Part shown: in pieces, positions 1 to 64,000 of the stretch | Position numbering within the stretch: position 1 is the stretch's first letter | Layout: each line of letters starts with the position of its first letter | Source of the DNA: Nitrospinales bacterium | GTDB lineage: Bacteria; Nitrospinota; Nitrospinia; Nitrospinales; VA-1 | Assembly (NCBI GenBank): GCA_965223795.1 | Contig: CBDCXL010000002.1 | Span: forward strand, 577,036-641,035 | Direction of reading: 5' to 3' | DNA length: 64,000 nucleotides | The notes under the pieces: model-generated | What the model saw: the letters and a program-made list of their open reading frames with translations, nothing else | What the model was told of the DNA's origin: nothing | The model's database searches: none | Made by a program: the position numbers and the translations under genes

Positions 1-360
1 ATCATCTACGACGCCATCGAGGACATGAAAAAGGCGATGGACGGCCTGCTGGCGCCCAAGTACAAGGAAAAGATCCTGGGACGCGCGGAAGTGCGGCAGG
101 TGTTCACCATCCCCAAGATCGGCTCCATCGCGGGCTGCCAGGTCACCTCCGGCAAAATCGAGCGCAACAGCGACGCGCGGCTGATCCGCGACAACATTGT
201 CATCTACCAGGGCAAGATCAACTCGCTGAGGCGTTTCAAGGAGGATGTCAAGGAAGTGCCTTCGGGCTACGAATGCGGGCTTTCGCTGGAAAAATATCAG
301 GATCTGAAATCCGGGGACATCGTCGAACCTTTCGTGCTTGAAGAGGTCACCGTGTCATGA
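1..360 (+). CDS. infB: translation initiation factor IF-2, C-terminal fragment (5' end lies outside the window)
   Basis: Frame 1 is open from the window edge. The IF-2 C-terminal domain sequence is present ([50 protein letters not shown]). It is followed by the canonical DUF503-rbfA-truB-rpsO-pnp order. Confidence 0.9.
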
Positions 361-680
361 GCGGAACGGATTTTCCCATGAAAGTGGGCTGTTGCTCGCT
401 GAAGTTTTTTCTGCATGGCAATTCCTCCCTGAAGGAAAAACGGCGCATCACCAAATCGATCAAGGACCGGGTGAAGAACAAGTTCAACATTTCCATCGCC
501 GAGATCGGCGACCAGGACGTCTGGCAGAATCTGCACCTGGGCATCGTCGCGGTGGGCTCGGACCTCAAATACCTGGACGGGCTGATGAGCCAGGTGGTCA
601 ACGCCATCGACCGGATGCACCTTGCGGAGATGACGGACTGCCAGATCAAGACCCTGCACCTGGGACCGCTGGAATCCTGA
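357..680 (+). CDS. DUF503 (YlxP-like) protein
   Basis: 107 aa with the DUF503 pattern [34 protein letters not shown]. Its start overlaps the infB stop in an ATGA arrangement. The position between infB and rbfA is typical for this family. Confidence 0.8.
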
Positions 681-695
681 GAGGATGCGTGTGCG

Positions 696-1040
696 ATGCG
701 ATTCAAACGTTCACAACGGATCCAGGAGCTGCTGCTGGAGGAAATCTCCAAGCTGATTCAACACGGATTGAAAGATCCCCGCATCGGGTTCGCCACCATC
801 ACGCACGTGGACGTGAGCGACAACCTGAAACACGCCAACATCTATGTGAGCGTGATGGGGGAAGAAAAGGAAAAAGAAGACACCCTGGCCGCTTTGAAAA
901 GCGCGCGGGGTTTCATCCGAAACTCTCTGGGCAAGAACCTGTACCTCAAGAAAATCCCCGAACTGGATTTCAAGCGGGACGACACCCAGGACAATGTGGA
1001 TCGGATCACCAAGATCCTCAAGGATTTGCACCTTGAATGA
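696..1040 (+). CDS. rbfA: ribosome-binding factor A
   Basis: 114 aa. The RbfA-like N-terminus is RSQRIQELLLEEISKLIQHGLKDPRIGFATITHVDVSDNLKHANIYVSV. Operon context supports the call. Confidence 0.9.
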   Translation: MRFKRSQRIQELLLEEISKLIQHGLKDPRIGFATITHVDVSDNLKHANIYVSVMGEEKEKEDTLAALKSARGFIRNSLGKNLYLKKIPELDFKRDDTQDNVDRITKILKDLHLE

Positions 1041-1110
1041 CACGCAATGGGCCGCGAAGGAAACGCGCGCGGCCGACCCGAAATCGGAAACCGGCTCCGG
1101 CAGCGGCGAT

Positions 1111-2046
1111 TTGAACCGGATCGTCAACCTGTACAAAAAGGAGGGCCCCACCTCCTTCGACATGGTGCAGGCGGTGAAACGGGTGCTCAAGGTCAAGAAG
1201 GCCGGACATATCGGAACGCTGGATCCGCTGGCGGAGGGCGTTCTGCCCATCTGCCTCAACCGCTCGACACGGATCATCCAGTTTTTGTCGGCGCTGCCGA
1301 AATCCTACCGCACCCGCATGGTGCTGGGCACGGCCACGGACACGCAGGACGCCTCGGGAAAGGTGACCGCCACCGGAGAAACCGGCGGCATCACGGAGGC
1401 TGCGGTGCGTTCGGTTCTGGCCGGTTTCACGGGTCCGCAGAAACAGGTGCCGCCGATGTTTTCCGCCAAGAAACGCAAAGGAATTCCCCTTTACAAATTG
1501 GCCAGAAATGGTATTACTATCGAAAGAAAGCCAGCAAATATAACGATATTTGCCATTGAGTTCATCAAGAAGGAGGGCGACCGGGTTGAATTCGAGGTTC
1601 ACTGCTCGGCAGGAACCTACATCAGAACGCTTTGCCACGATATCGGGCAGGCGTTGGGCTCTCAGGCCCACATGGAACACCTGGTGCGAACCCGCGTCGG
1701 GGAATTCGATCTGGCCGGCTCGGTGACCCTGGACGCCCTGGAAGCCGCGGTTTCGAACGGAAGCCTGTCGCAAAAGCTGGTCCCCCAGGAAAAAGCTCTC
1801 CAATTTCTTCCGGAAATCCGCATCAAAAAAGATTTTTCCGGTTCCGTCGCCCACGGCGTCGCGCCGTCGAAATCCTGTCTGGAAACCGAAACCGTTCCGG
1901 GAACGTTTCATCCGGGAATGAATCTCAGGCTTGCCAACGGCAACCACCGGCTTTTGGCCATCGTGGAACCGGTTGTGGATCAGGATGCGTTCACGCAGCT
2001 GGGTCCCAATGCCGTGCCGTTCAAACTGAAACGTGTTCTGGTCTGA
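1111..2046 (+). CDS. truB: tRNA pseudouridine(55) synthase TruB
   Basis: The catalytic motif GHIGTLDPLAEGVLPI is present. A TTG at 1111 gives a typical N-terminus (NRIVNLYKKEGPTSFDMV). The ORF-track start at 994 would overlap rbfA and add about 39 uninformative residues, so the start is uncertain. Confidence 0.85.
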   Translation: MNRIVNLYKKEGPTSFDMVQAVKRVLKVKKAGHIGTLDPLAEGVLPICLNRSTRIIQFLSALPKSYRTRMVLGTATDTQDASGKVTATGETGGITEAAVRSVLAGFTGPQKQVPPMFSAKKRKGIPLYKLARNGITIERKPANITIFAIEFIKKEGDRVEFEVHCSAGTYIRTLCHDIGQALGSQAHMEHLVRTRVGEFDLAGSVTLDALEAAVSNGSLSQKLVPQEKALQFLPEIRIKKDFSGSVAHGVAPSKSCLETETVPGTFHPGMNLRLANGNHRLLAIVEPVVDQDAFTQLGPNAVPFKLKRVLV

Positions 2047-2292
2047 ATTGTGTGAGACTTTATATAAAATGTTTTTTTCAGTAAGCGGCTGATGCCGCCT
2101 GCCACAATGAACATCAACGTGAACATCAAGTTATGAACCCCATTGCTGAAAGAAGACGGTTGGAATGTTTTCGCAGGGAAGTTCCTGGAATCCCGCGCAC
2201 ATTCACACCAGGCCGGGGCCGCCCGAGCTGGTCTGCGAAAACATTCGCCAATCCTCTTGCAGCAGCCGATTCCATCCTGGGAGGATGAAACG

Positions 2293-2562
2293 ATGGCTTT
2301 AAAAAAGGAAGAGAAATCGACGATCATTTCGGATTACAAGCTGCACGAAAAGGACACAGGATCTTCGGAAGTCCAGATTGCCCTTCTTACCAAACGCATC
2401 AACGACCTCACCGAACATTTCAAGACCCACGCCAAGGACCACCACTCCCGGCGGGGGTTGCTCAAACTCGTCAGCCAGCGGCGCAAACTGCTCGATCATC
2501 TCAAAGAAGAAGACGCGAGACGCTACCAGCAAATCATTGCGCAGCTCGGCATCCGACGATAA
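2293..2562 (+). CDS. rpsO: 30S ribosomal protein S15
   Basis: 89 aa ([57 protein letters not shown]). A GGGAGG Shine-Dalgarno sits about 9 nt upstream. The track ORF starting at 2143 is an upstream extension. Confidence 0.92.
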
Positions 2563-2584
2563 CAAAGGAACTGGAGAAGAATTA

Positions 2585-4681
2585 ATGGAAAAAGTAGAAA
2601 TAGACATAGACGGGAAAGTACTATCTATTGAAGCTGGTGACCTCGCCCGCCAAGCCGGGGGAGCGGTGGTGATCCGCCAGGGAGATTCGATGGTTCTGGT
2701 GACCGCCACGATGGCCAAGCAGGCCAAGGAAGGTCAGGATTTTTTCCCCCTCACGGTGGACTACCGCGAACGCACCTACGCCGCCGGTAAGATTCCGGGC
2801 AGCTTTTTCAAACGCGAAGCGCGGCCGGGAGAGATCGAGACGCTGATCTGCCGGCTGATCGACCGGCCGATCCGGCCGTTGTTTCCCAAAGCCTTTCTCA
2901 ACGAAACGCAGGTCATCTGCCTGGTGGTGTCGCACGATCAGGTCAACCCCACCGACGTGGTCGCCATCACCGGCGCGTCGGCGGCGCTCATGATATCCGA
3001 TATTCCTTTCACCACGCCCATCGCCGGCGCGCGCGTCGGCCGGATCGACGGCAACTTCGTCTTCAATCCGACCTATGAAGAAACCGCGAGCAGCGATCTC
3101 AACCTGGTGATGGCGGGCACCTCCGACGGCATCGTCATGGTGGAAGCGGGCGCCAAGGAAATGAGCGAAGAAGTGATGATGAGCGCCCTGGAGTTCGGGC
3201 ACGAACGCATCAAAAAAATCATCGAAATTCAGGAAAAACTGCACAGCCTCATCAATAAGGAAAAGGTGGCGGTGGAAAAAACCGATCCGGACGCGGACCT
3301 GCAATCCAAGGCGGACGGCCTGGCGCGGGGACGGCTGGAATCGGCCATGAACATTCCCGGCAAGCAGGAACGCACCGACACGATCAAGGCGATCAAGGAA
3401 TCGCTGGTCGCGGAGCTCAATCCGGAGGACGACGACGCCGTCAAGAACGATCTCGACACCATTTACCACGATCTGGAAAAGGAAGTGGTGCGCAACCTCA
3501 TTCTGGACAAGGGCTACCGCGTCGACGGCCGCGGCCTGAAGGACATCCGGCCGATCAGCATCCAGGTGGGCTACCTGCCCAGGACGCACGGCTCGGCCAT
3601 CTTCACGCGCGGTGAAACCCAGGCGCTGGTGACGACGACGCTCGGCACCTCCATCGACGAGCAGCGGATGGACAGCCTGGAGTTCAAGGGCACCAAGTCG
3701 TTTTTGCTGCATTACAATTTTCCCGCGTTCTGCACCGGTGAAGTCAAGTTCATCGGCGGGCCGGGCCGCCGGGAAATCGGCCACGGCATGCTGGCGGAAC
3801 GCTCGCTGATTCCGGTTTTGCCCTCCAAGGACGACTTCCCCTACACCATCCGCATCGTTTCCGAGATCCTCGAATCCAACGGTTCCTCCTCGATGGCCTC
3901 GGTGTGCGGCGGCGCGCTGTCGCTGATGGACGCGGGCGTTCCCATCAAGGAGCCGGTGGCGGGCATCGCCATGGGACTCATCAAGGAAGGCGACCGCACG
4001 GCCATCCTGTCGGACATCCTGGGCAGCGAGGACCATCTCGGCGACATGGATTTCAAGGTGGCCGGGACGAAAAACGGCATCACCGCGCTGCAGATGGACA
4101 TCAAGATCGGCGGGCTGGACAAGGCGCTCATGTCCACGGCGCTGGAGCAGGCGCGCGAAGGCCGGATGCACATTCTCGGCGAGATGGGCAAGGTGCTGGA
4201 AACCCCGAGACAGCAGATGTCCATGTACGCGCCGCGCATCATCACCATGACCGTGCCGAAGGACAAGATCCGCGATATCATCGGACCGGGCGGCAAGGTG
4301 ATCCGCGAGATCATCGACAAGACCGGCGTCACCATCGACATCAACGACGACGGCTTGGTGTCGATCGCCTCGGCGGACGAGATGGCGGCGAAGGACGCCA
4401 TCCATTTCGTCGAAAGCCTCATCCAGGAAGTGGAGGTCGGCAAGATCTATCTCGGCAAGGTCAAAAAGATCGTCGATTTCGGGGCGTTCGTGGAGATCCT
4501 GCCGGGCACCGACGGCCTGGTTCACATCTCGCAGGTCTGCGACAGGCGCATCAAGAGCGTGTCCGATGAAATCCAGGAAGGCGACGAGATCAAGGTCAAG
4601 GTGATCGACGTCGACTCCCAGGGCAAGGTCAAGCTCAGCCGCAAGGAAGCGCTGCGCGAGGAAGCGGGCGTCGCGACCTGA
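2585..4681 (+). CDS. pnp: polyribonucleotide nucleotidyltransferase (PNPase)
   Basis: 698 aa counted from [18 protein letters not shown]. It has two RNase PH-like domains, KH and S1 domains, and the motif [10 protein letters not shown]. The track ORF from 2378 overlaps rpsO. Confidence 0.95.
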
Positions 4682-4708
4682 CGCAAGCTCCACTCTCTAT
4701 AGCACCCA

Positions 4709-4757
4709 AGCCGGAAACGGCGGATCGCACACGGTCCGCGGTTTCCGGCTTTTTTTT
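4709..4757 (+). terminator. rho-independent terminator downstream of pnp
   Basis: A perfect 10-bp stem pairs AGCCGGAAAC (4709-4718) with GTTTCCGGCT (4741-4750). It is followed by a T-run. Confidence 0.8.
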
Positions 4758-4870
4758 GACTTTCCGGCCGCCTTAGCAGCTTCGAAGCGGATTGGGTGTT
4801 TATTTGAAAATGGTTACACTTGGATCTGCTTGTGGCGTCGTTCACCTCATATCGAGAAAGGCAAACCTGC

Positions 4871-5200
4871 ATGACTTCTTTTATCTACTACATAACCGCT
4901 GCCGCCGCCGAGATCGCCGGCTGCTTCGCCTTCTGGAGGTGGCTCAGGCTGGGGCACAGCCCCTGGTGGGTGGTTCCGGGCGCGGTGGCGCTGTGTGCGT
5001 TCGCGATCCTTCTCACCCGCATCGATTCCGCGTTCGCGGGCCGGGCGTTCGCCGCCTACGGCGGCGTCTACATCGCGGCGTCGCTGCTCTGGCTGTGGGG
5101 TGTGGAAGGCCAGCGGCCGGACCGGTGGGATGTGCTGGGCGGGGCGATCTGCCTGAGCGGCGCGGCGGTGATCCTGTTCGGCCCGCGGCCGGGGCTGTGA
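4871..5200 (+). CDS. YnfA/UPF0060 family small membrane protein
   Basis: 109 aa. Matches the YnfA pattern ([17 protein letters not shown] ... [16 protein letters not shown]), and the four-TM layout is typical of the family. Confidence 0.75.
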
Positions 5201-5201
5201 G

Positions 5202-5957
5202 TCAGAACTGGATGTCCCACTCCTTCAGCCCTTCTATCGTCTTGTAGTGGGTGAGGTCGTAGTGGATGGGGGTGATGGCGATGTGGTTCTTGGACACCAT
5301 CTCGCAGTCGGTCTCCTTGTCCACCTCGTCGAAACGCATCTCGCCCGCCAGCCAGTAGTAGGTGTTGTTGCGCGGATCGACGCGTTTGTCAAAGGTCTCG
5401 ATGACGCGGGATTTGCCCTGGCGGGTGATGGCCACGCCCTCGATCTGGTCGCGCGGCACCGCCGGCACGTTGATGTTGAGCGACACCCCCTCGGGCAGCC
5501 CCTTTTCCAGAACGGTGGGCACCAGCTTGCGGGTGAACTCGGCGGCGGGGCCGAAATCGGGATCGACGAAGGTGTCGAGGGACACGGCGATGGCGGTGAC
5601 GCCCATGATCGTGGCCTCGGTGGCGGCGGAGACGGTTCCGGAATAAATGGCGCAGGTTCCCAGATTGCCGCCGAGATTGATCCCGGAGATCACCAGCTCG
5701 GGCGGCTCCTCCATGAGCACGGTGATGGCGATCTTGATGCAGTCGGCGGGGGTGCCGTTGACCGCGTAGCCGATGAACTCGCCGTTTTCGACCACTTTGT
5801 GGGTCTTGAGCGGATTGGACAGGGTGATGGCGTGCCCCACCGCACTCTGCTCGGTTTCCGGCGCCACCACCATGACATCGGCGATCTTGGCGATCTCGCG
5901 CCGCAGCGTGCGCAGGCCGGGGGCGTTGATGCCGTCGTCGTTGGAAAGAATGATCAT
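5202..5957 (-). CDS. surE: 5'/3'-nucleotidase SurE
   Basis: 251 aa. The hallmark N-terminus MIILSNDDGINAPGL and the motif GINLGGNLG are both present. Confidence 0.92.
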   Translation of the reverse strand: MIILSNDDGINAPGLRTLRREIAKIADVMVVAPETEQSAVGHAITLSNPLKTHKVVENGEFIGYAVNGTPADCIKIAITVLMEEPPELVISGINLGGNLGTCAIYSGTVSAATEATIMGVTAIAVSLDTFVDPDFGPAAEFTRKLVPTVLEKGLPEGVSLNINVPAVPRDQIEGVAITRQGKSRVIETFDKRVDPRNNTYYWLAGEMRFDEVDKETDCEMVSKNHIAITPIHYDLTHYKTIEGLKEWDIQF

Positions 5958-6062
5958 ATCAATACCGGGTCGCGCCCGGTAGCAACTATCGGTGAGAAAA
6001 GACTCCCGTCATCCGGCCGGAAAAAACGGGGGTTGAACCTCCGTAAACCACGGGATCCGCAT

Positions 6063-6100
6063 AAAAAAACGGGCGGACCGGGTTGACTCCGGTTCCGCCC
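6063..6100 (-). terminator. rho-independent terminator downstream of the peroxiredoxin gene
   Basis: On the minus strand, a GGGCGGAACCGG / CCGGTCCGCCC stem is followed by T7 (seen as the A-run 6063-6069 on the plus strand). Confidence 0.7.
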
Positions 6101-6150
6101 TGATTTCCCCTGTGTTCCAGGAAGTCGAGGCTGAGTGAAAATAAGCGCCG

Positions 6151-6738
6151 TCAATTGTGCTTGGAAAAATACTCCTGGGAGCCTTTCGGGTCCGCTTTCA
6201 TGCCGTCGGCGCCTTCCTGCCAGTTCGCCGGGCAGACTTCGCCGTTTTTCTCGTGATACTGCAGGGCGTCCACCATGCGTAGCGCTTCGTCGATGTTGCG
6301 CCCCAGTGGCAGGTTGTTGATGAGCTGATGCTGGACGACGCCGTCCTTGTCGATCAGAAACAGGGCGCGGAACGCCACGCCGATGTCGGCCAGAACGTCG
6401 TAATCCTTGCTGATCTGCTTGGTCACGTCGCCGATCAGCGGGTATTGGATGTCCCCCAAACCGCCCTGTTTGCGGTCGGTGTTCCTCCAGGCCAGGTGCG
6501 AGAACTTGCTGTCGATGGAAACGCCGAGGATCTCCGTGTTGCGCTTTTTGAAATCCGCCGCCTTGGTGCTGAAGGCGATGATCTCGGTGGGGCAGACGAA
6601 CGTGAAATCCAGGGGATAGAAGAATAAAATGACATATTTGCCGCGGAAGTCGGAAAGCTTGATCTGCTTGAAACTGCCGTCGGGCATGACCGCATCCGCT
6701 GTGAAATCGGGTGCAGGTTTGGAAACTAGGTTGGCCAT
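6151..6738 (-). CDS. typical 2-Cys peroxiredoxin (AhpC/Tsa family)
   Basis: 195 aa. The peroxidatic Cys motif [14 protein letters not shown] and the resolving Cys motif GEVCPANW are both present. Confidence 0.9.
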
Positions 6739-6794
6739 ATTTTTAACTCCTCGTGAATAACGGTTGTTTTGGAAAGGCCTTAATACTACACAAA

Positions 6795-6868
6795 TTTGCA
6801 GCCGGGTTCAAACCCGATGTTTCCCCCACTCCGCGTGGGGCGGGTTTGCTCACGCCGTGCAAAACTCT
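6795..6868. repeat. dispersed intergenic repeat, family C, copy 1
   Basis: The 41-nt core CCACTCCGCGTGGGGCGGGTTTGCTCACGCCGTGCAAAACT (6826-6866) matches 50963-51003 at 37/41 positions. Both copies are preceded by TTTGCAGCC. Confidence 0.75.
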
Positions 6869-6967
6869 TTTGGTTTGGTTCGAATTTCCTCCCTTCAGGC
6901 CCTCCTGCGCGGAGGGCGGACGGCCTGAAACACACAGCCGGATTTGTGTGTATGCCGGGACGCCCGC

Positions 6968-6996
6968 TTGACAGTGCCGGTGCCTCTATTTACAAT
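6968..6996 (+). promoter_or_regulatory. sigma-70-type promoter candidate for the CDF transporter operon
   Basis: TTGACA (6968-6973), a 17-bp spacer, then TACAAT (6991-6996), about 75 nt upstream of the ATG at 7070. Confidence 0.5.
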
Positions 6997-7069
6997 AAAA
7001 ACATTCGAATTAAAGGGATTTTGACCGGCCAACGCCCGCTCCGATCCCGGCTCCCGTTCCCTCTCTGGT

Positions 7070-7957
7070 ATGGAATCGACACAAGTTCAAAAGCGGTTGA
7101 AAATCGCTATTTTCCTGACGTTCGCCATCTTCTGCTTCGAGGCGGCGGGCGGCTGGATTGCCGGCAGCTTGGCGCTGCTCAGCGACGCGGGACACATGTT
7201 CAGCGACGTGTTCGCCCTGTTTCTCAGCTGGATGGCGCTGCGCATCGCGACCCTGCCTTCGACTTCGACCAAAACCTACGGCTACCACCGGCTGGAGATC
7301 TTCGCGGCGCTGATCAACGGGCTTCTGCTCCTGGGCATGGCGGGCACGATCCTGTTCGAGGCGTTCGAGCGTTTTCAGAATCCGCGTGAGGTGCAGACCG
7401 GCATCGTGCTGCTGGTGGGCGGCATCGGACTGGCCACCAATCTGGCGGTGATCTACTTTCTCAAGGAACCGGGACTCCAATCGGGCGATTTGAACGTGAA
7501 AAGCGCGCTCTACCATGTTCTCGGCGACACGCTGGCCTCGTTAGGGGTGATCGCCGGCGCGCTGGTGATGCAATGGACGGGCTGGTTCTGGGTGGATGCG
7601 CTGGTGGGTGCGGCGATTGCGTGCCTTTTGATCTGGGGCGCCAAGCACATCCTCACCGATTCGGTGCACATCCTGCTGGAAGGGGTGCCCAAGGGCATCT
7701 CGCTGTCCGAGGTGAAGCGGGAGCTGACGGCCATCCCGGCGATCAAGAACATCCACGAGCTGCACATCTGGTGCATCTGCTCCAACATCTACGCGCTCAG
7801 CACGCACGCGCTGGTGGGGGATTCCAAGGCGAGCCAGGGACTGCTGACCGAAGTGCAGGACGTGCTGCGGCAAAAGTTCAACATCACCCATACCACCATC
7901 CAGTTCGAATCCACTCCCTGCGGGCAGGGCGAAATCCTGTGCGACATGAACCATTGA
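7070..7957 (+). CDS. cation diffusion facilitator family transporter (CzcD/ZitB-like)
   Basis: 295 aa with six TM segments. The CDF signature is LSDAGHMFSDVFAL ... YHVLGDTLASLGV. It ends in a His/Cys-containing cytoplasmic domain. Confidence 0.85.
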   Translation: MESTQVQKRLKIAIFLTFAIFCFEAAGGWIAGSLALLSDAGHMFSDVFALFLSWMALRIATLPSTSTKTYGYHRLEIFAALINGLLLLGMAGTILFEAFERFQNPREVQTGIVLLVGGIGLATNLAVIYFLKEPGLQSGDLNVKSALYHVLGDTLASLGVIAGALVMQWTGWFWVDALVGAAIACLLIWGAKHILTDSVHILLEGVPKGISLSEVKRELTAIPAIKNIHELHIWCICSNIYALSTHALVGDSKASQGLLTEVQDVLRQKFNITHTTIQFESTPCGQGEILCDMNH

Positions 7958-7964
7958 CGCCTCC

Positions 7965-8732
7965 ATGAACATTCTTTTTCTGGGTACAGGGACCTCGACC
8001 GGCGTTCCCTCGATGTGCTGCGAATGCGCGGTGTGCCGGTCCGAAGACCCCAAAAACAAACGGCTCCGGGCCTCGGTGCTGTTTCAGCACGACGGCTACA
8101 ACCTGCTGATCGACACGTCCACGGACCTGCGCCAGCAGAGCCTGACGCACGGGCTCAAGCACATCGACAGCGTGCTGTTCACGCACCACCACGCGGACCA
8201 CGTGCACGGCATCGACGAGCTGCGCAGCTTCAACTATTTCAATAAAACCGCCATCCCCTGCTACGGCAACGCGGAAACGCTGGAAGAGCTGAGAAACAAA
8301 TTCAGCTACATTTTCAAGGGGTCGGCGGCGCAGGTGGGCGGGGGACTGCCGCAGCTCAACCTGCATGCGCTGGACGGCGCGCCGCTGCCGCTCGGTGGGA
8401 TGGAGGTGACGCGGCTGGACATCACGCACGGCAAACTCACGATCTCCGGGTACAAGGTCGACAACTGCGCCTACATCACCGACTGCAGCGCCATCCCGGA
8501 GCAGACGATGGCAAAGCTGCACGGCCTGGACGTTTTGATCCTCAACGCGCTCGGCTTCGATCCGCACCCGACGCACATGTGCCTCCGGGAAGCGCTTGAC
8601 GTCATCGAGCAGCTTAGGCCCAGGCAGACGTTCCTGACGCACATCAACCACAAATTCGACCACAACACGGTCTCGGCCGACCTTCCGGAAAACGTGCAGC
8701 TTGCCTATGACGGACTGACTGTGGAGGTTTGA
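7965..8732 (+). CDS. MBL-fold metallo-hydrolase (PhnP-like, COG1235)
   Basis: 255 aa. The N-terminus carries GTGTSTGVPSMCCECAVC and the metal motif is HHHADHVHG. It starts 7 nt after the CDF gene, so the two are probably co-transcribed. Confidence 0.8.
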   Translation: MNILFLGTGTSTGVPSMCCECAVCRSEDPKNKRLRASVLFQHDGYNLLIDTSTDLRQQSLTHGLKHIDSVLFTHHHADHVHGIDELRSFNYFNKTAIPCYGNAETLEELRNKFSYIFKGSAAQVGGGLPQLNLHALDGAPLPLGGMEVTRLDITHGKLTISGYKVDNCAYITDCSAIPEQTMAKLHGLDVLILNALGFDPHPTHMCLREALDVIEQLRPRQTFLTHINHKFDHNTVSADLPENVQLAYDGLTVEV

Positions 8733-8810
8733 ATTTTGCCGGAAGTATTGCGAACTTTTTAAAACAGCATCCTCGCGCAACACCCGCAGGAAACGCCGAA
8801 AAAAAACAAG

Positions 8811-9031
8811 TCTCGCGCAAAGACGCGAAGACGCAAATCCCCCCTCACCTAAATCCTCAAGCCACCTTCAGTATTTTTTTATAGGCGGGTGGCAGAACAA
8901 GTTCTGCATTTCCTCATTAAACTGATTTAAAGGAGGGTCATCAAGCTATGCTTGACCTCCACCTTCTGGGGGGAGAGGAATTTCATTAAAAAATTCTCTA
9001 GCATTCCTTTGTGTTCTTTGCGTCTTTGCGG
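8811..9031. repeat. MITE-like structured repeat, family A, long form, with inverted ends (copy 1)
   Basis: The ends carry an 11-bp perfect inverted repeat: CGCAAAGACGC (8816-8826) and GCGTCTTTGCG (9020-9030). The core 8841-8979 is shared with 10625-10810 and, in a short form, with 52311-52400. No coding capacity is evident. Confidence 0.7.
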
Positions 9032-9044
9032 TTCCGTTCTTCAA

Positions 9045-9329
9045 TCAATAAAACCTGAGCGGCACGAAATACCGGTGCACGAACCAGACCCCAAAGAACA
9101 ACGGCACGCACAGGATTCCGTAAAACAGGGACGGGCCGGTTGCCAGTTTCAGCAAAACAGGAACCAGCAACAGGAACACCGCTATTCTGGAAGCGACCTC
9201 ATAGCCTGTGTGCAGATACAGCCGGGTGTGGCAGCCGGGACAGGTGGCGGGCTTACGGTGGGAAACGAACCACTTTTTCGCCAGGGGGATGGCACGCTGC
9301 CCGCATTGGGGGCATTGCCTTGGATTCAC
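9045..9329 (-). CDS. hypothetical small membrane protein with N-terminal zinc-ribbon
   Basis: 94 aa. CPQC ... CPGC pairs are followed by two hydrophobic helices. I recognise no family. Confidence 0.45.
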   Translation of the reverse strand: MNPRQCPQCGQRAIPLAKKWFVSHRKPATCPGCHTRLYLHTGYEVASRIAVFLLLVPVLLKLATGPSLFYGILCVPLFFGVWFVHRYFVPLRFY

Positions 9330-9383
9330 GTTTGCCCCGTTCGGGTGGGAATTGCCGTATCAGGGCAACGGGGAAAGCGCCGG

Positions 9384-9668
9384 TCAATCGAGGTCGAAAT
9401 CGCGGAGGGGTTTTTCCACGTTGCGGTCGACCTTCTTCGCGGATTCCTTGAACCGCTCTTCCAGAAGGCGGTCGCGTTCTTTCTGGGTCTGGGTGTGCTT
9501 TTTGAACAGACTCTGCTGCTCTTTTTTCTGGGCGTCCAGCGATTTGACCATGTCCGACAGCGACACGTCGGGCTTGGGTTTCTTTTCCTCCCAGATGACC
9601 TCTCCGGTTTTGATATCGACTTTCAGCTTGCTTTCGCAGCAAGGGCATTTGACATCGATGCTGCTCAT
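9384..9668 (-). CDS. hypothetical small protein with a CPCC knuckle and a Lys/Glu-rich helical tail
   Basis: 94 aa counted from MSSIDVKCPCCESKLKVDIKTGEV. The track start at 9704 adds 12 residues. Family unknown. Confidence 0.45.
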   Translation of the reverse strand: MSSIDVKCPCCESKLKVDIKTGEVIWEEKKPKPDVSLSDMVKSLDAQKKEQQSLFKKHTQTQKERDRLLEERFKESAKKVDRNVEKPLRDFDLD

Positions 9669-9722
9669 GTTCGACCCCCAGTGTGTGGATGACCCTCCCT
9701 GCACGATTATACCAAATTTTAA

Positions 9723-10601
<879 letters not shown>

Positions 10602-10624
10602 GTGGAAATAAAAAGCATTCATTT

Positions 10625-10810
10625 CCCCTCACCCCACCCTCAAGCCACCTCAAGTATTTCAATGAGCGGGTGCCGAGCTATGCTCGGCCAAGCCACCTTC
10701 CGTTTTTTAATATGCGGGTGGCAGAACAAGTTCTGCATTTCCTCATTAAAATGATTTTAAGGAGGGTCATCAAGCTTCGCTTGACCTCCCTCCTGAGGGG
10801 GGAGAGGAAT
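10625..10810. repeat. structured repeat, family A, long form (copy 2)
   Basis: Shares GCGGGTGGCAGAACAAGTTCTGCATTTCCTCATTAAA..TGATTT.AAGGAGGGTCATCAAGCT..GCTTGACCTCC...GGGGGGAGAGGAAT with 8886-8982. The CAAGCCACCT/GCGGGTG module is duplicated in this copy. Confidence 0.75.
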
Positions 10811-10901
10811 ATTGAAGGAAGGAGCCCAACACAGGTAATAAGCAGTCTATTTGCGGGTTCTCTTCGCGTTTCATTGCAGAGCTGCTGAAGACTCTGCAGG
10901 T

Positions 10902-11615
10902 CTATTTTTCCCCGGCATCGGCGATGAACTGGTAGCCTTTTTCGCGCACGGTGAGGATGTGGCGGGGCTTCTGCGGTTTTTTCTCAAAGTGTTTTCTGAG
11001 CCGCGCGACGAAGTTGTCGACGGTGCGGGTTTCGGTCTCGGGGGCGTAGCCCCACACGGTTTCCAGCAGTTCCTCGCGCGTCACCACGTCGCCCTTCTTC
11101 GCCACCAATAGCTTCATGATCTGCGCTTCCTTGGCGGTGAGGTAGAACTCTCCCTGGCAGCCTTTGGCCTTGCCCGAGTCGAAGTCGATCCACATGTCGC
11201 CGAAGCGCATCACGCCCTCGTCGTTGACCGGCTGGCGGTACCAGTCCCACCTTCTTAAAATGCCTTTGACGCGCAGCAGCAGCTCCGGCAGGTGAAAGGG
11301 TTTGGCCAGGTAATCGTCGGCCCCCATTTCCAGTCCGGCGGCGCGGTCCTCGTCGGTCGATTTGGCGGACAGCATGAGGATGGGAAAACGGATGTCGGTT
11401 TCGCGGATGCGCCGGGCGACTTCCATCCCGCCCATCTTCGGCAGCATGAGGTCGAGGATCGCCAGGTCGAATTCCTGGCTTTGCAGGAGATCCAGGGCGC
11501 TCTGGCCGTCTTCCGCCACCACCACGCTGTACCCTTCCCGCTCCAGATTGAACTTGAGGCCCTTGGCGAGATGGCTCTCGTCTTCCACCACGAGTATCTT
11601 TTTCCTGGTTTCCAT
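10902..11615 (-). CDS. OmpR/PhoB-family response regulator
   Basis: 237 aa. It has a receiver domain (ILVVEDE ... DLAILDLMLPKMGG) and a winged-helix C-terminal domain (TRTVDNFVARLRKHF). Confidence 0.9.
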   Translation of the reverse strand: METRKKILVVEDESHLAKGLKFNLEREGYSVVVAEDGQSALDLLQSQEFDLAILDLMLPKMGGMEVARRIRETDIRFPILMLSAKSTDEDRAAGLEMGADDYLAKPFHLPELLLRVKGILRRWDWYRQPVNDEGVMRFGDMWIDFDSGKAKGCQGEFYLTAKEAQIMKLLVAKKGDVVTREELLETVWGYAPETETRTVDNFVARLRKHFEKKPQKPRHILTVREKGYQFIADAGEK

Positions 11616-11619
11616 AGGC

Positions 11620-12603
11620 TCAATTCACCGAAACCGCAGGGGGCACCGCCTGCTTTTCGAGCTTTTGCACAGGCAGACTCACGGTGAACACGGCGCCTTT
11701 GTTCAGGCCCTCGCTGGAGACGCGGATCGAACCTTTGTGGTTTTTGACGATCTCTTTGGAAATGAACAGCCCCAGCCCGGCGCCTTCGATGTTCTGCGTG
11801 TCGAGGTTCTGCACCCGGTAGAACTTTTTGAAGATCTTTTTGACGTCTTTTTTATTCAAACCGATGCCCTGGTCGATGAAATCGATTTCGCAGGTCTTTT
11901 TGCCGTTGCGCACCCGGATGGTGAGTGTCGAGCCCACGGGCGAGTATCGCAGCGCATTGCCGATCAGGTTGTTGAACACCATCCGCATGGCCCGCTGGTC
12001 CAGCTTGGCGATGACCGGCGCATCGGTCTCAAGATTCACATTGCAGTTTCGGTCCTCAAACTGGCGCTTCAGACCCTGGAGCACTTCGGAAAGGAACGCG
12101 CCCACCTCCACGGGCTTGAATTCCAGCTGCATGTTCTTGGGTTCGTATTTGCTGGAAGCCAGGATGTTGTCGATCAGCGAGGACAGCCGCTCGGTGTCGG
12201 TCAGCATGGTCTCGACGAAATCTTCGGAGTCCTCCCTGGACACTTTCTGGTACTTCAGGGTTTCCAGATACAGCTGAATGGATGCGAGTGGTGATTTCAA
12301 TTCGTGGGAAACGCTGGCGACGAAATTGCTCTGCAGGTCGTTCAGCTTCGCCTGCTTGTTCCAGTAAACAAAAATCATGTAGACCCCGGCCAGGATCACC
12401 AGCATTAAAAAACATCCTTCGAGCAAAATCAACCAGTTGAACTCGGCGCTGAAGAGATCCGGGCGCAGTTTCTGGGCGAAATCCTGCAAATCCCGGCTGT
12501 TTTTCAGGTACCAGTTGATCCAGACCGCCATCAGAATGATCCAGGCGATCTGGACCCCGATGAAGATCATGATCGGGTGAAACAATGCACGCAATCGGTT
12601 CAT
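11620..12603 (-). CDS. sensor histidine kinase with two TM helices and a minimal external loop
   Basis: 327 aa. The H-box is FVASVSHELKSPLASI. HATPase_c N/G boxes are present (NLIGNALRYS, DQGIGL, GAGLGL). It ends 4 nt before the response-regulator start. Confidence 0.9.
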   Translation of the reverse strand: MNRLRALFHPIMIFIGVQIAWIILMAVWINWYLKNSRDLQDFAQKLRPDLFSAEFNWLILLEGCFLMLVILAGVYMIFVYWNKQAKLNDLQSNFVASVSHELKSPLASIQLYLETLKYQKVSREDSEDFVETMLTDTERLSSLIDNILASSKYEPKNMQLEFKPVEVGAFLSEVLQGLKRQFEDRNCNVNLETDAPVIAKLDQRAMRMVFNNLIGNALRYSPVGSTLTIRVRNGKKTCEIDFIDQGIGLNKKDVKKIFKKFYRVQNLDTQNIEGAGLGLFISKEIVKNHKGSIRVSSEGLNKGAVFTVSLPVQKLEKQAVPPAVSVN

Positions 12604-12677
12604 GCGTCGATCTCCCTACGCCCTCCGGGCCCCCTGCTCCGGGCTGCCGGTCCCGGAACAGGCGGATTCCCGTGATA

Positions 12678-12694
12678 TTACATAAGTTTTACAT
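12678..12694. promoter_or_regulatory. direct repeat TTACAT x2 with 11-bp periodicity in the kinase/desaturase divergent region
   Basis: TTACAT occurs at 12678-12683 and again at 12689-12694, in the contexts aTTACATaa and tTTACATta. A TAAGAT -10-like hexamer sits at 12715-12720. The geometry resembles OmpR/PhoB-type boxes. Confidence 0.3.
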
Positions 12695-12789
12695 TAGGGG
12701 CGTTGGTTCAAGGTTAAGATGAAATGGTTCAGATATACCTGCAATCCATATCGGAAACCGGTACGTTGACCTCTTGAAAGGGACGCTTC

Positions 12790-13683
12790 ATGGCAGCTAC
12801 GGAAACCCAGCCTGTTTACACATTCAATAAATCCACAGCGGCATTCTTCATTTTTCTGCATCTGGGGGCCCTGCTGGCCCTGGCGCCGTTTGCCTTTTCC
12901 TGGAGCGCGGTGATCCTGTTCTTCGTGCTGCACTGGATGACGGCCTCTTTGGGTATCTGTCTGGGATACCACCGCTTTCTGACACACCGGGGGCTGAAAC
13001 TGCCCAAACCGGTGGCTTATTTTCTGGTGTTTCTGGGCACGCTGGCCTGCGAAAACGGCCCCATCAAATGGGTGGCCCAGCACCGCATGCACCACGCCGG
13101 CTCCGATACCGACCGGGACCCGCACAACGCCAAGAAGAGCTTCTGGTGGGCCCATTTCGGCTGGATGCTTTTCAGCCACCGCGAATTCGACGATCGCAAG
13201 GTCCTGCACAGCTACGCGAAAGACATCGCGGACGACCGATTTTATCAGTTTTTGGACAACCATTTCATTAAAATCCAGGTGGCCTTGGGCTTGATTTTAT
13301 TCGCCATCGGCGGGATTCCCTGGGTGGTGTGGGGCATTTTCCTGCGCATCGTCATGGTGTATCACAGCACCTGGTTTGTGAACAGCGCGGCGCATTATTT
13401 CGGCTACAAGACCTTCAAGCTGGAAAACGACCTGTCCACCAACTGCTGGTGGGTGGGGCTCATCGCCTACGGCGAGGGCTGGCACAACAACCACCACGCT
13501 TATCCCAAATCCGCCCGCCACGGCCTCCGGTTCTGGGAAATCGACATGACCTGGATGGCCATCTGCTTCCTGCGGGCCCTGGGCCTGGCCAAGGACATCC
13601 AGTACGCCAAACTGGTGCGCCAGCCGGAAACGGACACCACGGATAGCATCCTGATCGGGCAGATGGTCAAGCAGGCGGCCTGA
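12790..13683 (+). CDS. acyl-CoA/acyl-lipid delta-9-type fatty acid desaturase
   Basis: 297 aa. All three histidine boxes are present: HRFLTH, HRMHHAGSD and WHNNHHAYP. Confidence 0.88.
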   Translation: MAATETQPVYTFNKSTAAFFIFLHLGALLALAPFAFSWSAVILFFVLHWMTASLGICLGYHRFLTHRGLKLPKPVAYFLVFLGTLACENGPIKWVAQHRMHHAGSDTDRDPHNAKKSFWWAHFGWMLFSHREFDDRKVLHSYAKDIADDRFYQFLDNHFIKIQVALGLILFAIGGIPWVVWGIFLRIVMVYHSTWFVNSAAHYFGYKTFKLENDLSTNCWWVGLIAYGEGWHNNHHAYPKSARHGLRFWEIDMTWMAICFLRALGLAKDIQYAKLVRQPETDTTDSILIGQMVKQAA

Positions 13684-13704
13684 CCCCGATACACCGTATT
13701 CTCA

Positions 13705-13740
13705 ATCCGGACCGGTTCTGACCGGTCCGGATTTTTTTTT
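13705..13740 (+). terminator. rho-independent terminator downstream of the desaturase gene
   Basis: A perfect 11-bp stem ATCCGGACCGG / CCGGTCCGGAT has a 6-nt loop and is followed by T9. Confidence 0.85.
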
Positions 13741-13758
13741 GCCCTGATTGCGTCCGGC

Positions 13759-14253
13759 CTAAAGCATGCGGTACAGATGCTGGCTGGGAATCGCGGGGCC
13801 GAATCCGGCTTTTTCGTAGGCCCGGCGTGCGGGAGCGTGGCTGGCGTCGGCGCCGGTGCCCACGGTTGCAACCCGCATCCCGGCCGCCCGCAGCCGGTTC
13901 AGCGCTTCTTCGAACATCCAGGTGCCGATTCCCCTGCCCTGGTGATCGGGATGGACCGCGTTGAGGTCGATTTCCCCGACCTGGGACTTGGGATCGCTGT
14001 TCACCGAGCAAAACGCGACGATGTCCGTGCCGTGCTCGATCACAAACACATCGTGCGAGGAGTCCGCGTCACAAATGGTATCGAGATATTCGGCCTGCTC
14101 GCGCTCCGCGCTGGTGATCGCAAATTCGGCGATGGTTTCGCCAACGAGGTCCCGGAACGACTGAAACACGGATTTGTACGCCGCCTCGCGGATGGCGTGC
14201 AGCCGTGGCAGATCCTTCGGCGCAAACGCCCGGATGCGGCAGTTTTTGATCAT
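13759..14253 (-). CDS. GNAT family N-acetyltransferase
   Basis: 164 aa. The acetyl-CoA binding motif is HPDHQGRGIGTWMFEEAL. Confidence 0.8.
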   Translation of the reverse strand: MIKNCRIRAFAPKDLPRLHAIREAAYKSVFQSFRDLVGETIAEFAITSAEREQAEYLDTICDADSSHDVFVIEHGTDIVAFCSVNSDPKSQVGEIDLNAVHPDHQGRGIGTWMFEEALNRLRAAGMRVATVGTGADASHAPARRAYEKAGFGPAIPSQHLYRML

Positions 14254-14304
14254 GCGGCCGTCTCCCTTTCAGGGGCATGCATTGAATATCCCGGAGGCAA
14301 TCGC

Positions 14305-14988
14305 TCACCAGTGGACGCGCTTCACGCCGGCCACCTTCGAGATATCCAGAATCAGCGCTTCTTCGTCGATTCCCTTCTTCACGATGACCGGGTACTTGAT
14401 TTCCACTTCCTGCTGCGCATGGTCCACGATCCATTTCCGGCTGCCGGTTTTCAGGCCGAACTTTTGCATCACCTGCTGAATCCCCTCTTTCGCGCCGCCC
14501 CATTCCGGCAAATTCAGGTTGACCACCAGAATACGTGGATCCGGAAACGGGATCCATTTCTCCAGGTTTTTGAACAGAACCAGGATCACCAGCGCGCTGA
14601 AGGTGGCGCCGATGGCAAGGGCGTAGAACTGTTTGCCGATGAGGATTCCGATCCCCGCCACCAGCCAGATGCTGCCGGCGGTGGTCAGCCCGCGCACCAG
14701 GTTGCCTTCCTTGATGATGGCTCCGGCGCCGAGAAACCCGATGCCGGTGATGATGCCCGCGGCGAGCCGGTCCGGATCGAAAATCCCGTTTCCCGGCGGC
14801 AGGCTCTGCTGCGTGAATTCGGACCCGATGATCAGGATGGCCGCTCCCAGGCAGACCATCATGTGGGTGCGCAATCCGGCGGGACGCCAGCGCATCTCGC
14901 GTTCCAGCCCGACCAGACCGCCCAGAATCAAGGCCAGCGCCAGGCGGAGCAGAACGGAAACGTCGAGGTACCATTGCATCGCATCCAT
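14305..14988 (-). CDS. MgtC/SapB family membrane protein
   Basis: 227 aa. The N-terminal MgtC signature is LRLALALILGGLVGLEREMRWRPAGLRTHMMVCLGAA. Confidence 0.85.
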   Translation of the reverse strand: MDAMQWYLDVSVLLRLALALILGGLVGLEREMRWRPAGLRTHMMVCLGAAILIIGSEFTQQSLPPGNGIFDPDRLAAGIITGIGFLGAGAIIKEGNLVRGLTTAGSIWLVAGIGILIGKQFYALAIGATFSALVILVLFKNLEKWIPFPDPRILVVNLNLPEWGGAKEGIQQVMQKFGLKTGSRKWIVDHAQQEVEIKYPVIVKKGIDEEALILDISKVAGVKRVHW

Positions 14989-15028
14989 CGATCCCCTTCC
15001 CGCGGCGTGAAGACCGCTCTTCTATTCT

Positions 15029-15820
15029 CTAAAACTCAAACTCAAGGTGGTAGCCGGCGTATTTGCGCAGATTGATGACCTTGTTCGGGAACAGCAGGTA
15101 CTGCCCCTTGATGCCTGTGAGGGTGCCCTTGAGCTCGGGTTCCTTGTCCAGATTGTGGCTGGTGATTTTCTGCGGCGCCGCATCGACGGGATAGGAAAAC
15201 CGGTGCACCCCCTCTCCTTCCACGACGTATTGCCTGAGATCCTCCGGTATCCAGTTGACCGCCTGCTGCCGGGTGTCCAGCAGATCGACGGCGTCGATCT
15301 CGCCTTTGAGCATTTTCCGCCAGTTGGTCTTGTCGGACATGTGCTTTGCGATCGCGACTTCGATCTGTCCGGACAGCGCGCGTTTGGGGACCCTGGCGAT
15401 GATGACGGCCTCCACCGCGCCCTGATCGATCCAGCGCGACGGGATGTTGAAATGCCGCGTCACCCCGACCTTCACGCTGGAGGTCTTGGACAGGTACACG
15501 AAATGATCGACGCCGCAGTAGTTGCGGTAAAACTCCCGGTCCGCTTCGCTGCCGGTCTCGTGCTGGCAGGTTTCGGGACGCACGGCGCACATGGCGTTTT
15601 CCGGAAGATCGCGCGCGCAGGGAAAGCAGTATCCCTGATTGTAGGTTTTCTTGATGGCGCGGCCGCATTCGACGCAGGTGATTTTTCCGAGAAATTTGAG
15701 CCGCACGTCTTTTCCGACCTGCGCGGTGAACGGCACCGGTTTCTCGTCCAGACTCAGAAAATACTGAATCGGGTTCGCGTCTTCGTGGGTCATTTTTCTA
15801 AGCTGTCCGGAATGAATCAT
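15029..15820 (-). CDS. DUF2797 domain protein
   Basis: 263 aa. Cys pairs (CVECGRAIKKTYNQGYCFPC) plus VYLSKTSSVKVGVTR and RWIDQGA match my recollection of the DUF2797 pattern. Confidence 0.65.
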   Translation of the reverse strand: MIHSGQLRKMTHEDANPIQYFLSLDEKPVPFTAQVGKDVRLKFLGKITCVECGRAIKKTYNQGYCFPCARDLPENAMCAVRPETCQHETGSEADREFYRNYCGVDHFVYLSKTSSVKVGVTRHFNIPSRWIDQGAVEAVIIARVPKRALSGQIEVAIAKHMSDKTNWRKMLKGEIDAVDLLDTRQQAVNWIPEDLRQYVVEGEGVHRFSYPVDAAPQKITSHNLDKEPELKGTLTGIKGQYLLFPNKVINLRKYAGYHLEFEF

Positions 15821-15909
15821 CGTGCGAACCTGAAGGAAATTTCAAAATCGAAGGAAGGGTTTTCAAATCGGCAAACAAAGACCTTTGCTCAAAATAAACT
15901 AAGCCCGAC

Positions 15910-15965
15910 GTCACCCTGAGCTTGTCGAAGGGTGCAATGTCATGCTTCGACAGGCTCAGCATGAC
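15910..15965. repeat. palindromic dispersed repeat, family B (copy 1)
   Basis: GTCACCCTGAGCTTGTCGAAGGG ... CATGCTTCGACAGGCTCAGCATGAC. The same units recur at 39270-39396 and 50205-50269. Confidence 0.75.
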
Positions 15966-16020
15966 ATCCGTCCTATTCTATGCAAAAGTCACAAACCAGC
16001 GGCCCGTGATGGCGCGTCGT

Positions 16021-16209
16021 TCAATTCTGACTGTCGCGCGCCCAGCGGGAGGAAAAATGAAACAGCGCCCAGAGAGCCAGCATCACCACTCCGACGATCA
16101 CGGCGGAATCGAACACCAGCAGCGCGGTGAAAAACAAAACACCGTATCCCAGGATTTTTAACCACGCCGCGCGCCGCTTGGTCATGGCCTCACTCCTAAT
16201 GAAACGCAT
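16021..16209 (-). CDS. possible small two-TM membrane protein
   Basis: A 62-aa ORF with two hydrophobic stretches. There are no recognisable motifs and the start is uncertain. Confidence 0.25.
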   Translation of the reverse strand: MRFIRSEAMTKRRAAWLKILGYGVLFFTALLVFDSAVIVGVVMLALWALFHFSSRWARDSQN

Positions 16210-16635
16210 TCACGATGTTGTCCGGGAACGCCACGGCCCTGCCTCCGTGTTGTTGAGGTGGATGCCCTGTATGAAATTATAAAACATTTCGGCTTTCCCT
16301 GCACTGGCGCACGGGGAGCGCCGACGGGAAACGGGGGAAACGTTTTTTGGCGCGTGTCATTCCCCTATCGGCGTGTTAAAGTTTTCTGATTTATAAATAT
16401 CGTCTAAACTAAACTTAAAAACCAATCGATAAGACTATGCTGACAGGTTCGGCTCCATGAAAATCAAAACCCTTCAGGGCAGCCGCGTTGCGGGGGAGGC
16501 GTTTTTCGGGGGACAAATAAACAGTCCGCCGCGCGCTCATCCATTTTTGCCTGAATGCCGACCGGTTTTTATACGGCAGTGGGTTGCGCGATTGCGGTTG
16601 CCGGTGCTTTAGGCCTTAATTTTCAGGAAGGTTGC

Positions 16636-16863
16636 ATGGGAATTCGAGAAAAAACCGTCCTCCTGGCGGTGTTGATCATGGCGTTCACGTATCTCATTCT
16701 GGTGAACTGGGTGTCCCCGAAACACCCCGATCCGGGGATACCGGCGCAACACATATCCGAACCGTTCCCTAAAAAAACGCCTCCCAGGGAGGACGTGTTT
16801 TTCCCCCCCACCCCGAAAGTTCCAGAGGAAGATATCATCGTGGAAGAGACGCTGAAGGAATGA
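16636..16863 (+). CDS. possible small single-TM, Pro-rich protein
   Basis: 75 aa counted from MGIREKTVLLAVLIMAFTYLILV. An AGGAAG Shine-Dalgarno sits 6 nt upstream. Family unknown. Confidence 0.35.
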   Translation: MGIREKTVLLAVLIMAFTYLILVNWVSPKHPDPGIPAQHISEPFPKKTPPREDVFFPPTPKVPEEDIIVEETLKE

Positions 16864-17084
16864 CCGTGAGTTTTTTATAATTATGAACGTTTTTGACTTC
16901 CGATAATTTTAGTGTGTCACAAATATATGGTGATCCGTTACGATACTGTAAACATGTAATTTTTTGCTGGTCAGCTTGACAGGGATGGATTAAAATATTA
17001 GTTAGTAGCAAGGGAGGAATTACCCGTTTATGAGCCGGGGATCTTTCGGCTTGTTGCGGGGCACAGAGGAGAAAGGGAAAAGAA

Positions 17085-17300
17085 ATGAAAAATCTCAATA
17101 TCTCCAAAGGCTGGTTTGACGAAGAAAAAAAACCGGCCGAAAAAAAGAAATTCTGTGATCATGAGCAGGCAATCACCATCGACTACGATCACGGAATCGA
17201 ACACTGCCCTTACTGTGGTGCATTGGGTCACTACAACGTGGATAGCGACTCCATCGAGTGGACCCTGCCCGAGTACCTGAGCAAGCAAAACTACAACTGA
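17085..17300 (+). CDS. hypothetical small protein with a C..H..CxxC..H motif
   Basis: 71 aa (FCDHEQ ... HCPYCGALGH). It is preceded by an AT-rich region and GAGGAGAAAGGGAAAAG. Confidence 0.4.
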   Translation: MKNLNISKGWFDEEKKPAEKKKFCDHEQAITIDYDHGIEHCPYCGALGHYNVDSDSIEWTLPEYLSKQNYN

Positions 17301-17335
17301 ACACGGACCGGTTCATCACCGCCGTTTTCTCATAC

Positions 17336-17366
17336 GGCCAGGCTGTATTTGCGCCTGGCCTTTCTC
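17336..17366 (+). terminator. candidate terminator downstream of the 71-aa ORF
   Basis: A 7-bp stem GGCCAGG / CCTGGCC is followed by the T-rich sequence TTTCTCGTCCTTTCG. Confidence 0.35.
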
Positions 17367-17474
17367 GTCCTTTCGTTCGTTCCCGTCCGTTTACACCCCG
17401 TTATTCAGGTTCCCCGCTTATATCGATCCCGTCAGGTCCGCTTATACGGCATTTTATGCCCGTTGTCCGTGGCT

Positions 17475-18194
17475 CTAGCCGCCCATGACCTGCAACCAGT
17501 CCTCCAGGCGTTTGATCTGTAAATACGCGTTGGTTTCGCGCACTTCTCCCAGGGGCGCGTTGGCCTTGCCGCCATAGTTGTGGCCGGGATACAGGATGAT
17601 GTCGTCCTGGATGCTGGCCAGCCGGCGCGTGAGGGTGTGGTACATCTCCTGGCTGTCGCCCCCCGGCAGGTCCACGCGGCCGCAGCCTTGCAGAAACAGC
17701 GTGTCTCCCGCCACCAGATTGTCCTCAACGCGAAAACACTGCGATCCGGGAGTGTGGCCGGGCGTGTGCAGGCAGGTGATTTCGATCGATCCCACCTTCA
17801 CCGTGTCCTCGCTGTCGACCTTTTTGAGATCCGATTCGGAAAGCCCGGTCACCTGGATGACGCCGTCCGCCTCGTGCTTGTTGACGTACACCGGAACGGG
17901 ATGTTTGGCCATCAGCTCCGGCAGGCCGGTGATGTCCATGCCGAAAATGTGCCCGCCCACGTGGTCGGGATGGTAATGGGTGACCAGCGCGCCGGTGAGC
18001 TTCATGCCGTCGCGCTCCAGGATCTGGAGCAGGCTGTCCACATCCCAGGCCGGATCGACCACCAGGCACTCTTTGGTCTCGCTGTCGCCGATGAGATAGA
18101 TGAAATTGGCCATCTGCGCCGCGGAGGGGTCCGACTGCGCCACATCGGAGCCGCACAAAAGCTGCTTGAAATAAATCGGATGATTCGCGTTCAC
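17475..18194 (-). CDS. MBL-fold metallo-hydrolase (glyoxalase II/ETHE1-like)
   Basis: 239 aa with the metal motif THYHPDHVGG and a later TPGHTPGS. Its start overlaps the stop of the upstream nuclease gene in an ATGA arrangement (18191-18194). Confidence 0.85.
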   Translation of the reverse strand: MNANHPIYFKQLLCGSDVAQSDPSAAQMANFIYLIGDSETKECLVVDPAWDVDSLLQILERDGMKLTGALVTHYHPDHVGGHIFGMDITGLPELMAKHPVPVYVNKHEADGVIQVTGLSESDLKKVDSEDTVKVGSIEITCLHTPGHTPGSQCFRVEDNLVAGDTLFLQGCGRVDLPGGDSQEMYHTLTRRLASIQDDIILYPGHNYGGKANAPLGEVRETNAYLQIKRLEDWLQVMGG

Positions 18195-19015
18195 ATTCCT
18201 CTCCCCTGCCCCGGGTCCAAAAGGGCGTTCAGTAATTGAGCCAGACGGACCCCCGCCTGGCTCAGCCGCAATGCGATGATCTCCCGGCTTTGTTCGACAT
18301 AGGTCTTGTCAGGCCGCCCACCCGTAGTTCCGAAGCGGTAGACGTGATCGAGCACGACCGCGCGCGACTCCTGCGCCCAGCCGGTCACGGACACAGCGGC
18401 CCACTTCTCGCGATCCGATGCGGTGATGCGGGCGTTGAGACCGCGGGCGTATTGTACCAGATCCTCGGCGCCGATCAGCCCTTCATCCCAGAGCGCGTGC
18501 AGATCGGTGGGCTCTCCCTCAAACTCAACCGGGATTTCATTGCCGCCGCGGTCTGCCGCATATCCCAGATGCAGGGGCTGGTGGATGTCGGCGACGAAAT
18601 GCACGAGGTACATCAGCGCCTCTTTGCGCTCACTCGGGCTTTGTCCTGTCTCTTCGAGGATGCGGGAAAAATCCAGGATTTTTTCCAGCACGCAGTGCCC
18701 GTCCGGGCAGTCACGTCTTTTCCGGTAGGCGCGCTCGCCTTCGGGAAGGTTGAGGTAGTGCCAGGGGCCCTCGTCGCGCTGGCGTTTGACCGCATCCGCC
18801 CAATTTGCGATTGCGGCGAGATCCGGTATGTTAAAATCCTTCTGGTATTTGTCGCGGATCTCGGGTTTGAGGTTCGCGTCCGCCACAATCGCGACGATGC
18901 GGTGGCCTTTCGGCCCCCAGGCCAGGGCCTCAAAAGGAACGATTCCCATCAGGGCCAGCAGCGCCGCCGCCGCGAACCGCTGCGTTAGCCGGTTGAACTC
19001 AGGATAAAAGCGCAT
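18191..19015 (-). CDS. S1/P1 nuclease family protein with a predicted signal peptide
   Basis: 274 aa. The mature N-terminus is WGPKGHRIVA. It also has HFVADIHQPLHLG and NEIPVEFEGEPTDLHALWD, which are S1/P1 zinc-ligand motifs. Confidence 0.8.
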   Translation of the reverse strand: MRFYPEFNRLTQRFAAAALLALMGIVPFEALAWGPKGHRIVAIVADANLKPEIRDKYQKDFNIPDLAAIANWADAVKRQRDEGPWHYLNLPEGERAYRKRRDCPDGHCVLEKILDFSRILEETGQSPSERKEALMYLVHFVADIHQPLHLGYAADRGGNEIPVEFEGEPTDLHALWDEGLIGAEDLVQYARGLNARITASDREKWAAVSVTGWAQESRAVVLDHVYRFGTTGGRPDKTYVEQSREIIALRLSQAGVRLAQLLNALLDPGQGRGM

Positions 19016-19764
19016 TGAAAACCCTCAGGCTCATTTTTGACACGGTCCGCTTCTGGCTGCTGATCATCCTGCTCTCCATTCTGCTCGGGATCATCAGCGT
19101 CCTGGTGGGCCTGTTCGACTCCACCGGCAATTTCTCCCACCGCGTGGCCAGCCTGTGGGCGCGCCTGCTCTGCCGCTTAAGCGGCGTTCCCATCGCGGTG
19201 AGCGGCCTGGAGCACGTGTTTCGCGACCGGGCGCAGATCTTCGTGGCCAACCACCAGAGCTATTTCGACATTTTCGCGCTGGCGGGCTACCTGCCGGTGC
19301 AGATCCGCTGGGTGGCCAAGGCCAGCCTGTTCCGCATTCCGTTTCTGGGCTGGTCGATGCGGGCGGCGGGCTACATCCCGGTGGAGCGGGAAAACCGCAA
19401 AAAAGCCTACCAGTCCTTTCTGACGACGGTGGACAAGATCAAATCGGGCTGTTCGGTGGTGGTGTTTCCGGAGGGAACGCGCTCGACGGACGGCACTCTG
19501 GGGGCGTTCAAGAAGGGCAGCCATCTTCTGGCGGTGCGGTCGAAAGCGCCGATGCTGCCGGTCACCATCGTGGGCAGCGGACGGATCATCAAGAAGAAGA
19601 GCATGTGGATCCGGCCGGGCCCGATCCGCATCGTCATCTCACCGCCGGTGACGCTGGACGACAACAATTCCGGCGACGGGGAAGCCGTTCTGGGATCGAT
19701 CCGCGAGACCATCCTTGCAAACTACAACGCGATGGAAGCCGATCTGCACGCCGCCGGCCGGTGA
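19015..19764 (+). CDS. plsC: 1-acyl-sn-glycerol-3-phosphate acyltransferase
   Basis: 249 aa. The NHQSYFD (HX4D) motif lies at residues 79-85, and FPEGTRS is present. The TTG start at 19015 gives the usual N-terminal TM helix and the usual distance to HX4D. Confidence 0.85.
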   Translation: MKTLRLIFDTVRFWLLIILLSILLGIISVLVGLFDSTGNFSHRVASLWARLLCRLSGVPIAVSGLEHVFRDRAQIFVANHQSYFDIFALAGYLPVQIRWVAKASLFRIPFLGWSMRAAGYIPVERENRKKAYQSFLTTVDKIKSGCSVVVFPEGTRSTDGTLGAFKKGSHLLAVRSKAPMLPVTIVGSGRIIKKKSMWIRPGPIRIVISPPVTLDDNNSGDGEAVLGSIRETILANYNAMEADLHAAGR

Positions 19765-19774
19765 AAATCCTTCC

Positions 19775-20299
19775 TTACGCGGTTTTTTCTTTCTGGATGA
19801 AATCCCAGACTTCGCGCGGGTGGTCCCTGAGATCCTCGATGTTGCGCCAGACGGCGCGGATCATGCCGGTCTTGTCGATGACGAAGGTGGTGCGGTCGAT
19901 CACCTTCACCATGGTGCCGAGATCGTCCACCTCTTTGATGACGCCGTAGGCGTCGGTGGTCTTCTTGTATTCGTCGGCGATCAGGGTGAAACCGAGCTGG
20001 TACACTTCGATGAACTGCTGGTGGGAATTGACCCCGTTCCAGCTGCATCCCAGCACTTCCACTTCGCGGGTCTTGAATTTGCGGTTCCATTCGTTGAAAC
20101 CGATCATCAGACGGGTGTCTTCCGGTGAGCTGTCCTGGGCGTAAAACGCCAGCACGACCCATTTTTTATCCTGGAAGTCCTTGAGTTTGACAATCACCTT
20201 TTCTTCAGCGGAGGGGCTGGTCGCTCCCGCCTTGTAACCGTATACGGCGGGGAGCTCGAACGCAGGGGCCCTATCGCCGACTTCCAATTCATTGGCCAT
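19775..20299 (-). CDS. peroxiredoxin-fold (BCP/AhpC-TSA-like) protein lacking the peroxidatic cysteine
   Basis: 174 aa. It aligns to BCP, but the TPGC(T) active-site motif reads SPED(T), with a GAC codon at 20119-20117. The conserved Arg context DRTTFVID is retained. Confidence 0.7.
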   Translation of the reverse strand: MANELEVGDRAPAFELPAVYGYKAGATSPSAEEKVIVKLKDFQDKKWVVLAFYAQDSSPEDTRLMIGFNEWNRKFKTREVEVLGCSWNGVNSHQQFIEVYQLGFTLIADEYKKTTDAYGVIKEVDDLGTMVKVIDRTTFVIDKTGMIRAVWRNIEDLRDHPREVWDFIQKEKTA

Positions 20300-20347
20300 T
20301 TAGAAACCTCGGGGTTTGGGGGAAAATTGCGCGGATGCCGGTAAGGC

Positions 20348-20668
20348 TCAGTCGCCGAAAGCGGCTTTGAGCAGAGGCTCCACTTCCCCTTTGGCTTCCA
20401 TCTCGTCCAGAATGTCGGTGTCGCCGTAAAACTTGCCGTCGATGAACACCTTGGGGAGGGTCGGCCAGTTGGTCATCTTGTTCAAGGCTTCGCGCTTGGG
20501 CATGTTTTCCAGCACGTTGACCACCTCGAAGGGATATCCGTACTTGGCGAAAAACTGGATCGTCTCCACGGTGAAACCGCACTGCGGCGCGTTTTTGGTG
20601 CCCTTGCCGTAAATCAGAATCTTGTTCTGCGCAACTTCTTCCTTGATTTCACTTTCGATGTCGGACAT
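20348..20668 (-). CDS. grxD: monothiol glutaredoxin (Grx4/GrxD family; CGFT variant of CGFS)
   Basis: 106 aa (KILIYGKGTKNAPQCGFTVETIQFF ... WPTLPKVFIDGKFYGDTDIL). Confidence 0.88.
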   Translation of the reverse strand: MSDIESEIKEEVAQNKILIYGKGTKNAPQCGFTVETIQFFAKYGYPFEVVNVLENMPKREALNKMTNWPTLPKVFIDGKFYGDTDILDEMEAKGEVEPLLKAAFGD

Positions 20669-20735
20669 GTTCGCTCTCCTGAATATAGTCTTTAAAAAAA
20701 GTTTATCGAATTGGGTGACGCGGGAATCGACCGGT

Positions 20736-20969
20736 TCAGCCCGGCAGGGCCGTCTTGATCTCGGCTGCGTGGATGCGCCCGTCCTGCATGGCTTCGTTGA
20801 GGGACTCCTGGACGGCGCGGTGCCGGGACATCAGATCCATGCTTTCGAATTCCTTGGAAGTCACATGGATGATGAAATGGTCCTTCATGCCCGTTTTGTC
20901 CATGACCTGGACTTCGGCATCGGGTATCTTGGTTTTGACCAAACCGATTAAATTCTCAATGCTGATCAT
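20736..20969 (-). CDS. bolA: BolA family protein
   Basis: 77 aa. The BolA pattern is DHFIIHVTSKEFESMDLMSRHRAVQESL ... IHAAEIKT. Confidence 0.85.
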   Translation of the reverse strand: MISIENLIGLVKTKIPDAEVQVMDKTGMKDHFIIHVTSKEFESMDLMSRHRAVQESLNEAMQDGRIHAAEIKTALPG

Positions 20970-21205
20970 GTCGCCTCGTTTCTCCTTTTTGAGAGTATGC
21001 GCTTCATTTTATTAGGTATTGGATTCAAAATGCATTAAAAAGATTTTTAACTTTTCCCGCTCTTTCCACAGCCTGAGGAAGCCTGCGCGCCGCGCCAGCG
21101 GAATTACAATAAGATATTGATTTTTATAGACTTAAAATGACATCCGGCGGCCGGACAGCGGGACTCCAGGCGGGCTGCGGGTTGGCGCTTCACTCGGTTT
21201 TTGAG

Positions 21206-21266
21206 TATAATATATGAATCCGCGGCCGGTTGAAACCATCTTAACTCAAGCGGCGGTTGAAACCAT
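21206..21266 (+). promoter_or_regulatory. candidate erpA promoter (-10 TATAAT) followed by two 13-bp direct repeats
   Basis: TATAAT lies at 21206-21211. CGGTTGAAACCAT occurs at 21227-21239 and again at 21254-21266, just upstream of the AGGAGG Shine-Dalgarno and the ATG at 21284. Confidence 0.35.
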
Positions 21267-21283
21267 TTCAGCAGGAGGCGTCA

Positions 21284-21625
21284 ATGAGCGTTGCATCGGA
21301 TTTTGTCAAAATCACCCCGAAAGCCTGTGAGGAAGTGAAACGTCTCATCAAGGCGGAAGGCAAACCCGAAATCGGTCTGCGTCTGGGTGTCAAGGGCGGC
21401 GGCTGCTCGGGGTTGTCCTACGACCTTCAGTTCACCCCGCAGGAAAAAGGCGACACAATTCTTGAGGGAGACGGGTTTCAGGTCTTCATGGACGCCAAGA
21501 GCATGATCTACCTGAAAGGCATGCAGCTGGATTTTCAGGACGGGCTTCAGGGCAAGGGTTTCGTGTTCGTCAACCCCAACGCTTCGTCCACCTGCGGCTG
21601 CGGCGAGTCGTTTTCCATCGCCTGA
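21284..21625 (+). CDS. erpA: A-type Fe-S cluster carrier/insertion protein (ErpA/IscA, HesB family)
   Basis: 113 aa. It has GGGCSG and the C-terminal CGCGESF motif. An AGGAGG Shine-Dalgarno sits 7 nt upstream. Confidence 0.88.
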   Translation: MSVASDFVKITPKACEEVKRLIKAEGKPEIGLRLGVKGGGCSGLSYDLQFTPQEKGDTILEGDGFQVFMDAKSMIYLKGMQLDFQDGLQGKGFVFVNPNASSTCGCGESFSIA

Positions 21626-21669
21626 TTTTCCGGCCGGACGCGTTTCATTCCGGCGGCGCACTTCCACCC

Positions 21670-21706
21670 GGCGGGAACGGGCAGTCTTCGCGTTTCCGCC
21701 TTTTTT
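21670..21706 (+). terminator. rho-independent terminator downstream of erpA
   Basis: The stem GGCGGGAACG / CGTTTCCGCC pairs at 9/10 positions and is followed by T6. Confidence 0.7.
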
Positions 21707-21723
21707 ACGAATCCACCTTGTGA

Positions 21724-21751
21724 GCGCATTGCGGCCCGAATGCGCTTTTTT
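21724..21751 (+). terminator. second hairpin plus T-run immediately upstream of ygfZ
   Basis: A GCGCATT / AATGCGC stem is followed by T6 and ends 12 nt before the ATG at 21763. Confidence 0.4.
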
Positions 21752-21762
21752 CATTTCTTGCC

Positions 21763-23469
21763 ATGAACCCGCAATTTGAGGAGGAGCACCGGCGTATCCG
21801 TGAGAACTGGGGCTACTTCCCCCTGGACGACTGGTGCTGCGTGCGCGCCTCGGGTGCGGACGTGTTCGATTTCCTGCAAACCCAGACCACCAACGACGTC
21901 ATGCAGCTGCCGGTCGGCGAAGGGCAGAACAGCGCCATCACCGACCGCAAGGCGAAGCTGATCGCCGCGTTTTCGCTGCACCGGCAAGGGGAAGACGCGG
22001 TGGTGTTCTTCCTGGAAGCGGTGCTCAAGGACGCTCTGACCGCGCATCTCAACTCCTTTCTGTTTCGCGAGCAGGTGGTGATCGAGCCTGTGGAGCTGAC
22101 TCTTGTAGCGGTGCAGGGCCCCAAGAGCGCCCTGGTGCTGGAATCTCTGGGCAGCGCGGCGCTGCCGGAAAAACCCAACAGCATCGCGGCCTTCCGATTT
22201 GAAGAAGACGCGGGTATCGTGATCAACAAATCGCTGACCGGGGAGGAAGGGTTCGTGGTGGGTGTTTCGCCCGAACGGGCAAACTCCTTCATTTCAGCGC
22301 TATCGGCCGCGGACACCGGCGCATCCGCCATTTCCAGGGAAACGCTGGAGGTGCTTCGCATCGAGGCGGGGATTCCGCTGTTCGGAAAAGACATGGACAA
22401 CTCCCACGTACTGCCGGAAACGGGTCTGGAGCACAGCTCGGTGAGCTACAACAAGGGCTGCTACATCGGCCAGGAGGTGATCGCCCGCATCAAGACCTAC
22501 GGGGCGCCCAATTTCGCGCTGATGGGGCTTGTGCTCGAGGACGGCCCCCTGCCCGCTCCCGATACGGTTGTGAAGCTCAAGGATAAAAAGATCGGCACGG
22601 TCAAAAGCTCGACATTTTCCCCCTCTTTGGGAAAGAACATCGCCCTGGCCTACGTGCAAAAGGATCACCGCAGCCCGGACGTGACGCTTTCGGTCACGCT
22701 GGGCGAGACGGAAACCCAGGTGACGACCCACCTGTTGCCGTTTTACCAGCCGCGCACGCGCACGGACCATTCGAAGCGGCTTTTGGAAAAGGCGCTCGCC
22801 ATCTACAAAGAGGAAGAGGATCTCGACCGGCCCATTGCCCTGCTTCGGGAAGCCATCGCCATCGACCCCAAGCACGCACAGGCCTACGAGGCGCTGGGCG
22901 TGTTTCTCTCCAAACAGAACAAGCTGGATGAGGCCATCGCGTTGATGAAGCGGCTGGTCGAGATCGACCCCAAGGAAATCATGGCGCACTCCAACCTTTC
23001 GATCTACTACATGAAGCAGGGACGCATCGAGGATGCGGAGATGGAAAAGGGGGAAGCCACGGCCATCGAGTTTGAACGCCTGGTCGAGCAGAACATGGCG
23101 AAAAAGAAAAAGCAGCAGCAGGACGCGGAAGCGCAAAAGGAGCGGGAGCGAAAAATCGAGATGTTCAAGAAGGTGCTGGAAATCGATCCCATCGATCAGG
23201 TGGCCAATTTCGGGCTGGGCTCCATCTACCTGGAAACCGGGCGCCCGCAGGAGGCGCTGGCGCCGCTTGAGACCGTGATCCGCGAGAACAAGGATTATTC
23301 CGCCGCCTATCTGCTTCTGGGCAAGAACCTGGAAAAGCTGGACAGGCTGGATGAGGCCATCGAGGTGTACCGCCAGGGCATCGCCGCCGCATCCAAAAAA
23401 GGCGACCTCATGCCGCTCAAGGACATGCAGAACCGGCTCAACCGGCTGCTGCACCCGCAGGAACCCTGA
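21763..23469 (+). CDS. ygfZ: YgfZ/CAF17 (IBA57-like) folate-binding Fe-S maturation protein fused to a C-terminal TPR domain
   Basis: 568 aa. The N-terminal ~335 aa form a GcvT-like fold carrying the family signature KGCYIGQE. The C-terminal ~230 aa are TPR repeats (for example AIDPKHAQAYEALGVFLSKQNKLDEAIALMKRLVEIDP). Confidence 0.8.
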   Translation: MNPQFEEEHRRIRENWGYFPLDDWCCVRASGADVFDFLQTQTTNDVMQLPVGEGQNSAITDRKAKLIAAFSLHRQGEDAVVFFLEAVLKDALTAHLNSFLFREQVVIEPVELTLVAVQGPKSALVLESLGSAALPEKPNSIAAFRFEEDAGIVINKSLTGEEGFVVGVSPERANSFISALSAADTGASAISRETLEVLRIEAGIPLFGKDMDNSHVLPETGLEHSSVSYNKGCYIGQEVIARIKTYGAPNFALMGLVLEDGPLPAPDTVVKLKDKKIGTVKSSTFSPSLGKNIALAYVQKDHRSPDVTLSVTLGETETQVTTHLLPFYQPRTRTDHSKRLLEKALAIYKEEEDLDRPIALLREAIAIDPKHAQAYEALGVFLSKQNKLDEAIALMKRLVEIDPKEIMAHSNLSIYYMKQGRIEDAEMEKGEATAIEFERLVEQNMAKKKKQQQDAEAQKERERKIEMFKKVLEIDPIDQVANFGLGSIYLETGRPQEALAPLETVIRENKDYSAAYLLLGKNLEKLDRLDEAIEVYRQGIAAASKKGDLMPLKDMQNRLNRLLHPQEP

Positions 23470-23497
23470 TTCCCATACCCCCCGCGGGACTCCCCGC

Positions 23498-25198
23498 TCA
23501 GGATCGGCACTGCTCTCCGGGATTGTTCAGATAGGCCCAAAGGTCGGTCCCCGGCATCAGCACGCCTTTTTTGATCAGCCCCTGATTGACGGTCTCGCCG
23601 TGGTCCATGAGGAACCAGAACTTGAGCAGGATTTTCTCCTCGGGCGTGGTGTGGGGGTCTTCCCAGTTCGGCACGGAGCGGTGACTGGCGTGCGCATCCA
23701 ACAGTTCCTGAGGGATCGTGAGCCGTTTCTTTTTGATGAAGGCGTGATAGCCCTCGATGAGGATGGGTTTGAAGTCTTTGCGGCTGATTTTGATCAGCTC
23801 GGACACGCTGGGAACGCCTTCGGCGTGGAACTCGAAAAATTTGAGCTTGTAGTACTGGTGGATGGTCTCCAGCCGGAAATAGCAGTGCAGGTCCACCACA
23901 TCCGGACCGTACAGGCGGATCAGGTAGTCGCGGATCAGGGATTTGCCGACCTTGAGCAGCAGTTTGTTGAGGCGGCCGCGCTCGAAGAGATGGATACGCA
24001 CGGTGCTCAGGTGCTTCAGGCACTGGGCCTCGATGTCTTTGCGGATTTTTTCGGACTGGGCCGGGATGCGGTACCAGTAGATCTCTTCCCGCGCCACGTT
24101 GAGAGCGGAATTGAACGCTTCGTAAATCTGCTGATTGTTGGACCGCTTGGCCTGACGCGCGATCTTATAGGAGCTTTCTTTTGTGAAACCCAGCTCAATC
24201 AATTGATCCTGAAACTCCTTGCGGCTGCCCATGAGAAAGCCGCCGCGTTCTTTGATGTGGTCTTTGGCTTTTTGCACTCCCCGCAGCGCCAGGCTCACGT
24301 CGCGGGGAATCAGCTTCAAATCGTAACTTCGGGCGAATTTGTGGATCTCTTCCAGAGTCTTGAAATTGAGCTTGTCGATGTATAAGAACTTTTGAATGCT
24401 TTGCTCGGTGAAACCGCATTCCTCAAAAATCCGGATCTTCTTGTACTTGACTTCCTCCCAGTACTTGCGCGTGCCCTCTTTCTTCCTGAACTGGGCCTGG
24501 ATTTCGGACTTGGCCTTGAAAAAATAGCTGCGCAGCAGATACCATTTGATTTTCAAGGTGGACTCGATGATCCACCGGTATTTGGGGGTGAGGATGTTGA
24601 GCTTGGGATCTTCGAGAAGCTCCATCTCCTCGGTCTCCAGGATGTACTCCAGAAGCTCCAGATGCCTTTCGAGCAGGATGGGATTGATCTGCTCGATGAA
24701 TTTCCGGTAGATGGTTTTCCAGCGGAAAGGTTCAAACTGGGTAGCCGGTTCGCCGCCTTCGGCTGCATCCTGAATCCGGCTTTTGATTTTCTGCACGCCC
24801 ACTTGCTCGATCTTTTCGAACAATTCGTCGCGGGCGACGATATCACGGATTTTCAGCTGTTTCAGACGGCTGATGACGTCGGGGATGCGTTCGTTTAAGG
24901 CCTCATCGATTTCCCTGTAGGTCTGGATGGGAAGGAAATACAGCTCTTCGAGCAAGCCATTGACGTTTTCCAGGGAAACGTCCGTCTTTTTCGCGAGCTG
25001 GCGGTAGAGATCGAAATCGAGGATCTTGTCGCCGGTCTGGCAGGCGCGGATGTCCTTCAGGAAGCTTCTGGCTTTTTTCAGCTCCTCTCTTTGGGCATAG
25101 GGATCGTTGATGATCCTCAAAAAGAGATATTCCGCCCTTTGCAGATCCCTTTGAGCAAGGAGTTCCAGTCCCTGCGTCATGGGGTCGAATACGAACAT
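23498..25198 (-). CDS. hypothetical 566-aa Lys/Glu-rich helical protein
   Basis: A GGGAGGAAG Shine-Dalgarno precedes the ATG at 25198; the track start at 25318 adds 40 aa. I recognise no motifs. A terminator separates it from nxrC. Confidence 0.6.
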   Translation of the reverse strand: MFVFDPMTQGLELLAQRDLQRAEYLFLRIINDPYAQREELKKARSFLKDIRACQTGDKILDFDLYRQLAKKTDVSLENVNGLLEELYFLPIQTYREIDEALNERIPDVISRLKQLKIRDIVARDELFEKIEQVGVQKIKSRIQDAAEGGEPATQFEPFRWKTIYRKFIEQINPILLERHLELLEYILETEEMELLEDPKLNILTPKYRWIIESTLKIKWYLLRSYFFKAKSEIQAQFRKKEGTRKYWEEVKYKKIRIFEECGFTEQSIQKFLYIDKLNFKTLEEIHKFARSYDLKLIPRDVSLALRGVQKAKDHIKERGGFLMGSRKEFQDQLIELGFTKESSYKIARQAKRSNNQQIYEAFNSALNVAREEIYWYRIPAQSEKIRKDIEAQCLKHLSTVRIHLFERGRLNKLLLKVGKSLIRDYLIRLYGPDVVDLHCYFRLETIHQYYKLKFFEFHAEGVPSVSELIKISRKDFKPILIEGYHAFIKKKRLTIPQELLDAHASHRSVPNWEDPHTTPEEKILLKFWFLMDHGETVNQGLIKKGVLMPGTDLWAYLNNPGEQCRS

Positions 25199-25367
25199 GT
25201 TCTTCCTCCCGCACTCAATCCGGGCTGTTCCGGTCAAGTCTGGGTCTAAGGGTCTTCTCCCCGGCCGACGAGGCGGCCCAAGCAATTTACTGATAGGCTG
25301 ACAGCAGCGTGAAACCAACGGGCAGGATTATCAATAAATTAAGATTTGCTCTTTTTTTTAGATGCGT

Positions 25368-25405
25368 GATTTTTGAGCCGGGTTTTTAATAATGACTCAA
25401 AAATC
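25368..25405. promoter_or_regulatory. 10-bp perfect inverted repeat in the AT-rich region upstream of the 566-aa gene
   Basis: GATTTTTGAG (25368-25377) and CTCAAAAATC (25396-25405) are separated by an 18-nt spacer. Confidence 0.3.
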
Positions 25406-25445
25406 TCATAATTTTTCCGGGGAGATGGGGCGGGAGGGGGCAGGC

Positions 25446-25484
25446 AAAAAAAACCGGGACGGCCTGCAAAGCAGACCGCCCCGG
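25446..25484 (-). terminator. rho-independent terminator ending the nxr operon
   Basis: On the minus strand, a CCGGGGCGGTC / GGCCGTCCCGG stem pairs at 9/11 positions and is followed by T8. Confidence 0.8.
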
Positions 25485-25519
25485 ATTTTTAAAACTCAAT
25501 CGGTCACAAGGAAAAAAGC

Positions 25520-26521
25520 TCAGTACTGCAGCTCATGCCACTGGGTGACGCCTTTCTGACCGTTTCTTTCTTTGTTCTGACCGTTCCAGATCGCGAATGC
25601 GATCGGGGTTTTGCCACTCGAAAACTGAGTGTCGTTCTGGTCATCGGTTTTGAGAGCGCGTTTGTAGACTACGCCCCAGCGGTCATTGCTCCAGTTGCCT
25701 TCACCGTCCACATCCTGATTCGCCTGAGTGGTCAGCGTGCTGAACCCTTCGGCATTCAGGTCTTCAACAGGCGATACGCGCATGGATGCTTCGGAGAGGA
25801 TGTTACCGGTAGCACGACCGGGATTGAACACGCCCTCGTCTTTACCCATGCCGAAATCGACGTAGGTGCTGCGCTTGGAGATGTCGCTGGCTCCGCCGGA
25901 CTCGATGCCGGCCGCGTTCCGCTTGGACTTGCTGCCGGAAGCGTGCTGGGTGTCGAGACCTTTGAGTGCACCATCAGGCTCATACATGTAGTAACTGCCG
26001 GAACCCATGGCCATGTACTTGTACTGATCTTCCATGTCCAGCATTCCCTTGTTACCGGTTTTCCCTGCGCCTTCTTTATTCCAGGTCGCTTTCCACTGCC
26101 AGATGTTGACCCGCTCGCCGTCACCACCCATGGTGAACGGAGGCTCTTCACCGGTCTGGTTCACAGGAAACATGATCGCACCCTGGTCCCTGTACTGCTG
26201 GGACTGCACCATGATGTCGTTTCTTGTGGGATCGGTCCAGGAAACCCGGATTGCGATTTCCTTGCCATTGGTGGCGGCTTTCACATTGACCCACTTGGTC
26301 GCGGGATTCGGCCACATGGGATTGGTGATCATCTGCGGATCCAGATCGATGACCACGTGTTTGCCCTTGGTGGGACCGTAATTGGACCAGAAAGGATCGG
26401 TCGGATCAATGGGGATTTCGCCCTGAACTTTCAATGCCTTGATCGTGGCCGCGCCAGCGCTGGACGCAAACAGACCGAGCATCAAAGCTGAAATTAAAAT
26501 GAGTAGATACGTCTTCTTCAC
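25520..26521 (-). CDS. nxrC: NxrC-like gamma subunit (type II DMSO-reductase-family heme-b subunit, EbdC/DdhC-like) with Sec signal peptide
   Basis: 333 aa. The signal peptide is MKKTYLLILISALMLGLFASSAGA. The EB_dh-like region is PFWSNYGP ... AIRVSWTDPTRNDIM ... DQGAIMFPVNQ. It is the last gene of the operon. Confidence 0.7.
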   Translation of the reverse strand: MKKTYLLILISALMLGLFASSAGAATIKALKVQGEIPIDPTDPFWSNYGPTKGKHVVIDLDPQMITNPMWPNPATKWVNVKAATNGKEIAIRVSWTDPTRNDIMVQSQQYRDQGAIMFPVNQTGEEPPFTMGGDGERVNIWQWKATWNKEGAGKTGNKGMLDMEDQYKYMAMGSGSYYMYEPDGALKGLDTQHASGSKSKRNAAGIESGGASDISKRSTYVDFGMGKDEGVFNPGRATGNILSEASMRVSPVEDLNAEGFSTLTTQANQDVDGEGNWSNDRWGVVYKRALKTDDQNDTQFSSGKTPIAFAIWNGQNKERNGQKGVTQWHELQY

Positions 26522-26576
26522 AGTATTCTCTCCTCGTTAGCAAACAGATTAATCAAGTCAATCGAGGAAAAGCCCG

Positions 26577-27395
26577 CTAACGGGGTTCGCATTCCGCAGG
26601 AGCATTTGCAATCAGATCGTTTTCCATACTGTAGGACAAAGAACGGAATTCCGGTTCTTCCACCTTGATCGGCTGGATGTCCAGAAGCGTGTTTTCGTTC
26701 CTGAGAAAAATCGACAGGATATCGACGATGTCCTTGTACAGTCCGCGTTCCGCCTTGCGGGACGTGAAGATGCAAAACAAAGGAGCCCAGCGTCCAACAT
26801 GGTTGCGCATGAATTTCTTCATGCTGCTGAGCAGGACTCCGATCTTTCGCTCGTCATGACCGTTCTGGATTCCATATGCAGTCCTGAAGCACATGTAATA
26901 CATGAAGGCCAGTTCAATCGAAATATGGTCCAGGCGTTCCTTCGAACGTTTCCTCGGCAATTCGAAACCGAAGGTTTCAAAAAAGCCGCCCAGCTGGATC
27001 AATACGTCCGTCTGGGACTGGATCCCGCCTTCCGTACCATACTGCATTTCGTATGGAGGACACTCCATAGAAACCGCATGCCCGAAAACGTGGATGTACT
27101 CTTTCTGCACCTGCTGGACGGTCATTTTCGGCAGGTATTTGCTGAATCCGCTCACAATGGATTCAACCTGCTTCCAATCGTCCTCGTCCACAAGGGCGAT
27201 ATCCATGGGTTCGAGTAAAGATTTGGGACGGAAAAACTTGCGATTCCAGGGATAACTCAAGGCACGTGAAAGAATATCGTATATCCGTCCTCGCGCGAGG
27301 TTTAGGGATATTCTCTGTTCTTTCAGTTCTTCAAGAGTGCCGGTTTCCCCAAGTTTCGCCAACATGGGATCCGATGCTTGAGTCACGTTCGCCAT
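26577..27395 (-). CDS. TorD/NarJ-family redox-enzyme maturation chaperone
   Basis: 272 aa. The family pattern is QKEYIHVFG ... CPPYEMQYG ... GGFFETFGFEL ... RLDHISIELAFMYYM. It lies between nxrB and nxrC. Confidence 0.75.
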   Translation of the reverse strand: MANVTQASDPMLAKLGETGTLEELKEQRISLNLARGRIYDILSRALSYPWNRKFFRPKSLLEPMDIALVDEDDWKQVESIVSGFSKYLPKMTVQQVQKEYIHVFGHAVSMECPPYEMQYGTEGGIQSQTDVLIQLGGFFETFGFELPRKRSKERLDHISIELAFMYYMCFRTAYGIQNGHDERKIGVLLSSMKKFMRNHVGRWAPLFCIFTSRKAERGLYKDIVDILSIFLRNENTLLDIQPIKVEEPEFRSLSYSMENDLIANAPAECEPR

Positions 27396-27531
27396 ATTCG
27401 ATAATCTCCAAAATCCCCGAAGGTTACCCGCAATCCGGAGCAGGGAGTGGAATCTCCCTGCCCCGGCGTTGCAGGATGAGCTCTTGCTTCAAGCGAGTCC
27501 CGGTTAAGGGCTTTCGCCTTCACTTCACTCC

Positions 27532-28809
27532 TTAGATGGCGCCGACATGCTCCTCGGGCCGGACGTAGAAAGGCTCTTCAACCGTCACGCGGATGACTTC
27601 CTTTCCTTTCCGGTTGAACCCGATGATCGTGTCGTTGTACATCTCAAACTTCTTGCCGTGAATGTTGGTCTCGAAGATCTTCGGACCCGGCTCACGTTTC
27701 CATTTGAAGATGATGCGCTGTGTCGTCCTAAAGAGCTGAAGGACGCCCAGCAGATCCCGGTCCGGAACCATGTACTGATCGATCGCATGGTCGACGCCCG
27801 GTCCGAACATCTGCTGTGAATAGGCCCTGGGAACGTGCCGCGACGGTACGTAGTAACCGTTCGGCTCGGTGCCCAGCTGCGGATACAGCGGCAGTGCGAC
27901 TTTGCGGTCCCGGATCATGTAATACTGCGGATTCTCGGGATCGTGCGCCCATTCGCCGTTGCTGCCTATCTTCACCAGACCCTGAAGGCGAATCTTGCCG
28001 ACACAGGCGGCCATGCAGCGGGTCTCCATCTGATCGCCTTCCGTCAACGGATCCAGTCCTTCGATCCTCGGGTAACAGGCGATGCATTTCTCGGAGATCC
28101 GCGTCGTGCCGCGGAACATCGGCTTTTTGTAAGGACACTGCTCAACGCACTTTTTGTAACCACGGCAGCGCGACTGGTCGATCAGAACGATGCCGTCCTC
28201 CTGGCGCTTGTAGATCGCCTTACGGGGACACGCCGCCAGACAGCCCGGATACGTGCAGTGGTTGCAGATGCGCTGGACATAGAAAAACCAGATTTTGTGC
28301 TCGGGCAGCACCGAACGCGTTCCGTTGTCGCCGCCGAAGGTGCCTTCGCGGGACTGCGTGAACTCGCGGCCGTGAGCGGTGTCTTCGCCGAAGTTCGGGA
28401 AGCGCCACTCTTCGTCCGTCGGTACGTAACCGATCGCTTGCTGGTTCAAACCGATCTTGGCAGGCGCTTCGAAAATCGTCACGCCTTCGTACACGCCGTG
28501 GATCGCCTTGTTGGAAGTCTTGCGGACGTTCCACACGTTCTGACCCGGATTGGACTGCTCAAGCATCTTCAAGATCTTCCAATCCCAGAACTGCGGGTAA
28601 CCGCCGTAAGGCTTCGTTTCAACGTTGTTCCACCACATATACTCCTGGCCCTTGGAGAAGGTCCAGGTGGATTTATGGGCCATCGTACACGTCTGACAAG
28701 CAATGCAGCGGTTCGTGTTGAACACGAACGTAAACTGCTCTTTCGGATGCTTCTCTTCGTATACGTAAGTAGACATCCGGCCCAGTTGCCAGTTATAGAC
28801 TTCAGGCAT
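27532..28809 (-). CDS. nxrB: nitrite oxidoreductase beta subunit (Fe-S subunit of a type II DMSO reductase family enzyme)
   Basis: 425 aa. The Cys clusters are CIACQTC, CNHCTYPGCLAACP, CRGYKKCVEQCP, CIACYPR and CMAAC. A perfect TAAGGAGG Shine-Dalgarno is present. Confidence 0.8.
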   Translation of the reverse strand: MPEVYNWQLGRMSTYVYEEKHPKEQFTFVFNTNRCIACQTCTMAHKSTWTFSKGQEYMWWNNVETKPYGGYPQFWDWKILKMLEQSNPGQNVWNVRKTSNKAIHGVYEGVTIFEAPAKIGLNQQAIGYVPTDEEWRFPNFGEDTAHGREFTQSREGTFGGDNGTRSVLPEHKIWFFYVQRICNHCTYPGCLAACPRKAIYKRQEDGIVLIDQSRCRGYKKCVEQCPYKKPMFRGTTRISEKCIACYPRIEGLDPLTEGDQMETRCMAACVGKIRLQGLVKIGSNGEWAHDPENPQYYMIRDRKVALPLYPQLGTEPNGYYVPSRHVPRAYSQQMFGPGVDHAIDQYMVPDRDLLGVLQLFRTTQRIIFKWKREPGPKIFETNIHGKKFEMYNDTIIGFNRKGKEVIRVTVEEPFYVRPEEHVGAI

Positions 28810-28861
28810 TATCGTACCTCCTTAGCTTACTGTGTGTTCAGTTCCGTTAAATACCGGATGC

Positions 28862-28889
28862 GGCGGGCTCCCCACAAGGGAAGCCCGCC
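28862..28889 (-). other. strong intercistronic hairpin between nxrA and nxrB
   Basis: On the minus strand, GGCGGGCTTCCC-TTGT-GGGGAGCCCGCC pairs at 11/12 positions. No T-run follows. Confidence 0.5.
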
Positions 28890-28899
28890 AACACCAGAT

Positions 28900-31800
28900 T
28901 TAAATCTTCACGCGGACGTACTGACCTGCAAGGTACATTTCCGCGAATCGGTCTTTCAACGGTGACTCCGGGGTGTAACCCGTTCGCACGGGCTCCCACA
29001 GTCCTTTACCATGGAGACCACCATCCTCGGCCTTGGAGAATTTAACCAGCGTCTCTTTCGGAACTGCGTTGATCGCATGGTTATCCGCTTCGTAACCGTG
29101 GAGGAACTTCATCTTGGTTTTTGCCTTATGGAACAGACTGTCCGTCTGATGCATGGGCATCAACCAGGACCGCGTGATGGACTGCTGACCGCCGTACCGG
29201 AAGTTGGACTGATACGGAGTGGTCATCGACATGGCGCGGCCGTCGGGGCGTTCTTCATGGGCCTTGACGGTACGCTCGGTGCCGGTCCACGTGGCGTGTT
29301 TCATCATGGTGGTATGGTACGGATATGCCGGGTTGTACTTCGCCCGCAGCATGAGCCGTGCCACTTTGTACCTCGGATCCGACGGTTTCCAACCCATGTA
29401 CGGCCGGTCAGCGGGATTCGCGTCGCAGTATACATAGTCACCGTCGTTGATACCCAGGTCTTTACACAGGAACGGGTTCATGTGCACCTGCCACTCACCA
29501 ACACCCGGAGAACGCTTATCCATGCGGTAAGGATCGCCGAAGTTGTTGTTCCAGATCATATTCCAGTCCGTGGTGGCCCAGGAAGAATGCGCGGTATGTC
29601 TGGATTTCGGAGTGACGCAGTAGAACCGGTACCCCTTCTCCCACAAGAAGTTCTTGGTCGTACGCACTGCGGACCAGGGCTTCTTGATGTTACGGACGTG
29701 GCGCAGATCCGGATCCTGCTCGTCTTCCGGAATGCCGTAGTCGTCCGGCCGGATGTAGGGGTTGGTGGACACGATCACGTTCGGCAGATAAGGCGTCGCT
29801 TCAGGTCCTTCACGATGGACGATGAAGTTTTCGCCCCACTCGATCGCTTCCGGTTCGTCATTGTAGAACTGGATGCGGCCGTTCGGAGTGTAGAAAGGCT
29901 TCGACTCCGTGAACATCTCCCAGAACGGAGACCGCGGATAGGTCCGGTACAGCATCAAACAACATCCCGGCTCACCGTACTTGCCGTTGATGATGTCGTC
30001 GATGTTGTAGCCCATACCCGTGGTGGAGGTAGTGAATACCCGGCGAATCATGGCTTTCGTCCGGTTGGGCGCTTCGCCTTCATATACTTTCATATGATCG
30101 GCAAACCGCTTGTCACCGGTGACTTCCGCCAGACGCTTGGAGAATTCACGATGCATCAGGTTGTCGTCGATGGTGTCGAAGATCGGCTTGATGCCGGTGC
30201 CGCCCCAGATCTGATGGAACGGGTTCGAACACGCGGACGTGATCTCGTAAGACTCGAATTCCGCCCAGGAGTTCGGCGCCAAAACGATGTCCGAGTACTC
30301 GCAGGATCCGGTGAACTCGATGTCCTGAGCCACGATCATGTCGACGTTGTTGTTGGTGTTGAACACCAGCTCGTAGAACCACTTCGCGTTGTTGATGACG
30401 TTGACGTTAACGAACCAAACAAGCTTAGTGGGCGTCGGCATATGGGTGCGGCCGGTGAACACTTTCCGTCCATACCGCGGGGTATTGACGACCAGCGCTT
30501 TATCGCGGTGCGCCCAGTATCCGACTTCCTCACCCTTCAGGTAACCCTTGACGTTCTTCCAGTCGATGTTCTTGGCCGGATCGAGAACGGTGTTGAAGGG
30601 ATCTTCCGCGACCATCGCGGCGAAACCAGGTCCTGACCAGTGGGAACCCTGGTAGTTGCCGGCTTTGTAGTTGCCCGCCCAGGTGTGGGAACCGGAGCCT
30701 TTCGGGCCTACGTTACCGGTCAGCATCAGGGGCACATAAGAAGCCCGGTTGTGCATCGTGGCGTGGAAGTAATGGTTGATGCCTTCCCCGTAGTGGATCT
30801 CAACCGGCTTGATGGTGCCGATGTCGCGGGCAACACGAAGCACGAGATCACGCGGGGCGTGACTGATCTGATTGACGGTATCCAGATCGTAGTCTTTCAG
30901 ATGTACTTTGTACATCTCGTACAGAGGCATGACGGTGATCGTCTTGCCGCTCACGAGCTTGATGTCATAAACACCGTCCAGTGCAGGATCGATGTTTTTC
31001 TTCTTCATCTTCGCGCCGATGTCTTCGCGGTTGATCGCAACCGGTTTGTCCGAGTTGGTATCCCACACGACGAAATCGGGCATCTTGTCACGGTTGAAGT
31101 TGGCCATCCACTTCGTGGTCGCTCCATCCTTCGGCAGGGCCTGAGCCTTGTAGCCGGGGATGAAATCGTCCGGATGCAGACGGATCAGGTTGTCCGTTCG
31201 CACCAGAAGCGGCATGTCGGTGTACTCCTTAACGTAGTCCACATCGACCAGACCTTCTTCCATGATGATCTTCGCACAGCCCAGAAAGATGGAGATGTCC
31301 GAAAGACCCGCACGCACCGGAACCCAGTAGTCCGCCTTGGTTGCCGGCGGGTTGTACTCCGGAGCGATCGCAACGAGCGTGCCGCCGCGTTCCATGATCT
31401 CCGTGTACCAGTGGGCTTCCGGCATCTTGTTCTCGATCAGGTTCTTACCCCACTGAATCGTCATCTTCGCATACCGGTGGTCGGCGAAGTCGATGTCGGA
31501 GGTCTGCATTCCGTGCGTCCAGGAATGCCCCGGCGCCTGGTCGCCGTGCCAGGTGTAGTTCGACCATGCGCGGCCGCCCAATACCTGTCCCGGTCCCCGG
31601 CCCCGAATGATCGAGTCCAGAAGGGCCACCTGGTTGCCCAGGCGGTAAATGCCGTACTTGCCGATAACGCCGAGAAGTCCCATGCCGCCGCGGTACTTGA
31701 AAGTACGCGGGCCGGAACCGCCCATCGCTTCGATCATTTCAGGCTGATAACCTTCGTTCTTCAGGCGCTGGGCACCGCGGGCGCCGCTGTATGCTTTTGC

Positions 31801-32361
31801 AACGGCCACGTGGCCTTTCGCCAGATAGGTGAAGGTCTGATCCCAGGTCAAACGGACGAACTCGTCCGTGCCCCGGCTGGTGAACTTATATTTTTCGCGG
31901 TTTTCTTTATCCAGAAACGGAAAACCGTCGTCCGCCCACTGTTTCCAGCCGACGCGGATCATCGGATACTTGTTCCGATAAGGTCCGTACGCCCGGCGGG
32001 GATAGGTCATGCCACGCAGACACATGCGCGGGTTCCACGCTGCGTCGGCCTGGTTGCCGTAAAGGTCGCGGACTTTGTGATGATCGTAGTTCTGCTCGAT
32101 ACGCATCAGGATGCCGTTACGAACGAATCCGCGTACGCGGCACTGATGGGTGTCGTTGGGCGAACAGCAGTAGGTGAAAGACCGCTCATACTTGTACTGA
32201 TCGCGGTACACTTCCTCCCAACGCCGGTCGGGATAGGATTCCAACGGGTTTCCTACCTTCACTACGGGCTTTAACTGAGCTCCTACCTTCTTGCTGGAAA
32301 GGGCCATAGCTGTCGCTACACCAGCACTCACCTGCAAGAATTTCCTTCTGTTTAACCTCAT
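28900..32361 (-). CDS. nxrA: nitrite oxidoreductase alpha subunit, periplasmic type (Mo-bisPGD, Tat-exported)
   Basis: 1153 aa. The twin-arginine signal is MRLNRRKFLQVSAGVATAMALS and the FS0 Cys segment is FTYCCSPNDTHQCRVRGF. The size and the 425-aa beta partner fit the Nitrospira/Nitrospina/anammox NXR better than Nar, Ser, Pcr or Ebd enzymes. A GGGAGGG Shine-Dalgarno is present. Confidence 0.78.
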   Translation of the reverse strand: MRLNRRKFLQVSAGVATAMALSSKKVGAQLKPVVKVGNPLESYPDRRWEEVYRDQYKYERSFTYCCSPNDTHQCRVRGFVRNGILMRIEQNYDHHKVRDLYGNQADAAWNPRMCLRGMTYPRRAYGPYRNKYPMIRVGWKQWADDGFPFLDKENREKYKFTSRGTDEFVRLTWDQTFTYLAKGHVAVAKAYSGARGAQRLKNEGYQPEMIEAMGGSGPRTFKYRGGMGLLGVIGKYGIYRLGNQVALLDSIIRGRGPGQVLGGRAWSNYTWHGDQAPGHSWTHGMQTSDIDFADHRYAKMTIQWGKNLIENKMPEAHWYTEIMERGGTLVAIAPEYNPPATKADYWVPVRAGLSDISIFLGCAKIIMEEGLVDVDYVKEYTDMPLLVRTDNLIRLHPDDFIPGYKAQALPKDGATTKWMANFNRDKMPDFVVWDTNSDKPVAINREDIGAKMKKKNIDPALDGVYDIKLVSGKTITVMPLYEMYKVHLKDYDLDTVNQISHAPRDLVLRVARDIGTIKPVEIHYGEGINHYFHATMHNRASYVPLMLTGNVGPKGSGSHTWAGNYKAGNYQGSHWSGPGFAAMVAEDPFNTVLDPAKNIDWKNVKGYLKGEEVGYWAHRDKALVVNTPRYGRKVFTGRTHMPTPTKLVWFVNVNVINNAKWFYELVFNTNNNVDMIVAQDIEFTGSCEYSDIVLAPNSWAEFESYEITSACSNPFHQIWGGTGIKPIFDTIDDNLMHREFSKRLAEVTGDKRFADHMKVYEGEAPNRTKAMIRRVFTTSTTGMGYNIDDIINGKYGEPGCCLMLYRTYPRSPFWEMFTESKPFYTPNGRIQFYNDEPEAIEWGENFIVHREGPEATPYLPNVIVSTNPYIRPDDYGIPEDEQDPDLRHVRNIKKPWSAVRTTKNFLWEKGYRFYCVTPKSRHTAHSSWATTDWNMIWNNNFGDPYRMDKRSPGVGEWQVHMNPFLCKDLGINDGDYVYCDANPADRPYMGWKPSDPRYKVARLMLRAKYNPAYPYHTTMMKHATWTGTERTVKAHEERPDGRAMSMTTPYQSNFRYGGQQSITRSWLMPMHQTDSLFHKAKTKMKFLHGYEADNHAINAVPKETLVKFSKAEDGGLHGKGLWEPVRTGYTPESPLKDRFAEMYLAGQYVRVKI

Positions 32362-32500
32362 AAAACTTGCCCTCCCTTTTGGCTTTTTTCAAATACAGCC
32401 AATGGAATTAATGTTTGAGCTCTGTTTACAACAGCACACTTCCTGTATGCCTTCGAAAATACCCTCCCTTCTTGAAATAGTCGTTTCACTTATAACTCAC

Positions 32501-32517
32501 ATTCGTGGGTCACGAAT
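32501..32517. promoter_or_regulatory. perfect palindrome ATTCGTG-N3-CACGAAT about 140 nt upstream of nxrA
   Basis: It has 7-bp arms and a 3-nt spacer, and starts 18 nt downstream of the stop of the preceding gene. It could be an operator or a small hairpin. Confidence 0.35.
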
Positions 32518-32534
32518 TAACATGATCGGCCGGA

Positions 32535-33755
32535 TCAACCGACTCCGGCCCTCAACTCATACACTTCGATGCAACGGTCACAGGCCCCGTCCTTGCTTTC
32601 CCAGTCGGGAAAATCAATCTGGATGGCCTCGATGACCATTTCATCGCAGATACTCTCGGGATCGTCCACCCAGTTGTAAGTGGGAAACTTGCACAACGGG
32701 CACGGGGATCCCTGCAAATGGATATAGTCTCTCTCCTCTTCCGCCAACTCCGCTTCATCAACATACTTGGCCATCAGCGTGTCCAGATCGGTGGCCATCG
32801 ACAACAATTCCTCATGGGTGAACACTTCGGTGCGCCACAAGCCTTCGAAGATACCCTTACGCTGACCATCCGGAATTTTGCGGTAAAAGTTGTCGAATTC
32901 GCGGTAGCGGGATTCTTTGGACATAACGGACACAACGCCCATTCTGGCCAATCGCGCATCCACATAAACGTTCCACAACAGGCGGAAGCGTGCGGTGATC
33001 ATGTTCTTGACCGACGGATTACCGGGAATGAAGGAATCCTCGTAGTCAAACTCAGGATCGACCATATCCTTCGCATGCATGAACTCGTGGATGAGAAACG
33101 CATCCAGCTCCTGGACTTCCTCAGGATTGCTGAAACGGCTCGCCAGAACCCGCATCTCGATGATGGGCTTGTTGGAGGTTCGCGCCAGAACATTCGAACC
33201 TTCATCAACCTTGTTGATCGCCCGTTTGACCGTGACCTCCTGAATTCGTTCTTCAAAGTCACGCGCCAGATCGTAGGCGATCTCGCCTTCATCGATGTCG
33301 TCTTGGGGCTGATCTGAAACTTCGGAAGCGTCTTCTTGGGTGGGGACAGGCTGATCCTGCTCGGTGGGAGTGCTTTCTAGGGTTTCGCCTTGGGATGCTT
33401 CCGGGGAAGAAGCGTCTTCTTCTAGGGTTTCGCCGGACGTTTCTTCCGCTGATGGATCCTGCAACTGGTGGGATTGAGGAGCCTTATTGCGGCCAACGGA
33501 GCGCTGACTCTTTGGAATCAGGCCAACCGCCTCTAAGGCTCGCAGCACATGTTCCCCGAGTTTCAGCTTCTCTATGAAGAACAGGCGGTTTACTTTCTCA
33601 AACGCCTCTTCGCGGTCGTCCTCGGGGAGTTCGTATATGGGGTCCGCAAGGGAATGGTATTCATCATAATCGGCACGGAACCCGGAACGCTCATGGTGGT
33701 TCAGGTGCCTGAATACGGCTTCTTCCATCAATTGCGGGCTGTAGGTAACTTTCAT
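32535..33755 (-). CDS. hypothetical protein with an HExxH motif, an acidic low-complexity linker and a C-terminal CxxC...CxxC zinc-ribbon
   Basis: 406 aa. It contains FLIHEFMHAKD, a roughly 90-aa Glu/Asp/Ser/Pro-rich linker with GETLE repeats, and a C-terminus CPLCKF ... CDRCIEVY. It lies immediately upstream of nxrA on the same strand. Confidence 0.6.
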   Translation of the reverse strand: MKVTYSPQLMEEAVFRHLNHHERSGFRADYDEYHSLADPIYELPEDDREEAFEKVNRLFFIEKLKLGEHVLRALEAVGLIPKSQRSVGRNKAPQSHQLQDPSAEETSGETLEEDASSPEASQGETLESTPTEQDQPVPTQEDASEVSDQPQDDIDEGEIAYDLARDFEERIQEVTVKRAINKVDEGSNVLARTSNKPIIEMRVLASRFSNPEEVQELDAFLIHEFMHAKDMVDPEFDYEDSFIPGNPSVKNMITARFRLLWNVYVDARLARMGVVSVMSKESRYREFDNFYRKIPDGQRKGIFEGLWRTEVFTHEELLSMATDLDTLMAKYVDEAELAEEERDYIHLQGSPCPLCKFPTYNWVDDPESICDEMVIEAIQIDFPDWESKDGACDRCIEVYELRAGVG

Positions 33756-34200
33756 CTGCCCATTTCTATTAAGATAAAGCGGTCAGCGTGCAAGGATCGA
33801 TATTAAGTTTTCCCGGCGTCTTTTTACCCTAGATGGAGTAAGTTATATGTAACTTCAAAGCCATTGTCAAGACAAACCCATCATTTTTTTTGGGGAAAAA
33901 CTGGGGAAAAACTTTGAATTTTCCCGCCTCTTCGGCACGCGAGGAGAGATTTTTTCTACTGCGATCCCATTTGCCAACAACTATTTGATTTGCCTAAAGT
34001 TTTTACAAAAAAACAGTGCGATAGAAAGGTTTTTCAGACACATCGGGCGGGAACCCACTGGCCTTGATCTCAAAATCCACAATATGGATCACAGCCCCTT
34101 ATCACAATTCCTAATTTCTCACTAAAAATCCGGAATCACGATCCCGCCCTCAATTCAGAGACTTGTGCCGGACAGCCTGACCGGCTTTTGTTCGGACTGC

Positions 34201-36831
34201 CTATTTTTTATCGACAGCATCTTTCAGCTTGTCGATTTCCTGGATCATCTTCATGAAATGCTCGGGGTCGCCCAGCTCTTTGGCCACCGCACGGGCATTT
34301 TCGAGGTATTTCTCCCCCGGGTCCTTCCTGCTGAGCAGGATTTCCATGCGAGCCACGGTTAAAAGCAACTGGATCTGATGCGAAAGGGCCCTGGCTTCGG
34401 CAAACGTTTCCGCAGCCTGGTCGAAGTAGGACTCCCCCTCCTCAAATTGGATCTCCTTGAAATGGAGGTTCCCCAGATAGGTCAGATCCTGAGCGCATCC
34501 GATTTTATCTCCTATTTCCCGCGTCAGAGCCAATGCCTTGAGATACAGTTGTTTGGCCTTGACCCGGTCGCCGTTGCTGAAACTCAGGTTGGCGAGGTTG
34601 CGGTAATCCTCAGCCATTCCCTGCTTGTCTTTATTCCTTTCGACAATATCGAAAGATTCCTGATATCTGGTTTCGGCTTTTTCTTTATATCCACGTTCCA
34701 GAAAATACTGGCCGAGGCTTCTGAGATCGATGCTGATTTCCTTGTCGTCTTTGAGCGCCCTTGCGAACTCCAGGGCTTTCTCAAGATAGGACTGCTGATT
34801 CGGCCGGTCTTTCTTCTCTGAATAGATGTTTGCCAGATTGCGGCAATCGTAGCAGGCGGCACGCAGGTTTTTGCTTTCCTCGGCAATTTCAAGAGCCTTC
34901 AGGGCGTACTGCTCCGCCCGGCCCCAGTCCTCCTTCTGCACGTACAGCGCATACAGGTTCCTGTGGTCTTCGCTCATCTCCACCCGGTTGCCTGCCTGCT
35001 CGTCGAGCTTGAGCGCCTCCAGGTAATTGCGTTCCGCGCCGGCAAAATCGGTCTTGTTGAGACACATGTCCCCCAGACTGCGGTGATCTTCGACCTGACC
35101 GCGGCTGTCGCCCTGCCCTTCATGGAAGGCGATGGATTTTTTCATCCACTTTTCGGCGGCATCAAATTTATTGAGCTGGACGAACATCTTCGCCCGGCTG
35201 CGGTAGAGTTCGCCCAGCCCCTGCCTGTCGCCGAGCTTTTCCTTGATGGCGATCGCCTGGCCGTAGGACTCACCGGCTTTTTGATATTCCTTTTTCTCCT
35301 GCAGGACTCCGGCAAGGCTCTCCAGAACGGCGGCCTTCACGCCTTCGTCCTTGGACATTTCCGGCAGGGCGAGGGCTTTTTCAAACGCAGCGACGGCTTC
35401 ATCGAGCTGCCCCGCCATGAAATGCACGTTGGCCAGCTCGGTCATGAGGCTCATCTTTGCGGCGGGGTCCTTTTCGACGTCCGGGCTTTCCAGCAGGGAG
35501 GCGATGTCTTCCTGCCTCTGGGACAGGTATTTGGGCTGCGCCATGATGTAGACGAGCTTGTCCTGCACCTGCTGGGTGCTGCGGCTGTCTTTCATGGCGT
35601 CGTACAGGGAGTTGGCGCGGATGAAATAGGACTCGGCGTCCCTGTATTCCTCTTTTTTCATCAGGATGTCGCCGATGGCCTCGCACTGCTGCGCCATGCC
35701 GGGACGGTTTTCCAGCTTCTCCATGATCTCGAGCGACTGCCGATACAACTCCAGCGCGGGCTCCCACTCTTCCTTAAGGGTGCGCACCTGCCCGAGGTTG
35801 GCAAAACTGCGCGCCTCGCCCAACGCATCGCCCAGGGCGCTCATGATTTTGCGGGAATCTTCGTAGTACTCCAGCGCCTGATCGAGGTTTTTCTTGTGCA
35901 GGCATATGTTGCCGAGGCTGCCCAGAAGGTAGGACTGACGGCGCTGGTCCTTGCCTTCCTGAACGATCTTCAAGGCCTTGCGGAAATTTTCCTCGGCGCT
36001 GTCGAGGTATTCCGGGCCGCCTTTCTGCGCCAGTTGCAGGCAGGCTCCGCCCAGATTGCCGTAACAGATGCCGGCGGACTGGGTGTCCCCCAGTTCTTCA
36101 TAAAGGGCGATGGATTTTTCTATGGTCTCGGCGACCTTGTCCATTCGGGCGGATTTGAAATAGATCTCCTCAAGCTCCTGATAGCGGGCCAGCAATTCTT
36201 TTTTGTCGCCGGATTGCGCCAGAGAGTTGATGGTCTTGAGCAGCGCGGTCTCCTGCTGCGCGAGATAGCGGGTGTTCTTCTGGATGGATTCGACTTTATC
36301 GTTGAGCGCGTCGATCCGCTCCTTGTCTTTTTCCGGGTCCAGGCTCGCATGCGCCTTCTGGAAGTAATCCTTCGCGGTGTCGAATTCCTCTTTCTGCATG
36401 TGAACGTTGCCGAGGTACTCATAATAGACCGCCTGGCCGCCGGTGTCGTTCGCCTTGACCATGAGCTGCAAGGCTTTGTGGTAATTTTCCTCGGCCTTGT
36501 CCAGGCTGCCTTTGTACAGATACACCGAACCCAGGTTGCCGAGGGAGCTTTCGATGCCTTTCAGATCCTCCACTTTTTCCATCAGCGCCAAAGACTGGGA
36601 ATAGTAGTCCTCCGCCTTGTCCAGCTTGCGGCTCTGAAAACAGATATTCCCCAGGTTGCCGAGCACATAGGCCTGGCCGGTTTCGTCGCCCGACTGATGC
36701 ATGAACTTGAGGGCCTTGAGAAAATGGGATTCCGCTTCTTTCAAATCGTTTTTTTCCAGCGAGGCGTAACCGAGTTTTTCGTATTTTCTTCCGTCTTCCA
36801 TCGGGCAATCACTTAAAAGAGAGGTTGTCAT
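34201..36831 (-). CDS. large tetratricopeptide-repeat (TPR) protein
   Basis: About 876 aa of nearly continuous TPR units, following a recurring A/G..Y..LG..Y pattern. The start is uncertain: ATG at 36831 or 36801, while the track start at 36993 adds implausible residues. Confidence 0.75.
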   Translation of the reverse strand: MTTSLLSDCPMEDGRKYEKLGYASLEKNDLKEAESHFLKALKFMHQSGDETGQAYVLGNLGNICFQSRKLDKAEDYYSQSLALMEKVEDLKGIESSLGNLGSVYLYKGSLDKAEENYHKALQLMVKANDTGGQAVYYEYLGNVHMQKEEFDTAKDYFQKAHASLDPEKDKERIDALNDKVESIQKNTRYLAQQETALLKTINSLAQSGDKKELLARYQELEEIYFKSARMDKVAETIEKSIALYEELGDTQSAGICYGNLGGACLQLAQKGGPEYLDSAEENFRKALKIVQEGKDQRRQSYLLGSLGNICLHKKNLDQALEYYEDSRKIMSALGDALGEARSFANLGQVRTLKEEWEPALELYRQSLEIMEKLENRPGMAQQCEAIGDILMKKEEYRDAESYFIRANSLYDAMKDSRSTQQVQDKLVYIMAQPKYLSQRQEDIASLLESPDVEKDPAAKMSLMTELANVHFMAGQLDEAVAAFEKALALPEMSKDEGVKAAVLESLAGVLQEKKEYQKAGESYGQAIAIKEKLGDRQGLGELYRSRAKMFVQLNKFDAAEKWMKKSIAFHEGQGDSRGQVEDHRSLGDMCLNKTDFAGAERNYLEALKLDEQAGNRVEMSEDHRNLYALYVQKEDWGRAEQYALKALEIAEESKNLRAACYDCRNLANIYSEKKDRPNQQSYLEKALEFARALKDDKEISIDLRSLGQYFLERGYKEKAETRYQESFDIVERNKDKQGMAEDYRNLANLSFSNGDRVKAKQLYLKALALTREIGDKIGCAQDLTYLGNLHFKEIQFEEGESYFDQAAETFAEARALSHQIQLLLTVARMEILLSRKDPGEKYLENARAVAKELGDPEHFMKMIQEIDKLKDAVDKK

Positions 36832-37075
36832 CGGAAGGGACACAGACACGCTGGGACCCCGAAGATGAAGAAAGACCCGGCGAACAAAACGCTGCGGCGG
36901 CCTGATCTTGTTGTAGAAAGTGAATGATATCGAATTATATTGCCCGGAAAGAGAGGTGTCAACATGAGGCCCAAGGGATGGACCGGCACCCATTATAGCG
37001 CATCCGAATTTTAATGTGTTTGTTTTTTATGGAATATCAATCAGTTTTTGAATATCCGCAATCGGCAGGCAGGCA

Positions 37076-37105
37076 TTGACATCGACGGGATGTGCTTTTT
37101 ATAAT
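37076..37105 (+). promoter_or_regulatory. consensus sigma-70 promoter upstream of the 657-aa orphan gene
   Basis: TTGACA (37076-37081), an 18-bp spacer, then TATAAT (37100-37105), 39 nt before the ATG at 37144. Confidence 0.55.
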
Positions 37106-37143
37106 CCATCTTTGTTTTCCCCCTGAAACGCGAACCCACTCTT

Positions 37144-39117
37144 ATGTCCGATCTCGATAAGCTCGTATCCATTCTCGACCGTCCGCACACGCTTTCGTTC
37201 GATTCCAGCAAGTCCGCCGCCGAGGCGCTCAAGGCCTGCCAGTCCGAACTCAACAGCAGCACCCTGGACGGCGCCACGTACTGGCACCTGGGAGAGCAGC
37301 CGGGAGCGGCGGCGACCCGCATCAAGAAGTACCCCACCGGGCACAAGGCGTTTTATTCGCCCGAGGGGATGCGGTTTCTCACCACGGACCCGGAGGGCGA
37401 ACCGCTCAACGAAAGCGACTGGGTTCAGGATGCGGAGTTCGGTGGACTCCGTCTCAACCGGGTGCGGATGCAGCTCGATTCCAAGCAGTGGATCGGCCTG
37501 GTGCCGCGGGCCAAGTCTTTCAAGACCGAGATCGACATCAAGGGGCAGCCGGGCTGGCAGGAGATGCAACTAGACGATCTGCGCAAAAAGGCCGCCGAGG
37601 CCTGGCGGGTGCCGTTTTCGGAAGTGAAGTATTTTTACAACGACAACAACATCGTGCCCAAGGGCGAGGGCAAGTACGAGATCCATTTGACCAAGGACAG
37701 CCTGTACGCCCTGGGCGATGGCGCATTCGACGACAAAAAGCTGTTCATGAGCTTTCTGTTTTCGGTGAACTGGGAGGATCTGGACCTGATCCCGGTGGTG
37801 GAGTTGTTTCAATCGACGCTGCCGGGCAGCGGCGGCGCGTGTTTCGAGTACATCTGGGGGCTGCACGAGGATCAGTCGCGCAGCAAAACGCTGGCGCCTT
37901 TGCGCTACCGGGGGCTTCCCACCTACCCCTCGAAAGAAGCGTTCAACATTTTCTGCGCTTTTTTCACGCCCAAAGGGCCCGAAGGCACGGCGGATCAGGA
38001 CATCTACAAGATCTTCATGAACGCGGACACCTCGCACCAGATCGAATGGACGCCGAAACCCAACCCGCCCTGGCGCTATTTCAGCGCCACGCACGAACTG
38101 ACGCTCACCATCCAGGACGGCCTGCTGTACAAAGTGACGGTGCTCAACGACCCGGTGCCGATCCCGTACGTCAACCGCGAGCTGGGGGGCAAGCCGTCGT
38201 GCCAGCGGGAGCTGGTGGTGCGGACCAACGAATTCGAACTGCTGGACGGCCCAAAGCTGCGCGAGGTGCCGTTCTACCCGGCCTGGCCCATCAAACCGCA
38301 GACCAACACGCCGCGGCCGCCGGAAAAGGTTCCCTTCGACTGGAAATGGTTCTTCAACGGGTTCCCGCCGCAGGTGGACCCGGTCAAGGCGCTGCACACG
38401 GTGCCCTTCTACCCGGAAGGGGCGCAGGAAATCGACGAATCGGCGCTGCAGCCGATGGTGCTGGATCAGATTTTCTATTACATGGAAATGTCGCCGGGCA
38501 TGCCGGCCAAACTGGAAAAGGTGGAGAAGGTCCTCATCCACACCTTCGACACGGTCATCGCCGGCTGCGTGGACTGCACGCACGAACGGGAATACACGGT
38601 GCTGTTCAGCGATCCGGAATTCGCGCAGAAAAACGCCTGCCTGTTGTGGAATTACGGCGCCAAGCGCAAGCAGCTCGACAATCTGAAAAAAGTGTCCTTC
38701 CTGCCGGAGCGGGACAACATCCAGGAAGTGTACAAGGAAAAATACGGTCTGGTGTTCAAATGGATCCCGTTCATGTATTTCCAGGACCGGGAAGCCTGCG
38801 AGAGCATGCTCAAGGCGCTGGTGGACGTGCTCTTGCCGGAGGGCATCCTGTTTCTGGTGGCGCCGAGGCCCATACAGGGCCTGTTTTCGCATTACGGCCT
38901 GGAATGCCTGTACAACGATCCGGTCGTGAACATGCCGTTCTTCAGGCAGCATCTGAAGATGTGCCCGGAAAACTACGTCAACCCGGAGCTTGCGGTGTTC
39001 CTGGCCGAGAAGAAAGAAGTCTCCAAACCCGATGAAGCCCCGCCGCACCCGCCCGCAGAAGAGAAACGCGGCGCGCCGCGGCCGATGATCCGCGATTTCC
39101 AGCGCAAAATCCATTGA
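37144..39117 (+). CDS. hypothetical 657-aa protein, no recognisable family
   Basis: A long ORF with native-like codon usage. The C-terminal ~150 aa (YGLVFKWIPFMYF ... LLPEGILFLVAP) loosely resemble the distal half of a class I methyltransferase fold, but no Gly-rich SAM loop is present. Confidence 0.65.
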   Translation: MSDLDKLVSILDRPHTLSFDSSKSAAEALKACQSELNSSTLDGATYWHLGEQPGAAATRIKKYPTGHKAFYSPEGMRFLTTDPEGEPLNESDWVQDAEFGGLRLNRVRMQLDSKQWIGLVPRAKSFKTEIDIKGQPGWQEMQLDDLRKKAAEAWRVPFSEVKYFYNDNNIVPKGEGKYEIHLTKDSLYALGDGAFDDKKLFMSFLFSVNWEDLDLIPVVELFQSTLPGSGGACFEYIWGLHEDQSRSKTLAPLRYRGLPTYPSKEAFNIFCAFFTPKGPEGTADQDIYKIFMNADTSHQIEWTPKPNPPWRYFSATHELTLTIQDGLLYKVTVLNDPVPIPYVNRELGGKPSCQRELVVRTNEFELLDGPKLREVPFYPAWPIKPQTNTPRPPEKVPFDWKWFFNGFPPQVDPVKALHTVPFYPEGAQEIDESALQPMVLDQIFYYMEMSPGMPAKLEKVEKVLIHTFDTVIAGCVDCTHEREYTVLFSDPEFAQKNACLLWNYGAKRKQLDNLKKVSFLPERDNIQEVYKEKYGLVFKWIPFMYFQDREACESMLKALVDVLLPEGILFLVAPRPIQGLFSHYGLECLYNDPVVNMPFFRQHLKMCPENYVNPELAVFLAEKKEVSKPDEAPPHPPAEEKRGAPRPMIRDFQRKIH

Positions 39118-39269
39118 GCCAGGCAGCTTGCCCGGCATTTCCTCAGACCCCGGATTTAAAGAATCACCTCAATCCATTCGGATATTCGACGCTCATCCTG
39201 CGCGGTGAGACTGTGAGACCGGCGCGCCCTGCCCTGCCGCCCTGCCGAAAACAAGTCCTTGGGCATGAA

Positions 39270-39396
39270 CGCGAAGCATGCACTTGGCGAAGGTCACCCT
39301 GAGCCCTTCGTCCTTCGACAGGCTCAGGACGACAGCTCAGGACAAGCAGGGTCGAAGGGTGCGCGGAGTCATGCTTCACAGTCTCAGTCTGACAGT
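39270..39396. repeat. palindromic dispersed repeat, family B (copy 2, compound)
   Basis: GGTCACCCTGAGCCCTTCGTCCTTCGACAGGCTCAGGAC ... GGTCGAAGGGTGCGCGGAGTCATGCTTCAC. It lies in the convergent intergenic region. Confidence 0.7.
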
Positions 39397-39471
39397 CACA
39401 CTTCCTGACACAAGGTTCCTTGACTGCTTTCAGTTGTTACGTGTCAATCGTGAGAGGAAGGGAGTGGCAAT

Positions 39472-41310
39472 CTACATCATCACTTCCGGGGCCAGCTCGC
39501 GGTGGTCTTCGGTCTGGTTCTTGACGTAGATGTCGGGCAGGTTGTTGGTGCCGAAGTGGGTGATGTACAGGTAGACGTGCTCGCGGGCGTTGATCCTCAG
39601 CGCCCAGGGGCCGAAGTCGTTCTGGTAGAAGCTTTCGTAACGCTTCATCGCCTCTTCGGTGGTCTGGCCGGATTCGGGGGTGTAGTAGTAATCCAGCGCC
39701 AGGTCGTGCTCGGGGATTTCCTTCACGTTGATTTTGTACTCATCGGCGGCGTTGAAGATCGGCGCGTTGTTGTACAGGACGAAGAAGTACATCTCCACCG
39801 AATGGATGATGTCCTGGTGGTCGAGGAGAAACCGGCGGGTGTCCTCGGCCTCTTCGGGCGTCTCGCTGGGAAAGCCGTAAAAGCCCATGACGTGGCTCCA
39901 TATGCCCACGCGCCGCGCCTCGTTGAGATTCTTGATCGCCGCCTGTATATCCGTATCCTTTTTGACCAGCTTGATGATGCGCTCGTTGGCGGACTCCAGG
40001 CCGAAATACAGCGAACGGCAGCCGGACTCGGCGGCCTTGTCCCACAACTCGGGCTCCAGCAGGCTCGATTCGAATCGGATGAGCGTGGTCCAGTAGATGT
40101 CGAGCTTGGCCTCGATCATCATGGGCGGCAGCTTGACGAACAGCGCCGGCGGGAACGACTCGTCGGTGAACAGAAAGTGTTTGGCCTGATATTTGTCGCG
40201 CAGCTCGGCCAGCTCGCGCACGATCTGGTCGGCGTGCTTGGCGCGGAACTGATCGATGTAACCCGCGCCGTGATCGCAGAAGGTGCATTTGCCCCAGTAG
40301 CAGCCGCGCGTGCCCAGGTAGGGGACGATTTTTTCCGGGGCGAAGTACTTGTCCCAGGGCAGCCCGTCGAAATCGGGGATGGGCAGCTCGCTCACGCGTT
40401 CCTGATGCAATTCGTTGACGTGCAACTGACCGGCCTCATCCTTGTAGATGAGGTTGGGCACTTCGGATATGGGCCTTCTTCCGGACAACGCCTCGACCAG
40501 CCGCACCATCGCGTGCTCGCCTTCGTAGGTGATCATGGAATCGAAGGCGCTGCCCCAGAACTCTTCACGTTTGGGCAGCTGATCCTTGAGCCGGGTGACG
40601 ACATTGCCTCCCACCGTCACGTGAATGTGCGGGTAGTGTTTCTTGATGAGGGTGGAAAACGTGATGCCGGACATGAGCTGCACCGGCGTGCCGATGGAGA
40701 TGCCGATGACGTCGGGCTTCTCATTCTCGAGGTACTGGAACACCAGCTGGCGGCAGACGTCGGCGTAGACGTTCACCTTGTCGTCGTGCGGCGCTTTCAA
40801 GAGATCCGCGGACACCCAGGGCCGGTAGACGTTGAGATTGCTCTCGACGGGATAGAATTGCACGCTCGCCGGGAAATAGGCCACGGAGATGTATTCCATG
40901 ACTTCGCGGAAGGCGTTGAGCGCCCATTCGGCCTTGTCGATTTCGTAGAATTCCTCGGTGCGCATGATGACCTTGGCGCGCTCCACTTTCTGGATGTGGT
41001 GCTCAAGATCGATGCGGGTGTAGTCCTTCAGCATGCGCAGCAGATCGGTCTCCTGGTCTGTGAGACCGGTCCACTTTTTCGCGTTGAGCTCCTTGATCTG
41101 GTTGCGGATGCGCCCGGCAACGAACTCCAGATAATTGCGGGAAAAAAAGTGGTCGTACATCTCGACGTTGACGTCTTTCTGCACAACTTCGATGCCGTTC
41201 TGCCTGAGCACGGCGGTGAGGCTGGGCAGGGCCAGGTAAGGCGCTGTGGGAACCCATTCCGGGGGGAACAGCAGCATGACTTTTTTCAAGGGCTGCGGGT
41301 TTTGCGTCAC
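39472..41310 (-). CDS. B12-binding-domain radical SAM protein (class B-like)
   Basis: 612 aa. It has an N-terminal cobalamin-domain-like region (KVMLLFPPEWVPTAPYLALPSL), the cluster motif GTRGCYWGKCTFCDHG (40276-40305) and YFGLESANERI. The start codon is GTG; an alternative ATG lies at 41277. Confidence 0.8.
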   Translation of the reverse strand: MTQNPQPLKKVMLLFPPEWVPTAPYLALPSLTAVLRQNGIEVVQKDVNVEMYDHFFSRNYLEFVAGRIRNQIKELNAKKWTGLTDQETDLLRMLKDYTRIDLEHHIQKVERAKVIMRTEEFYEIDKAEWALNAFREVMEYISVAYFPASVQFYPVESNLNVYRPWVSADLLKAPHDDKVNVYADVCRQLVFQYLENEKPDVIGISIGTPVQLMSGITFSTLIKKHYPHIHVTVGGNVVTRLKDQLPKREEFWGSAFDSMITYEGEHAMVRLVEALSGRRPISEVPNLIYKDEAGQLHVNELHQERVSELPIPDFDGLPWDKYFAPEKIVPYLGTRGCYWGKCTFCDHGAGYIDQFRAKHADQIVRELAELRDKYQAKHFLFTDESFPPALFVKLPPMMIEAKLDIYWTTLIRFESSLLEPELWDKAAESGCRSLYFGLESANERIIKLVKKDTDIQAAIKNLNEARRVGIWSHVMGFYGFPSETPEEAEDTRRFLLDHQDIIHSVEMYFFVLYNNAPIFNAADEYKINVKEIPEHDLALDYYYTPESGQTTEEAMKRYESFYQNDFGPWALRINAREHVYLYITHFGTNNLPDIYVKNQTEDHRELAPEVMM

Positions 41311-41671
41311 GGTTTCACCTGTCTGCGGAATCGCCGGGGCCGCGCTGAAAAGCGCACGGCTTGCTGAGCCAGCCTGTTGATCGAGCTGCTATGGTATCAT
41401 ATCCCTATCATGTGGAAAACGCCGATCGAAACCGGGTTCGCGGGAAGGATGTTTCGCATCCCGGTGGAGGCAAAGGCTTTCAATTCCCCGGCGTTCGGTT
41501 CGATTCTCCGGGTTTTTTGTGGGAATCGCCGGGGGGGCGTGCTACCATTTGTTTCTGCGTAAACCATTGATGCCCGGCGGCCCCTGCTGCCAAAGCAAAG
41601 GGACGCGCGAGCGGGCACAGCCTGCCGGATCCCTGATCGGGTCCGGCCGATTTGGGGAGTCACATTGGGGA

Positions 41672-42172
41672 ATGGAAATTCAAGAAACCAGCACAGAGAA
41701 CAAAGCCAAGATTCTTCTCGATGAAGCAAATTTAGCATTTTGTGAAGCGGCTGAACGTAAGGACAGCCCCAACGAACGGAACGTTGACGGCTCGGCCTGG
41801 GACCACGGCAAGATGGACGGCGAGTTCGACGAAGAGGATTATCAGAAAATCCTGGAAATGCAGCTGCGTTCGGCGCAGATCTGCGACGCGCAGCCGGAGC
41901 TGGAAGCCAAATCCGAGGAGATGTTCAAATCGGTGACGCCGGAAAACGCCGAAGAGGTGCTCAAGGACCTGATGGCCGATCCGGGCCTTAAGGAGCTTGG
42001 GGAAATCGCGGTCAAGATCTTCATCCTGCGCTTCCCGACGGTGCAGTCGTTCGTCAACAAGGGGCATCCGCTGGTGCTCGCGATGGACGAGTACATGCTG
42101 GAAAACTCCAACGCGCAGAACTGGTACGATTACCGGAACATCGCCGAAGAATACGGCTGGGCGATCAAATGA
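41672..42172 (+). CDS. hypothetical acidic 166-aa protein
   Basis: Starts MEIQETSTENKAKILLDEANLAF and is preceded by GGGGA. The track ORF from 41519 adds an Arg/Gly/Cys-rich leader. Family unknown. Confidence 0.5.
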   Translation: MEIQETSTENKAKILLDEANLAFCEAAERKDSPNERNVDGSAWDHGKMDGEFDEEDYQKILEMQLRSAQICDAQPELEAKSEEMFKSVTPENAEEVLKDLMADPGLKELGEIAVKIFILRFPTVQSFVNKGHPLVLAMDEYMLENSNAQNWYDYRNIAEEYGWAIK

Positions 42173-42245
42173 GGTCTTTCCATCCCGGCGCGCACGCCTG
42201 AGATGCGCCCGCCTGCGGACGGAAACCCAACACAGGCATCCTGCC

Positions 42246-43568
42246 ATGCAGTTTCGCTACAAACTCGCGAAAGAAACGTTCAAGAATAAAAAGATCCCGC
42301 CTAAAAAGGCGCCGGGAGAGGACAACATTTCCGCCGATCAGCGCGGCAACGACGCCTCGATCGACGGCAAGCTGTTGAGCCTGGACAAGGACACCAAGCT
42401 GGACCGCTCCGAACCGGCAAAACCCGCGACCTCCAGGGAAGTGTCGCGGCGGGACCTGTTCTCGTTCGGGCGGCTGACCGATTTCGCCGAAGCGGTGGAG
42501 GAAGGCGAACAAGCCCTGCCGAAAAAGAAAAAAGCGCAAGCGCCCGAAGAGGAAACCTCCGAAACAAAATCCGCGGAAGCGCCTGTGGAAACGGCGGAGA
42601 GCGAAGCGGCGGCAGCCGAAGCGGCGCCGAAAAAGAATTTTTTCCGCCGCATGATCGGAAAGTTCAAAGCCGAACCGGAAGACGAAATAGAATCCACATC
42701 CGCCGCGCCCGGCGAGGAAACTTCGCTAACCGATGAGGCGGAGGCCAACGCCGGAGCGGAAGCGGCCGCCGGGCACACCGCATCCCCGGAGCCCGCTGCG
42801 CCCAACCCTTTCGAGCTTTCCGAGGACGAAGAGGTCGACCCGGAGTACAGCCGCCGCAACCTGCTGCGCCAGGGCGTGCACTTTTTCGCCAAGCCGGCGG
42901 TGGAGAAGGTGCAGAGCAAGATCGACCGGGTCAACGAGACGGTCGACAAGATCACCAAGCGGGTGCCGCTCATCCGCCCGCCGGGGGCGATTTCCGAGCG
43001 CAAGTTTTTGCAGGCCTGCACGCGCTGCGACGAGTGCATCCACGCCTGTCCCAAGGACGCGATCCAGCGGGCGCCCAAGAAAATGGGGTTCCTCATCGCG
43101 GGCACGCCCTACATCGATCCGAAAAAGATCCCCTGCGTGATGTGCGACGATCTGCCCTGCATCCCCGCCTGCCCGGACGGGGCGCTGGTGATGCCGGAGA
43201 GCCGCAGCCGCGAAGACGTCAAAATGGGCTATGCCATTCTGGACAAGGCGAAATGCCAGGCCTACGGCGACACGTTCTGCCAGCAGTGCGTGATCGACTG
43301 CCCGATCCCCGGCGCCATCAGCCAGGTGGACCAGAAACCGGTGATCCACAAGAACGCCTGCACCGGCTGCGGCGTGTGCGTGCTCTCGTGCAGCACGGTC
43401 AACATCCCGCTGGCGATCAAGATCAAGCCGCAGATGGTGATCGAAAGCCAGCTGCGCAAGAAACGGCTGGAGCAGGAAAAGGCCCGCCTCGCCGCCGAAC
43501 GGGAGGCCGAGGAAAAAGCCGCCCAGGAGGCGCAAGCGCAGGAACCGGCGGAAAGCGCCGGCGAGTGA
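42246..43568 (+). CDS. NapG/MauM-like 4Fe-4S ferredoxin-type protein with a ~195-aa low-complexity N-terminal extension
   Basis: 440 aa. It has the family signature RPPGAISERKFLQACTRCDECIHACP plus three further Cys clusters (CVMCDDLPCIPACP, CQAYGDTFCQQCVIDCP, CTGCGVCVLSCS). RR motifs lie at residues 68-69 and 203-204. Confidence 0.75.
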   Translation: MQFRYKLAKETFKNKKIPPKKAPGEDNISADQRGNDASIDGKLLSLDKDTKLDRSEPAKPATSREVSRRDLFSFGRLTDFAEAVEEGEQALPKKKKAQAPEEETSETKSAEAPVETAESEAAAAEAAPKKNFFRRMIGKFKAEPEDEIESTSAAPGEETSLTDEAEANAGAEAAAGHTASPEPAAPNPFELSEDEEVDPEYSRRNLLRQGVHFFAKPAVEKVQSKIDRVNETVDKITKRVPLIRPPGAISERKFLQACTRCDECIHACPKDAIQRAPKKMGFLIAGTPYIDPKKIPCVMCDDLPCIPACPDGALVMPESRSREDVKMGYAILDKAKCQAYGDTFCQQCVIDCPIPGAISQVDQKPVIHKNACTGCGVCVLSCSTVNIPLAIKIKPQMVIESQLRKKRLEQEKARLAAEREAEEKAAQEAQAQEPAESAGE

Positions 43569-43793
43569 CCCTGCAGCGTGCGGTTCCGCGCCCCGAATCC
43601 CGGCTCCCCACCGCCCTTCACCCGCACAATTTGCCTTGCAAGTTAAAACCGTTTTCAGTATTTTGGCCCCCTCCCCTCCGCAATTTGGGGGGACGTCCGG
43701 CCCGCGGAGGCAACCTGCGCGCGCCGCAGGACTCCATTCCAACCCGAAATACATGATGACCGAATTTTGCAATCCTCACCGGAACCGCGCTTG

Positions 43794-45569
43794 ATGACAT
43801 CCAGCATTCGACGCACCCACAACTGCGGGGAACTATCAGAACAGAACATCGACCAGGAGGTCACCATCTGCGGCTGGGTGCACACCCGGCGCGACCACGG
43901 CGGGCTGATCTTCATCGACCTTTGGGACAAGCAGGGCATCACGCAGGTGGTGCTGAACCCGCAGATCGACAAGCTGGCGCACCAGCATGCGCAGGACCTG
44001 CGCGGCAATTTCGTGATCGCGGTGCACGGCAAGGTGCGCCTGCGGCCTGAGGGGATGGTGAATACGAAGCTGGCTACGGGCAAGATCGAAGTGTACGTGG
44101 ACGATCTCAACATCCTCAACGAATCGAAGACGCCGCCGTTTTCGGTGTGGGACAATCCGGACGTTTCCGAAGCGCTCAGGCTCAAGCACCGCTACCTCGA
44201 CCTGCGCGGCGAGACGCTGCAGCACAATCTGAAAACGCGCTACCAGATCACGCGCACGGCGAGAAACGTGCTGGACGCGCACGGCTTCACGGAAGTGGAG
44301 ACGCCCATTCTGACCAAAAGCACGCCGGAGGGCGCGCGCGACTACCTTGTGCCGAGCCGCCTCAACCCGGAAAAATTCTACGCCCTGCCACAGTCGCCGC
44401 AGCTGTTCAAGCAGATCCTGATGGTGTCGGGCATGGACCGGTATTTCCAGATCGTCAAATGCTTCCGCGACGAAGATCTCAGACAGGACCGGCAGCCGGA
44501 GTTCACGCAGATCGACGTGGAGGCGTCGTTCATCGACGAGCCGCAACTGTTCGGGATGGTGGAGACCCTGATGGCGGCGGTGTACAAAGACACGCTGGGG
44601 ATCGAAATCGAAACGCCGTTTCCCATCCTCAAATACCAGGACGCGATCGACCGCTACGGCACGGACAAGCCGGACCTGCGCTTCGGGCTTGAGATCGTCG
44701 ATCTCGGTGATCTGCTTGCGGGCGTCGGCTTCAAGGTGTTCGCGCAGGCGCTGAAGGACGGCGGCCAGGTGCGGGCCATCAATCTCAAGAACAGCGCCGA
44801 GGCGCTGTCGCGCAAGGCGCTCGACGACCTCACCGAGGTGGCCAAGACCTACGGCGCGAAGGGCATGGCCTGGATCAAGATCCAGCAGGACGATCTGCAG
44901 TCGCCGATCATCAAATTTTTCGAGAAGGACACGCTGGACGCGCTGATCGCAAAGATGCAGGGCGAGACGGGAGACACGCTGGTGTTCATCGCCGACACGC
45001 CGAAGATCGTCGCCGACGCGCTGGCGCACATCCGGCTGGCGGCGGGCAAGCAGCTCGGCCTCATCGACCCATCGCTGAACCGTTTCGCCTGGGTGACGGA
45101 GTTTCCGCTGCTGGAATACGACGAGGAGGAAAAACGCTACGTCGCCATGCACCATCCGTTCACGGCGCCGCTCGATGAAGATCTGGACAAGCTGGAAAGC
45201 GATCCGGGCCAGATCCGCGCGCGCGCCTACGATCTGGTCCTAAACGGCAACGAGATCGGCGGCGGCAGCATCCGTATCCACCAGAAAACCGTGCAGGACA
45301 AGATGTTCCAACTGCTCGGCATCGACGAGGAGGAAGCGGCGCTCAAGTTCGGCTTCCTGCTCGACGCGCTGCAGTACGGCGCGCCGCCGCACGGCGGCAT
45401 CGCCTTCGGGCTCGACCGCATCGCCATGCTGGTGGTGGGCGCAGACTCGATCCGCGACGTGATCGCCTTCCCCAAAACCCAGAAAGCCACCTGCCTGATG
45501 ACCCAGGCCCCCTCCGAAGTGGACAAAAAACAGCTCCGGGAATTGAAGCTCAAGTTCGACCTTTCCTGA
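43794..45569 (+). CDS. aspS: aspartate--tRNA ligase
   Basis: 591 aa counted from MTSSIRRTHNCGEL. Class II motifs are present (FRDEDLRQDRQPEFTQID, GGGSIRIH, GIAFGLDR). Confidence 0.95.
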   Translation: MTSSIRRTHNCGELSEQNIDQEVTICGWVHTRRDHGGLIFIDLWDKQGITQVVLNPQIDKLAHQHAQDLRGNFVIAVHGKVRLRPEGMVNTKLATGKIEVYVDDLNILNESKTPPFSVWDNPDVSEALRLKHRYLDLRGETLQHNLKTRYQITRTARNVLDAHGFTEVETPILTKSTPEGARDYLVPSRLNPEKFYALPQSPQLFKQILMVSGMDRYFQIVKCFRDEDLRQDRQPEFTQIDVEASFIDEPQLFGMVETLMAAVYKDTLGIEIETPFPILKYQDAIDRYGTDKPDLRFGLEIVDLGDLLAGVGFKVFAQALKDGGQVRAINLKNSAEALSRKALDDLTEVAKTYGAKGMAWIKIQQDDLQSPIIKFFEKDTLDALIAKMQGETGDTLVFIADTPKIVADALAHIRLAAGKQLGLIDPSLNRFAWVTEFPLLEYDEEEKRYVAMHHPFTAPLDEDLDKLESDPGQIRARAYDLVLNGNEIGGGSIRIHQKTVQDKMFQLLGIDEEEAALKFGFLLDALQYGAPPHGGIAFGLDRIAMLVVGADSIRDVIAFPKTQKATCLMTQAPSEVDKKQLRELKLKFDLS

Positions 45570-45824
45570 TCACCCCCCCTACTGCTTCAATCAGTGCAGT
45601 TTTCATTTTCAGCATCGACATGCATCGATTTGAAGCGATTCAGTGGGGTTTCAATGAAAATGTCTCTATTATTTAACCCATTGATTCTTATTTAATTGAC
45701 TTCCCGCCCCATTGAGCGGATTCTGGTTCCAGCCTACCTTACCCCACCTTGGCTTCCACCCGCATAGCAGGGAAAAGTAAAGTCGCGCACGCACTTAACC
45801 TTTTTACCCGGAAAAGGAGGAAGC

Positions 45825-45887
45825 ATGGAAATCCTGGCATTGACCATGATCGCTCTCGTCGCCCTGGTTGGCGGCCTGAACAACTAG
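45825..45887 (+). CDS. candidate 20-aa hydrophobic micropeptide
   Basis: The peptide MEILALTMIALVALVGGLNN is preceded by AAGGAGG 5 nt upstream of the ATG. It sits in an otherwise non-coding ~580-nt gap. Confidence 0.3.
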   Translation: MEILALTMIALVALVGGLNN

Positions 45888-46153
45888 TAGAAGATCGGAA
45901 CACCCAGCAAGAGACGATGAATCGATATTGCTGACGCGTCAGTCCTCTTCCCGGATCTGCCTTGTTATCCGTGTTCATTCATACGTCAGGGGTTTGTCTT
46001 TTTGAGGTTGAACGACCGGAGACGGTCGAGAGAAAGCGGGATCACTTCTCCACGATGTCTTTTTTCAGGCTCTCGACAAATCCGGCGACTTGGGATTTTT
46101 CCCGATCGGGCACGTTGAAATGATCGAGGGAATTCGACGCGTGTGGGCGGTGG

Positions 46154-46539
46154 GGTGTCGAAGCAAACCGTAAGCCGGGTTCTGTTCTCCATCGAGATGG
46201 AGCGATGGTCATCAATCTAGGCCTGCCGTTGCCGGCAGGCTCGAGCGATCTACCCGAAAGTATCGGACGGGCCGCCCTCGAACACTTTCCTATTCGATCT
46301 TGCTCCGGATAGGGTTTGCCCTGCCACCGCTGTCGCCAGCGGCGCGGTGAGCTCTTACCTCACCTTTTCACCTTTGCCGCCGGCGGGCGAACCCGCCGGG
46401 TGGGCCGTGTGTTTTCTGCGGCACTTTCCTTGAGGTCACCCTCACTCCGCGTTACGGAGTATCCTGCCCTGTGGAGCCCGGACTTTCCTCCCTCCCGGCA
46501 TGACGCCGGGACGGCGACCATCTGGTTTGCTTCGACACC
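46154..46539 (-). ncRNA. rnpB: RNase P RNA, bacterial type A
   Basis: The minus strand carries GAGGAAAGTCCGGGCTCCACAGGGCAGGA, AAAGGTGAAAAGGTGAGGTAAGAGCTCACC and ACAGAACCCGGCTTA. The P1 stem pairs GGTGTCGAAGCAAACC (5' end, 46539-46524) with GGTTTGCTTCGACACC (3' end, 46169-46154). Confidence 0.92.
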
Positions 46540-46679
46540 CCGTCCCACGGGGTGGGAACAGGTCCCACGTTCCTATTCCAATCGTATTTTACCAGCATGC
46601 AGCCGGAGTTTGAAATCTCAGCGCACCTCAACATCCTTGAACAATCAACTGTTGGGAAATTCAGCGGGTTTGCGAACGC

Positions 46680-47420
46680 TCAGGATTGCAGCGGTTCTGC
46701 GGCCTCGGCTTCGGGCTTGGGGATGAAGTACAGAAACCGGGAGCACTGGGAGCACTGGTGGATGATCTCTCCCTTGCGGATGTCGACCACCATCTGCGGC
46801 AGGATCTGTTGGAAACAGCCCTGGCACACGCTGTCCTGCATGGGCACCACGGCCCTGCCCTCCCGGGCCTTGAGCACCTTCTCGTAGCTTCTGGCCCATT
46901 GGGGCTCAATGGTTCCTATCCGTTCCGTCCGCTTTGCGATCAGGGTCTCGAGATCCCGCTTCGCCCGTTCGGCCTCGGCTTCCTTTTTGGCCTTGTACGC
47001 GTTGTATTCCGCCTGTTCCTCCTTGAACCGGGCGTCGATGCCGGGCAGCTCTTTTTCCTTTTCCTCGAGGGTCTCCATGATCGCCAGTTCCTCGTCTTCG
47101 AAGCGGGCGATCTTCACCTTGACGGCATCCACTTCCGACAGGATGGCGCTGTACTCCTTGTTGGTCTTGACGGTGGGGAGCTTCTGCTTGGTCCTGGCCA
47201 TGTGGTCGTGTTCGGCCTGCACGTCCATTTCCAGCTGGTGGCGTTTCTTCTTCAACTCGTCGATCACATCGTGAGCCTGTTTCTGCTCCTCCTCGATCTT
47301 GCGCATGCCCGCCTGCGCGGACTCCAGCTGGCCGGGGATGCGGGCGATGGCACCCTGGCACTCGGCGATTTCCCGGTCGATTTCCTGCAGTTCGATGAGA
47401 TGTTTGAGCTGGACGTTCAT
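46680..47420 (-). CDS. COG1579-type coiled-coil protein with C-terminal C4 zinc ribbon
   Basis: 246 aa counted from MNVQLKHLIELQEIDREI. A long coiled coil is followed by CQGCFQQI ... CSQCSRFLY. An alternative start lies at 47477. Confidence 0.75.
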   Translation of the reverse strand: MNVQLKHLIELQEIDREIAECQGAIARIPGQLESAQAGMRKIEEEQKQAHDVIDELKKKRHQLEMDVQAEHDHMARTKQKLPTVKTNKEYSAILSEVDAVKVKIARFEDEELAIMETLEEKEKELPGIDARFKEEQAEYNAYKAKKEAEAERAKRDLETLIAKRTERIGTIEPQWARSYEKVLKAREGRAVVPMQDSVCQGCFQQILPQMVVDIRKGEIIHQCSQCSRFLYFIPKPEAEAAEPLQS

Positions 47421-47630
47421 TCGGCTCTCGAGGGCGTTTTCGATGCCGCATCCCGGTATTTCGAACTCTTTCTCCATCTCTGGAGCCGGGAAGCGGTTGC
47501 GTGGAACGCCTGAAAATGTAGCACGGGCCCCTCCGGCATTGCAAATATTAAGCCCCCAAATCCGCAAGGACTCCGGCGCCCGGCCGCGGGAACGCGGCGC
47601 GCGGCAAGGCGTTGCGACGGATATCCGGTG

Positions 47631-48542
47631 TCAGGCGTGCTTTTTTTTGGCTTTGAACTTGGTTTCCCAATAGAGCAGGAACACGCTGGCGATGAAGATC
47701 GAGGAATAGGTGCCCACCAGGACGCCGATGAGCAGCGCGAAGGAGAAATCGTGGATGATCTCGCCGCCCAGGAAAAACAGCGCCATCACCACGAGCAGCG
47801 TGGTGCCGGAGGTCAGCAGGGTGCGGCTCAGGGTCTGGTTGACGCTCATGTTGATGAGGTCGAACAGCGACATCTTGCCCTTGCGGCGGTAGTTCTCGCG
47901 GATGCGGTCGAACACCACGATGGTGTCGTTCAAGGAATAACCGATGATGGTGAGAAACGCCGCCACGATGACGAGGGTGAACTCCTTGTCGGTGACGGAA
48001 AATGCGCCCATGGTGATCATCACGTCGTGGATCAGGGCGATGATGGCGGCGATGGCGTACTGGAACTCGAAACGCCAGGAAATGTAGATGACGATGCCGA
48101 TGACCGCGTACACGATGGAGAGCAGCGCTTTCTTTCTGAGGTCCTTGCCGACTTTCGGCCCGACCATCTCCACGCGCTCCACCGAGATGTCGTCGAGGTT
48201 GAAGTGGTCCTTGAGACTGTCCTTGACGTCGGCGCCGATCGCCTGCAGCTTTTCCTCGGAACTTTTCACGCGGATGAGGATGTCGTTTTTGGTACCGAAC
48301 TCCTGAATGGTGCTGTCGCCCAGGTTGATGGTCTTGAGGCCTTCGCGGATGTCGTCGATGGCGGGCGGGTTCTTGAACTTGAGCTGCACCAGCGTGCCGC
48401 CGGCGAAGTCGATCCCGTAGCGCAGTCCTCCGTGCATGATGATGGAGACGATGCCGAGCAGAATCAGGATTCCGGACAGCACCAGGGTGATGCGGATCTT
48501 GCCCATGAAGTCGAAATGGGTCTGGCGTTTGAATATTTCCAT
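47631..48542 (-). CDS. secF: protein translocase subunit SecF
   Basis: 303 aa. SecF pattern: GIDFAGGTLVQL and IGYSLNDTIVVFDRIREN. Confidence 0.92.
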   Translation of the reverse strand: MEIFKRQTHFDFMGKIRITLVLSGILILLGIVSIIMHGGLRYGIDFAGGTLVQLKFKNPPAIDDIREGLKTINLGDSTIQEFGTKNDILIRVKSSEEKLQAIGADVKDSLKDHFNLDDISVERVEMVGPKVGKDLRKKALLSIVYAVIGIVIYISWRFEFQYAIAAIIALIHDVMITMGAFSVTDKEFTLVIVAAFLTIIGYSLNDTIVVFDRIRENYRRKGKMSLFDLINMSVNQTLSRTLLTSGTTLLVVMALFFLGGEIIHDFSFALLIGVLVGTYSSIFIASVFLLYWETKFKAKKKHA

Positions 48543-48621
48543 AGATCAGGTGCGTTCCGCCGAATGCGCGCGGGATTCGCGGCGCGGGGTTTTCAATTTG
48601 TGTTCGGGTTGCGGCATGGCG

Positions 48622-50178
48622 TCAGATGCTGAGCCGGGCCAGTTTTTTCCGGCTCATGGCGCTGTCGAAGATGGTGCGGCTCACGAACACCGCGGTGAAC
48701 ATGCTGGCCGCGATGCCGATGCACAGCGTGATGGCGAATCCCTTGATCGGCCCGGTGCCGAACTGGAACAGCACCACCGCGGCGATGAAGGTGGTGATGT
48801 TGGCGTCGACGATGGTGCGGAACGCCTTGGAAAATCCGGAATCGATGGCGGCGCGGACGGTCTTGCCGTTTTTCAGCTCTTCGCGGATGCGCTCGAACAC
48901 CAGCACGTTGGCGTCGATCGCCATGCCCACGGTCAGGATGATGCCGGCGATGCCCGGCAGGGTGAGCGCCGCGCCGAAATAGGCCAGCGCGCCCACCAGC
49001 ATGACGATGTTGAGAAACAGCGCCGTCACGGCCACGAATCCGGACAGCTTGTAGTAGATGATGATGAACGCGATCACCAGAATGCCGCCGAGGATGATGG
49101 AGCTGATCCCCTTCTCGATGGAGTCCTTGCCGAGCGAGGGGCCGACGGTGCGGTTTTCCAGGATGACGACGGGCGCGGGCAGCGCGCCGGCGCGCAGGAC
49201 GATGGCCAGGTCGCGCGCCTCCTCGGTGGTGAAGCTGCCGGTGATCTGGGCGCGGCCGCCGGGAATCTCATCCTGGATGACCGGCGCGGAATAGACGTTG
49301 TCGTCCAGCACGATGGCCAGCCGCTTTTTCACGTTTTCGCGGGTGATGCGTTGAAACGTGCTGGCTCCCTGCCGGTTGAAGGTGATGGCGACGTAGGGCT
49401 CGTTGAACTGCTGGGAATCGAAGCGCACCTCGGCGTTGGTCAGGGTATCGCCGGTGAGGACCGTCCGCTTCTTGAGCAGGAAGGGCTCCTTGGTGGTCTC
49501 GCCGGTTTCCTTGTTCTCCTTGCGCTCATACAGGATCTCATCGCCGGGAGGCAGGCCGTTTTTCATCGCCATGTCCACGCTCATGGACTCATCCACCAGC
49601 TTGAATTCGAGGCGCGCGGTCTTGCCGATCAGGTTGATGGCGCGCTTGGGGTCCTTGATGCCGGGCAATTGCACTAATATGCGCCTTTCGCCCTGCACCT
49701 GAATGGTGGGTTCGGACACGCCGAACTGGTCCACGCGGTTGCGGATGGTCTCCAGCCCCTGGCTCACGGCGTTCTTTTCGATCTGCTCGATCTGCGAATC
49801 GGACAGCTTGAACCGAAGCTCCACGCCGTCGGCCAGCACTTCCTTGTTCTGGAGGAAGGGGTAGTTCTCCATCACTTTTTCCACTTCCGGCCGGTCGACG
49901 CTGTCCACGAGCACGATGCGGATTTTCTTGTTCTCCTGGTCGTCGAGGACCCGGTCGATCTCGATGTCCTCGTTCTCCAGATCGCGCTTGATGTCGTCGG
50001 CGAGCCGCTCCAGGCTGGCCTCGACGGCTTTTTCCACCTGGACTTCCAGCACCAGGTGCATGCCCCCCTGAAGGTCGAGCCCCAGGGCGATCTTCTCCTT
50101 GAGCGGATAGGCGAGAAACACCGCGCCGCAGATGGTGAGCAGGATCAGGGGAATTTTCCACTTGAGGTCTTTATACAT
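48622..50178 (-). CDS. secD: protein translocase subunit SecD
   Basis: 518 aa counted from MYKDLKWKIPLILLT. It has LGLDLQGGMHLVLEV and AIDANVLVFERIREE. The track start at 50226 would run into repeat B copy 3. Confidence 0.92.
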   Translation of the reverse strand: MYKDLKWKIPLILLTICGAVFLAYPLKEKIALGLDLQGGMHLVLEVQVEKAVEASLERLADDIKRDLENEDIEIDRVLDDQENKKIRIVLVDSVDRPEVEKVMENYPFLQNKEVLADGVELRFKLSDSQIEQIEKNAVSQGLETIRNRVDQFGVSEPTIQVQGERRILVQLPGIKDPKRAINLIGKTARLEFKLVDESMSVDMAMKNGLPPGDEILYERKENKETGETTKEPFLLKKRTVLTGDTLTNAEVRFDSQQFNEPYVAITFNRQGASTFQRITRENVKKRLAIVLDDNVYSAPVIQDEIPGGRAQITGSFTTEEARDLAIVLRAGALPAPVVILENRTVGPSLGKDSIEKGISSIILGGILVIAFIIIYYKLSGFVAVTALFLNIVMLVGALAYFGAALTLPGIAGIILTVGMAIDANVLVFERIREELKNGKTVRAAIDSGFSKAFRTIVDANITTFIAAVVLFQFGTGPIKGFAITLCIGIAASMFTAVFVSRTIFDSAMSRKKLARLSI

Positions 50179-50204
50179 AGAACGGTGCCGGTTGTGTGCG
50201 GCGA

Positions 50205-50269
50205 CATGCTTCGGCAGGCTCAGCATGACAGGATCTTTGCGCTTCCGTCATCCTGGGCCTGCCGAAGGG
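50205..50269. repeat. palindromic dispersed repeat, family B (copy 3)
   Basis: CATGCTTCGGCAGGCTCAGCATGAC ... GTCATCCTGGGCCTGCCGAAGGG, in the yajC-secD intergenic region. Confidence 0.75.
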
Positions 50270-50273
50270 TGGT

Positions 50274-50819
50274 TTATTTCATTTTTTCCAGCAGGAAATT
50301 GTAGGCTTTTTCCACTTTCTTGAATTCCGCTTCCGCTTTGGGATCGCCGTTGTTGCTGTCCGGACGCACCTCGGCGGCCTTTTTCTTGTAGGCCTTCTTC
50401 AACTGGTTCTTGCTGGTCAATTCCTCAAGATCCAGAACTTTGCAGTATTTTTTGATTTCATCGTCGTCCGGATCGATCTCGCCTTTTTCCGCACCGGCGG
50501 CCGATTCGCTCTTCATGGTGGCGATGGAAGCGCGGTTGATCTTGATGCGGACGTTGTCGGCGATCTGCAGCATCACCACGTCGTCCTTGATCTTTTTGAT
50601 GGTGCCGTGGATGCCGCTCATTGTGACGACGTTGTCCCCTTCCTTCAGGGCATCGAGCATCTTGCGCGTTTGTGCCTGCTTCTTCTGCTGCGGCCGGATC
50701 AGGATGAAGTAGAAAATCGCGAACATCATGATCATCGGCGGCAGCAGCGCCAGAAATCCGCCGCCTCCGCCTTCGCCGCCTTCGGGCGGGGGCGCCATGG
50801 CAAATGCTAGTTCAAGCAT
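50274..50819 (-). CDS. yajC: preprotein translocase subunit YajC with a C-terminal J-domain-like extension
   Basis: 181 aa. The YajC core is FAIFYFILIRPQQKK ... GDNVVTMSGIHGTIKKI. Residues ~121-179 align to DnaJ J-domain helices (KAYKKKAAEVRPDSNNGDPKAEAEFKKVEKAYNFL). A GAGGAAAG Shine-Dalgarno is present. Confidence 0.85.
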   Translation of the reverse strand: MLELAFAMAPPPEGGEGGGGGFLALLPPMIMMFAIFYFILIRPQQKKQAQTRKMLDALKEGDNVVTMSGIHGTIKKIKDDVVMLQIADNVRIKINRASIATMKSESAAGAEKGEIDPDDDEIKKYCKVLDLEELTSKNQLKKAYKKKAAEVRPDSNNGDPKAEAEFKKVEKAYNFLLEKMK

Positions 50820-50924
50820 GGTTTGCTTTCCTCAAATCTCACGATGATGGGTGGGATGCGGGTTCACCAGCGTGCCGCTGGCCCCAAATGCAACGCGCGA
50901 CGGGTTTGGAGGCGAAACGTTTTG

Positions 50925-51005
50925 TTTGCAGCCTCTGATTTGAACTTAATCCTATACCTCCACCACTCCGCGGAGGGCGGGTTTGCACACGCCGTGTAAA
51001 ACTTT
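50925..51005. repeat. dispersed intergenic repeat, family C, copy 2
   Basis: TTTGCAGCC ... CCACTCCGCGGAGGGCGGGTTTGCACACGCCGTGTAAAACT, matching 6795-6868. Confidence 0.75.
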
Positions 51006-51295
51006 CCGCTTCCGCCGTCCAGTTGCAGGGCCGCATCCGCGCACCCGGCCGTGGGAGTGGTCTGCCCGCGCGGGCCATGCTTTCGGGCCCGGACCCGGTG
51101 TGTTTCCGTCCTCGCACTCCGGGACGGATCCTCCCGCATTCGGAGATTTCTATTTTACGGGTTTACAAAAGGTTATCAAGCAGATTGCGCGGCCCGGCCT
51201 CACTGCGATCAAAGGCTCAGCTTCTATCAAATACCGGGGTCTTTGTCAACCCGGCGGGCCGAAGCCGCAACCGGTTTTCCGGCGCGGGCCGGGAC

Positions 51296-51826
51296 TCAGT
51301 AAAACCCCGGCATCTTCAGATTGGCCTCGTCCGTGAGCTTGCGGTAGAGGGCGTGGAACTCCTCGGTCGTCAGCTTGGGATCTTTCAGGGCTTCGAACTC
51401 CTCGCTGGTGATGGGAATCTGCGAATTTTCATCCCAGGCGGAAGTGGCGATGGCCGCATAATTCGGCGGATTGAGCGACTGCACGATCAGCATGTCCACC
51501 TTGTCGTTGTATTCGAGGGCGAGATCGATCACCAGCCGGGCGTCCTCGGCGCTCACGGCGCTGCCGATGGCGATGTTGGTCGGCGGGTGCCCGCCCCGGG
51601 GTTTCCAGTACTGCACCGTGTGCCTGAGCACCTTGATGGATTTGGACTTGAGAAAATCCCGCAGTTCCTTTTTGCGTTTTTTCTGCTTGTGGGCGAGCCA
51701 GATCTCGATGGTGCAGATGGTGGTTTTCGACTTGTCGCACGCGGCCGCCGCCTGCCGCGGCAGGTGAAACAGGCTCACGGAAACGACAAAGCACATCAAA
51801 ATCAGGTGGATAACAGGCTTTTTCAT
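51296..51826 (-). CDS. hypothetical secreted protein
   Basis: 176 aa counted from MKKPVIHLILMCFVVSVSLFHLPRQAAA, which looks like a signal peptide. A GAAGGGA Shine-Dalgarno is present. Family unknown. Confidence 0.5.
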   Translation of the reverse strand: MKKPVIHLILMCFVVSVSLFHLPRQAAAACDKSKTTICTIEIWLAHKQKKRKKELRDFLKSKSIKVLRHTVQYWKPRGGHPPTNIAIGSAVSAEDARLVIDLALEYNDKVDMLIVQSLNPPNYAAIATSAWDENSQIPITSEEFEALKDPKLTTEEFHALYRKLTDEANLKMPGFY

Positions 51827-52080
51827 ACAGGTCCCTTCATCGATCAAGGTTCAAACATGGATGCGGACAATCTTAACACAACCGCGCGCAGGCCGGACAG
51901 AGCCGGGAAACGGCCTCAAGAACCAAAACGCAGACTATTGATACTTATATACTTATTTTATTCCATCCGGGCCGGAGCGCCGTCTGCCCTCCCCTTCCCG
52001 CGAACGGGAGGGCTCAAGTTTGAGGTGTTTTTTCCGATAAAATGAATGGGATTTTTGTACGCATACCGGGAGTGAACCGA

Positions 52081-52281
52081 ATGACTACAGTCAGCGACGC
52101 AGCGGGTGCATCCGGATTGAGCGCGCAGTATCAGGCGGCGGCCGCGAAAACGGCGCTCGATGCGCAGAAACAGGAAGGGGCCGCGGCGATCGCGCTCATC
52201 GAATCGGCGGCGGCGGTGACGCAGGCTGCCGTTTCCAGCGGCCCCAGGGCCACCGGCAACAACATCGATGTGACTGTGTGA
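52081..52281 (+). CDS. YjfB-like small protein (putative motility protein family pattern)
   Basis: 66 aa. It is Ala/Gln-rich (AKTALDAQKQEGAAAIALIES) and ends GNNIDVTV, as I recall for PF14070-type proteins. Confidence 0.45.
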   Translation: MTTVSDAAGASGLSAQYQAAAAKTALDAQKQEGAAAIALIESAAAVTQAAVSSGPRATGNNIDVTV

Positions 52282-52310
52282 GTCTTTAAAGAACTAAGGA
52301 AAGGGTCTTT

Positions 52311-52400
52311 CCCTCCCCCTCACCCCGCCCTCAAGCCACCTTCAATTGCATTGATAAGCGGGTGTCAAGCTTTGCTTGACCTCCCTCCAGGGGAGAGGGG
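52311..52400. repeat. structured repeat, family A, short form (copy 3)
   Basis: CCCTCCCCCTCACCCCGCCCTCAAGCCACCTTCAATTGCATTGATAAGCGGGTGTCAAGCTTTGCTTGACCTCCCTCCAGGGGAGAGGGG. It lacks the ~47-bp internal module present in copies 1 and 2. Confidence 0.75.
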
Positions 52401-52439
52401 TGAATATATCTAGTTTTCTCGTCTCACCGTTTAATCCTC

Positions 52440-53036
52440 TTACTCCAGAACCAGGTTCTGGATACGCGGGAAGGCCTCGCTTTCCTTGAGCAGTTTCTGC
52501 CCCGCCTCGCTGATTCCGTTTCCGAACAATTCCAGGTATTTCAATTCCGAGAGTGTGTTGCTTTCGGCCAGGGCTTTGGCGCCCTCGTCGCCGATTTGAT
52601 TCTGCGCAAGGTCCAGCAGTTCCAGGTTGACCATCTGGATGGACTGGGCCAGTGCCGCCGCGCCTTCAGGCCCGACCTGGTTTTTCCACAGATTGAGCGC
52701 GTTGAGCCGGGAAAACACGGCAGAGCGGGCGATGGCCGTTGCTCCGGCGTCGCCGATGGCGTTGCGCTCCAGGTGCAGGGCCTTGAGCCGGGTCAGCGAT
52801 TTGGCCTCGGCGAGGGCCTGAATGCCTTTATCGGTGATTTCGTTTCTCTCCAGATTGAGTTCCATCACTTCGCCCAGTTTCTGGTGCCGGGCGATGTACT
52901 CGCAGCCCGCATCGCCGATGTATTTGAGCCTGAGATCGAGCACGCTGTGGTCGTTCCCGGCGAGGAACTGCTCGATGAGTGTTTCGATGGGTTGATCGTT
53001 GAAGGGTCGATTCATTTTTGTCGGAGCCTCGGACAA
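52440..53036 (-). CDS. leucine-rich repeat protein (ribonuclease-inhibitor-like LRR)
   Basis: 198 aa with about six 28-residue repeats, for example LNLERNEITDKGIQALAEAKSLTRLKALHLERNAIGDAGATAIA. Confidence 0.8.
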   Translation of the reverse strand: MSEAPTKMNRPFNDQPIETLIEQFLAGNDHSVLDLRLKYIGDAGCEYIARHQKLGEVMELNLERNEITDKGIQALAEAKSLTRLKALHLERNAIGDAGATAIARSAVFSRLNALNLWKNQVGPEGAAALAQSIQMVNLELLDLAQNQIGDEGAKALAESNTLSELKYLELFGNGISEAGQKLLKESEAFPRIQNLVLE

Positions 53037-53089
53037 TTTAGGATTTTTATACGGCCTTGCGCCCGGCCCAATGCGTTTTCAGCGGGCGT

Positions 53090-55705
53090 TCATTTGCGCT
53101 TTTTCTTTTTTGCACGCTCTTCCTGTTTTTTCTCCATGAGATCGAGCCGGTCGCGCAGGGATTTGTTTTCCTGGGCCACGTCGTCCAGCTCGGAACGGAA
53201 GGCTTTCATCTCTTTCGGTTTTTTCGCCGATTCGTGGAGCGCCGCCACGGTTTCCTCGGCGCGCCGCTTGATGCGGCCGTCGGGGTCGTTTTCCGCCAGG
53301 TGCCGCAGCGCGGAAACGGCGGCCAGATCGTCGAGCTGCTTCATGGCCTGAATCGCTCCCAGCTTGCCGCGGAACACGGCGGCGGGCGTGCCGCGCGTCT
53401 CCCGCGCGAAGCGGGTGAACTGCTCGATCGCCTCGGATTTTTTGTGCTCGTAGCGCCGGGCCAGCCGGGCCAGCGCGCGCATGGCGGCGCCGCGGCTGTT
53501 CCGGGCGGCGCCGTAGTCGGCGCCGCGCAGCAGCACCTCCCAGGAGGCTTCCTCTTCCAGCTGCGCCAGCGCGTTGTAGATGGCGGACTGGGCCATGTCG
53601 TTGTGCGAGGGACGGTCGAGCGAATCTTCCAGAATTTCGCGCGCGTCCTCGGCACGCACCCTGCCGAGCGATTCCAGCGCCGCCGCTTCGACGCGGTAGG
53701 AGTCGTCGCCGGCGGCGGTCTTGATGAGCGCTTTGGCGGCCTTGTCATCGTGCAGGAAATTGCCCAGCGCCCGCGCGGCGGCGAAGCGGACTTTCGGGTG
53801 CTTGTGGGCGAGACCCTTGATCAGCGCGTCGCGCGCGGCGTCGCCGCCGATTTTTCCCAGGGCCCGTGCGATGCGTCCGCCCACGCCCCAGAAGCTCTCC
53901 TTGCGCAGCCGCTCTCCCAATATTTTCACGTCCTGCATGGAGGGTTTCTGCGCCAGCGCCGCCGCCGCTTCAATCCGGCCGATGGGGTCCTTGTCGCGCT
54001 TGAGCTGCTCGTGCAAAAGCGAACGGGAAACGTCGAGCTTCACCTTTTTCGCGGGGCAGACGTAATCCGGATCGAGCCGGAAATAAAGCGGCCTGGATTT
54101 CAGACGAAAACAGAATTTCTGCTCGCGGCTTTCAAGGGTGACGGGGAACCGCTCCTCGCCGCGGGAAAAGTAAAACGCCAGATCCAACGGCAGCTTGAAC
54201 AAAAGCTCATCGTCTTTCTTGTCGGCGGTCTGGGTCTGCTTGACGGTGACCACCGCCATCGAGTCCGCCGGCTCCCAGGAATAGCTCAGCTCCAGCCTGG
54301 GGTAGCCGCCGCGGTAGATCCACTGATCGAGCCATTCGTCGTGGTTTTGCGCGGTGACCTCTTCGAGGCAGCGGAAGAAATCGACGGTCTCCACCAGGCC
54401 GTATTCGTGCCGCTTGAGAAAGATCGCCAGCGCCTTGCGGAACACCTCCTCGCCGACGATGGATTTGAGATGGTGCAGGCGCACGGCGCCGCCGGGATAC
54501 AGATGAGCGTCGAACAGGTCGATCGGTTCTTTATAGATGTGCGTGACGATCGGCCGGCGGTACTGCGCCTCTTCGCTGAAATAGGTCTCGGCGTCTTCCA
54601 GGCACTGGTAGCGGAATTCCTCCTCCCCTTTCGATTCGCGCGTGTACAGGGCGTCGAAATAGGTGGCGAACGATTCGTGCAGCCAGGCGTGCGACCAGTT
54701 CTTCGCGGTCACCACATCGCCGAACCACATGTGCGCGGCTTCGTGGGCCACCAGCCCGTTGGAGTCGATGTCCAGCGCCGCGCGGTCGTCGTGCAGGGTG
54801 AGGTCGGTCTGGGTGGTGACGGTGAAGTTCTCCATGCCGCCGAACACGAACTCGGGCACGGCGATCTGGGTGTAGTGTTCGTAGGGATAGGGATAACCGG
54901 TGTAGCCGGAAAAAAAAGAGAGAATTTTTCCGGTGTCCTTGAACGCGTTGTGGCCCTCGTTCATGCGGCCCCGCTGGACGTACCACTTGATGTCCACGCC
55001 CTTGCTGTGGCTGGTGTGCCCTTCGAAATCGCCCGCCACGATGGAAAGCAGGTAGGTCGAATAGGGAATCTCCAGCTTGTAATGATACAGCGATTCCGTG
55101 TCGGTGTGCTTTTCCCGCAACAACCTGCCGTTGGACAGCCCGAACAGCTTGGGCGGCAGGTGCAGGATCACTTCGGTGGTCTGCTTGAAGTTGGGCTTGT
55201 CGAAACAGGGGAAGTAGTAGCGCGAGTCCTCGTCCTGGCCCTGGGTCCAGACGGTCTGGAAGCGGTCCGGATACTCGCTATCGGGCTTGGTGAAATAGAT
55301 CCCGGCCACCGGGCGGGTCACCGAGTGCAGCAGGTTCACCTTGACCGTCGAGCCCGGCTTGAACGGCTTTTTCGCGAACAGGCGCACGTTCTCGCCGGTG
55401 TTTTCAAACTCGACCGGGTCGTTTCCAATCCGCGCCTCGCTGATTTCAAGATCCACCGCATCGAGCACGACGTCGCGCACGTCCGCCCCCTTGACGCACA
55501 GGTCGTAGGTGGTGCTGCCCCAGACCCGCTCCTCCTCCCAGTCGAAATGCAGGGACAGCTGCAGATGTTTTGGAACGAGCGGCGTGTCGGGGGTGAAATG
55601 GGCTTTTGCGCCTTTTTGGGCAAATGATTTGCGGTCGAGCAGCCCCCAGTGTTCGGACTCGCCGTTTGAAAAATGGCATTTGCAGTAACGGGTCGCGCTC
55701 ATCAA
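53090..55705 (-). CDS. pepN: M1-family aminopeptidase N with C-terminal HEAT-like repeats and a Lys-rich tail
   Basis: 871 aa. It has a GAMEN-like motif FGGMENF, the zinc motif HEAAHMWFGD(X18)E, HEAT-like repeats (AARALGNF ..., VEAAALESLG) and a tail EERAKKKKRK. Confidence 0.88.
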   Translation of the reverse strand: MMSATRYCKCHFSNGESEHWGLLDRKSFAQKGAKAHFTPDTPLVPKHLQLSLHFDWEEERVWGSTTYDLCVKGADVRDVVLDAVDLEISEARIGNDPVEFENTGENVRLFAKKPFKPGSTVKVNLLHSVTRPVAGIYFTKPDSEYPDRFQTVWTQGQDEDSRYYFPCFDKPNFKQTTEVILHLPPKLFGLSNGRLLREKHTDTESLYHYKLEIPYSTYLLSIVAGDFEGHTSHSKGVDIKWYVQRGRMNEGHNAFKDTGKILSFFSGYTGYPYPYEHYTQIAVPEFVFGGMENFTVTTQTDLTLHDDRAALDIDSNGLVAHEAAHMWFGDVVTAKNWSHAWLHESFATYFDALYTRESKGEEEFRYQCLEDAETYFSEEAQYRRPIVTHIYKEPIDLFDAHLYPGGAVRLHHLKSIVGEEVFRKALAIFLKRHEYGLVETVDFFRCLEEVTAQNHDEWLDQWIYRGGYPRLELSYSWEPADSMAVVTVKQTQTADKKDDELLFKLPLDLAFYFSRGEERFPVTLESREQKFCFRLKSRPLYFRLDPDYVCPAKKVKLDVSRSLLHEQLKRDKDPIGRIEAAAALAQKPSMQDVKILGERLRKESFWGVGGRIARALGKIGGDAARDALIKGLAHKHPKVRFAAARALGNFLHDDKAAKALIKTAAGDDSYRVEAAALESLGRVRAEDAREILEDSLDRPSHNDMAQSAIYNALAQLEEEASWEVLLRGADYGAARNSRGAAMRALARLARRYEHKKSEAIEQFTRFARETRGTPAAVFRGKLGAIQAMKQLDDLAAVSALRHLAENDPDGRIKRRAEETVAALHESAKKPKEMKAFRSELDDVAQENKSLRDRLDLMEKKQEERAKKKKRK

Positions 55706-55901
55706 TGTGGCTCGCTGGTTCGACGCTCCAAACTCCGCCGCCTGAGAGGGAAACGGGAGTCTCTCCGGAAGACGGGCAATAGGTCATTCTATAAGCCTTT
55801 TGCGGGTTGTCAAGCGAAGGGCCGCGCCCTTTAGGGCGGAACCGCAGGCAGGGTTCTTTCCCCCTGCCGATGTTCGCGGCCGGAGCCTGCGGCATTTTGA
55901 T

Positions 55902-55930
55902 TTGTCAATGGACGCCGGGAGACCTAATAT
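55902..55930 (+). promoter_or_regulatory. promoter candidate for the DUF58-BatA operon
   Basis: TTGTCA (55902-55907), a 17-bp spacer, then TAATAT (55925-55930), 34 nt before the GTG start at 55964. Confidence 0.3.
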
Positions 55931-55963
55931 AAAAGGACCGTTTCCTCTATCCAGGACAGAGAC

Positions 55964-56878
55964 GTGCAGGAAAACAAATCCGACATCTACGACCCGGAAG
56001 TGCTGGCGCGGATCTCCGCCCTCAAAATCCAGGCGATGAGCCTTGTGGAGGGGCTCCTGTCGGGCAACCACCGCAGCCGCCACAAGGGCTCCAGCGTCGA
56101 GTTCGCGGAATACAAGGATTACACGCCCGGCGACGAGATCCGCCACATCGACTGGAAAGTGGCGGGCAAGACCGACAAATACCACGTCAAGCAGTTCGAG
56201 CAGTCCACCAACCTCAAGTGCACGATCCTGCTGGACGCGAGCGGCTCGATGGGCTACGTGACGCCGGAGCCGGACGGCCGGGTGACCAAAATGGACTACG
56301 CCCGCACGCTGGTGGCGTCTTTGTCCTGCCTTTTGCTCAAGCAGTTCGATGCGGTGGGGCTGGCGCTGTTCAACGATACGGTGGTGCGGCACATCCCGCC
56401 GCGCTCCAAAACCTCGCACCTGCAGCACATCCTGCACGAGCTGGCGGTGATGCAGCCCAAGGGCGTGACCCGCATCGACCAGGTGGTCGGCGGCCTCGTC
56501 GAGCGGATTTCCAGCCGCGGCATGCTGATCCTGGTTTCGGATTTTCTGACGCGGGACGACGATCTGTACCACGATCTCAAGCTCCTCATCTCGCGCGGGC
56601 TGGAAGTGATCCTGTTTCAGATTCTCGATCCGGACGAAGTGACGCTTCCTTTTGAGGGAGACACGGTGTTCGAATCGCTGGAGGACGATCCCAGCATCGG
56701 CCTCGAACCCGAGGACATCCGCGAAGCGTATCAGAACATGATCCAGGAGCTGATCGAATCGAACCGCAGGCACTGCCACGGCCTGGGCATCGACTACGTG
56801 TTCCTCGATACCGCGACGCCGCTGGACCAGGCCCTCAGTTATTATCTATTGCGGCGGCAGAGCCTGAGCCGCGTGTGA
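55964..56878 (+). CDS. DUF58 domain protein (MoxR-associated, vWA-like)
   Basis: 304 aa with a GTG start. The DUF58 pattern is HRSRHKGSSVEFAEYKDYTPGDEIRHIDWKVAGKTDKYHVKQFE. Confidence 0.85.
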   Translation: MQENKSDIYDPEVLARISALKIQAMSLVEGLLSGNHRSRHKGSSVEFAEYKDYTPGDEIRHIDWKVAGKTDKYHVKQFEQSTNLKCTILLDASGSMGYVTPEPDGRVTKMDYARTLVASLSCLLLKQFDAVGLALFNDTVVRHIPPRSKTSHLQHILHELAVMQPKGVTRIDQVVGGLVERISSRGMLILVSDFLTRDDDLYHDLKLLISRGLEVILFQILDPDEVTLPFEGDTVFESLEDDPSIGLEPEDIREAYQNMIQELIESNRRHCHGLGIDYVFLDTATPLDQALSYYLLRRQSLSRV

Positions 56879-56909
56879 GTATCCCGATTGTGAAAGCGTC
56901 CTTTCGCTC

Positions 56910-59063
56910 ATGAGCCTGAACTTTCTGTCTCCCATTTTTCTGTACGGCCTGCTGGGCCTGTCGATTCCCGTTCTGATCCACCTGCTGACGAAACGGCAGC
57001 AGAAGAAGGTGCGGTTTTCGGCGGTGTACCTGCTGTTTCAATCGCAGAAGCGCTCGATCAAGCGGTCCGCGCCCAACCGGCTCTTCCTGCTTTTCATCCG
57101 CTGCCTGGCCATCGCCCTGCTCAGCCTGGCGCTGGCGAACCCCATCTTTTCGTTCAGCGGACCGGGGGCGGATTTTCCGTCGGAACCCTCGGCGACGGTG
57201 ATCGTGCTCGACGACAGCTACAGCATGGCGGCGCAGGCCGATGAGAGCACGCTGTACGCGGAAGCGGCCGCGGCGCTGGAATCGCACCTGGAAGAAATTC
57301 CCGCGGACAGCAAGTACTGCCTGCTGCTGGCGTCGTCGCCGCCCCGGCTGCTGGAGAACTGGTCGTCGGACCCGGACGCGGGCATGCGCAAACTGAAAGC
57401 GTCGCAGGTGTCCTTCGCGACGACTGAGATCGGTCCCGCCCTCAAGCAGGCTGCGGATCTGCTCGACCCGATGGCGGAGAAGAAAAAACGCATCCTGCTT
57501 CTGACCGACCGCGACCGCAACGGCTGGGATCCGGAAACCTTTCCCGACAGCGCGGAGCGGGCGTTGTATCCGGTGCGGGTGGTGGATTTTTCCAGCCTGC
57601 AGAGCTCACCCAACCGGGCGGCGGTGGAATCGGTGGAGGTGCGGCAGGAGTTTCTCACCAACAGCCGGGTGCTGCGGGTGAAAACGGGCGTCCTGAACCT
57701 GGCCGCGGACGGCTCGACGGCCCGGCTTGAGGTTTCGCTGTTGACCGGCGACAAGAACGTGAGCGAAGCCAAGGTTGAGGTGCTGGACCGGGTGGAGCAG
57801 GAATTTTCGTATCCGCTGCCGGGGAGCGATCCGGTTCCCGGCCGCATCGAAATCTCCGAGGACGGCCTGCTGGTGGACAACGTGCGGCATTTCTCCTACC
57901 AGCCCGACCAGAAAATCAAAGTGCTGGTGGTGGACGGCGACCCCAAGACGGTGGCGCACCAGAGCGAGTCGTTTTACCTGGAACGGGCGCTCAACCCGTT
58001 TTCCACCACGCTCTCCAACATCGAGCCGACAGTGTCCACGCCGGAAGAGCTGGCGGTGCGCAACCTGTTCGATTACTCGGTGCTCATCTTCTCCAACGTG
58101 GATGAGCTGCCGTTCGACTACATCCTCAACCTGGAAAAATACGTGATGGCGGGGGGCGCGCTGTTCGTGGCGCTGGGGGACCAGGTCGATCCGAAATACT
58201 ACAACGAAAAGCTGGGCAACCTTCTGCCCGTCAAACTGAAAGCGCTGCAGCAGGTGGGACGTGAGAACGAACCGTTCCGGCTGAAATTCGCCAACACCGA
58301 CCATCCGGTGCTCAGGATTTTCAAGGACAAGACGCTGGAAGAGATGAAAGGCATCCGCTTTCATTCGCTGTTCAGCGTCGAGTTGAAACCGGAACGCAAG
58401 GTCCGTGTGGCGATGCGCTTTCGCAACGAGGCGCCCGCCCTCATCGAGTCGGATCTGGGCAAGGGGAAGGTGATTCTGTTCGCCTCCAGCCTCGACCGGG
58501 ACTGGAACGATTTTCCCATTCAACCGACGTTCCTGCCCTGGATCCAGCGGTGGGTCAAGTATTCGGCGCGCGGCCTAGAAAGCATCTTAAGGCAGGACCT
58601 TGTGGTGGGCGAGGTGTTCGCGCCGGCGTTCGAGGTGGAGGAGGCGCGCTATTTCGTGACGACGCCGGGTGGCCGCACCGCGGAGCTGTTCAAAACCGAG
58701 GCGGGCCTGTCCTTCTCGGAAACGCACCGGCCGGGGGTGTACGTGCTGCATCGGGTGCCGCTGGAAAAAGCGCGTGCCGCCGAAGACGAAAACACCGCCT
58801 TTAAAATCGTGTCCAGCCTGCCGGAGAACGCCGAGCCGGTGGGCGCGTTCACCGTCAACATCGACACCGCCGAATCGGCTCCGGGAAAAATTTCGGATGC
58901 GGAAATCCGCACGCTTCTGGGGGAGGCCCCGGTGGAGTTTTTCTCGGGCGAGGATTTTCGCGCCCCTTCCGGCACATCGGAGGGATTCCCCCTGACCACA
59001 CCGTTTTTCCTGGGGGTGGCGGGCCTGTTTCTGCTCGAAGGCTGGATCCTGCGAAAAGAATGA
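56910..59063 (+). CDS. BatA-N-domain membrane protein (aerotolerance/Bat-like, 717 aa)
   Basis: The N-terminus is FLSPIFLYGLLGLSIPVLIHLLTKRQQKKVRFSAVYLL. It has a C-terminal TM segment and follows DUF58. Confidence 0.75.
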   Translation: MSLNFLSPIFLYGLLGLSIPVLIHLLTKRQQKKVRFSAVYLLFQSQKRSIKRSAPNRLFLLFIRCLAIALLSLALANPIFSFSGPGADFPSEPSATVIVLDDSYSMAAQADESTLYAEAAAALESHLEEIPADSKYCLLLASSPPRLLENWSSDPDAGMRKLKASQVSFATTEIGPALKQAADLLDPMAEKKKRILLLTDRDRNGWDPETFPDSAERALYPVRVVDFSSLQSSPNRAAVESVEVRQEFLTNSRVLRVKTGVLNLAADGSTARLEVSLLTGDKNVSEAKVEVLDRVEQEFSYPLPGSDPVPGRIEISEDGLLVDNVRHFSYQPDQKIKVLVVDGDPKTVAHQSESFYLERALNPFSTTLSNIEPTVSTPEELAVRNLFDYSVLIFSNVDELPFDYILNLEKYVMAGGALFVALGDQVDPKYYNEKLGNLLPVKLKALQQVGRENEPFRLKFANTDHPVLRIFKDKTLEEMKGIRFHSLFSVELKPERKVRVAMRFRNEAPALIESDLGKGKVILFASSLDRDWNDFPIQPTFLPWIQRWVKYSARGLESILRQDLVVGEVFAPAFEVEEARYFVTTPGGRTAELFKTEAGLSFSETHRPGVYVLHRVPLEKARAAEDENTAFKIVSSLPENAEPVGAFTVNIDTAESAPGKISDAEIRTLLGEAPVEFFSGEDFRAPSGTSEGFPLTTPFFLGVAGLFLLEGWILRKE

Positions 59064-59070
59064 AACCGCC

Positions 59071-59267
59071 GGGAATTCCGCCGCGACCGCCCTCCCCGCC
59101 CGCGGACGCGAGCCTCCGCCATTTCGGATCGATCGATCCGATTCACTATTTGGTTTATACTGCCACCATTTTTATATACAATTTCATATAAAATCGCGCT
59201 CCGGCATGCACAGCGGCAACCGCGGACCGTTTGACGGCGGAGTCCTGTGGGCGGCGGCGGAATTCCC
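59071..59267. repeat. 14-bp perfect inverted repeat pair flanking an AT-rich core
   Basis: GGGAATTCCGCCGC (59071-59084) and GCGGCGGAATTCCC (59254-59267) are separated by 169 nt, in the intergenic region upstream of the hybrid kinase. Confidence 0.6.
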
Positions 59268-59317
59268 TTGCCCGAACTGGCACACGTGATGAATGACTTT
59301 AACGCGGCGGTATCCTG

Positions 59318-61826
<2,509 letters not shown>

Positions 61827-61837
<11 letters not shown>

Positions 61838-62960
61838 GGGGCTTCGTGGCAAGCAGATCCTGATCGTCGACGACACCCCCGCCAACATCGACGTGCTCGA
61901 CCAGTTCCTCGAACAGGAGGGCTACCGCATCTCGGTGGCTTCCAGCGGCGAGGCGGCGCTGAAGCTGATCAAAAAGACGCTGCCGGACCTCATTTTACTG
62001 GATGTGATGATGCCGGGCATCGACGGGTTCGAGACCTGCCGCAGGCTGAAGAAGCTGGACGCGGCGGCGGAGATCCCGGTGATCTTTATCACCGCCAAGA
62101 ACGAAACCGCGGACATCGTCAAAGGCTTCACGCTGGGCGGCGTCGATTACATCACCAAACCGTTCCGGCAGGAGGAGGTGTCCGCGCGCATCCGCATTCA
62201 TCTCAAGCTCAAGCACCTCATCGAAGAGCTGGAACGGAAGAACAAAAAGCTCATCGAACTCAACGATCTCAAGATCAAGTTTCTGGGGATGGCGTCGCAC
62301 GACCTGAGAAATCCGCTGGCTTCGATCCAGGGGTTTTCGAAAATGCTGATCGATCATGGCAGTGAGCTTCCCGAAGAAACGCGCAACGAGTTTCTGCATT
62401 CCATCCACAAGGTGAGCAACGAGATGCTGCACCTGCTGGGCGACCTGCTCAATATCTCGGTCATCGAGAGCGGCCGGCTGGAACTCAAGCCCACGCCGGG
62501 GTCGATCAAGGCGCTGGTGGAAGAAAAAGTCCGCATGTATAAAACCGTGGCGGAGCGCAAGAACATCGGCACGCACACCGAGATCGAGGACGTGGCGGAA
62601 TTTTCCTTCGACCCGCACCGCATCGGCCAGGTGCTGGACAACCTGCTGACCAACGCCATCAAGTATTCGCCGCCGGGCAAGCAGATCTACATCCTGCTGG
62701 AGCAGAACGGCGATAGCGTCCGCTTCAGCGTGCGCGACGAAGGACCGGGGATTTCCATGGAAGACCGGGACAAGCTGTTCAAGCACTTCGGCAAGCTCGA
62801 CACCAAGCCGACGGGAGACGAGCCGAGCCACGGGCTGGGCCTCGCCATCGCGCGCAAGATGATCGAGGCGCACCACGGCAAGATCGAGGTGGAAAGCACG
62901 CCCGGCAAGGGCTCGACCTTCCGGTTTGAAATTCCGATGGGGAATGCGGGGACGGGGTGA
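61827..62960 (+). CDS. response-regulator receiver fused to a histidine kinase (REC-HisKA-HATPase_c)
   Basis: 377 aa with DLILLDVMMPGIDG, the H-box FLGMASHDLRNPLASI and the G-box HGLGLAI. It overlaps the upstream kinase gene by 11 nt. Confidence 0.88.
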
Positions 62961-62973
62961 AAAGCTAAAGACG

Positions 62974-63002
62974 GTCTCGCGCAAAGCCGCGAAGACGCAA
63001 AG
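62974..63002. repeat. solo copy of the left end of the family A long element
   Basis: GTCTCGCGCAAAGCCGCGAAGACGCAAAG matches 8810-8838 (GTCTCGCGCAAAGACGCGAAGACGCAAAT) with 2 mismatches. It lies at the left border of the AT-rich insert. Confidence 0.7.
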
Positions 63003-63103
63003 AAAAGCGAAAACTTAATACAGGATGACAGGATGAAATTCAGGAAAGCCTAATGATCCAGGTGAATCGAATATAAACTTATTCCCTACTTGGAAGGGTT
63101 GAA

Positions 63104-63687
63104 ATGAATTTAAAAGTAAAACTTCTTACTTTTCTTATCACTTTTAGCATCAGTATTTCAATTCAAGTAAGTCAAGTGAATGCTCAGGGTGTTTCCCGCG
63201 AAGATATTTTAAAATACGATCATGTTTCAATATATTACACACATCCTGACATCATTACTCATCCGCTAATCACGATGTTGAATATTGAAGATCAGAGTCT
63301 CCATGAACTAGTTATTGGCAATGAAGAGCAAATTAAAATAATCAGAACTATTCTTAACAAGTCTTTAGCTGATTATGAAAAATCCAATGTAAATCTCAGG
63401 ATAATTAATAAATCCAGTATTTTTTAAAAGTTGTTTTTCATAAAGATATTTCATTAAAAGAAATTTGGTATATAGACAGAAAGGGAAATTTTTTATGGGA
63501 AAAAGACAAAGAAATGTTCGGAAAAAATGAAAAAATTACCAATGATATGAAGGGTAAAGAAAAAATATCGCTTGCGATTACTCTTGAAGGCAAATTACCT
63601 AAAATACTCTTGGATGAATTAACTCAACAATGCGAACAAATGAGCGATATTGTGGATTTCAAATATCTAAGAAATAAAATTTATTAA
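63104..63687 (+). pseudogene. AT-rich gene split by a frameshift at a T6 tract (secreted hypothetical protein)
   Basis: ORF-a (63104-63427, signal-peptide-like MNLKVKLLTFLITFSISISIQVSQVNA) stops right after T6 (63420-63425). Frame -1 stays open from 63412 to the TAA at 63685-63687. One extra T would fuse them into an ORF of about 193 aa. Confidence 0.5.
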
Positions 63688-64000
63688 TGATCGAATTATT
63701 CAGCCAACCGGAAGCGTGGGCTGCCCTCATTGCCTTGTCGGCAATGGAAATTGTCCTGGGCATCGACAATCTGATTTTCATCACCATCGTGACCAACCGA
63801 TTGCCCGAATCGGAACGGCCGCTTGCGCGCCGCATCGGGTTTGGCCTGGCGCTTGGATTTCGCATTCTACTCCTGTTCACCATTGTCTGGCTCGCCGGGC
63901 TCACGGCCACGGTCTTCGACCTCGGGTGGAGCGGTCCGGTTGACGACCACGGCGAGCCGAGTTTTGAAACCGCTTTTTCGTGGCGGGATTTGATCTTGAT
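63687..64000 (+). CDS. TerC-family integral membrane protein, N-terminal part (3' end lies outside the window)
   Basis: MIELFSQPEAWAALIALSAMEIVLGIDNLIFITIVTNRLPESERPLARRIGFGLALGFRILLL is a TerC/YoaE-type signature. The frame is open to the window end. The gene is absent from the ORF track because no stop codon falls inside the window. Confidence 0.85.
   Translation, partial: MIELFSQPEAWAALIALSAMEIVLGIDNLIFITIVTNRLPESERPLARRIGFGLALGFRILLLFTIVWLAGLTATVFDLGWSGPVDDHGEPSFETAFSWRDLIL

Follow-up and report, generated by a model that had tools for sequence, protein, structure and literature searches.

Five adjacent genes in the genome of a Nitrospinales bacterium form what looks like a general-purpose iron-sulphur (Fe-S) carrier set with lineage-specific oddities; that it is a dedicated supplier of the nitrite oxidoreductase (NXR) encoded beside it is not proven. 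The locus lies in a window of 64,000 nucleotides, the whole stretch of DNA that was analysed, in which a sequence-only reading had called the five genes and proposed that they match the late-acting set GRX5, BOLA, ISCA and IBA57. All the ORFs were present at the coordinates given, HMM searches and signature motifs agreed with the families proposed, and these families correspond to that set. With ∼3000 genes in the genome, we infer that chance falls far short of explaining why four pathway partners are neighbours. The features of the locus are as follows.

19775-20299, minus strand: prxL, Prx-fold protein, BCP/PrxQ-like (174 aa; Pfam AhpC-TSA)
20348-20668, minus strand: grx, class II monothiol glutaredoxin, CGFT (106 aa; Pfam Glutaredoxin, TIGR00365)
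20736-20969, minus strand: bolA-like gene, short, of the IbaG/YrbA-like size class (77 aa; Pfam BolA)
20970-21283, no strand: divergent bolA/erpA intergenic region (314 bp; promoter scan and 53-species alignment)
21284-21625, plus strand: A-type Fe-S carrier, ErpA-like (113 aa; TIGR00049)
21722-21747, plus strand: terminator-like hairpin and T-run between erpA and ygfZ-TPR
21763-23469, plus strand: ygfZ-TPR, whole gene (568 aa; GCV_T, GCV_T_C, TIGR03317, TPR)
21763-22758, plus strand: YgfZ/COG0354 (IBA57-family) domain, aa 1-332 of the fusion protein
22759-23469, plus strand: C-terminal TPR domain of YgfZ-TPR, aa 333-568
23498-25198, minus strand: orphan all-alpha protein (566 aa from ATG), convergent with ygfZ-TPR
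25520-32361, minus strand: nxrC, TorD-like chaperone, nxrB and nxrA

The glutaredoxin scored 60 bits against Pfam Glutaredoxin, and its best NCBIfam match was the Grx4-family monothiol model TIGR00365 (101.7 bits, under the cut-off of 117.1). Its CGFT active site, already pointed out from the sequence, was invariant in 63 of 63 loci, and its nearest solved structures are GrxS14 and E. coli Grx4. The minus-strand unit starts with bolA, whose product was likewise correctly assigned, with 48.1 bits against Pfam BolA (cut-off 25.7). Compared with the E. coli proteins, it scored 32 bits with IbaG and 25.8 bits with BolA; its nearest solved structures are RP812, XC975, AtBolA2 and YrbA, and His31 (DHF) and His67 (IHA) are both invariant across the loci.

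On the plus strand, the longest erpA ORF begins with a TTG at 21257, and the start was placed at an ATG with an AGGAGG ribosome-binding site. The product is an A-type carrier with the expected CGCGESF motif, scoring 118.4 bits against TIGR00049 (cut-off 58.8); its best-scoring equivalog was ErpA, at 111 bits just below the cut-off of 117. The three ligand Cys (GGGCSG ... CGCGESF) lie in motifs that are invariant in 70-72 loci.

The ygfZ-TPR product carries GCV_T and GCV_T_C domains, followed by TPR repeats to which many TPR Pfam families match. The AlphaFold2 (AF2) model of its first half matches the GcvT/YgfZ/IBA57 fold, and this N-terminal domain scores closer to GcvT than to E. coli YgfZ in overall sequence and fold, so that membership of the YgfZ family rests on the signature motif and on the YgfZ domain model TIGR03317 (73.3, cut-off 49). 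The motif, KGCYIGQE at aa 231-238, aligns with KGCYTGQE of E. coli YgfZ and NKGCYVGQE of 3ttg, and GcvT proteins lacked it in the alignment comparison. The YgfZ/IBA57 assignment made from the sequence thus stands, but it had been overlooked that the TPR half is the better conserved one. This half of ∼235 aa, modelled with a pLDDT of 82.5 and helices at 333-418, 422-474 and 479-563, consists of two groups of ∼3 TPRs with a 53-residue helix between them. Each of the 120 listed homologues and every full-length locus had a TPR domain, and among these the fusion occurs so far only in Nitrospinota; a literature search found no published description of it.

Overall, the ligand or signature residues (Grx CGFT, BolA His31 and His67, the three ErpA Cys and YgfZ KGCY[IT]GQE) were invariant across 62-75 species loci. 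Since the equivalog models for Grx, ErpA and YgfZ all scored below their curated cut-offs, these matches do not establish one-to-one orthology with the E. coli proteins.

Conservation was analysed in the loci of 77 Nitrospinota species, which keep the cluster. The order prxL-grx-bolA<>erpA-ygfZ-TPR was found in all sufficiently long loci except two. In Nitrospinaceae synteny spans a whole block of ∼17 kb, in which genes unrelated to the set (PlsC, S1/P1 nuclease and MBL hydrolase) also lie; most of the 77 loci are therefore not independent, and conservation within this family says little about selection. Better evidence for the arrangement comes from a divergent lineage of four species (L038, L040, L046 and L050), which keeps the five-gene order and the orphan gene in a changed context, with topoisomerase, SIMPL, DnaB and L9 genes in place of plsC and nxr. 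Another lineage (L043 and L049) keeps erpA-ygfZ-TPR alone, beside glycosyltransferase and transketolase genes, with the bolA half absent nearby.

The genes fall into two divergent units, each presumably co-transcribed: the minus strand carries bolA-grx-prxL and the plus strand erpA-ygfZ-TPR. The same-strand gaps are short, with medians of 64 nt between bolA and grx, 38 nt between grx and prxL and 95 nt between erpA and ygfZ, which fits two operons. Among species the erpA-ygfZ gap ranges from -4 to 326 nt, and in this genome the hairpin inside it might attenuate or partly terminate transcription. The sequence-only reading had described a ∼290-bp divergent control region shared by the genes. The back-to-back region does exist, although its size is 314 bp, and shared control was not supported. 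On the bolA side, the 53-species alignment revealed conserved blocks at 21017-21055, while on the erpA side the promoter scan gave a promoter-like site at 21182-21211 (TTGGCG-18-TATAAT; clade consensus TTGACG ... AGTATAAT), also conserved in that alignment. In addition, bolA and erpA are separated in four species by insertions of 1.5-3.4 kb with unrelated genes, which encode a sensor kinase, a HicB antitoxin and a pentapeptide-repeat protein. Given separate conserved promoter-like blocks on each side and tolerated insertions, the sharing is physical, and regulatory sharing is not shown.

These observations raise an alternative, in which only the pairs bolA-grx (with prxL) and erpA-ygfZ are functional and merely happen to lie back-to-back, an arrangement kept by the low rearrangement rate of a compact clade without joint regulation or selection. 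The Nitrospinaceae synteny, the separate promoter-like blocks, the insertions and the two loci retaining only the erpA half all agree with it. However, the full arrangement survives in the divergent lineage despite wholly changed surroundings, and the four core families all belong to one biochemical pathway. We consider this explanation rather unlikely.

The other question is the relation to NXR. As the sequence-only reading had remarked, NXR is encoded 2 kb away: nxrCDBA begins 2.05 kb past the ygfZ-TPR stop, with one orphan gene between. The 566-aa orphan product had no sequence match in Pfam, NCBIfam or the PDB and has homologues only in Nitrospinota; its AF2 model (pLDDT 69) is all-alpha, and Foldseek returned no match to it at E<=0.001. 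In most species the 3′ end of the orphan gene overlaps that of ygfZ-TPR by 25 nt, and in the rearranged lineage the two genes still adjoin. The orphan protein is a possible accessory member of the module.

From the proximity of nxr it had been suggested that the organism could need a dedicated [4Fe-4S] delivery module. On this reading the cluster would be kept beside nxr because it matures NxrA and NxrB ahead of their export by Tat, and its TPR domain could dock an NxrD-bound precursor. NXR holds one [3Fe-4S] and four [4Fe-4S] clusters (PMC3578206), the five genes adjoin a NxrD/NxrC/NxrB gene in most Nitrospinaceae loci, and both the YgfZ-TPR fusion and the orphan neighbour are so far restricted to Nitrospinota. 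Against this, adjacency to nxr in Nitrospinaceae is part of the ∼17-kb syntenic block with its unrelated genes, in the divergent lineage no nxr gene lies less than 10 kb from the cluster, and in L043 and L049 erpA-ygfZ-TPR has the other neighbours given above. Moreover, the nxr operon lies on the opposite strand with a strong terminator of its own (25484-25454), and Nitrospina has many other Fe-S enzymes (complex I, rTCA 2-oxoacid:ferredoxin oxidoreductases, SQR and hydrogenase). Nothing ties the module specifically to NXR, and a dedicated role appears improbable.

The last gene of the minus-strand unit, prxL, had been described as encoding a peroxiredoxin-fold protein. The fold was confirmed (Pfam AhpC-TSA, 99.7 bits), but the missing peroxidatic Cys had been overlooked, and the product falls far below the cut-off of every NCBIfam peroxiredoxin equivalog. 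Its active site reads FYAQDSSPEDT, with Asp where the peroxidatic Cys is expected and SPED aligned to the TPGC of canonical BCPs. This Asp was found in 63 of 64 database family members and in all 62 Nitrospinota loci with a readable match, and no other conserved Cys, including a resolving Cys, was found among the 64. Compared with BCP/PrxQ peroxiredoxins, the protein keeps the fold and most of the active-site framework (D56, P59, T62, R136 and Ser/Thr 58) but differs by these Cys losses, by a clade-specific 13-aa insert, YGYKAGATSPSAE, and by an identity of at most 41% to any canonical BCP; the family forms one tight cluster whose next relatives are at <=41% identity. At 6151-6738 the window also encodes a canonical 2-Cys Prx, which carries FVCPTE. 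Lacking the peroxidatic Cys, the prxL product cannot be a thiol peroxidase; it is a pseudo-peroxiredoxin that is conserved and inherited together with grx and bolA.

Some peroxiredoxins depend on a glutaredoxin or are fused to one. That bolA-grx-prxL is a redox/stress operon outside Fe-S trafficking, with BolA as a transcription factor and the glutaredoxin reducing the peroxiredoxin, is nevertheless highly improbable: E. coli BolA is indeed annotated as a regulator of transcription and the N. gracilis genome paper annotates prxL as 'bcp peroxiredoxin', beside grxD in a table also holding thioredoxin reductase and other peroxiredoxins, but Asp for Cys and the lack of any other conserved Cys leave nothing for the glutaredoxin to reduce, this glutaredoxin is of the class II monothiol type (CGFT), whose members are described as generally inactive as oxidoreductases and as binding Fe-S clusters, and the BolA-like protein keeps both cluster-ligand His positions.

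Gene identities, signature residues and the conserved arrangement are direct observations; because the mechanism is taken from characterised homologues, we infer every transfer step. In E. coli, BolA and GrxD co-purify and share a transferable cluster (PMC8593673), and ErpA is reported to receive clusters from GrxD (PMC11327457). Grx5 transfers clusters to Isa1/Isa2, Iba57 is required for [4Fe-4S] formation, and ErpA has been named the potential YgfZ partner (PMC9551070). By analogy, the monothiol glutaredoxin, either by itself or in a His-ligated heterodimer with the BolA-like protein, would hold a glutathione-ligated [2Fe-2S] cluster and hand it on to the ErpA-like carrier, which together with the YgfZ/IBA57-family protein and its essential Cys would form [4Fe-4S] clusters or deliver them to apo-proteins. 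The TPR domain would most plausibly serve as a platform on which client or partner proteins dock.

The locus shares four families with the mitochondrial late-acting ISC machinery (GRX5, BOLA1/3, ISCA1-ISCA2 and IBA57), with equal cluster-ligand residues (Grx Cys, BolA His, three carrier Cys and the IBA57/YgfZ Cys in KGCYxGQE). In contrast to that machinery, the Nitrospinota system, known here from its genes, has one A-type carrier gene and no ISCA1/ISCA2 pair, has no NFU1 or ferredoxin gene near the locus, and carries a TPR domain on YgfZ that solved IBA57 chains (309-372 aa) lack. Identity to the E. coli proteins is 40% for GrxD, 44% for ErpA, 28% for YgfZ over 266 aa and 28-31% for BolA and IbaG, and the E. 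coli GrxD-BolA heterodimer and GrxD-to-ErpA transfer supply the mechanistic model. The E. coli genes are indeed scattered, as had been stated, over 3.2 Mb (K-12 erpA at 176.6 kb, bolA 454.5, grxD 1733.8, ygfZ 3041.3 and ibaG 3336.5 kb), whereas those of Nitrospinota are contiguous; E. coli Grx has CGFS instead of CGFT, and its YgfZ (326 aa) has no TPR. Genome-context signals of the same kind have been reported, since COG0354 (ygfZ) genes often cluster with Fe/S-related genes, as in Rubrobacter, Stenotrophomonas and Pelagibacter (PMC3223725), and the association of bolA with monothiol grx was already known (Huynen et al. 2005, cited in PMC10051749). Relative to these accounts, Nitrospinota join both associations back-to-back in one locus, and erpA and ygfZ are immediate same-strand neighbours phylum-wide.

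What is new here is the phylum-wide YgfZ-TPR fusion, the Prx-like protein with Asp for the peroxidatic Cys and the tight erpA-ygfZ linkage. Taken together, these findings suggest that the locus is probably the Nitrospinota version of the late-acting Fe-S trafficking set, built as two divergent units and likely general-purpose, which would serve many Fe-S enzymes with NXR as one client among others.

The sequence-only reading had described a compact Fe-S maturation neighbourhood of five adjacent genes, and all five were found in the ORF list at the positions claimed, with the motifs CGFT, CGCGESF and KGCYIGQE each in place. Searches with Pfam and NCBIfam profiles supported every one of the family assignments.

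Genes of the cluster (window coordinates, strand, product and supporting evidence)
19775–20299, minus strand: PrxL, a peroxiredoxin-fold protein of 174 aa; Pfam AhpC-TSA (PF00578), 99.7 bits
20348–20668, minus strand: Grx, a monothiol glutaredoxin; Pfam Glutaredoxin, 60 bits; best NCBIfam match the Grx4-family monothiol model TIGR00365
20736–20969, minus strand: BolA-like protein; Pfam BolA (PF01722), 48.1 bits (cut-off 25.7)
21284–21625, plus strand: A-type carrier (erpA); ATG with AGGAGG upstream, the longest ORF starting from TTG 21257
21763–23469, plus strand: YgfZ-TPR, 568 aa; GCV_T, GCV_T_C and TIGR03317, with several TPR families over residues ~333–565

As claimed, the Escherichia coli K-12 counterparts are scattered, lying at 176.6, 454.5, 1733.8, 3041.3 and 3336.5 kb. 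Pairwise identity to the E. coli proteins was 44% for ErpA, 40% for GrxD, 28% for YgfZ and 28–31% for BolA and IbaG. A scan of 185,579 species genomes returned 469 relatives, the best 80 of which gave the 77 Nitrospinota loci (L-numbers) compared here with the window; these 80 were all Nitrospinota-type fusions, a few records standing under other taxon names. Functional signature residues were all invariant across the loci.

We then examined the class of each protein. Grx has a single-Cys CGFS-type site in a glutaredoxin fold (106 aa), in the Ser-to-Thr variant CGFT, invariant in 63 of 63 loci, and its closest PDB relatives were GrxS14, E. coli Grx4 and GLRX5. It scored below the TIGR00365 equivalog cut-off (101.7 vs 117.1 bits), other families scoring far lower, and its exact equivalence to the TIGR00365 family is thus not certified by score. 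The BolA-like protein showed the family fold by HMM and the ligand histidine, with His31 (in DH[FY]) and His67 (in HA) invariant across loci. Its nearest structures were short BolA-like proteins; it failed the E. coli BolA-proper equivalog NF008638 (19.5 bits vs a cut-off of 137) and was marginally nearer IbaG (32 bits) than BolA (25.8 bits). The A-type carrier has the HesB/IscA fold and the three invariant cysteines, passing TIGR00049 with 118.4 bits (cut-off 58.8), and its GGGCSG and CGCGESF motifs were unchanged in 70–72 loci. The best-scoring equivalog was ErpA (NF010147; 111.0 bits, cut-off 117), followed by IscA (100.3, cut-off 150.6) and SufA (92.3, cut-off 136.2).

Assignment of YgfZ-TPR, in which a YgfZ-type domain is fused to TPR repeats, required weighing GcvT against YgfZ. 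Overall the protein was not nearer YgfZ: phmmer gave E = 1.9e-23 with Bacillus subtilis GcvT and 1.5e-15 with E. coli YgfZ, and Foldseek placed GcvT ahead of YgfZ and IBA57 for the predicted fold of the N-terminal domain. GcvT equivalogs nevertheless fell far short of their cut-off (152.6 vs 300), whereas the CAF17-like YgfZ domain model TIGR03317 was passed with 73.3 bits (cut-off 49). The COG0354 signature K-G-C-[YF]-x-G-Q-E, whose essential Cys sets the family apart from GcvT, is present as KGCYIGQE at residues 231–238, and as KGCY[IT]GQE in 75 of 75 loci. It aligned residue for residue with KGCYTGQE of E. coli YgfZ, and also with NKGCYVGQE of the Leptospirillum structure 3ttg, while genuine GcvT proteins have FxGK, without Cys, at this position of the alignment. 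Because of the signature motif and TIGR03317, the N-terminal domain was accepted, at the level of sequence, as a member of COG0354 despite its GcvT-like overall score. The AF2 model (pLDDT 82.5) consists of a GcvT/YgfZ-like body and, after it, two groups of three TPRs with a 53-residue helix between them, the KGCY-bearing loop (residues 213–249) being disordered in it. Both domains and a length of 556–620 aa were found in all 120 matches listed in a search with YgfZ-TPR, and every named organism among these 120 belonged to Nitrospinota. In the homologue alignment, conservation was higher in the TPR half than in the YgfZ half. The TPR region resembles generic TPR proteins only, and these matches point to no particular partner. 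Our literature search found no paper describing the YgfZ-TPR fusion.

The third minus-strand gene departs most from its family. PrxL keeps the thioredoxin-like Prx fold (PF00578) and the framework residues D56, P59, T62 and R136, but Asp takes the place of the peroxidatic Cys of PxxxTxxC (window sequence SPEDT); in alignment with canonical BCPs, YFYPKDxTPGCT becomes AFYAQDSSPEDT. Asp occupied this position in 63 of 64 full-length family members, the other one having Cys, and in the 62 of 62 loci with a readable match. The sole frequent Cys of the family is at position 85, where ten members have I, V or M, and the family has a 13-aa insert. When 1.84 billion cluster representatives were searched exhaustively with HMMER, one full-length family member was returned, followed by identities of ≤41%, and a word-index search gave the same gap. 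Since the next relatives fall to this level, PrxL, judged from its sequence, constitutes a tight, Nitrospinota-restricted and strongly conserved family of pseudo-peroxiredoxins. In the published N. gracilis genome, the PrxL orthologue NITGRv1_550009, which adjoins grxD (NITGRv1_550008), is entered as 'bcp, Peroxiredoxin'. With Asp in place of the peroxidatic Cys, a peroxiredoxin-enzyme label is untenable; PrxL has been counted among the peroxiredoxins in inventories of Nitrospina ROS defence, yet cannot be a thiol peroxidase. The literature search found nothing relevant on natural Cys-to-Asp peroxiredoxins. The steady place of prxL downstream of grx suggests a tie to the Grx-BolA pair. The window also holds, at 6151–6738 (minus strand), a canonical typical 2-Cys Prx with FVCPTE and a C-terminal VCP, an internal contrast to PrxL.

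Gene order in the loci was read by tblastn with 14 window proteins. Results showed that prxL-grx-bolA, divergent from erpA-ygfZ-TPR, is present in every long-enough locus except L043 and L049, and the cluster is in this sense conserved in related genomes. The Nitrospinaceae-type loci, however, share a syntenic block that runs from DUF2797 to MBL hydrolase, S1/P1 nuclease, plsC, the cluster, an orphan gene for a 566-aa protein and nxr, the nitrite oxidoreductase (NXR) genes. Because this synteny is much larger than the cluster, the bulk of the 77 loci cannot be counted as independent evidence for selection on the five genes. Against that background, the arrangement was kept in one rearranged lineage, split in two loci and interrupted in four species. 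The rearranged lineage comprises four species (L038, L040, L046 and L050; GC ~38% in L038 and L040, the two checked), in which the five genes and the orphan gene are retained between flanks encoding topoisomerase subunits, SIMPL, a TPR protein, DnaB and L9. In L043 and L049 (GC ~45%) only erpA and ygfZ-TPR stay together, beside genes for a fatty-acid desaturase, a histidine kinase, a PRC-barrel protein and sugar metabolism. The four interrupted species carry insertions of 1.5–3.4 kb between bolA and erpA, which encode a 958-aa pentapeptide-repeat protein, a PAS/CHASE histidine (sensor) kinase or a HicB-like antitoxin.

Inserted genes between bolA and erpA (locus and coordinates)
L064: 4945–5355
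L066: 8454–8864
L076: 1448–3970
L035: 4274–7150

As a separate observation, L040 encodes an ApbC/Mrp-type Fe-S carrier ATPase (ParA and FeS_assembly_P domains) at 1229–2323 (minus strand), ~5.6 kb upstream of the cluster, with the topoisomerase genes in between.

Same-strand genes stand close together, with a median of 64 nt between bolA and grx, 38 nt between grx and prxL, and 95 nt between erpA and ygfZ, the last ranging from -4 to 326 nt among species; such short gaps would fit two operons. The literature search turned up no relevant Nitrospina expression data. A terminator-like structure lies within the second of them:
21722–21747, plus strand: terminator-like hairpin and T-run between erpA and ygfZ-TPR, just upstream of the ygfZ-TPR start
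Because of this hairpin, read-through from erpA into ygfZ may be partial in the window genome (attenuation). The two units had been proposed to share one divergent control region of ~290 bp at 20970–21283. Its coordinates were correct and its length is 314 bp, but an alignment of the intergenic region from 53 species gave no sign of a common operator. Conserved on the bolA side were the ribosome-binding site and two blocks, TATTnGATTCnA and AAAAGnTTTAAnTTTTT (window 21017–21055). On the other side, a predicted separate erpA promoter, TTGACG-18-AGTATAAT (window 21182–21211), was strongly conserved and scored 10/12 in the window. Downstream of the erpA -10 element and ahead of the start codon, the window has a direct repeat, two copies of GGTTGAAACCAT (~21228–21262), each of them partly palindromic (GGTTnnAACC). 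It resembled an operator but was rejected as a clade-wide regulatory element, not being conserved in the same alignment. The Rfam scan of the whole window detected no riboswitch or sRNA in the cluster locus.

The proximity to nxr, which had led to the proposal of an NXR-dedicated module, was borne out, the nxr genes beginning 2 kb from the ygfZ-TPR stop:
25454–25484, minus strand: strong terminator-like hairpin, 14 pairs (11 G-C) and T8, directly after nxrC
25520–32361, minus strand: nxrC (EB_dh), TorD-like chaperone, nxrB (4Fe-4S dicluster) and nxrA (molybdopterin)
Although nxr adjoins the cluster in most Nitrospinaceae loci, it does so within the general synteny, and no nxr was present within 10 kb of the cluster in L038, L040, L046 or L050. 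Moreover, nxr has its own terminator, the hairpin at 25454–25484, which parts its operon from the orphan gene. Many Fe-S enzymes besides NXR have been described in Nitrospina (PMC3578206). The proposal of an NXR-dedicated module was not supported, and we regard such a role for the cluster as unlikely.

The orphan gene (23498–25198, minus strand) encodes an all-alpha protein with homologues in Nitrospinota only; no match was found in Pfam, NCBIfam, a PDB sequence search or a Foldseek search of its AF2 model against PDB. It is still beside ygfZ-TPR in the rearranged lineage. The two genes converge, their 3′ ends overlapping by exactly 25 nt in ~49 of 65 species and lying 28 nt apart in the window. 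Four further genes lie just upstream of nxrA:
32535–33755, minus strand: 406-aa protein, no Pfam match
34201–36993, minus strand: 930-aa multi-TPR protein
37144–39117, plus strand: 657-aa protein, no Pfam match
39472–41310, minus strand: B12-binding radical SAM protein
None of the core Fe-S biogenesis genes isc, suf or nif occurs in the 64-kb window. The sole Rfam match in it was a bacterial class A RNase P RNA at 46156–46533 (minus strand; 318.8 bits). ARAGORN called a tRNA-Pro(TGG) at 7138–7220 (plus strand), within the 5′ end of the longest cation-efflux ORF (7070–7957); either the start of this ORF or the tRNA call is doubtful and needs checking.

Characterised homologues provide a framework for the function of the locus. 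In E. coli, BolA co-purifies with GrxD, and their common cluster can be reconstituted and transferred (PMC8593673); ErpA is replenished by GrxD (PMC11327457). In mitochondria, Isa1-Isa2 receive [2Fe-2S] from Grx5, and fusion to [4Fe-4S] needs IBA57 (PMC9551070). The same paper calls ErpA 'the potential EcYgfZ partner protein', a bacterial partnership of YgfZ with an A-type carrier, like that of IBA57 with ISCA1/2, being only a stated possibility (PMC9551070). By analogy with these homologues, the reading that fits the locus best is that of a Nitrospinota set for late-acting Fe-S trafficking. A more elaborate scheme would make it a specialised machine for late [4Fe-4S] insertion, with YgfZ tethered by its highly conserved TPR domain to specific chaperones or clients, such as NxrA/B bound by NxrD before Tat export, and with PrxL and the orphan protein as dedicated subunits. 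Taken as a whole we consider this scheme improbable; if true, it would be a bacterial Fe-S targeting complex without a described counterpart.

Each protein family was already known, as were the genome-context associations of bolA with grx and of ygfZ with Fe/S genes, the clustering of COG0354 genes with the latter having been noted before (PMC3223725). What is new is that one conserved locus unites all four late-acting families, that erpA and ygfZ adjoin throughout the phylum, that YgfZ is fused to TPRs, and that the Prx has Asp in place of Cys. The immediate adjacency of this erpA-ygfZ pair, and its position beside the divergent bolA-grx, independently support, at the genomic level, a partnership between YgfZ and A-type carriers, and the cluster proteins are a tractable set for probing it. 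The TPR fusion suggests a way to build client or partner recognition onto YgfZ. Nitrospinota are major marine nitrite oxidisers and their iron demand is large, which makes their Fe-S supply line ecologically interesting.

What the first reader, a model, noticed from the sequence alone, without database searches (positions are those of the whole stretch)
25446..32361. Complete periplasmic-type nitrite oxidoreductase operon in A-B-chaperone-C order
The operon encodes four proteins:
- NxrA: 1153 aa, twin-arginine signal MRLNRRKFLQ, FS0 segment CCSPNDTHQCR
- NxrB: 425 aa with five Cys clusters
- a TorD/NarJ-like chaperone
- a Sec-exported EbdC-like heme-b subunit

All four lie on one strand with strong Shine-Dalgarno sites and a terminator after the last gene.

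The alpha/beta sizes and the Tat signal fit the periplasmic NXR of Nitrospira, Nitrospina and anammox bacteria better than NarGH or the smaller Ser, Ddh, Pcr or Ebd enzymes. The A-B-D-C gene order mirrors the ser, ddh and clr operons.

This is the key catabolic locus. It anchors the organism assignment and gives context for the unknown genes flanking it.
Basis: partly seen in the sequence, partly recalled or inferred. Interest (0 to 1): 0.55.

Follow-up and report, generated by a model that had tools for sequence, protein, structure and literature searches.

The report
Nitrospina-type periplasmic nitrite oxidoreductase operon
This is an intact nxrA-nxrB-nxrD-nxrC operon for the periplasmic nitrite-oxidising enzyme of marine Nitrospina-lineage bacteria, correctly read by the first stage but already described in the literature, so it is ordinary apart from two small side observations.

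Summary
Four minus-strand genes lie at 25520-32361: NxrA (1153 aa), NxrB (425 aa), a TorD/NarJ-type chaperone (272 aa) and an EB_dh haem-b subunit (333 aa). A strong terminator follows at 25446-25484.

NxrA aligns end to end with the Kuenenia NXR structure 7B04 (1713 bits, against 148 for PcrA and about 108 for NarG). It carries every reference residue. It falls in a 100 %-bootstrap Nitrospina clade inside the periplasmic NXR clade.

The nxrABDC order was already published for 'Ca. Nitromaritima' (Ngugi 2016), and the exact NxrA and NxrB proteins are already in public databases. Verdict: correct and already known.

Corrections:
- NxrB has four Cys groups (14 Cys), not five.
- The closest genome has a second nxrABC copy, so this may not be the only catabolic locus.

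Side observations:
- A conserved, uncharacterised HExxHxxD plus four-Cys protein (32535-33755) sits immediately upstream of nxrA in Nitrospina and anammox clusters.
- NxrB has His45 where NarH, Kuenenia NxrB, PcrB and EbdB have an Fe-S ligand Cys. Scalindua shares this.

The parts
28900..32361 (-). nxrA: catalytic Mo-bis-MGD subunit, 1153 aa. Twin-arginine signal (NRRKFLQ). FS0 ligands C66, D70, C74, C114. Substrate Asn69. Mo ligand Asp274.
   Evidence: PF00384 4e-15. 7B04_B at 1713 bits over residues 1-1151. 93-99 % identity to Nitrospina-lineage genomes. Key residues located and invariant in 63-65 homologues. Tree placement. SD GGGAGGG at 32370-32376.
27532..28809 (-). nxrB: Fe-S electron-transfer subunit, 425 aa, no signal peptide. 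Four Cys groups with 14 Cys. Group III is of the [3Fe-4S] type (C-x2-Y-x2-C). His45 stands where NarH has Cys26.
   Evidence: Fer4_11 4e-22. 7B04_A at 624 bits. Cys map. His45 conserved in Nitrospina and Scalindua. NarH reference Cys positions.
26577..27395 (-). nxrD: cytoplasmic TorD/NarJ-family maturation chaperone, 272 aa, with no signal peptide or TM segment.
   Evidence: PF02613 1.7e-16. Best NCBIfam hit TIGR03482, the type II DMSO reductase chaperone, at 2.7e-16 but below its curated cut-off. No hydrophobic segment. Named NxrD in Ca. Nitromaritima (PMC5029188).
25520..26521 (-). nxrC: exported haem-b subunit of the EB_dh type, 333 aa, GTG start. The N-terminal hydrophobic signal ends in AGA-A. 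Haem axial ligands are Met131 and Lys323. It has no Cys and no haem-c motif.
   Evidence: PF09459 3.6e-30. 7B04_C at 121 bits and EbdC at 62 bits. Only one hydrophobic segment, within about the first 27 residues (19-residue windows starting at residues 1-9). Met131 and Lys323 invariant in 46/46 and 47/47 hits. Reference ligands Ks Met155/Lys305 from PMC8387239.
25446..25484 (-). Intrinsic terminator that closes the operon: a 14-bp stem (11 G-C pairs), a 3-nt loop and T8.
   Evidence: It lies 36 nt past the nxrC stop codon.
32535..33755 (-). Conserved upstream gene 'up406', 406 aa and cytoplasmic, in the position of Kuenenia kustd1701. It has invariant HExxHxxD (H223, E224, H227, D230) and four invariant Cys (C352, C355, C392, C395). 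The Nitrospina versions carry an acidic disordered insert at about residues 86-165. It is a candidate NXR maturation factor. Whether it is co-transcribed with nxrA is not established.
   Evidence: No Pfam hit. Alignment A1. AF2 model with pLDDT 76.8. No PDB fold or sequence match. It lies directly 5' of nxrA in Nitrospina ABDC loci, all Scalindua loci, and 21/21 anammox-type metagenome contigs. The family has 1052 clusters at 50 % identity.

Best explanation
The locus encodes the periplasmic nitrite oxidoreductase of a Nitrospina-lineage (Nitrospinales/Nitrospinaceae) nitrite-oxidising bacterium, in the nxrABDC arrangement.

Inferred mechanism, by homology to the solved Kuenenia enzyme and to type II DMSO-reductase maturation:
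- The cytoplasmic chaperone NxrD holds pre-NxrA while Mo-bis-MGD and the FS0 cluster are inserted.
- Folded NxrA, with NxrB riding along, is exported by the Tat system through NxrA's twin-arginine signal.
- NxrC is exported separately by Sec and binds one haem b through Met131 and Lys323.
- In the periplasm, nitrite is oxidised to nitrate at the Mo centre (Asp274 ligand, Asn69 positioning the substrate).
- Electrons then pass FS0 (3Cys/1Asp), the four NxrB clusters and the NxrC haem b, to reach a downstream acceptor and finally the terminal oxidase.

Shown here: gene content, homology, cofactor-ligand conservation, phylogenetic position, signals and terminator.
Inferred: direction of catalysis, export routes, the chaperone's role, and operon transcription.
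For: - Four intact co-directional ORFs with SD sites and a strong terminator.
- Pfam: PF00384, Fer4_11, PF02613 and PF09459 all above gathering thresholds.
- Full-length matches to the experimentally characterised Kuenenia NXR-ABC structure 7B04, at 1713, 624 and 121 bits, ten-fold above any other enzyme for NxrA.
- All reference residues from PMC8387239 are present and invariant across 46-65 homologues.
- The NJ tree gives 100 % bootstrap for both the Nitrospina clade and the periplasmic NXR clade.
- NxrA is in the same 90 %-identity cluster as NxrA of the cultured nitrite oxidiser N. gracilis.
- Flanking genes are syntenic with Nitrospinales genomes.
- The identical nxrABDC organisation is published for Ca. 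Nitromaritima (PMC5029188).
Against: - There is no direct evidence of expression or activity for this copy.
- NXR is reversible in vitro, so direction rests on the physiology of cultured relatives.
- NCBIfam type II DMSO-reductase subfamily models are the best hits but fall far below their curated cut-offs (for example 296 against 985 bits for alpha), so no curated equivalog model confirms the name.
- No promoter could be identified. Sigma-70-like matches are no more frequent than in shuffles, and the nxrA leader is conserved only at the SD.
- How the complex attaches to the membrane, and its immediate electron acceptor, are unresolved in the literature (PMC3578206).
Confidence: 0.93

Rival explanations
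1. The enzyme works physiologically in reverse, as a periplasmic nitrate reductase (for example under oxygen-minimum conditions), and is not the energy-conserving nitrite oxidase.
For: NXR and NAR are homologous, and NXR catalyses both directions in vitro (PMC8387239, read). Many NXR-like enzymes at about 60 % identity occur in bins not known as nitrite oxidisers, such as Betaproteobacteria-, Acidobacteria-, Chloroflexi- and NC10-labelled MAGs.
Against: NxrA is 93-99 % identical to enzymes of the Nitrospina lineage and clusters at 90 % or more with N. gracilis, an obligate nitrite oxidiser (PMC3578206). Cultured Nitrospinae from other clades also oxidise nitrite (PMC8026999). The high-potential Met/Lys haem b ligation is retained.
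Confidence: 0.04
2. It is another type II DMSO-reductase-family enzyme with the same A-B-D-C layout (selenate, chlorate, perchlorate or DMS/ethylbenzene dehydrogenase) that has been mislabelled as NXR.
For: The gene order is the same as in the ser, ddh and clr operons (general knowledge). The best NCBIfam hits are the generic type II alpha, beta, chaperone and gamma subfamily models.
Against: Those NCBIfam scores are three-fold or more below the curated cut-offs. PcrA and EbdA structures match only the central third of NxrA at 148 and 129 bits, against 1713 bits full-length for NXR. The alpha subunit is 1153 aa, against 899-976 aa for PcrA and EbdA. FS0 is 3Cys/1Asp, as in NXR, not 3Cys/1His (PMC8387239). 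The substrate Asn69 is present, where EbdA has Ile (PMC8387239).
Confidence: 0.01
3. This copy is the accessory-carrying paralogue and not the main catabolic operon. A second nxrABC copy elsewhere supplies most of the enzyme, and this locus matters mainly for nxrD and the upstream gene.
For: The closest MAG has both an ABDC locus (L001) and an ABC locus (L025), with NxrA and NxrB 99 % identical to the window's. N. gracilis has two nxrABC operons plus a separate nxrD (PMC3578206). At the same syntenic site, other Nitrospina-like contigs carry only nxrD (11 contigs) or nxrD-nxrC (5 contigs), with no nxrAB.
Against: All four ORFs here are intact, with strong SD sites and fully conserved ligands. 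The Ca. Nitromaritima single-cell genomes were reported with a single nxrABDC operon (PMC5029188). A second copy in the source genome was not shown, because the window holds only one.
Confidence: 0.15

Closest known systems
nxrABDC operon of 'Candidatus Nitromaritima' (Nitrospinae Clade 1), Ngugi et al. 2016, PMC5029188
   Same: [quoted passage not shown] NxrA has a signal peptide. NxrC has a signal peptide that overlaps a hydrophobic segment. Identity to N. gracilis subunits is comparably high.
   Different: The window comes from a different species; its closest genome is the Nitrospinales MAG CBDCWG01 (NxrA 99 %, flanking proteins 80-91 %). The paper reports NarX-like sensor and regulator genes downstream, whereas here the downstream gene is an unknown protein of about 566 aa. 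The paper does not discuss the conserved upstream gene.
Nitrospina gracilis 3/211 NXR: two nxrABC operons plus an isolated nxrD-nxrC3 (Lücker et al. 2013, PMC3578206)
   Same: NxrA falls in the same 90 % cluster. NxrB is 425 aa. NxrA has a Tat signal and NxrC a Sec-type signal. The paper lists a 'putative zinc finger' protein among genes conserved with the Kuenenia and Nitrospira clusters, which probably corresponds to the upstream gene found here.
   Different: In N. gracilis the chaperone lies outside the nxrABC operons, whereas here it sits between nxrB and nxrC. The N. gracilis layout matches the 'D-C' variant of the syntenic site seen in metagenome contigs.
Kuenenia stuttgartiensis NXR-ABC, PDB 7B04 (Chicano et al. 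2021, PMC8387239)
   Same: Full-length homology of all three subunits. Identical Mo-Asp, substrate Asn, 3Cys/1Asp FS0 and Met/Lys haem b. Kuenenia has an 'unknown protein' gene (kustd1701) next to nxrA (kustd1700) (PMC6423088). In Scalindua, a homologue of the window's upstream gene occupies that position.
   Different: About 60-68 % identity in NxrA. The anammox gene order is C-B-(x)-D-up406-A, not up406-A-B-D-C. Kuenenia NxrB keeps the all-Cys group I, while the window has His45. The anammox enzyme forms anammoxosome tubules with NXR-T, and no NXR-T-like gene lies in this window.
serABDC, ddhABDC and clrABDC; ebdABCD and pcrABCD (other type II DMSO-reductase enzymes)
   Same: The same four-component logic: a Tat-exported Mo subunit, a four-cluster Fe-S subunit, a TorD-family chaperone and a soluble EB_dh haem-b subunit. 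The gene order is A-B-D-C in ser, ddh and clr.
   Different: Only 20-30 % identity, with partial alignments. Alpha subunits are shorter. FS0 is 3Cys/1His. Curated NCBIfam cut-offs for these subfamilies are not reached.
Membrane-bound nitrate reductase NarGHJI (E. coli, PDB 1Q16)
   Same: A homologous Mo subunit, Fe-S subunit and NarJ-type chaperone, with the same Asp ligand to Mo.
   Different: NarG is cytoplasmic and has no Tat signal. Identity to NarG is 24 %. The gamma subunit NarI is an unrelated integral-membrane dihaem protein, whereas NxrC is an EB_dh monohaem protein. NarH has 15 ligand Cys, including Cys26.

Membership tests
Periplasmic NXR (Nitrospina / Nitrospira / anammox type; reference structure 7B04) | Full-length sequence homology of the alpha, beta and gamma subunits to characterised NXR, clearly above other type II enzymes | tested here: met
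   1713, 624 and 121 bits to 7B04 chains B, A and C. The next best for alpha is 148 bits, to PcrA.
Periplasmic NXR (Nitrospina / Nitrospira / anammox type; reference structure 7B04) | Phylogenetic placement of NxrA inside the periplasmic NXR clade | tested here: met
   NJ tree of 34 sequences over 1145 columns with 100 bootstraps. Nitrospina clade 100 %, NXR clade including Brocadiia and Scalindua 100 %, NarG and pNarG as outgroups. Limitation: distance method only, and no Nitrospira, Nitrobacter, Ser, Clr or Ddh references were available.
Periplasmic NXR (Nitrospina / Nitrospira / anammox type; reference structure 7B04) | N-terminal twin-arginine signal on NxrA, and none on NxrB | tested here: met
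   MRLNRRKFLQ followed by a hydrophobic stretch and VGA-Q. It aligns with the Kuenenia signal MKLTRRAFLQ. This was read from the sequence, with no dedicated Tat predictor, and the Pfam TAT_signal model did not report a hit for this copy. NxrB has no hydrophobic N-terminus.
Periplasmic NXR (Nitrospina / Nitrospira / anammox type; reference structure 7B04) | Mo-ligand Asp, substrate-positioning Asn and 3Cys/1Asp FS0 cluster in NxrA | tested here: met
   D274; N69; C66, D70, C74 and C114, equivalent to Ks D275, N70, C67, D71, C75 and C115 (PMC8387239). Invariant in 63-65 homologues.
Periplasmic NXR (Nitrospina / Nitrospira / anammox type; reference structure 7B04) | NxrB with ligands for three [4Fe-4S] clusters and one [3Fe-4S] cluster | tested here: met
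   Four Cys groups supply 14 of the canonical 15 Cys. The fifteenth position is His45, a variation shared by all Nitrospina and most Scalindua NxrB. Whether His45 actually ligates the cluster cannot be tested here.
Periplasmic NXR (Nitrospina / Nitrospira / anammox type; reference structure 7B04) | EB_dh-type gamma subunit with Met/Lys-ligated haem b | tested here: met
   PF09459 3.6e-30. Met131 and Lys323 align with Ks Met155/Lys305 and EbdC Met108/Lys201.
Periplasmic NXR (Nitrospina / Nitrospira / anammox type; reference structure 7B04) | Nitrite:acceptor oxidoreductase activity | not testable with these tools
   Inferred only, from 90 % or higher identity to N. gracilis NxrA and the physiology of cultured Nitrospinae (PMC3578206, PMC8026999).
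TorD/NarJ chaperone family (PF02613) | Match to the family HMM above the gathering threshold; cytoplasmic location | tested here: met
   60.9 bits against a 22.2 cut-off. No signal peptide or TM segment.
NCBIfam type II DMSO-reductase subfamilies (TIGR03479, TIGR03478, TIGR03482, TIGR03477) | Score at or above the curated subfamily cut-off | tested here: not met
   296 against 985, 232 against 481, 60 against 152, and 138 against 170 bits. These are the best-hitting models, but NXR lies outside their curated scope.
Respiratory nitrate reductase NarGHJI | narG/narH equivalog scores; NarI-type dihaem membrane subunit; cytoplasmic active site | tested here: not met
   narG 119.5 against 1084 bits and narH 171.5 against 524 bits. 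The gamma subunit is EB_dh, not NarI. A Tat signal is present. Identity to E. coli NarG is 24 %.

The most novel reading that the evidence does not exclude
The uncharacterised gene immediately upstream of nxrA (window 32535-33755) belongs to a large family with no Pfam model: 1052 clusters at 50 % identity, with invariant HExxHxxD and a four-Cys zinc-ribbon-like module. This family may be a dedicated NXR maturation factor that works with NxrD on pre-NxrA, for instance as a minimal zincin-type protease or metal-dependent assembly factor.

Separately, the marine Nitrospina/Scalindua NXR may carry a 3Cys/1His-ligated [4Fe-4S] cluster in NxrB (His45). That could retune the electron wire relative to the all-Cys Kuenenia enzyme. 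Neither point appears in the papers I could read.
Probability: 0.3. Interest if true: 0.45.

Novelty: already known. Interest (0 to 1): 0.17.

Why it matters
NXR produces essentially all biological nitrate, and Nitrospina-lineage bacteria are the main nitrite oxidisers of the ocean. Recognising the operon correctly therefore identifies the organism's energy metabolism and lineage. It adds no new biology, because the enzyme type, its cofactor ligands and the nxrABDC order are all published.

Two side observations are the only parts that could open a question:
- NXR maturation is poorly understood. A conserved, uncharacterised metalloprotein-like gene tied to nxrA and nxrD in both Nitrospina and anammox clusters is a concrete candidate to test.
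- A His-for-Cys ligand change in the NxrB electron wire, shared by the two marine lineages, is a testable determinant of redox tuning. It is also a possible marker of the proposed anammox-to-Nitrospina gene transfer.

Tried and rejected
- Foldseek of the upstream-protein model against the PDB found no match at E <= 0.001 (best E = 2.8). phmmer against PDB sequences found nothing at E <= 10. Its fold therefore remains unassigned.
- Scanning all 28 family members against Pfam at E <= 1 gave only sub-threshold hits to minimal zincins (M91, SprT, WLM, M76) and a treble-clef finger. I treat these as a lead, not as membership.
- Promoter search: sigma-70-like matches are no more frequent than in shuffles, and none lies in the up406-nxrA spacer. 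I saw no sigma-54 -24/-12 element by eye. Aligning the nxrA leaders of ten loci showed conservation only at the SD. Operon boundaries at the 5' end are therefore undetermined.
- The look-up of encoding contigs for the exact upstream protein returned nothing, so the source record name was not recovered.
- The NJ tree does not resolve whether Nitrospina NXR is sister to Scalindua (56 % support for a different grouping). I make no claim on the direction of transfer.
- I first assigned the haem Met to the 'IMFPV' motif. Counting through the 7B04_C and EbdC alignments corrected this to Met131 in 'FTMGG'.
- The plasmid collection held no Ser, Clr or Pcr references, only NarG/NarZ, Haloferax pNarG and a Natronococcus NXR-like enzyme.
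- I considered sequencing error for NxrB His45 and rejected it, because it is present in 41 independent loci.


Full report
**1. Observation**

The minus strand of the window carries four consecutive ORFs at exactly the reported positions:
- 28900-32361: 1153 aa, starting MRLNRRKFLQ.
- 27532-28809: 425 aa.
- 26577-27395: 272 aa.
- 25520-26521: 333 aa, with a GTG start.

The intergenic gaps are 90, 136 and 55 nt. Shine-Dalgarno sequences are strong before nxrA (AAGGGAGGG), nxrB (TAAGGAGGT) and nxrC (GAGGAG), and weaker before the chaperone gene (GGAG).

A terminator begins 36 nt after the last stop codon. It has a 14-bp stem with 11 G-C pairs at 25484..25454, followed by T8 running to 25446. 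That explains the finding's start coordinate. The segment CCSPNDTHQCR lies at NxrA residues 65-75.

NxrB has 14 cysteines in four groups, not five clusters.

**2. What the proteins are**

Pfam places all four proteins above the gathering thresholds:
- PF00384 Molybdopterin for the alpha subunit.
- Fer4_11 for the beta subunit.
- PF02613 Nitrate_red_del at 1.7e-16 for the chaperone.
- PF09459 EB_dh at 3.6e-30 for the gamma subunit.

In NCBIfam, the generic type II DMSO-reductase alpha, beta, chaperone and gamma subfamily models are the best hits, but all fall far below their curated cut-offs. NXR therefore lies outside those curated subfamilies.

The PDB comparison is clearer:
- NxrA aligns over residues 1-1151 with chain B of the Kuenenia stuttgartiensis NXR structure 7B04, at 1713 bits.
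- Perchlorate reductase scores 148 bits, ethylbenzene dehydrogenase 129 and NarG about 108, and these match only the central part of the protein.
- NxrB scores 624 bits to 7B04_A, and NxrC scores 121 bits to 7B04_C.

**3. Residue checks**

Chicano et al. 2021 (PMC8387239) give the reference residues for the Kuenenia enzyme:
- Mo ligand Asp275.
- Substrate-positioning Asn70.
- FS0 ligands Cys67, Asp71, Cys75 and Cys115, an unusual 3Cys/1Asp cluster.
- NXR-C haem b ligands Met155 and Lys305.

The window proteins have the equivalents D274, N69, C66, D70, C74 and C114 in NxrA, and Met131 and Lys323 in NxrC. The NxrA positions are invariant in 63-65 homologous loci. The NxrC positions are invariant in 46 and 47 homologous loci.

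NxrC has a single hydrophobic segment at its N-terminus, ending in AGA-A. It has no cysteines and therefore no haem-c site. NxrA, NxrB and NxrD have no hydrophobic segment apart from the NxrA Tat signal.

**4. Phylogeny and organism**

A scan of one genome per GTDB species found NxrA at 93-99 % identity in Nitrospina, Nitrospinaceae and Nitrospinales genomes. Identity is about 60 % in Scalindua and 54-62 % in various groundwater bins.

I built a neighbour-joining tree of 34 sequences over 1145 columns with 100 bootstraps, including E. coli NarG, Haloferax mediterranei pNarG and a Natronococcus enzyme. The results were:
- The window sequence falls in a Nitrospina clade with 100 % support.
- That clade lies within a periplasmic NXR clade, which includes the anammox enzymes, also with 100 % support.
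- NarG is 24 % identical and pNarG 28 % identical.

The exact NxrA and NxrB sequences are already in public collections on a 3.25-Mb contig. NxrA belongs to the same 90 %-identity cluster as N. gracilis WP_244875046.1.

The flanking genes are syntenic with the Nitrospinales MAG CBDCWG01 at 80-91 % protein identity. These are a TPR protein, the upstream gene, a downstream unknown and a GCV_T/YgfZ-TPR protein. This supports the organism assignment independently of nxr. The rest of the window is housekeeping genes.

**5. Comparison with the literature**

Lücker et al. 2013 (PMC3578206) described two nxrABC operons in N. gracilis, with the TorD-like chaperone at a separate locus beside 'NxrC3'.

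Ngugi et al. 2016 (PMC5029188) described the arrangement seen here for 'Ca. Nitromaritima'. [quoted passage not shown]

The gene order is therefore already known.

**6. Locus variants**

My own comparison of 72 genome loci shows two locus types in the lineage:
- A-B-D-C with the same flanks as the window (L001, L011, L014, L016, L043).
- A-B-C without the chaperone (about 20 loci).

The closest MAG has one of each (L001 and L025). Their NxrA sequences group with each other, not by locus type. This is consistent with concerted evolution or a recent duplication, as reported for N. gracilis. 'The key catabolic locus' may therefore be one of two copies.

**7. The upstream gene (outside the reported coordinates)**

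The 406-aa ORF at 32535-33755 has no Pfam or NCBIfam family. It has no relative in the PDB by sequence. All its database relatives are annotated as hypothetical.

Its genomic linkage is consistent:
- It lies directly 5' of nxrA in every A-B-D-C-type Nitrospina locus whose 5' flank is present.
- It also does so in every Scalindua locus, where the order is C-B-(x)-D-up406-A.
- It does so in one Acidobacteria-labelled locus as well.
- It never lies beside the A-B-C duplicates.

In Kuenenia, an 'unknown protein' gene (kustd1701) lies next to nxrA (kustd1700) (PMC6423088). In Scalindua, a homologue of the upstream gene occupies that position.

An alignment of 28 Nitrospina and anammox members shows these features:
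- Invariant H223, E224, H227 and D230 (HExxHxxD).
- Invariant C352, C355, C392 and C395.
- A Nitrospina-specific acidic insert.

The AlphaFold2 model is confident outside that insert (mean pLDDT 76.8). It finds no similar solved structure; the best Foldseek E-value is 2.8.

A profile search of 1.84 billion representatives finds 1052 clusters at E <= 0.001, typically 300-330 aa. Scanning each member against Pfam gives only weak, sub-threshold hits, to Peptidase_M91, SprT-like, WLM, M76 and a treble-clef zinc finger.

A metagenome scan with the family profile gave two patterns:
- The anammox-type gene is followed by nxrA in 21 of 21 contigs with room for it.
- The Nitrospina-type syntenic site (TPR - up406 - ... 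- unknown - ygfZ) carries variable cargo.

Among loci that span the Nitrospina-type site, the cargo is as follows (the four nxrA-B-D-C loci are the window plus the genome loci L001, L011 and L016):

| Cargo between up406 and the downstream unknown | Loci |
|---|---|
| nxrD only | 11 |
| nxrD-nxrC | 5 |
| nxrA-B-D-C (includes the window) | 4 |
| nxrB-D (possibly misassembled) | 2 |

The upstream gene's most constant partners are thus nxrD and nxrA. I infer, at low confidence, that it is an NXR maturation factor. It probably corresponds to the 'putative zinc finger' protein that Lücker et al. list among genes conserved across the Kuenenia, Nitrospira and Nitrospina clusters.

**8. NxrB His45**

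E. coli NarH has 15 ligand cysteines, including Cys26. By the ferredoxin-motif rule and my recollection of the NarGHI structure, Cys26 is a ligand of the FS2 [4Fe-4S] cluster.

Kuenenia NxrB, PcrB and EbdB keep this Cys. The window reads CIACQTCTMA-H-K, and NxrB has no spare cysteine.

The distribution across loci is as follows:
- All 29 Nitrospina-lineage nxrB copies read, of both locus types, and 12 Scalindua-type loci have His.
- Two Scalindua-like loci have Asp.
- Six groundwater loci have Cys.

Chicano et al. state that the Fe-S clusters other than FS0 are all-Cys and conserved. I found no mention of this substitution in the papers I read. It is a candidate shared derived character of the marine Nitrospina/Scalindua enzymes and a possible redox-tuning site. 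I cannot show that His45 ligates the cluster.

**9. Verdict**

The finding is real and its interpretation is correct. It is also ordinary: a well-known enzyme, in a known lineage, in a published gene order, with sequences already public.

I rate novelty 'already known' and interest low. The side observations on the upstream gene family and on NxrB His45 carry whatever residual interest there is.

Noticed in passing
window 28675-28677 (NxrB codon 45): NxrB has His45 where E. coli NarH (Cys26), Kuenenia NxrB, PcrB and EbdB have an Fe-S ligand Cys. NxrB has only 14 Cys, so nothing can compensate. All 29 Nitrospina-lineage nxrB copies read and 12 Scalindua-type loci have His, two Scalindua-like loci have Asp, and six groundwater NXR-like loci have Cys.
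   Followed up: partly
window 32535-33755 (-): A conserved, uncharacterised 406-aa protein lies directly upstream of nxrA. It has invariant HExxHxxD and four invariant Cys, no Pfam model and no PDB fold match. It is linked to nxrA and nxrD in Nitrospina and anammox clusters, in the position that kustd1701 occupies in Kuenenia. The family has about 1000 clusters at 50 % identity.
   Followed up: yes
metagenome loci L078-L127 and genome loci L001, L011 and L016, compared with window 21763-36993: The syntenic site TPR - up406 - [cargo] - unknown 566-aa gene - ygfZ holds different cargo in different Nitrospina-like loci: nxrD only (11), nxrD-nxrC (5), nxrABDC (4, including the window) and nxrB-nxrD (2). 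Some of these may be assembly collapses of the repeated nxrAB genes.
   Followed up: partly
L001 and L025 (the same MAG, CBDCWG01): The A-B-D-C and A-B-C paralogous operons of one genome have NxrA and NxrB that are both 99 % identical to the window's and that group together in the tree. Their NxrC sequences differ more (91 % and 85 % to the window). This suggests concerted evolution or a recent duplication of nxrAB.
   Followed up: partly
L032 5536-6138 (+), and the same position in other Scalindua loci: Scalindua clusters carry an extra gene of about 200 aa between nxrB and nxrD. It has an N-terminal signal-like segment, and its C-terminus repeats the four-Cys module of the up406 family (profile E about 1e-13 to 1e-18). 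The window has no equivalent.
   Followed up: no
window 23498-25318 (-), probable true start at the ATG at 25198: The gene downstream of the terminator encodes a protein of about 566 aa with no Pfam or NCBIfam family. It is conserved at this position in all Nitrospina-type loci (59-89 % identity) and is absent from the anammox clusters. Its function is unknown.
   Followed up: partly
window 37144-39117 (+): A 657-aa ORF with a clear coding GC3 signature (0.83) has no Pfam hit at E <= 1e-5 and only noise in NCBIfam.
   Followed up: no
L075 3995-7198 (Natronococcus occultus SP4 plasmid 2, NC_019976.1): A haloarchaeal plasmid carries an NXR-like alpha-subunit ORF (about 36 % identity over 91 % of NxrA), followed by annotated Fe-S and TorD-family genes. 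The alpha ORF itself has no feature in the PLSDB gene table.
   Followed up: no
window 62001-64000: GC content drops to 0.486, against 0.51-0.62 in every other 2-kb block of the window. The ORF at 63104-63427 lacks the coding GC3 signature. This may be an RNA gene, an intergenic region or foreign DNA.
   Followed up: no

What the first reader, a model, noticed from the sequence alone, without database searches (positions are those of the whole stretch)
32535..33755. Uncharacterised HExxH plus zinc-ribbon protein immediately upstream of nxrA
This 406-aa ORF lies on the nxr strand and ends 173 nt before nxrA. It has four parts:
- an N-terminal helical region
- a roughly 90-aa acidic, Ser/Pro/Glu-rich disordered linker with GETLE repeats
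- a region with a metalloprotease-like motif, FLIHEFMHAKD
- a C-terminal four-Cys module, CPLCKF ... CDRCIEVY

I cannot assign it to any family. Its position suggests a role in NXR biogenesis, processing or regulation, but this is unproven.
Basis: partly seen in the sequence, partly recalled or inferred. Interest (0 to 1): 0.55.

Follow-up and report, generated by a model that had tools for sequence, protein, structure and literature searches.

The report
Conserved accessory protein of nitrite oxidoreductase
This gene encodes a cytoplasmic protein of an unclassified family that sits beside the nitrite oxidoreductase genes and their NarJ-like chaperone in Nitrospina, Nitrospira, anammox bacteria and other lineages, so it is most likely an assembly helper for this enzyme, and its protease-like motif is not always kept.

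Summary
A 406-aa ORF lies on the minus strand at 32535-33755, 173 nt upstream of a Tat-signal nxrA. It has an N-terminal helical domain, a disordered acidic linker, an HEFMH motif and a C-terminal CxxC...CxxC module.

It matches no Pfam, NCBIfam or PDB family. It does belong to a large family: 1,227 close relatives and 737 clusters at 50% identity.

In 148 of 176 related loci an NXR subunit or NarJ/TorD-like chaperone gene lies within 3 kb. Another 27 loci are uninformative because the contig ends, and one is a counter-example. The constant partner is the NarJ-like chaperone, not nxrA. In several complete Nitrospinota chromosomes the gene is followed directly by the chaperone.

HExxH is intact in only 86 of 115 representatives. 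A marine Nitrospinaceae clade has QEFMH, and a Poribacteria homologue lacks both histidines, yet both remain nxr-linked. E224, D230, W261, R268 and the four cysteines are the near-universal residues.

Best reading: a cytoplasmic NxrA maturation factor built on a zincin-like scaffold plus a zinc ribbon, for which proteolysis is not the conserved function.

The Nitrospira orthologue (NITMOv2_3627/NIDE3281) is published only as a "conserved protein of unknown function".

The parts
32535..33755 (-). Gene X: 406-aa cytoplasmic protein of an unclassified NXR-cluster family (the stop codon is 32535-32537)
   Evidence: ORF. 1,227 homologues and 737 representative clusters. No Pfam, NCBIfam or PDB hit. 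No hydrophobic segment (maximum KD19 0.97) and pI 4.5.
33510..33755 (-). N-terminal helical domain (aa 1-82); conserved Y41, R48, F52, F60
   Evidence: AF2 pLDDT 94-98, with helices 7-23, 28-42, 45-63 and 68-76. Conservation.
33276..33509 (-). Acidic disordered linker (aa 83-160) with two GETLE copies; an insertion found only in Nitrospinota
   Evidence: pLDDT 26-53. Composition. Variable in Nitrospinota and absent from the ~300-340 aa homologues of other phyla.
32721..33275 (-). Zincin-like core (aa 161-345): three-stranded sheet, the motif helix and a helical bundle; near-universal E224, D230, F236, R256, W261, R268
   Evidence: AF2 strands 173-178, 186-190 and 198-203, then helix 211-232, pLDDT mostly above 90. 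Only weak, non-significant fold hits to zincins. Conservation.
33066..33089 (-). HEFMHAKD motif (H223-D230)
   Evidence: Sequence. HExxH is intact in 86 of 115 representatives and HExxHxxD in 85, whereas E224 is kept in 112 of 115 and D230 in 114 of 115. A QEFMH clade occurs within Nitrospinota.
32538..32720 (-). C-terminal Cys4 zinc-ribbon-like domain (aa 346-406): CPLCxFPT...W...DFPxW...CxRC
   Evidence: C352 and C355 are kept in 115 of 115; C392 and C395 in 114 of 115; W385 in 113 of 115. pLDDT 89-97. Acidic, pI 4.05.
33842..33870 (-). Sigma-70-like promoter candidate TTGACA-17 nt-TATAAC, 86 nt upstream of the X start codon
   Evidence: Read from the sequence and located. The consensus scan missed it because that scan requires T at position 6 of the -10 hexamer. 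This is a consensus match only, not evidence of function.
28900..32361 (-). nxrA: Tat-exported molybdopterin subunit with a Cx3Dx3C FS0 motif
27532..28809 (-). nxrB (4Fe-4S subunit)
   Evidence: Pfam Fer4_11 at 4e-22.
26577..27395 (-). NarJ/TorD-like NXR chaperone; the most constant neighbour of X across phyla
   Evidence: Pfam Nitrate_red_del at 1.7e-16. Synteny.
25520..26521 (-). nxrC-like haem b subunit (EB_dh)
   Evidence: Pfam EB_dh at 3.6e-30.
39472..41310 (-). B12-binding radical SAM protein; a recurrent member of the same neighbourhood in Nitrospinota, Nitrospira and anammox loci
   Evidence: Pfam hits. tblastn synteny. Gene calls.

Best explanation
Gene X encodes a cytoplasmic accessory (maturation or assembly) factor specific to the periplasmic, Tat-exported type of nitrite oxidoreductase. 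It most likely acts before export, together with the NarJ/TorD-like chaperone, on the apo-NxrA precursor while cofactors (Mo-bisPGD and the FS0 iron-sulfur cluster) are inserted.

It is built from a zincin-derived core, a Cys4 zinc-ribbon-like domain and an N-terminal helical domain. Both the core and the ribbon are acidic, which suits binding a protein or peptide and not nucleic acid.

The conserved function is inferred to be binding or scaffolding. An HExxH(+D266) metal site is retained in most lineages, including this one, and could add a peptidase activity. That site has been lost repeatedly in homologues that are still nxr-linked, so proteolysis is not what the family is conserved for.

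Shown here: family membership, conservation pattern, predicted fold, cytoplasmic nature and genomic linkage. Inferred: the partner (NarJ-like protein and NxrA), the step (pre-export maturation) and the non-catalytic mode.
For: 1. Linkage. Of 176 loci, 148 have an NXR subunit or NarJ-like gene within 3 kb of X, 27 are cut by contig ends and 1 is a counter-example. The linkage survives changes in gene order:
   - Nitrospinota: X-[nxrAB]-NarJ.
   - Nitrospira: X-ferredoxin-NarJ-nxrC-rSAM.
   - Scalindua: NarJ-X-nxrA, with X overlapping NarJ by 20 nt.
   - Brocadiales: nxrB-NarJ-X-nxrA-rSAM...ferredoxin-Mrp/ParA-like-TatA-MobB.
   - Poribacteria: X overlapping nxrA.
2. Every adjacent NxrA-like protein has a twin-arginine signal.
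3. X has no signal peptide or TM segment, pI 4.5, and a Cys4 domain of pI 4.05.
4. The positional orthologue NITMOv2_3627/NIDE3281 has the same neighbours as L060. It is transcribed during nitrite oxidation at rank 729, versus rank 40 for the chaperone (PMC6606698 supplement). It is listed in Table S12 of PMC12342949 among genes specific to NXR-encoding Nitrospirales.
5. Purified Kuenenia NXR contains only the A, B, C and T subunits (PMC8387239), so X is not a structural subunit.
6. The catalytic-type histidines are dispensable. HExxH is intact in 86 of 115 representatives, while E224, D230, W261, R268 and the Cys4 residues are kept. A QEFMH clade of 17 Nitrospinota genomes is otherwise identical across that 20-aa stretch. 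VExxQ, RExxH, QExxH and TQxxY members still sit next to nxrA.
Against: - All functional evidence is guilt by association. No interaction, phenotype or activity data exist.
- No significant structural or profile match supports even the zincin assignment: best Foldseek E is 0.58 against PDB and 0.11 against BFVD, and Pfam hits are sub-threshold.
- HExxH is intact in every Nitrospira, Scalindua and Brocadiales locus examined and in the window. D266 co-varies with the histidines. A real catalytic metal site in these lineages is therefore quite possible.
- One homologue (L089) has no NXR gene within 10 kb.
- In Kuenenia the positionally equivalent kustd1701 was not detected in the proteome (PMC6423088), and its homology to X was not verified.
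Confidence: 0.55

Rival explanations
1. X is an active zinc metallopeptidase that processes or quality-controls NXR. For example, it could trim a segment of pre-NxrA after cofactor insertion, in the way endopeptidases mature [NiFe]-hydrogenase large subunits, or degrade mis-assembled precursor.
For: - HExxH is present in the window and in all Nitrospira, Scalindua and Brocadiales loci examined.
- The motif lies on a helix that follows a three-stranded sheet, as in zincins.
- D266, a candidate third ligand, is acidic in 82 of 86 intact-motif members but only 19 of 29 degenerate ones (p = 1.3e-4).
- Weak fold and Pfam hits are enriched for zincins: 4l7a, snapalysin, lethal factor, SprT-like, M91, M76, M90.
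Against: - About 25% of representatives lack one or both histidines while keeping everything else.
- An entire Nitrospinaceae clade has Gln at the first ligand position.
- nxr-adjacent homologues exist with no histidine at all.
- No zincin match is statistically significant.
- No proteolytic processing of NxrA beyond Tat signal removal is described in the Kuenenia NXR paper, whose text has no occurrence of 'maturation' or 'N-terminus' (PMC8387239).
Confidence: 0.2
2. X is a regulator of nxr expression. It could be a zinc-ribbon nucleic-acid-binding protein, or a partner or antagonist of the sigma-54 activators encoded nearby.
For: - It lies upstream of nxrA in this window.
- Sigma-54 two-component systems are encoded next to the cluster in Nitrospira, Scalindua and Brocadiales loci.
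- One JGI automatic annotation calls a homologue 'predicted Zn-ribbon and HTH transcriptional regulator'.
- MtfA, a zincin that I recall carrying a similar HExxHxxD motif, acts by binding a transcription factor (from memory, untested).
Against: - The whole protein and its Cys4 domain are strongly acidic (pI 4.5 and 4.05), which is unfavourable for DNA or RNA binding.
- No HTH or other DNA-binding domain was detected.
- The tightest linkage is to the chaperone, including overlapping reading frames, which is typical of assembly partners.
- No sigma-54 promoter or conserved operator was found in the X-nxrA spacer.
Confidence: 0.1
3. X is a metal or iron-sulfur delivery factor. In this reading the Cys4 site binds iron in a rubredoxin-like manner, as in FdhE, and X works with the neighbouring NapF/NapG-like ferredoxin and Mrp/NBP35-like ATPase to build the unusual Asp-ligated FS0 cluster of NxrA.
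For: - A 2x[4Fe-4S] ferredoxin directly follows X in Nitrospira and L096.
- Ferredoxin and ParA/Mrp-like genes lie in the Brocadiales and Scalindua islands.
- All-Cys FS0 variants of NxrA were seen only beside degenerate X (L090, L092, L094/95, L097), against Asp-type beside all 18 intact X.
- FS0 with 3Cys/1Asp ligation is a peculiarity of this NXR lineage (PMC8387239).
Against: - The four all-Cys NxrA proteins form one clade, so this counts as one evolutionary event.
- Two degenerate X (L091, L096) accompany Asp-type NxrA.
- There is no sequence or fold similarity to FdhE or rubredoxin.
- Zinc cannot be distinguished from iron at the Cys4 site in silico.
Confidence: 0.1

Closest known systems
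NITMOv2_3627 / NIDE3281 (CBK42971.1), 'conserved protein of unknown function' in the Nitrospira nxrC-TorD cluster; possibly also the 'putative zinc finger protein' of Lucker et al. 2013 and kustd1701 of Kuenenia
   Same: Same family by position and size. NITMOv2_3627 is 999 bp and lies between the WD40 gene and the NapG-like ferredoxin, chaperone and NxrC, exactly as in the Nitrospira loci whose X is ~38% identical to the window protein. It is listed among genes specific to NXR-bearing Nitrospirales.
   Different: The Nitrospira proteins lack the acidic linker (~330 aa against 406 aa). The literature gives no domain analysis or function. I could not retrieve the NITMOv2_3627, NIDE3281 or kustd1701 sequences, so identity rests on gene order and length. 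Whether this is the 'zinc finger' protein of PMC3578206 is not verifiable from the text.
NarJ/TorD/DmsD family chaperones (redox enzyme maturation proteins, Pfam PF02613)
   Same: Cytoplasmic, enzyme-specific accessory proteins encoded in the operon of a Mo-bisPGD enzyme and absent from the mature complex. X is their constant neighbour, sometimes with overlapping reading frames.
   Different: No sequence or fold relationship. X has a motif helix and a Cys4 domain, which NarJ-type proteins lack.
Atp23 (peptidase M76), a mitochondrial zincin that both processes Atp6 and chaperones its assembly
   Same: An HExxH protein dedicated to one respiratory complex. From memory, its assembly function does not require the catalytic site. 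Five family members give weak Pfam M76 hits (best E 0.043).
   Different: All hits are below Pfam thresholds, the window protein itself has none, and Atp23 has no zinc ribbon. The functional parallel rests on my recollection of the literature and was not tested.
SprT-like / Spartan-type minimal zincins with a C-terminal zinc ribbon; MtfA (M90) and anthrax lethal factor HExxHxxD motif
   Same: The architecture is HExxH helix plus Cys4 ribbon. Several SprT-like viral models and lethal factor appear among the weak Foldseek hits. There is one M90 Pfam hit. The 'IHEFxHAxD' string resembles the lethal factor and MtfA motifs as I remember them.
   Different: Nothing is significant (E at or above 0.1). 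There is no Pfam SprT-like or Zn_ribbon_SprT hit. The genomic context and inferred role are entirely different.
FdhE and NapF (cytoplasmic Cys-rich or Fe-S accessory proteins for Tat-exported formate dehydrogenase and nitrate reductase)
   Same: These are precedents for Cys-motif cytoplasmic helpers acting on a Tat-exported molybdoenzyme before export (established knowledge, from memory). A NapF/G-like ferredoxin is X's direct neighbour in Nitrospira.
   Different: X has two CxxC pairs, whereas I recall FdhE having four. No detectable homology.

Membership tests
Zincin metallopeptidases (HExxH clans) | HExxH motif with both histidines and the glutamate conserved across the family | tested here: not met
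   Present in the window protein, but intact in only 86 of 115 representatives. H223 is kept in 94 of 115 and H227 in 102 of 115, against 112 of 115 for E224. A QExxH clade occurs in Nitrospinota.
Zincin metallopeptidases (HExxH clans) | Third zinc ligand (Glu, Asp or His) downstream on a neighbouring helix | tested here: inconclusive
   D266 is a candidate. It is acidic in 82 of 86 intact against 19 of 29 degenerate members (p = 1.3e-4, not corrected for phylogeny).
Zincin metallopeptidases (HExxH clans) | Zincin fold recognisable by structure comparison | tested here: inconclusive
   The AF2 model is confident (pLDDT 84) and has a sheet followed by the motif helix. The best Foldseek E-values are 0.58 (PDB) and 0.11 (BFVD). 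Zincins recur only among the non-significant hits.
Zincin metallopeptidases (HExxH clans) | Peptidase activity | not testable with these tools
   Requires biochemistry.
Any Pfam, NCBIfam or PDB-represented family | Profile match above the curated threshold | tested here: not met
   No Pfam hit for the window protein at E<=1. The NCBIfam hits are noise (E>0.1). None of the 115 members reaches a Pfam threshold. The PDB sequence and profile searches were empty.
NarJ/TorD/DmsD chaperones (PF02613) | Nitrate_red_del domain | tested here: not met
   X has no hit, whereas the neighbouring gene 26577-27395 scores 1.7e-16.
NXR-cluster accessory gene set (operational definition: cytoplasmic, nxr/NarJ-linked across phyla, absent from the mature enzyme) | Conserved linkage to nxr or NarJ in independent lineages | tested here: met
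   148 of 149 informative loci. The lineages are Nitrospinota, Nitrospirota, Scalindua, Brocadiales, Poribacteria and others.
NXR-cluster accessory gene set (operational definition: cytoplasmic, nxr/NarJ-linked across phyla, absent from the mature enzyme) | Expressed under nitrite-oxidising conditions | tested here: inconclusive
   Shown only for positional orthologues. NITMOv2_3627 transcript rank is 729. kustd1701 is transcribed and co-regulated with the cluster but was not detected as protein. No data were found for Nitrospina.
Rubredoxin-like / FdhE-type iron-binding accessory proteins | CxxC pairs binding Fe; FdhE domain | tested here: inconclusive
   Two invariant CxxC pairs are present, but there is no FdhE or rubredoxin profile or fold hit. 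Metal identity cannot be tested here.

The most novel reading that the evidence does not exclude
The HExxH/D266 metal site of X is functionally tied to the unusual 3Cys/1Asp-ligated FS0 [4Fe-4S] cluster that distinguishes this NXR lineage. X would then be a dedicated factor for building or proof-reading that non-canonical cluster, or the Asp-containing Cx3Dx3C segment, in pre-NxrA. In the one NxrA clade that reverted to an all-Cys FS0, the site became unnecessary and decayed into four different degenerate states.
Probability: 0.1. Interest if true: 0.75.

Novelty: new variant of a known kind. Interest (0 to 1): 0.55.

Why it matters
NXR produces essentially all nitrate in nature, yet it cannot be made heterologously and its organisms lack genetic tools (PMC8387239). 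Its maturation requirements are therefore a practical bottleneck.

This analysis defines a large, unclassified protein family that tracks the periplasmic NXR type across at least four phyla. It shows that the family's constant partner is the NarJ-like chaperone, and that its protease-like motif is dispensable in several lineages.

That gives three concrete outcomes:
- A candidate to add, with NarJ, the NapF-like ferredoxin and the B12-radical-SAM protein, to any heterologous NXR expression attempt.
- A new marker gene for this NXR type in metagenomes.
- A family worth a Pfam entry.

Tried and rejected
- **First AF2 run.** It used 18 close orthologues and gave an unusable model (pLDDT 45). A 115-sequence alignment fixed this.
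- **Structure and profile searches.** Foldseek against PDB and BFVD, and the PDB sequence and profile searches, found nothing significant.
- **The search for related loci with the 56-sequence alignment.** It failed for lack of a conserved stretch, so I used a 10-sequence subset.
- **Word-indexed homologue searches.** Searches from the Scalindua and Brocadiales members did not reach a Kuenenia-named protein. The kustd1701 link therefore remains positional.
- **Domain fusions.** None were informative. P0249 and P0188 look like chimeric gene calls, and the P0140 extension has no Pfam hit.
- **Sigma-54 promoter and Rfam searches around the gene.** Both were negative. The X-nxrA spacer is not conserved beyond the nxrA ribosome-binding site, so co-transcription could not be decided.
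- **FS0 correlation.** My idea that X motif decay tracks the Asp-to-Cys change in NxrA FS0 looked good at first. The NxrA tree then collapsed it to one evolutionary event, and there are two counter-examples (L091, L096).
- **Locating X by pattern.** The first regex was too strict and missed 106 loci. I replaced it with tblastn.
Full report
**Observation**

The window carries a 406-aa ORF on the minus strand at 32535-33755. It ends 173 nt before a 1153-aa ORF at 28900-32361. That ORF has a twin-arginine signal and matches the molybdopterin and type II DMSO-reductase alpha families, so it is nxrA.

Downstream follow nxrB, a NarJ-like chaperone, an nxrC-like EB_dh protein and a 606-aa unknown. 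Upstream lie a 930-aa TPR protein, a divergent 657-aa unknown and a B12-binding radical SAM gene.

- There is a fifth cysteine, C370, found only in Nitrospinota.
- GETLE occurs just twice and is not conserved.

The protein has no hydrophobic segment and is acidic throughout: pI 4.5 overall and 4.05 for the Cys4 domain.

**Family**

The window protein gives no Pfam or PDB match, and its NCBIfam hits are noise. When all 115 family representatives are scanned, none reaches a Pfam threshold. The family-profile search of PDB sequences is also empty.

The protein nevertheless has 1,227 relatives in the 90%-clustered database, and the closest 120 are 73-100% identical. An exhaustive profile search finds 737 clusters at 50% identity. 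Most relatives are 300-340 aa and lack the acidic linker, which is therefore a Nitrospinota insertion.

With a 115-sequence alignment, AlphaFold2 gives a confident model (pLDDT 84, pTM 0.76):
- a helical N-domain;
- a disordered linker;
- a three-stranded sheet followed by the helix carrying HExxH;
- a helical bundle;
- a compact Cys4 domain.

Foldseek finds no significant relative in PDB or BFVD. Zincins (4l7a, snapalysin, lethal factor, SprT-like, IrrE, M48) recur only among the non-significant hits. The core is therefore zincin-like at best, and the family is unclassified.

**Conservation pattern**

| Residue | Kept in (of 115) |
|---|---|
| C352, C355, F236, W261 | 115 |
| C392, C395, D230, R268 | 114 |
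| E224 | 112 |
| H227 | 102 |
| H223 | 94 |

HExxH is intact in only 86 of the 115 representatives, and the extended HExxHxxD form in 85.

The degeneracy is not confined to odd sequences. Seventeen species-level Nitrospinota genomes carry AFLIQEFMHAKDMVDPEFDY, identical to the window over those 20 residues except for H223Q.

Homologues with VExxQ (a Poribacteria MAG), RExxH, QExxH, RQxxH, TQxxY and HExxR were located, and all but one sit next to NxrA-like genes. In contrast, every Nitrospira, Scalindua and Brocadiales locus examined keeps HExxH.

D266 is acidic in 82 of 86 intact-motif members but only 19 of 29 degenerate ones. It is the best candidate for a third ligand, although the test is not corrected for phylogeny.

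**Genomic association**

I fetched 176 loci: 80 from one genome per species, 80 from metagenomes and 16 by exact protein look-up. In 148 of them an NXR subunit or NarJ-like gene lies within 3 kb of X. In 27 the contig ends within 1.3 kb downstream of X. Only L089, where X follows MobB, is an informative exception.

Gene orders differ between lineages while the linkage persists:
- **Nitrospinota:** rSAM, U657(-), TPR, X, then NarJ (25 loci), nxrA (9) or nxrB (6). Several complete chromosomes have X followed directly by NarJ, so adjacency to nxrA, as in this window, is one variant and not the rule.
- **Nitrospira:** sigma-54 two-component system, WD40(-), X, 2x[4Fe-4S] ferredoxin, NarJ-like, nxrC, B12-rSAM.
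- **Scalindua:** nxrB, 190 aa, NarJ, X (overlapping NarJ by 20 nt), nxrA, rSAM.
- **Brocadiales:** nxrC, nxrB, NarJ, X, nxrA, rSAM, nxrC, ferredoxin, Mrp/ParA-like, TatA, MobB.
- **Others:** X overlaps the start of nxrA.

All adjacent NxrA-like proteins have Tat signals.

**Literature**

In N. moscoviensis the gene order WD40 (3628), 999-bp unknown (3627), NapG-like ferredoxin (3626), chaperone (3625), NxrC (3624) matches my Nitrospira loci. NITMOv2_3627 (= NIDE3281) is therefore the positional orthologue. It is transcribed at rank 729 during nitrite oxidation (PMC6606698 supplement). It appears, with no COG, KEGG or Pfam annotation, in Table S12 of PMC12342949 among genes specific to NXR-encoding Nitrospirales.

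Lucker et al. 2013 mention a 'putative zinc finger' protein conserved in the NXR clusters of Kuenenia, Nitrospira and Nitrospina (PMC3578206). This may be the same gene.

In Kuenenia, kustd1701 ('unknown protein') occupies the equivalent position between kustd1702 and nxrA. It is co-regulated with the cluster at the transcript level but was undetected in the proteome (PMC6423088). I could not verify its homology to X.

Purified Kuenenia NXR contains only the A, B, C and T subunits, and the enzyme cannot be expressed heterologously (PMC8387239). The Nitrotoga nxrABCD operon is described without an X-like gene (10.1101/317552).

**Interpretation**

The protein has these properties:
- It is cytoplasmic and acidic.
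- It is absent from the mature enzyme.
- It is encoded beside, and sometimes overlapping, the NarJ-like chaperone.
- It is embedded in islands that also hold ferredoxin, Mrp-like, TatA, MobB and MoaA genes.
- It is restricted to Tat-exported NxrA-type clusters.

Such a protein is best explained as a pre-export maturation or assembly factor for NxrA (confidence 0.55). Because the would-be zinc ligands are lost repeatedly under otherwise strict conservation, I infer that the conserved activity is binding or scaffolding, with the zincin cleft serving as a peptide-binding groove. Lineages with an intact site, including this organism, might retain a peptidase activity.

Rivals:
- an active maturation or quality-control protease (0.2);
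- a regulator (0.1), disfavoured by the acidity and the lack of any DNA-binding domain;
- an Fe or Fe-S delivery factor linked to FS0 (0.1).

**An unexplained lead**

NxrA proteins next to an intact X always have the Cx3Dx3C FS0 motif (18 loci). The all-Cys variant CSPNCTHxC was seen only next to degenerate X (L090, L092, L094/95, L097).

Those NxrA proteins form a single clade, so this is one evolutionary event. The four different degenerate states within that clade do suggest relaxed selection on H223. L091 and L096 are counter-examples, with degenerate X beside Asp-type FS0.

**Transcription**

A near-consensus sigma-70-type promoter (TTGACA-17-TATAAC) lies 86 nt upstream of X. The X-nxrA spacer has no convincing terminator, no sigma-54 site, no Rfam match, and conservation only at the nxrA ribosome-binding site. 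Whether X and nxrA are co-transcribed is undecided.

**Verdict**

The feature is real and is a member of a large, unclassified family specific to NXR clusters. The literature has noticed the family only as a 'conserved protein of unknown function'.

The emphasis on nxrA adjacency and on a metalloprotease function is not. I rate it a new variant of a known kind (enzyme-specific maturation factors of Tat-exported molybdoenzymes), with interest 0.55.

Noticed in passing
window 39472-41310 (-); L060 12124-13905; L083 7537-9261; L093 14573-16273: A B12-binding radical SAM protein (~570-610 aa) recurs in the same neighbourhood as X, NarJ and nxrC in Nitrospinota, Nitrospira (33-35% identical to the window's), Scalindua and Brocadiales. 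Its role in NXR biology appears undescribed in the papers I read.
   Followed up: partly
L017 9261-10535 (complete chromosome OZ253582.1); also L007, L008, L010, L036, L043: In six Nitrospinota genomes X is followed directly by nxrB (97-98% identical to the window's) with no nxrA in between, and then by NarJ. This is either a real nxrB-only arrangement or an assembly collapse of the duplicated nxrAB.
   Followed up: no
L006, L009, L014, L018, L020, L023, L025, L033, L045, L047, L049, L050: Twelve of 52 Nitrospinota contigs end within 400 nt after X. This is consistent with assemblies breaking at the multi-copy, near-identical nxrAB genes, so MAG-based statements about nxr copy number and position near this gene should be treated with care.
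   Followed up: partly
window 37144-39117 (+), 34201-36993 (-), 23498-25318 (-): Three large genes flank the nxr module and are syntenic across all Nitrospinota loci: a 657-aa and a 606-aa protein with no Pfam hit, and a 930-aa TPR protein. None was found in the Nitrospira or anammox loci. They are lineage-specific companions of unknown function.
   Followed up: partly
L090 4054-7518, L092 10970-14425, L094 8624-11896, L097 (NxrA-like genes): A clade of NxrA-like proteins, one from a Poribacteria MAG, has CSPNCTHxC (all-Cys FS0) in place of the CxPNDTHxC (3Cys/1Asp) typical of Nitrospina, Nitrospira and anammox NXR. Their adjacent X proteins all lack the first motif histidine.
   Followed up: yes
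window 32502-32516 (-): The palindrome TTCGTGACCCACGAA lies in the X-nxrA spacer just after the X stop codon. It is partly conserved in the closest relative L002 (CATGACCCACGATAG) but not in more distant Nitrospinota. It could be a regulator site or a weak hairpin.
   Followed up: partly
L090 7533-7889, L092 14476-14844, L086 5650-5964, L087 5581-5877: A small ORF of about 100-120 aa with no Pfam hit lies between the nxrA-like and nxrB-like genes in several distant lineages. No such gene exists in the 90-nt nxrA-nxrB gap of the window.
   Followed up: no
window 21763-23469 (+): A fusion protein of a GcvT-type aminomethyltransferase/folate-binding domain with C-terminal TPR repeats (568 aa) is conserved convergently at the end of the nxr module in nearly all Nitrospinota loci.
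   Followed up: no
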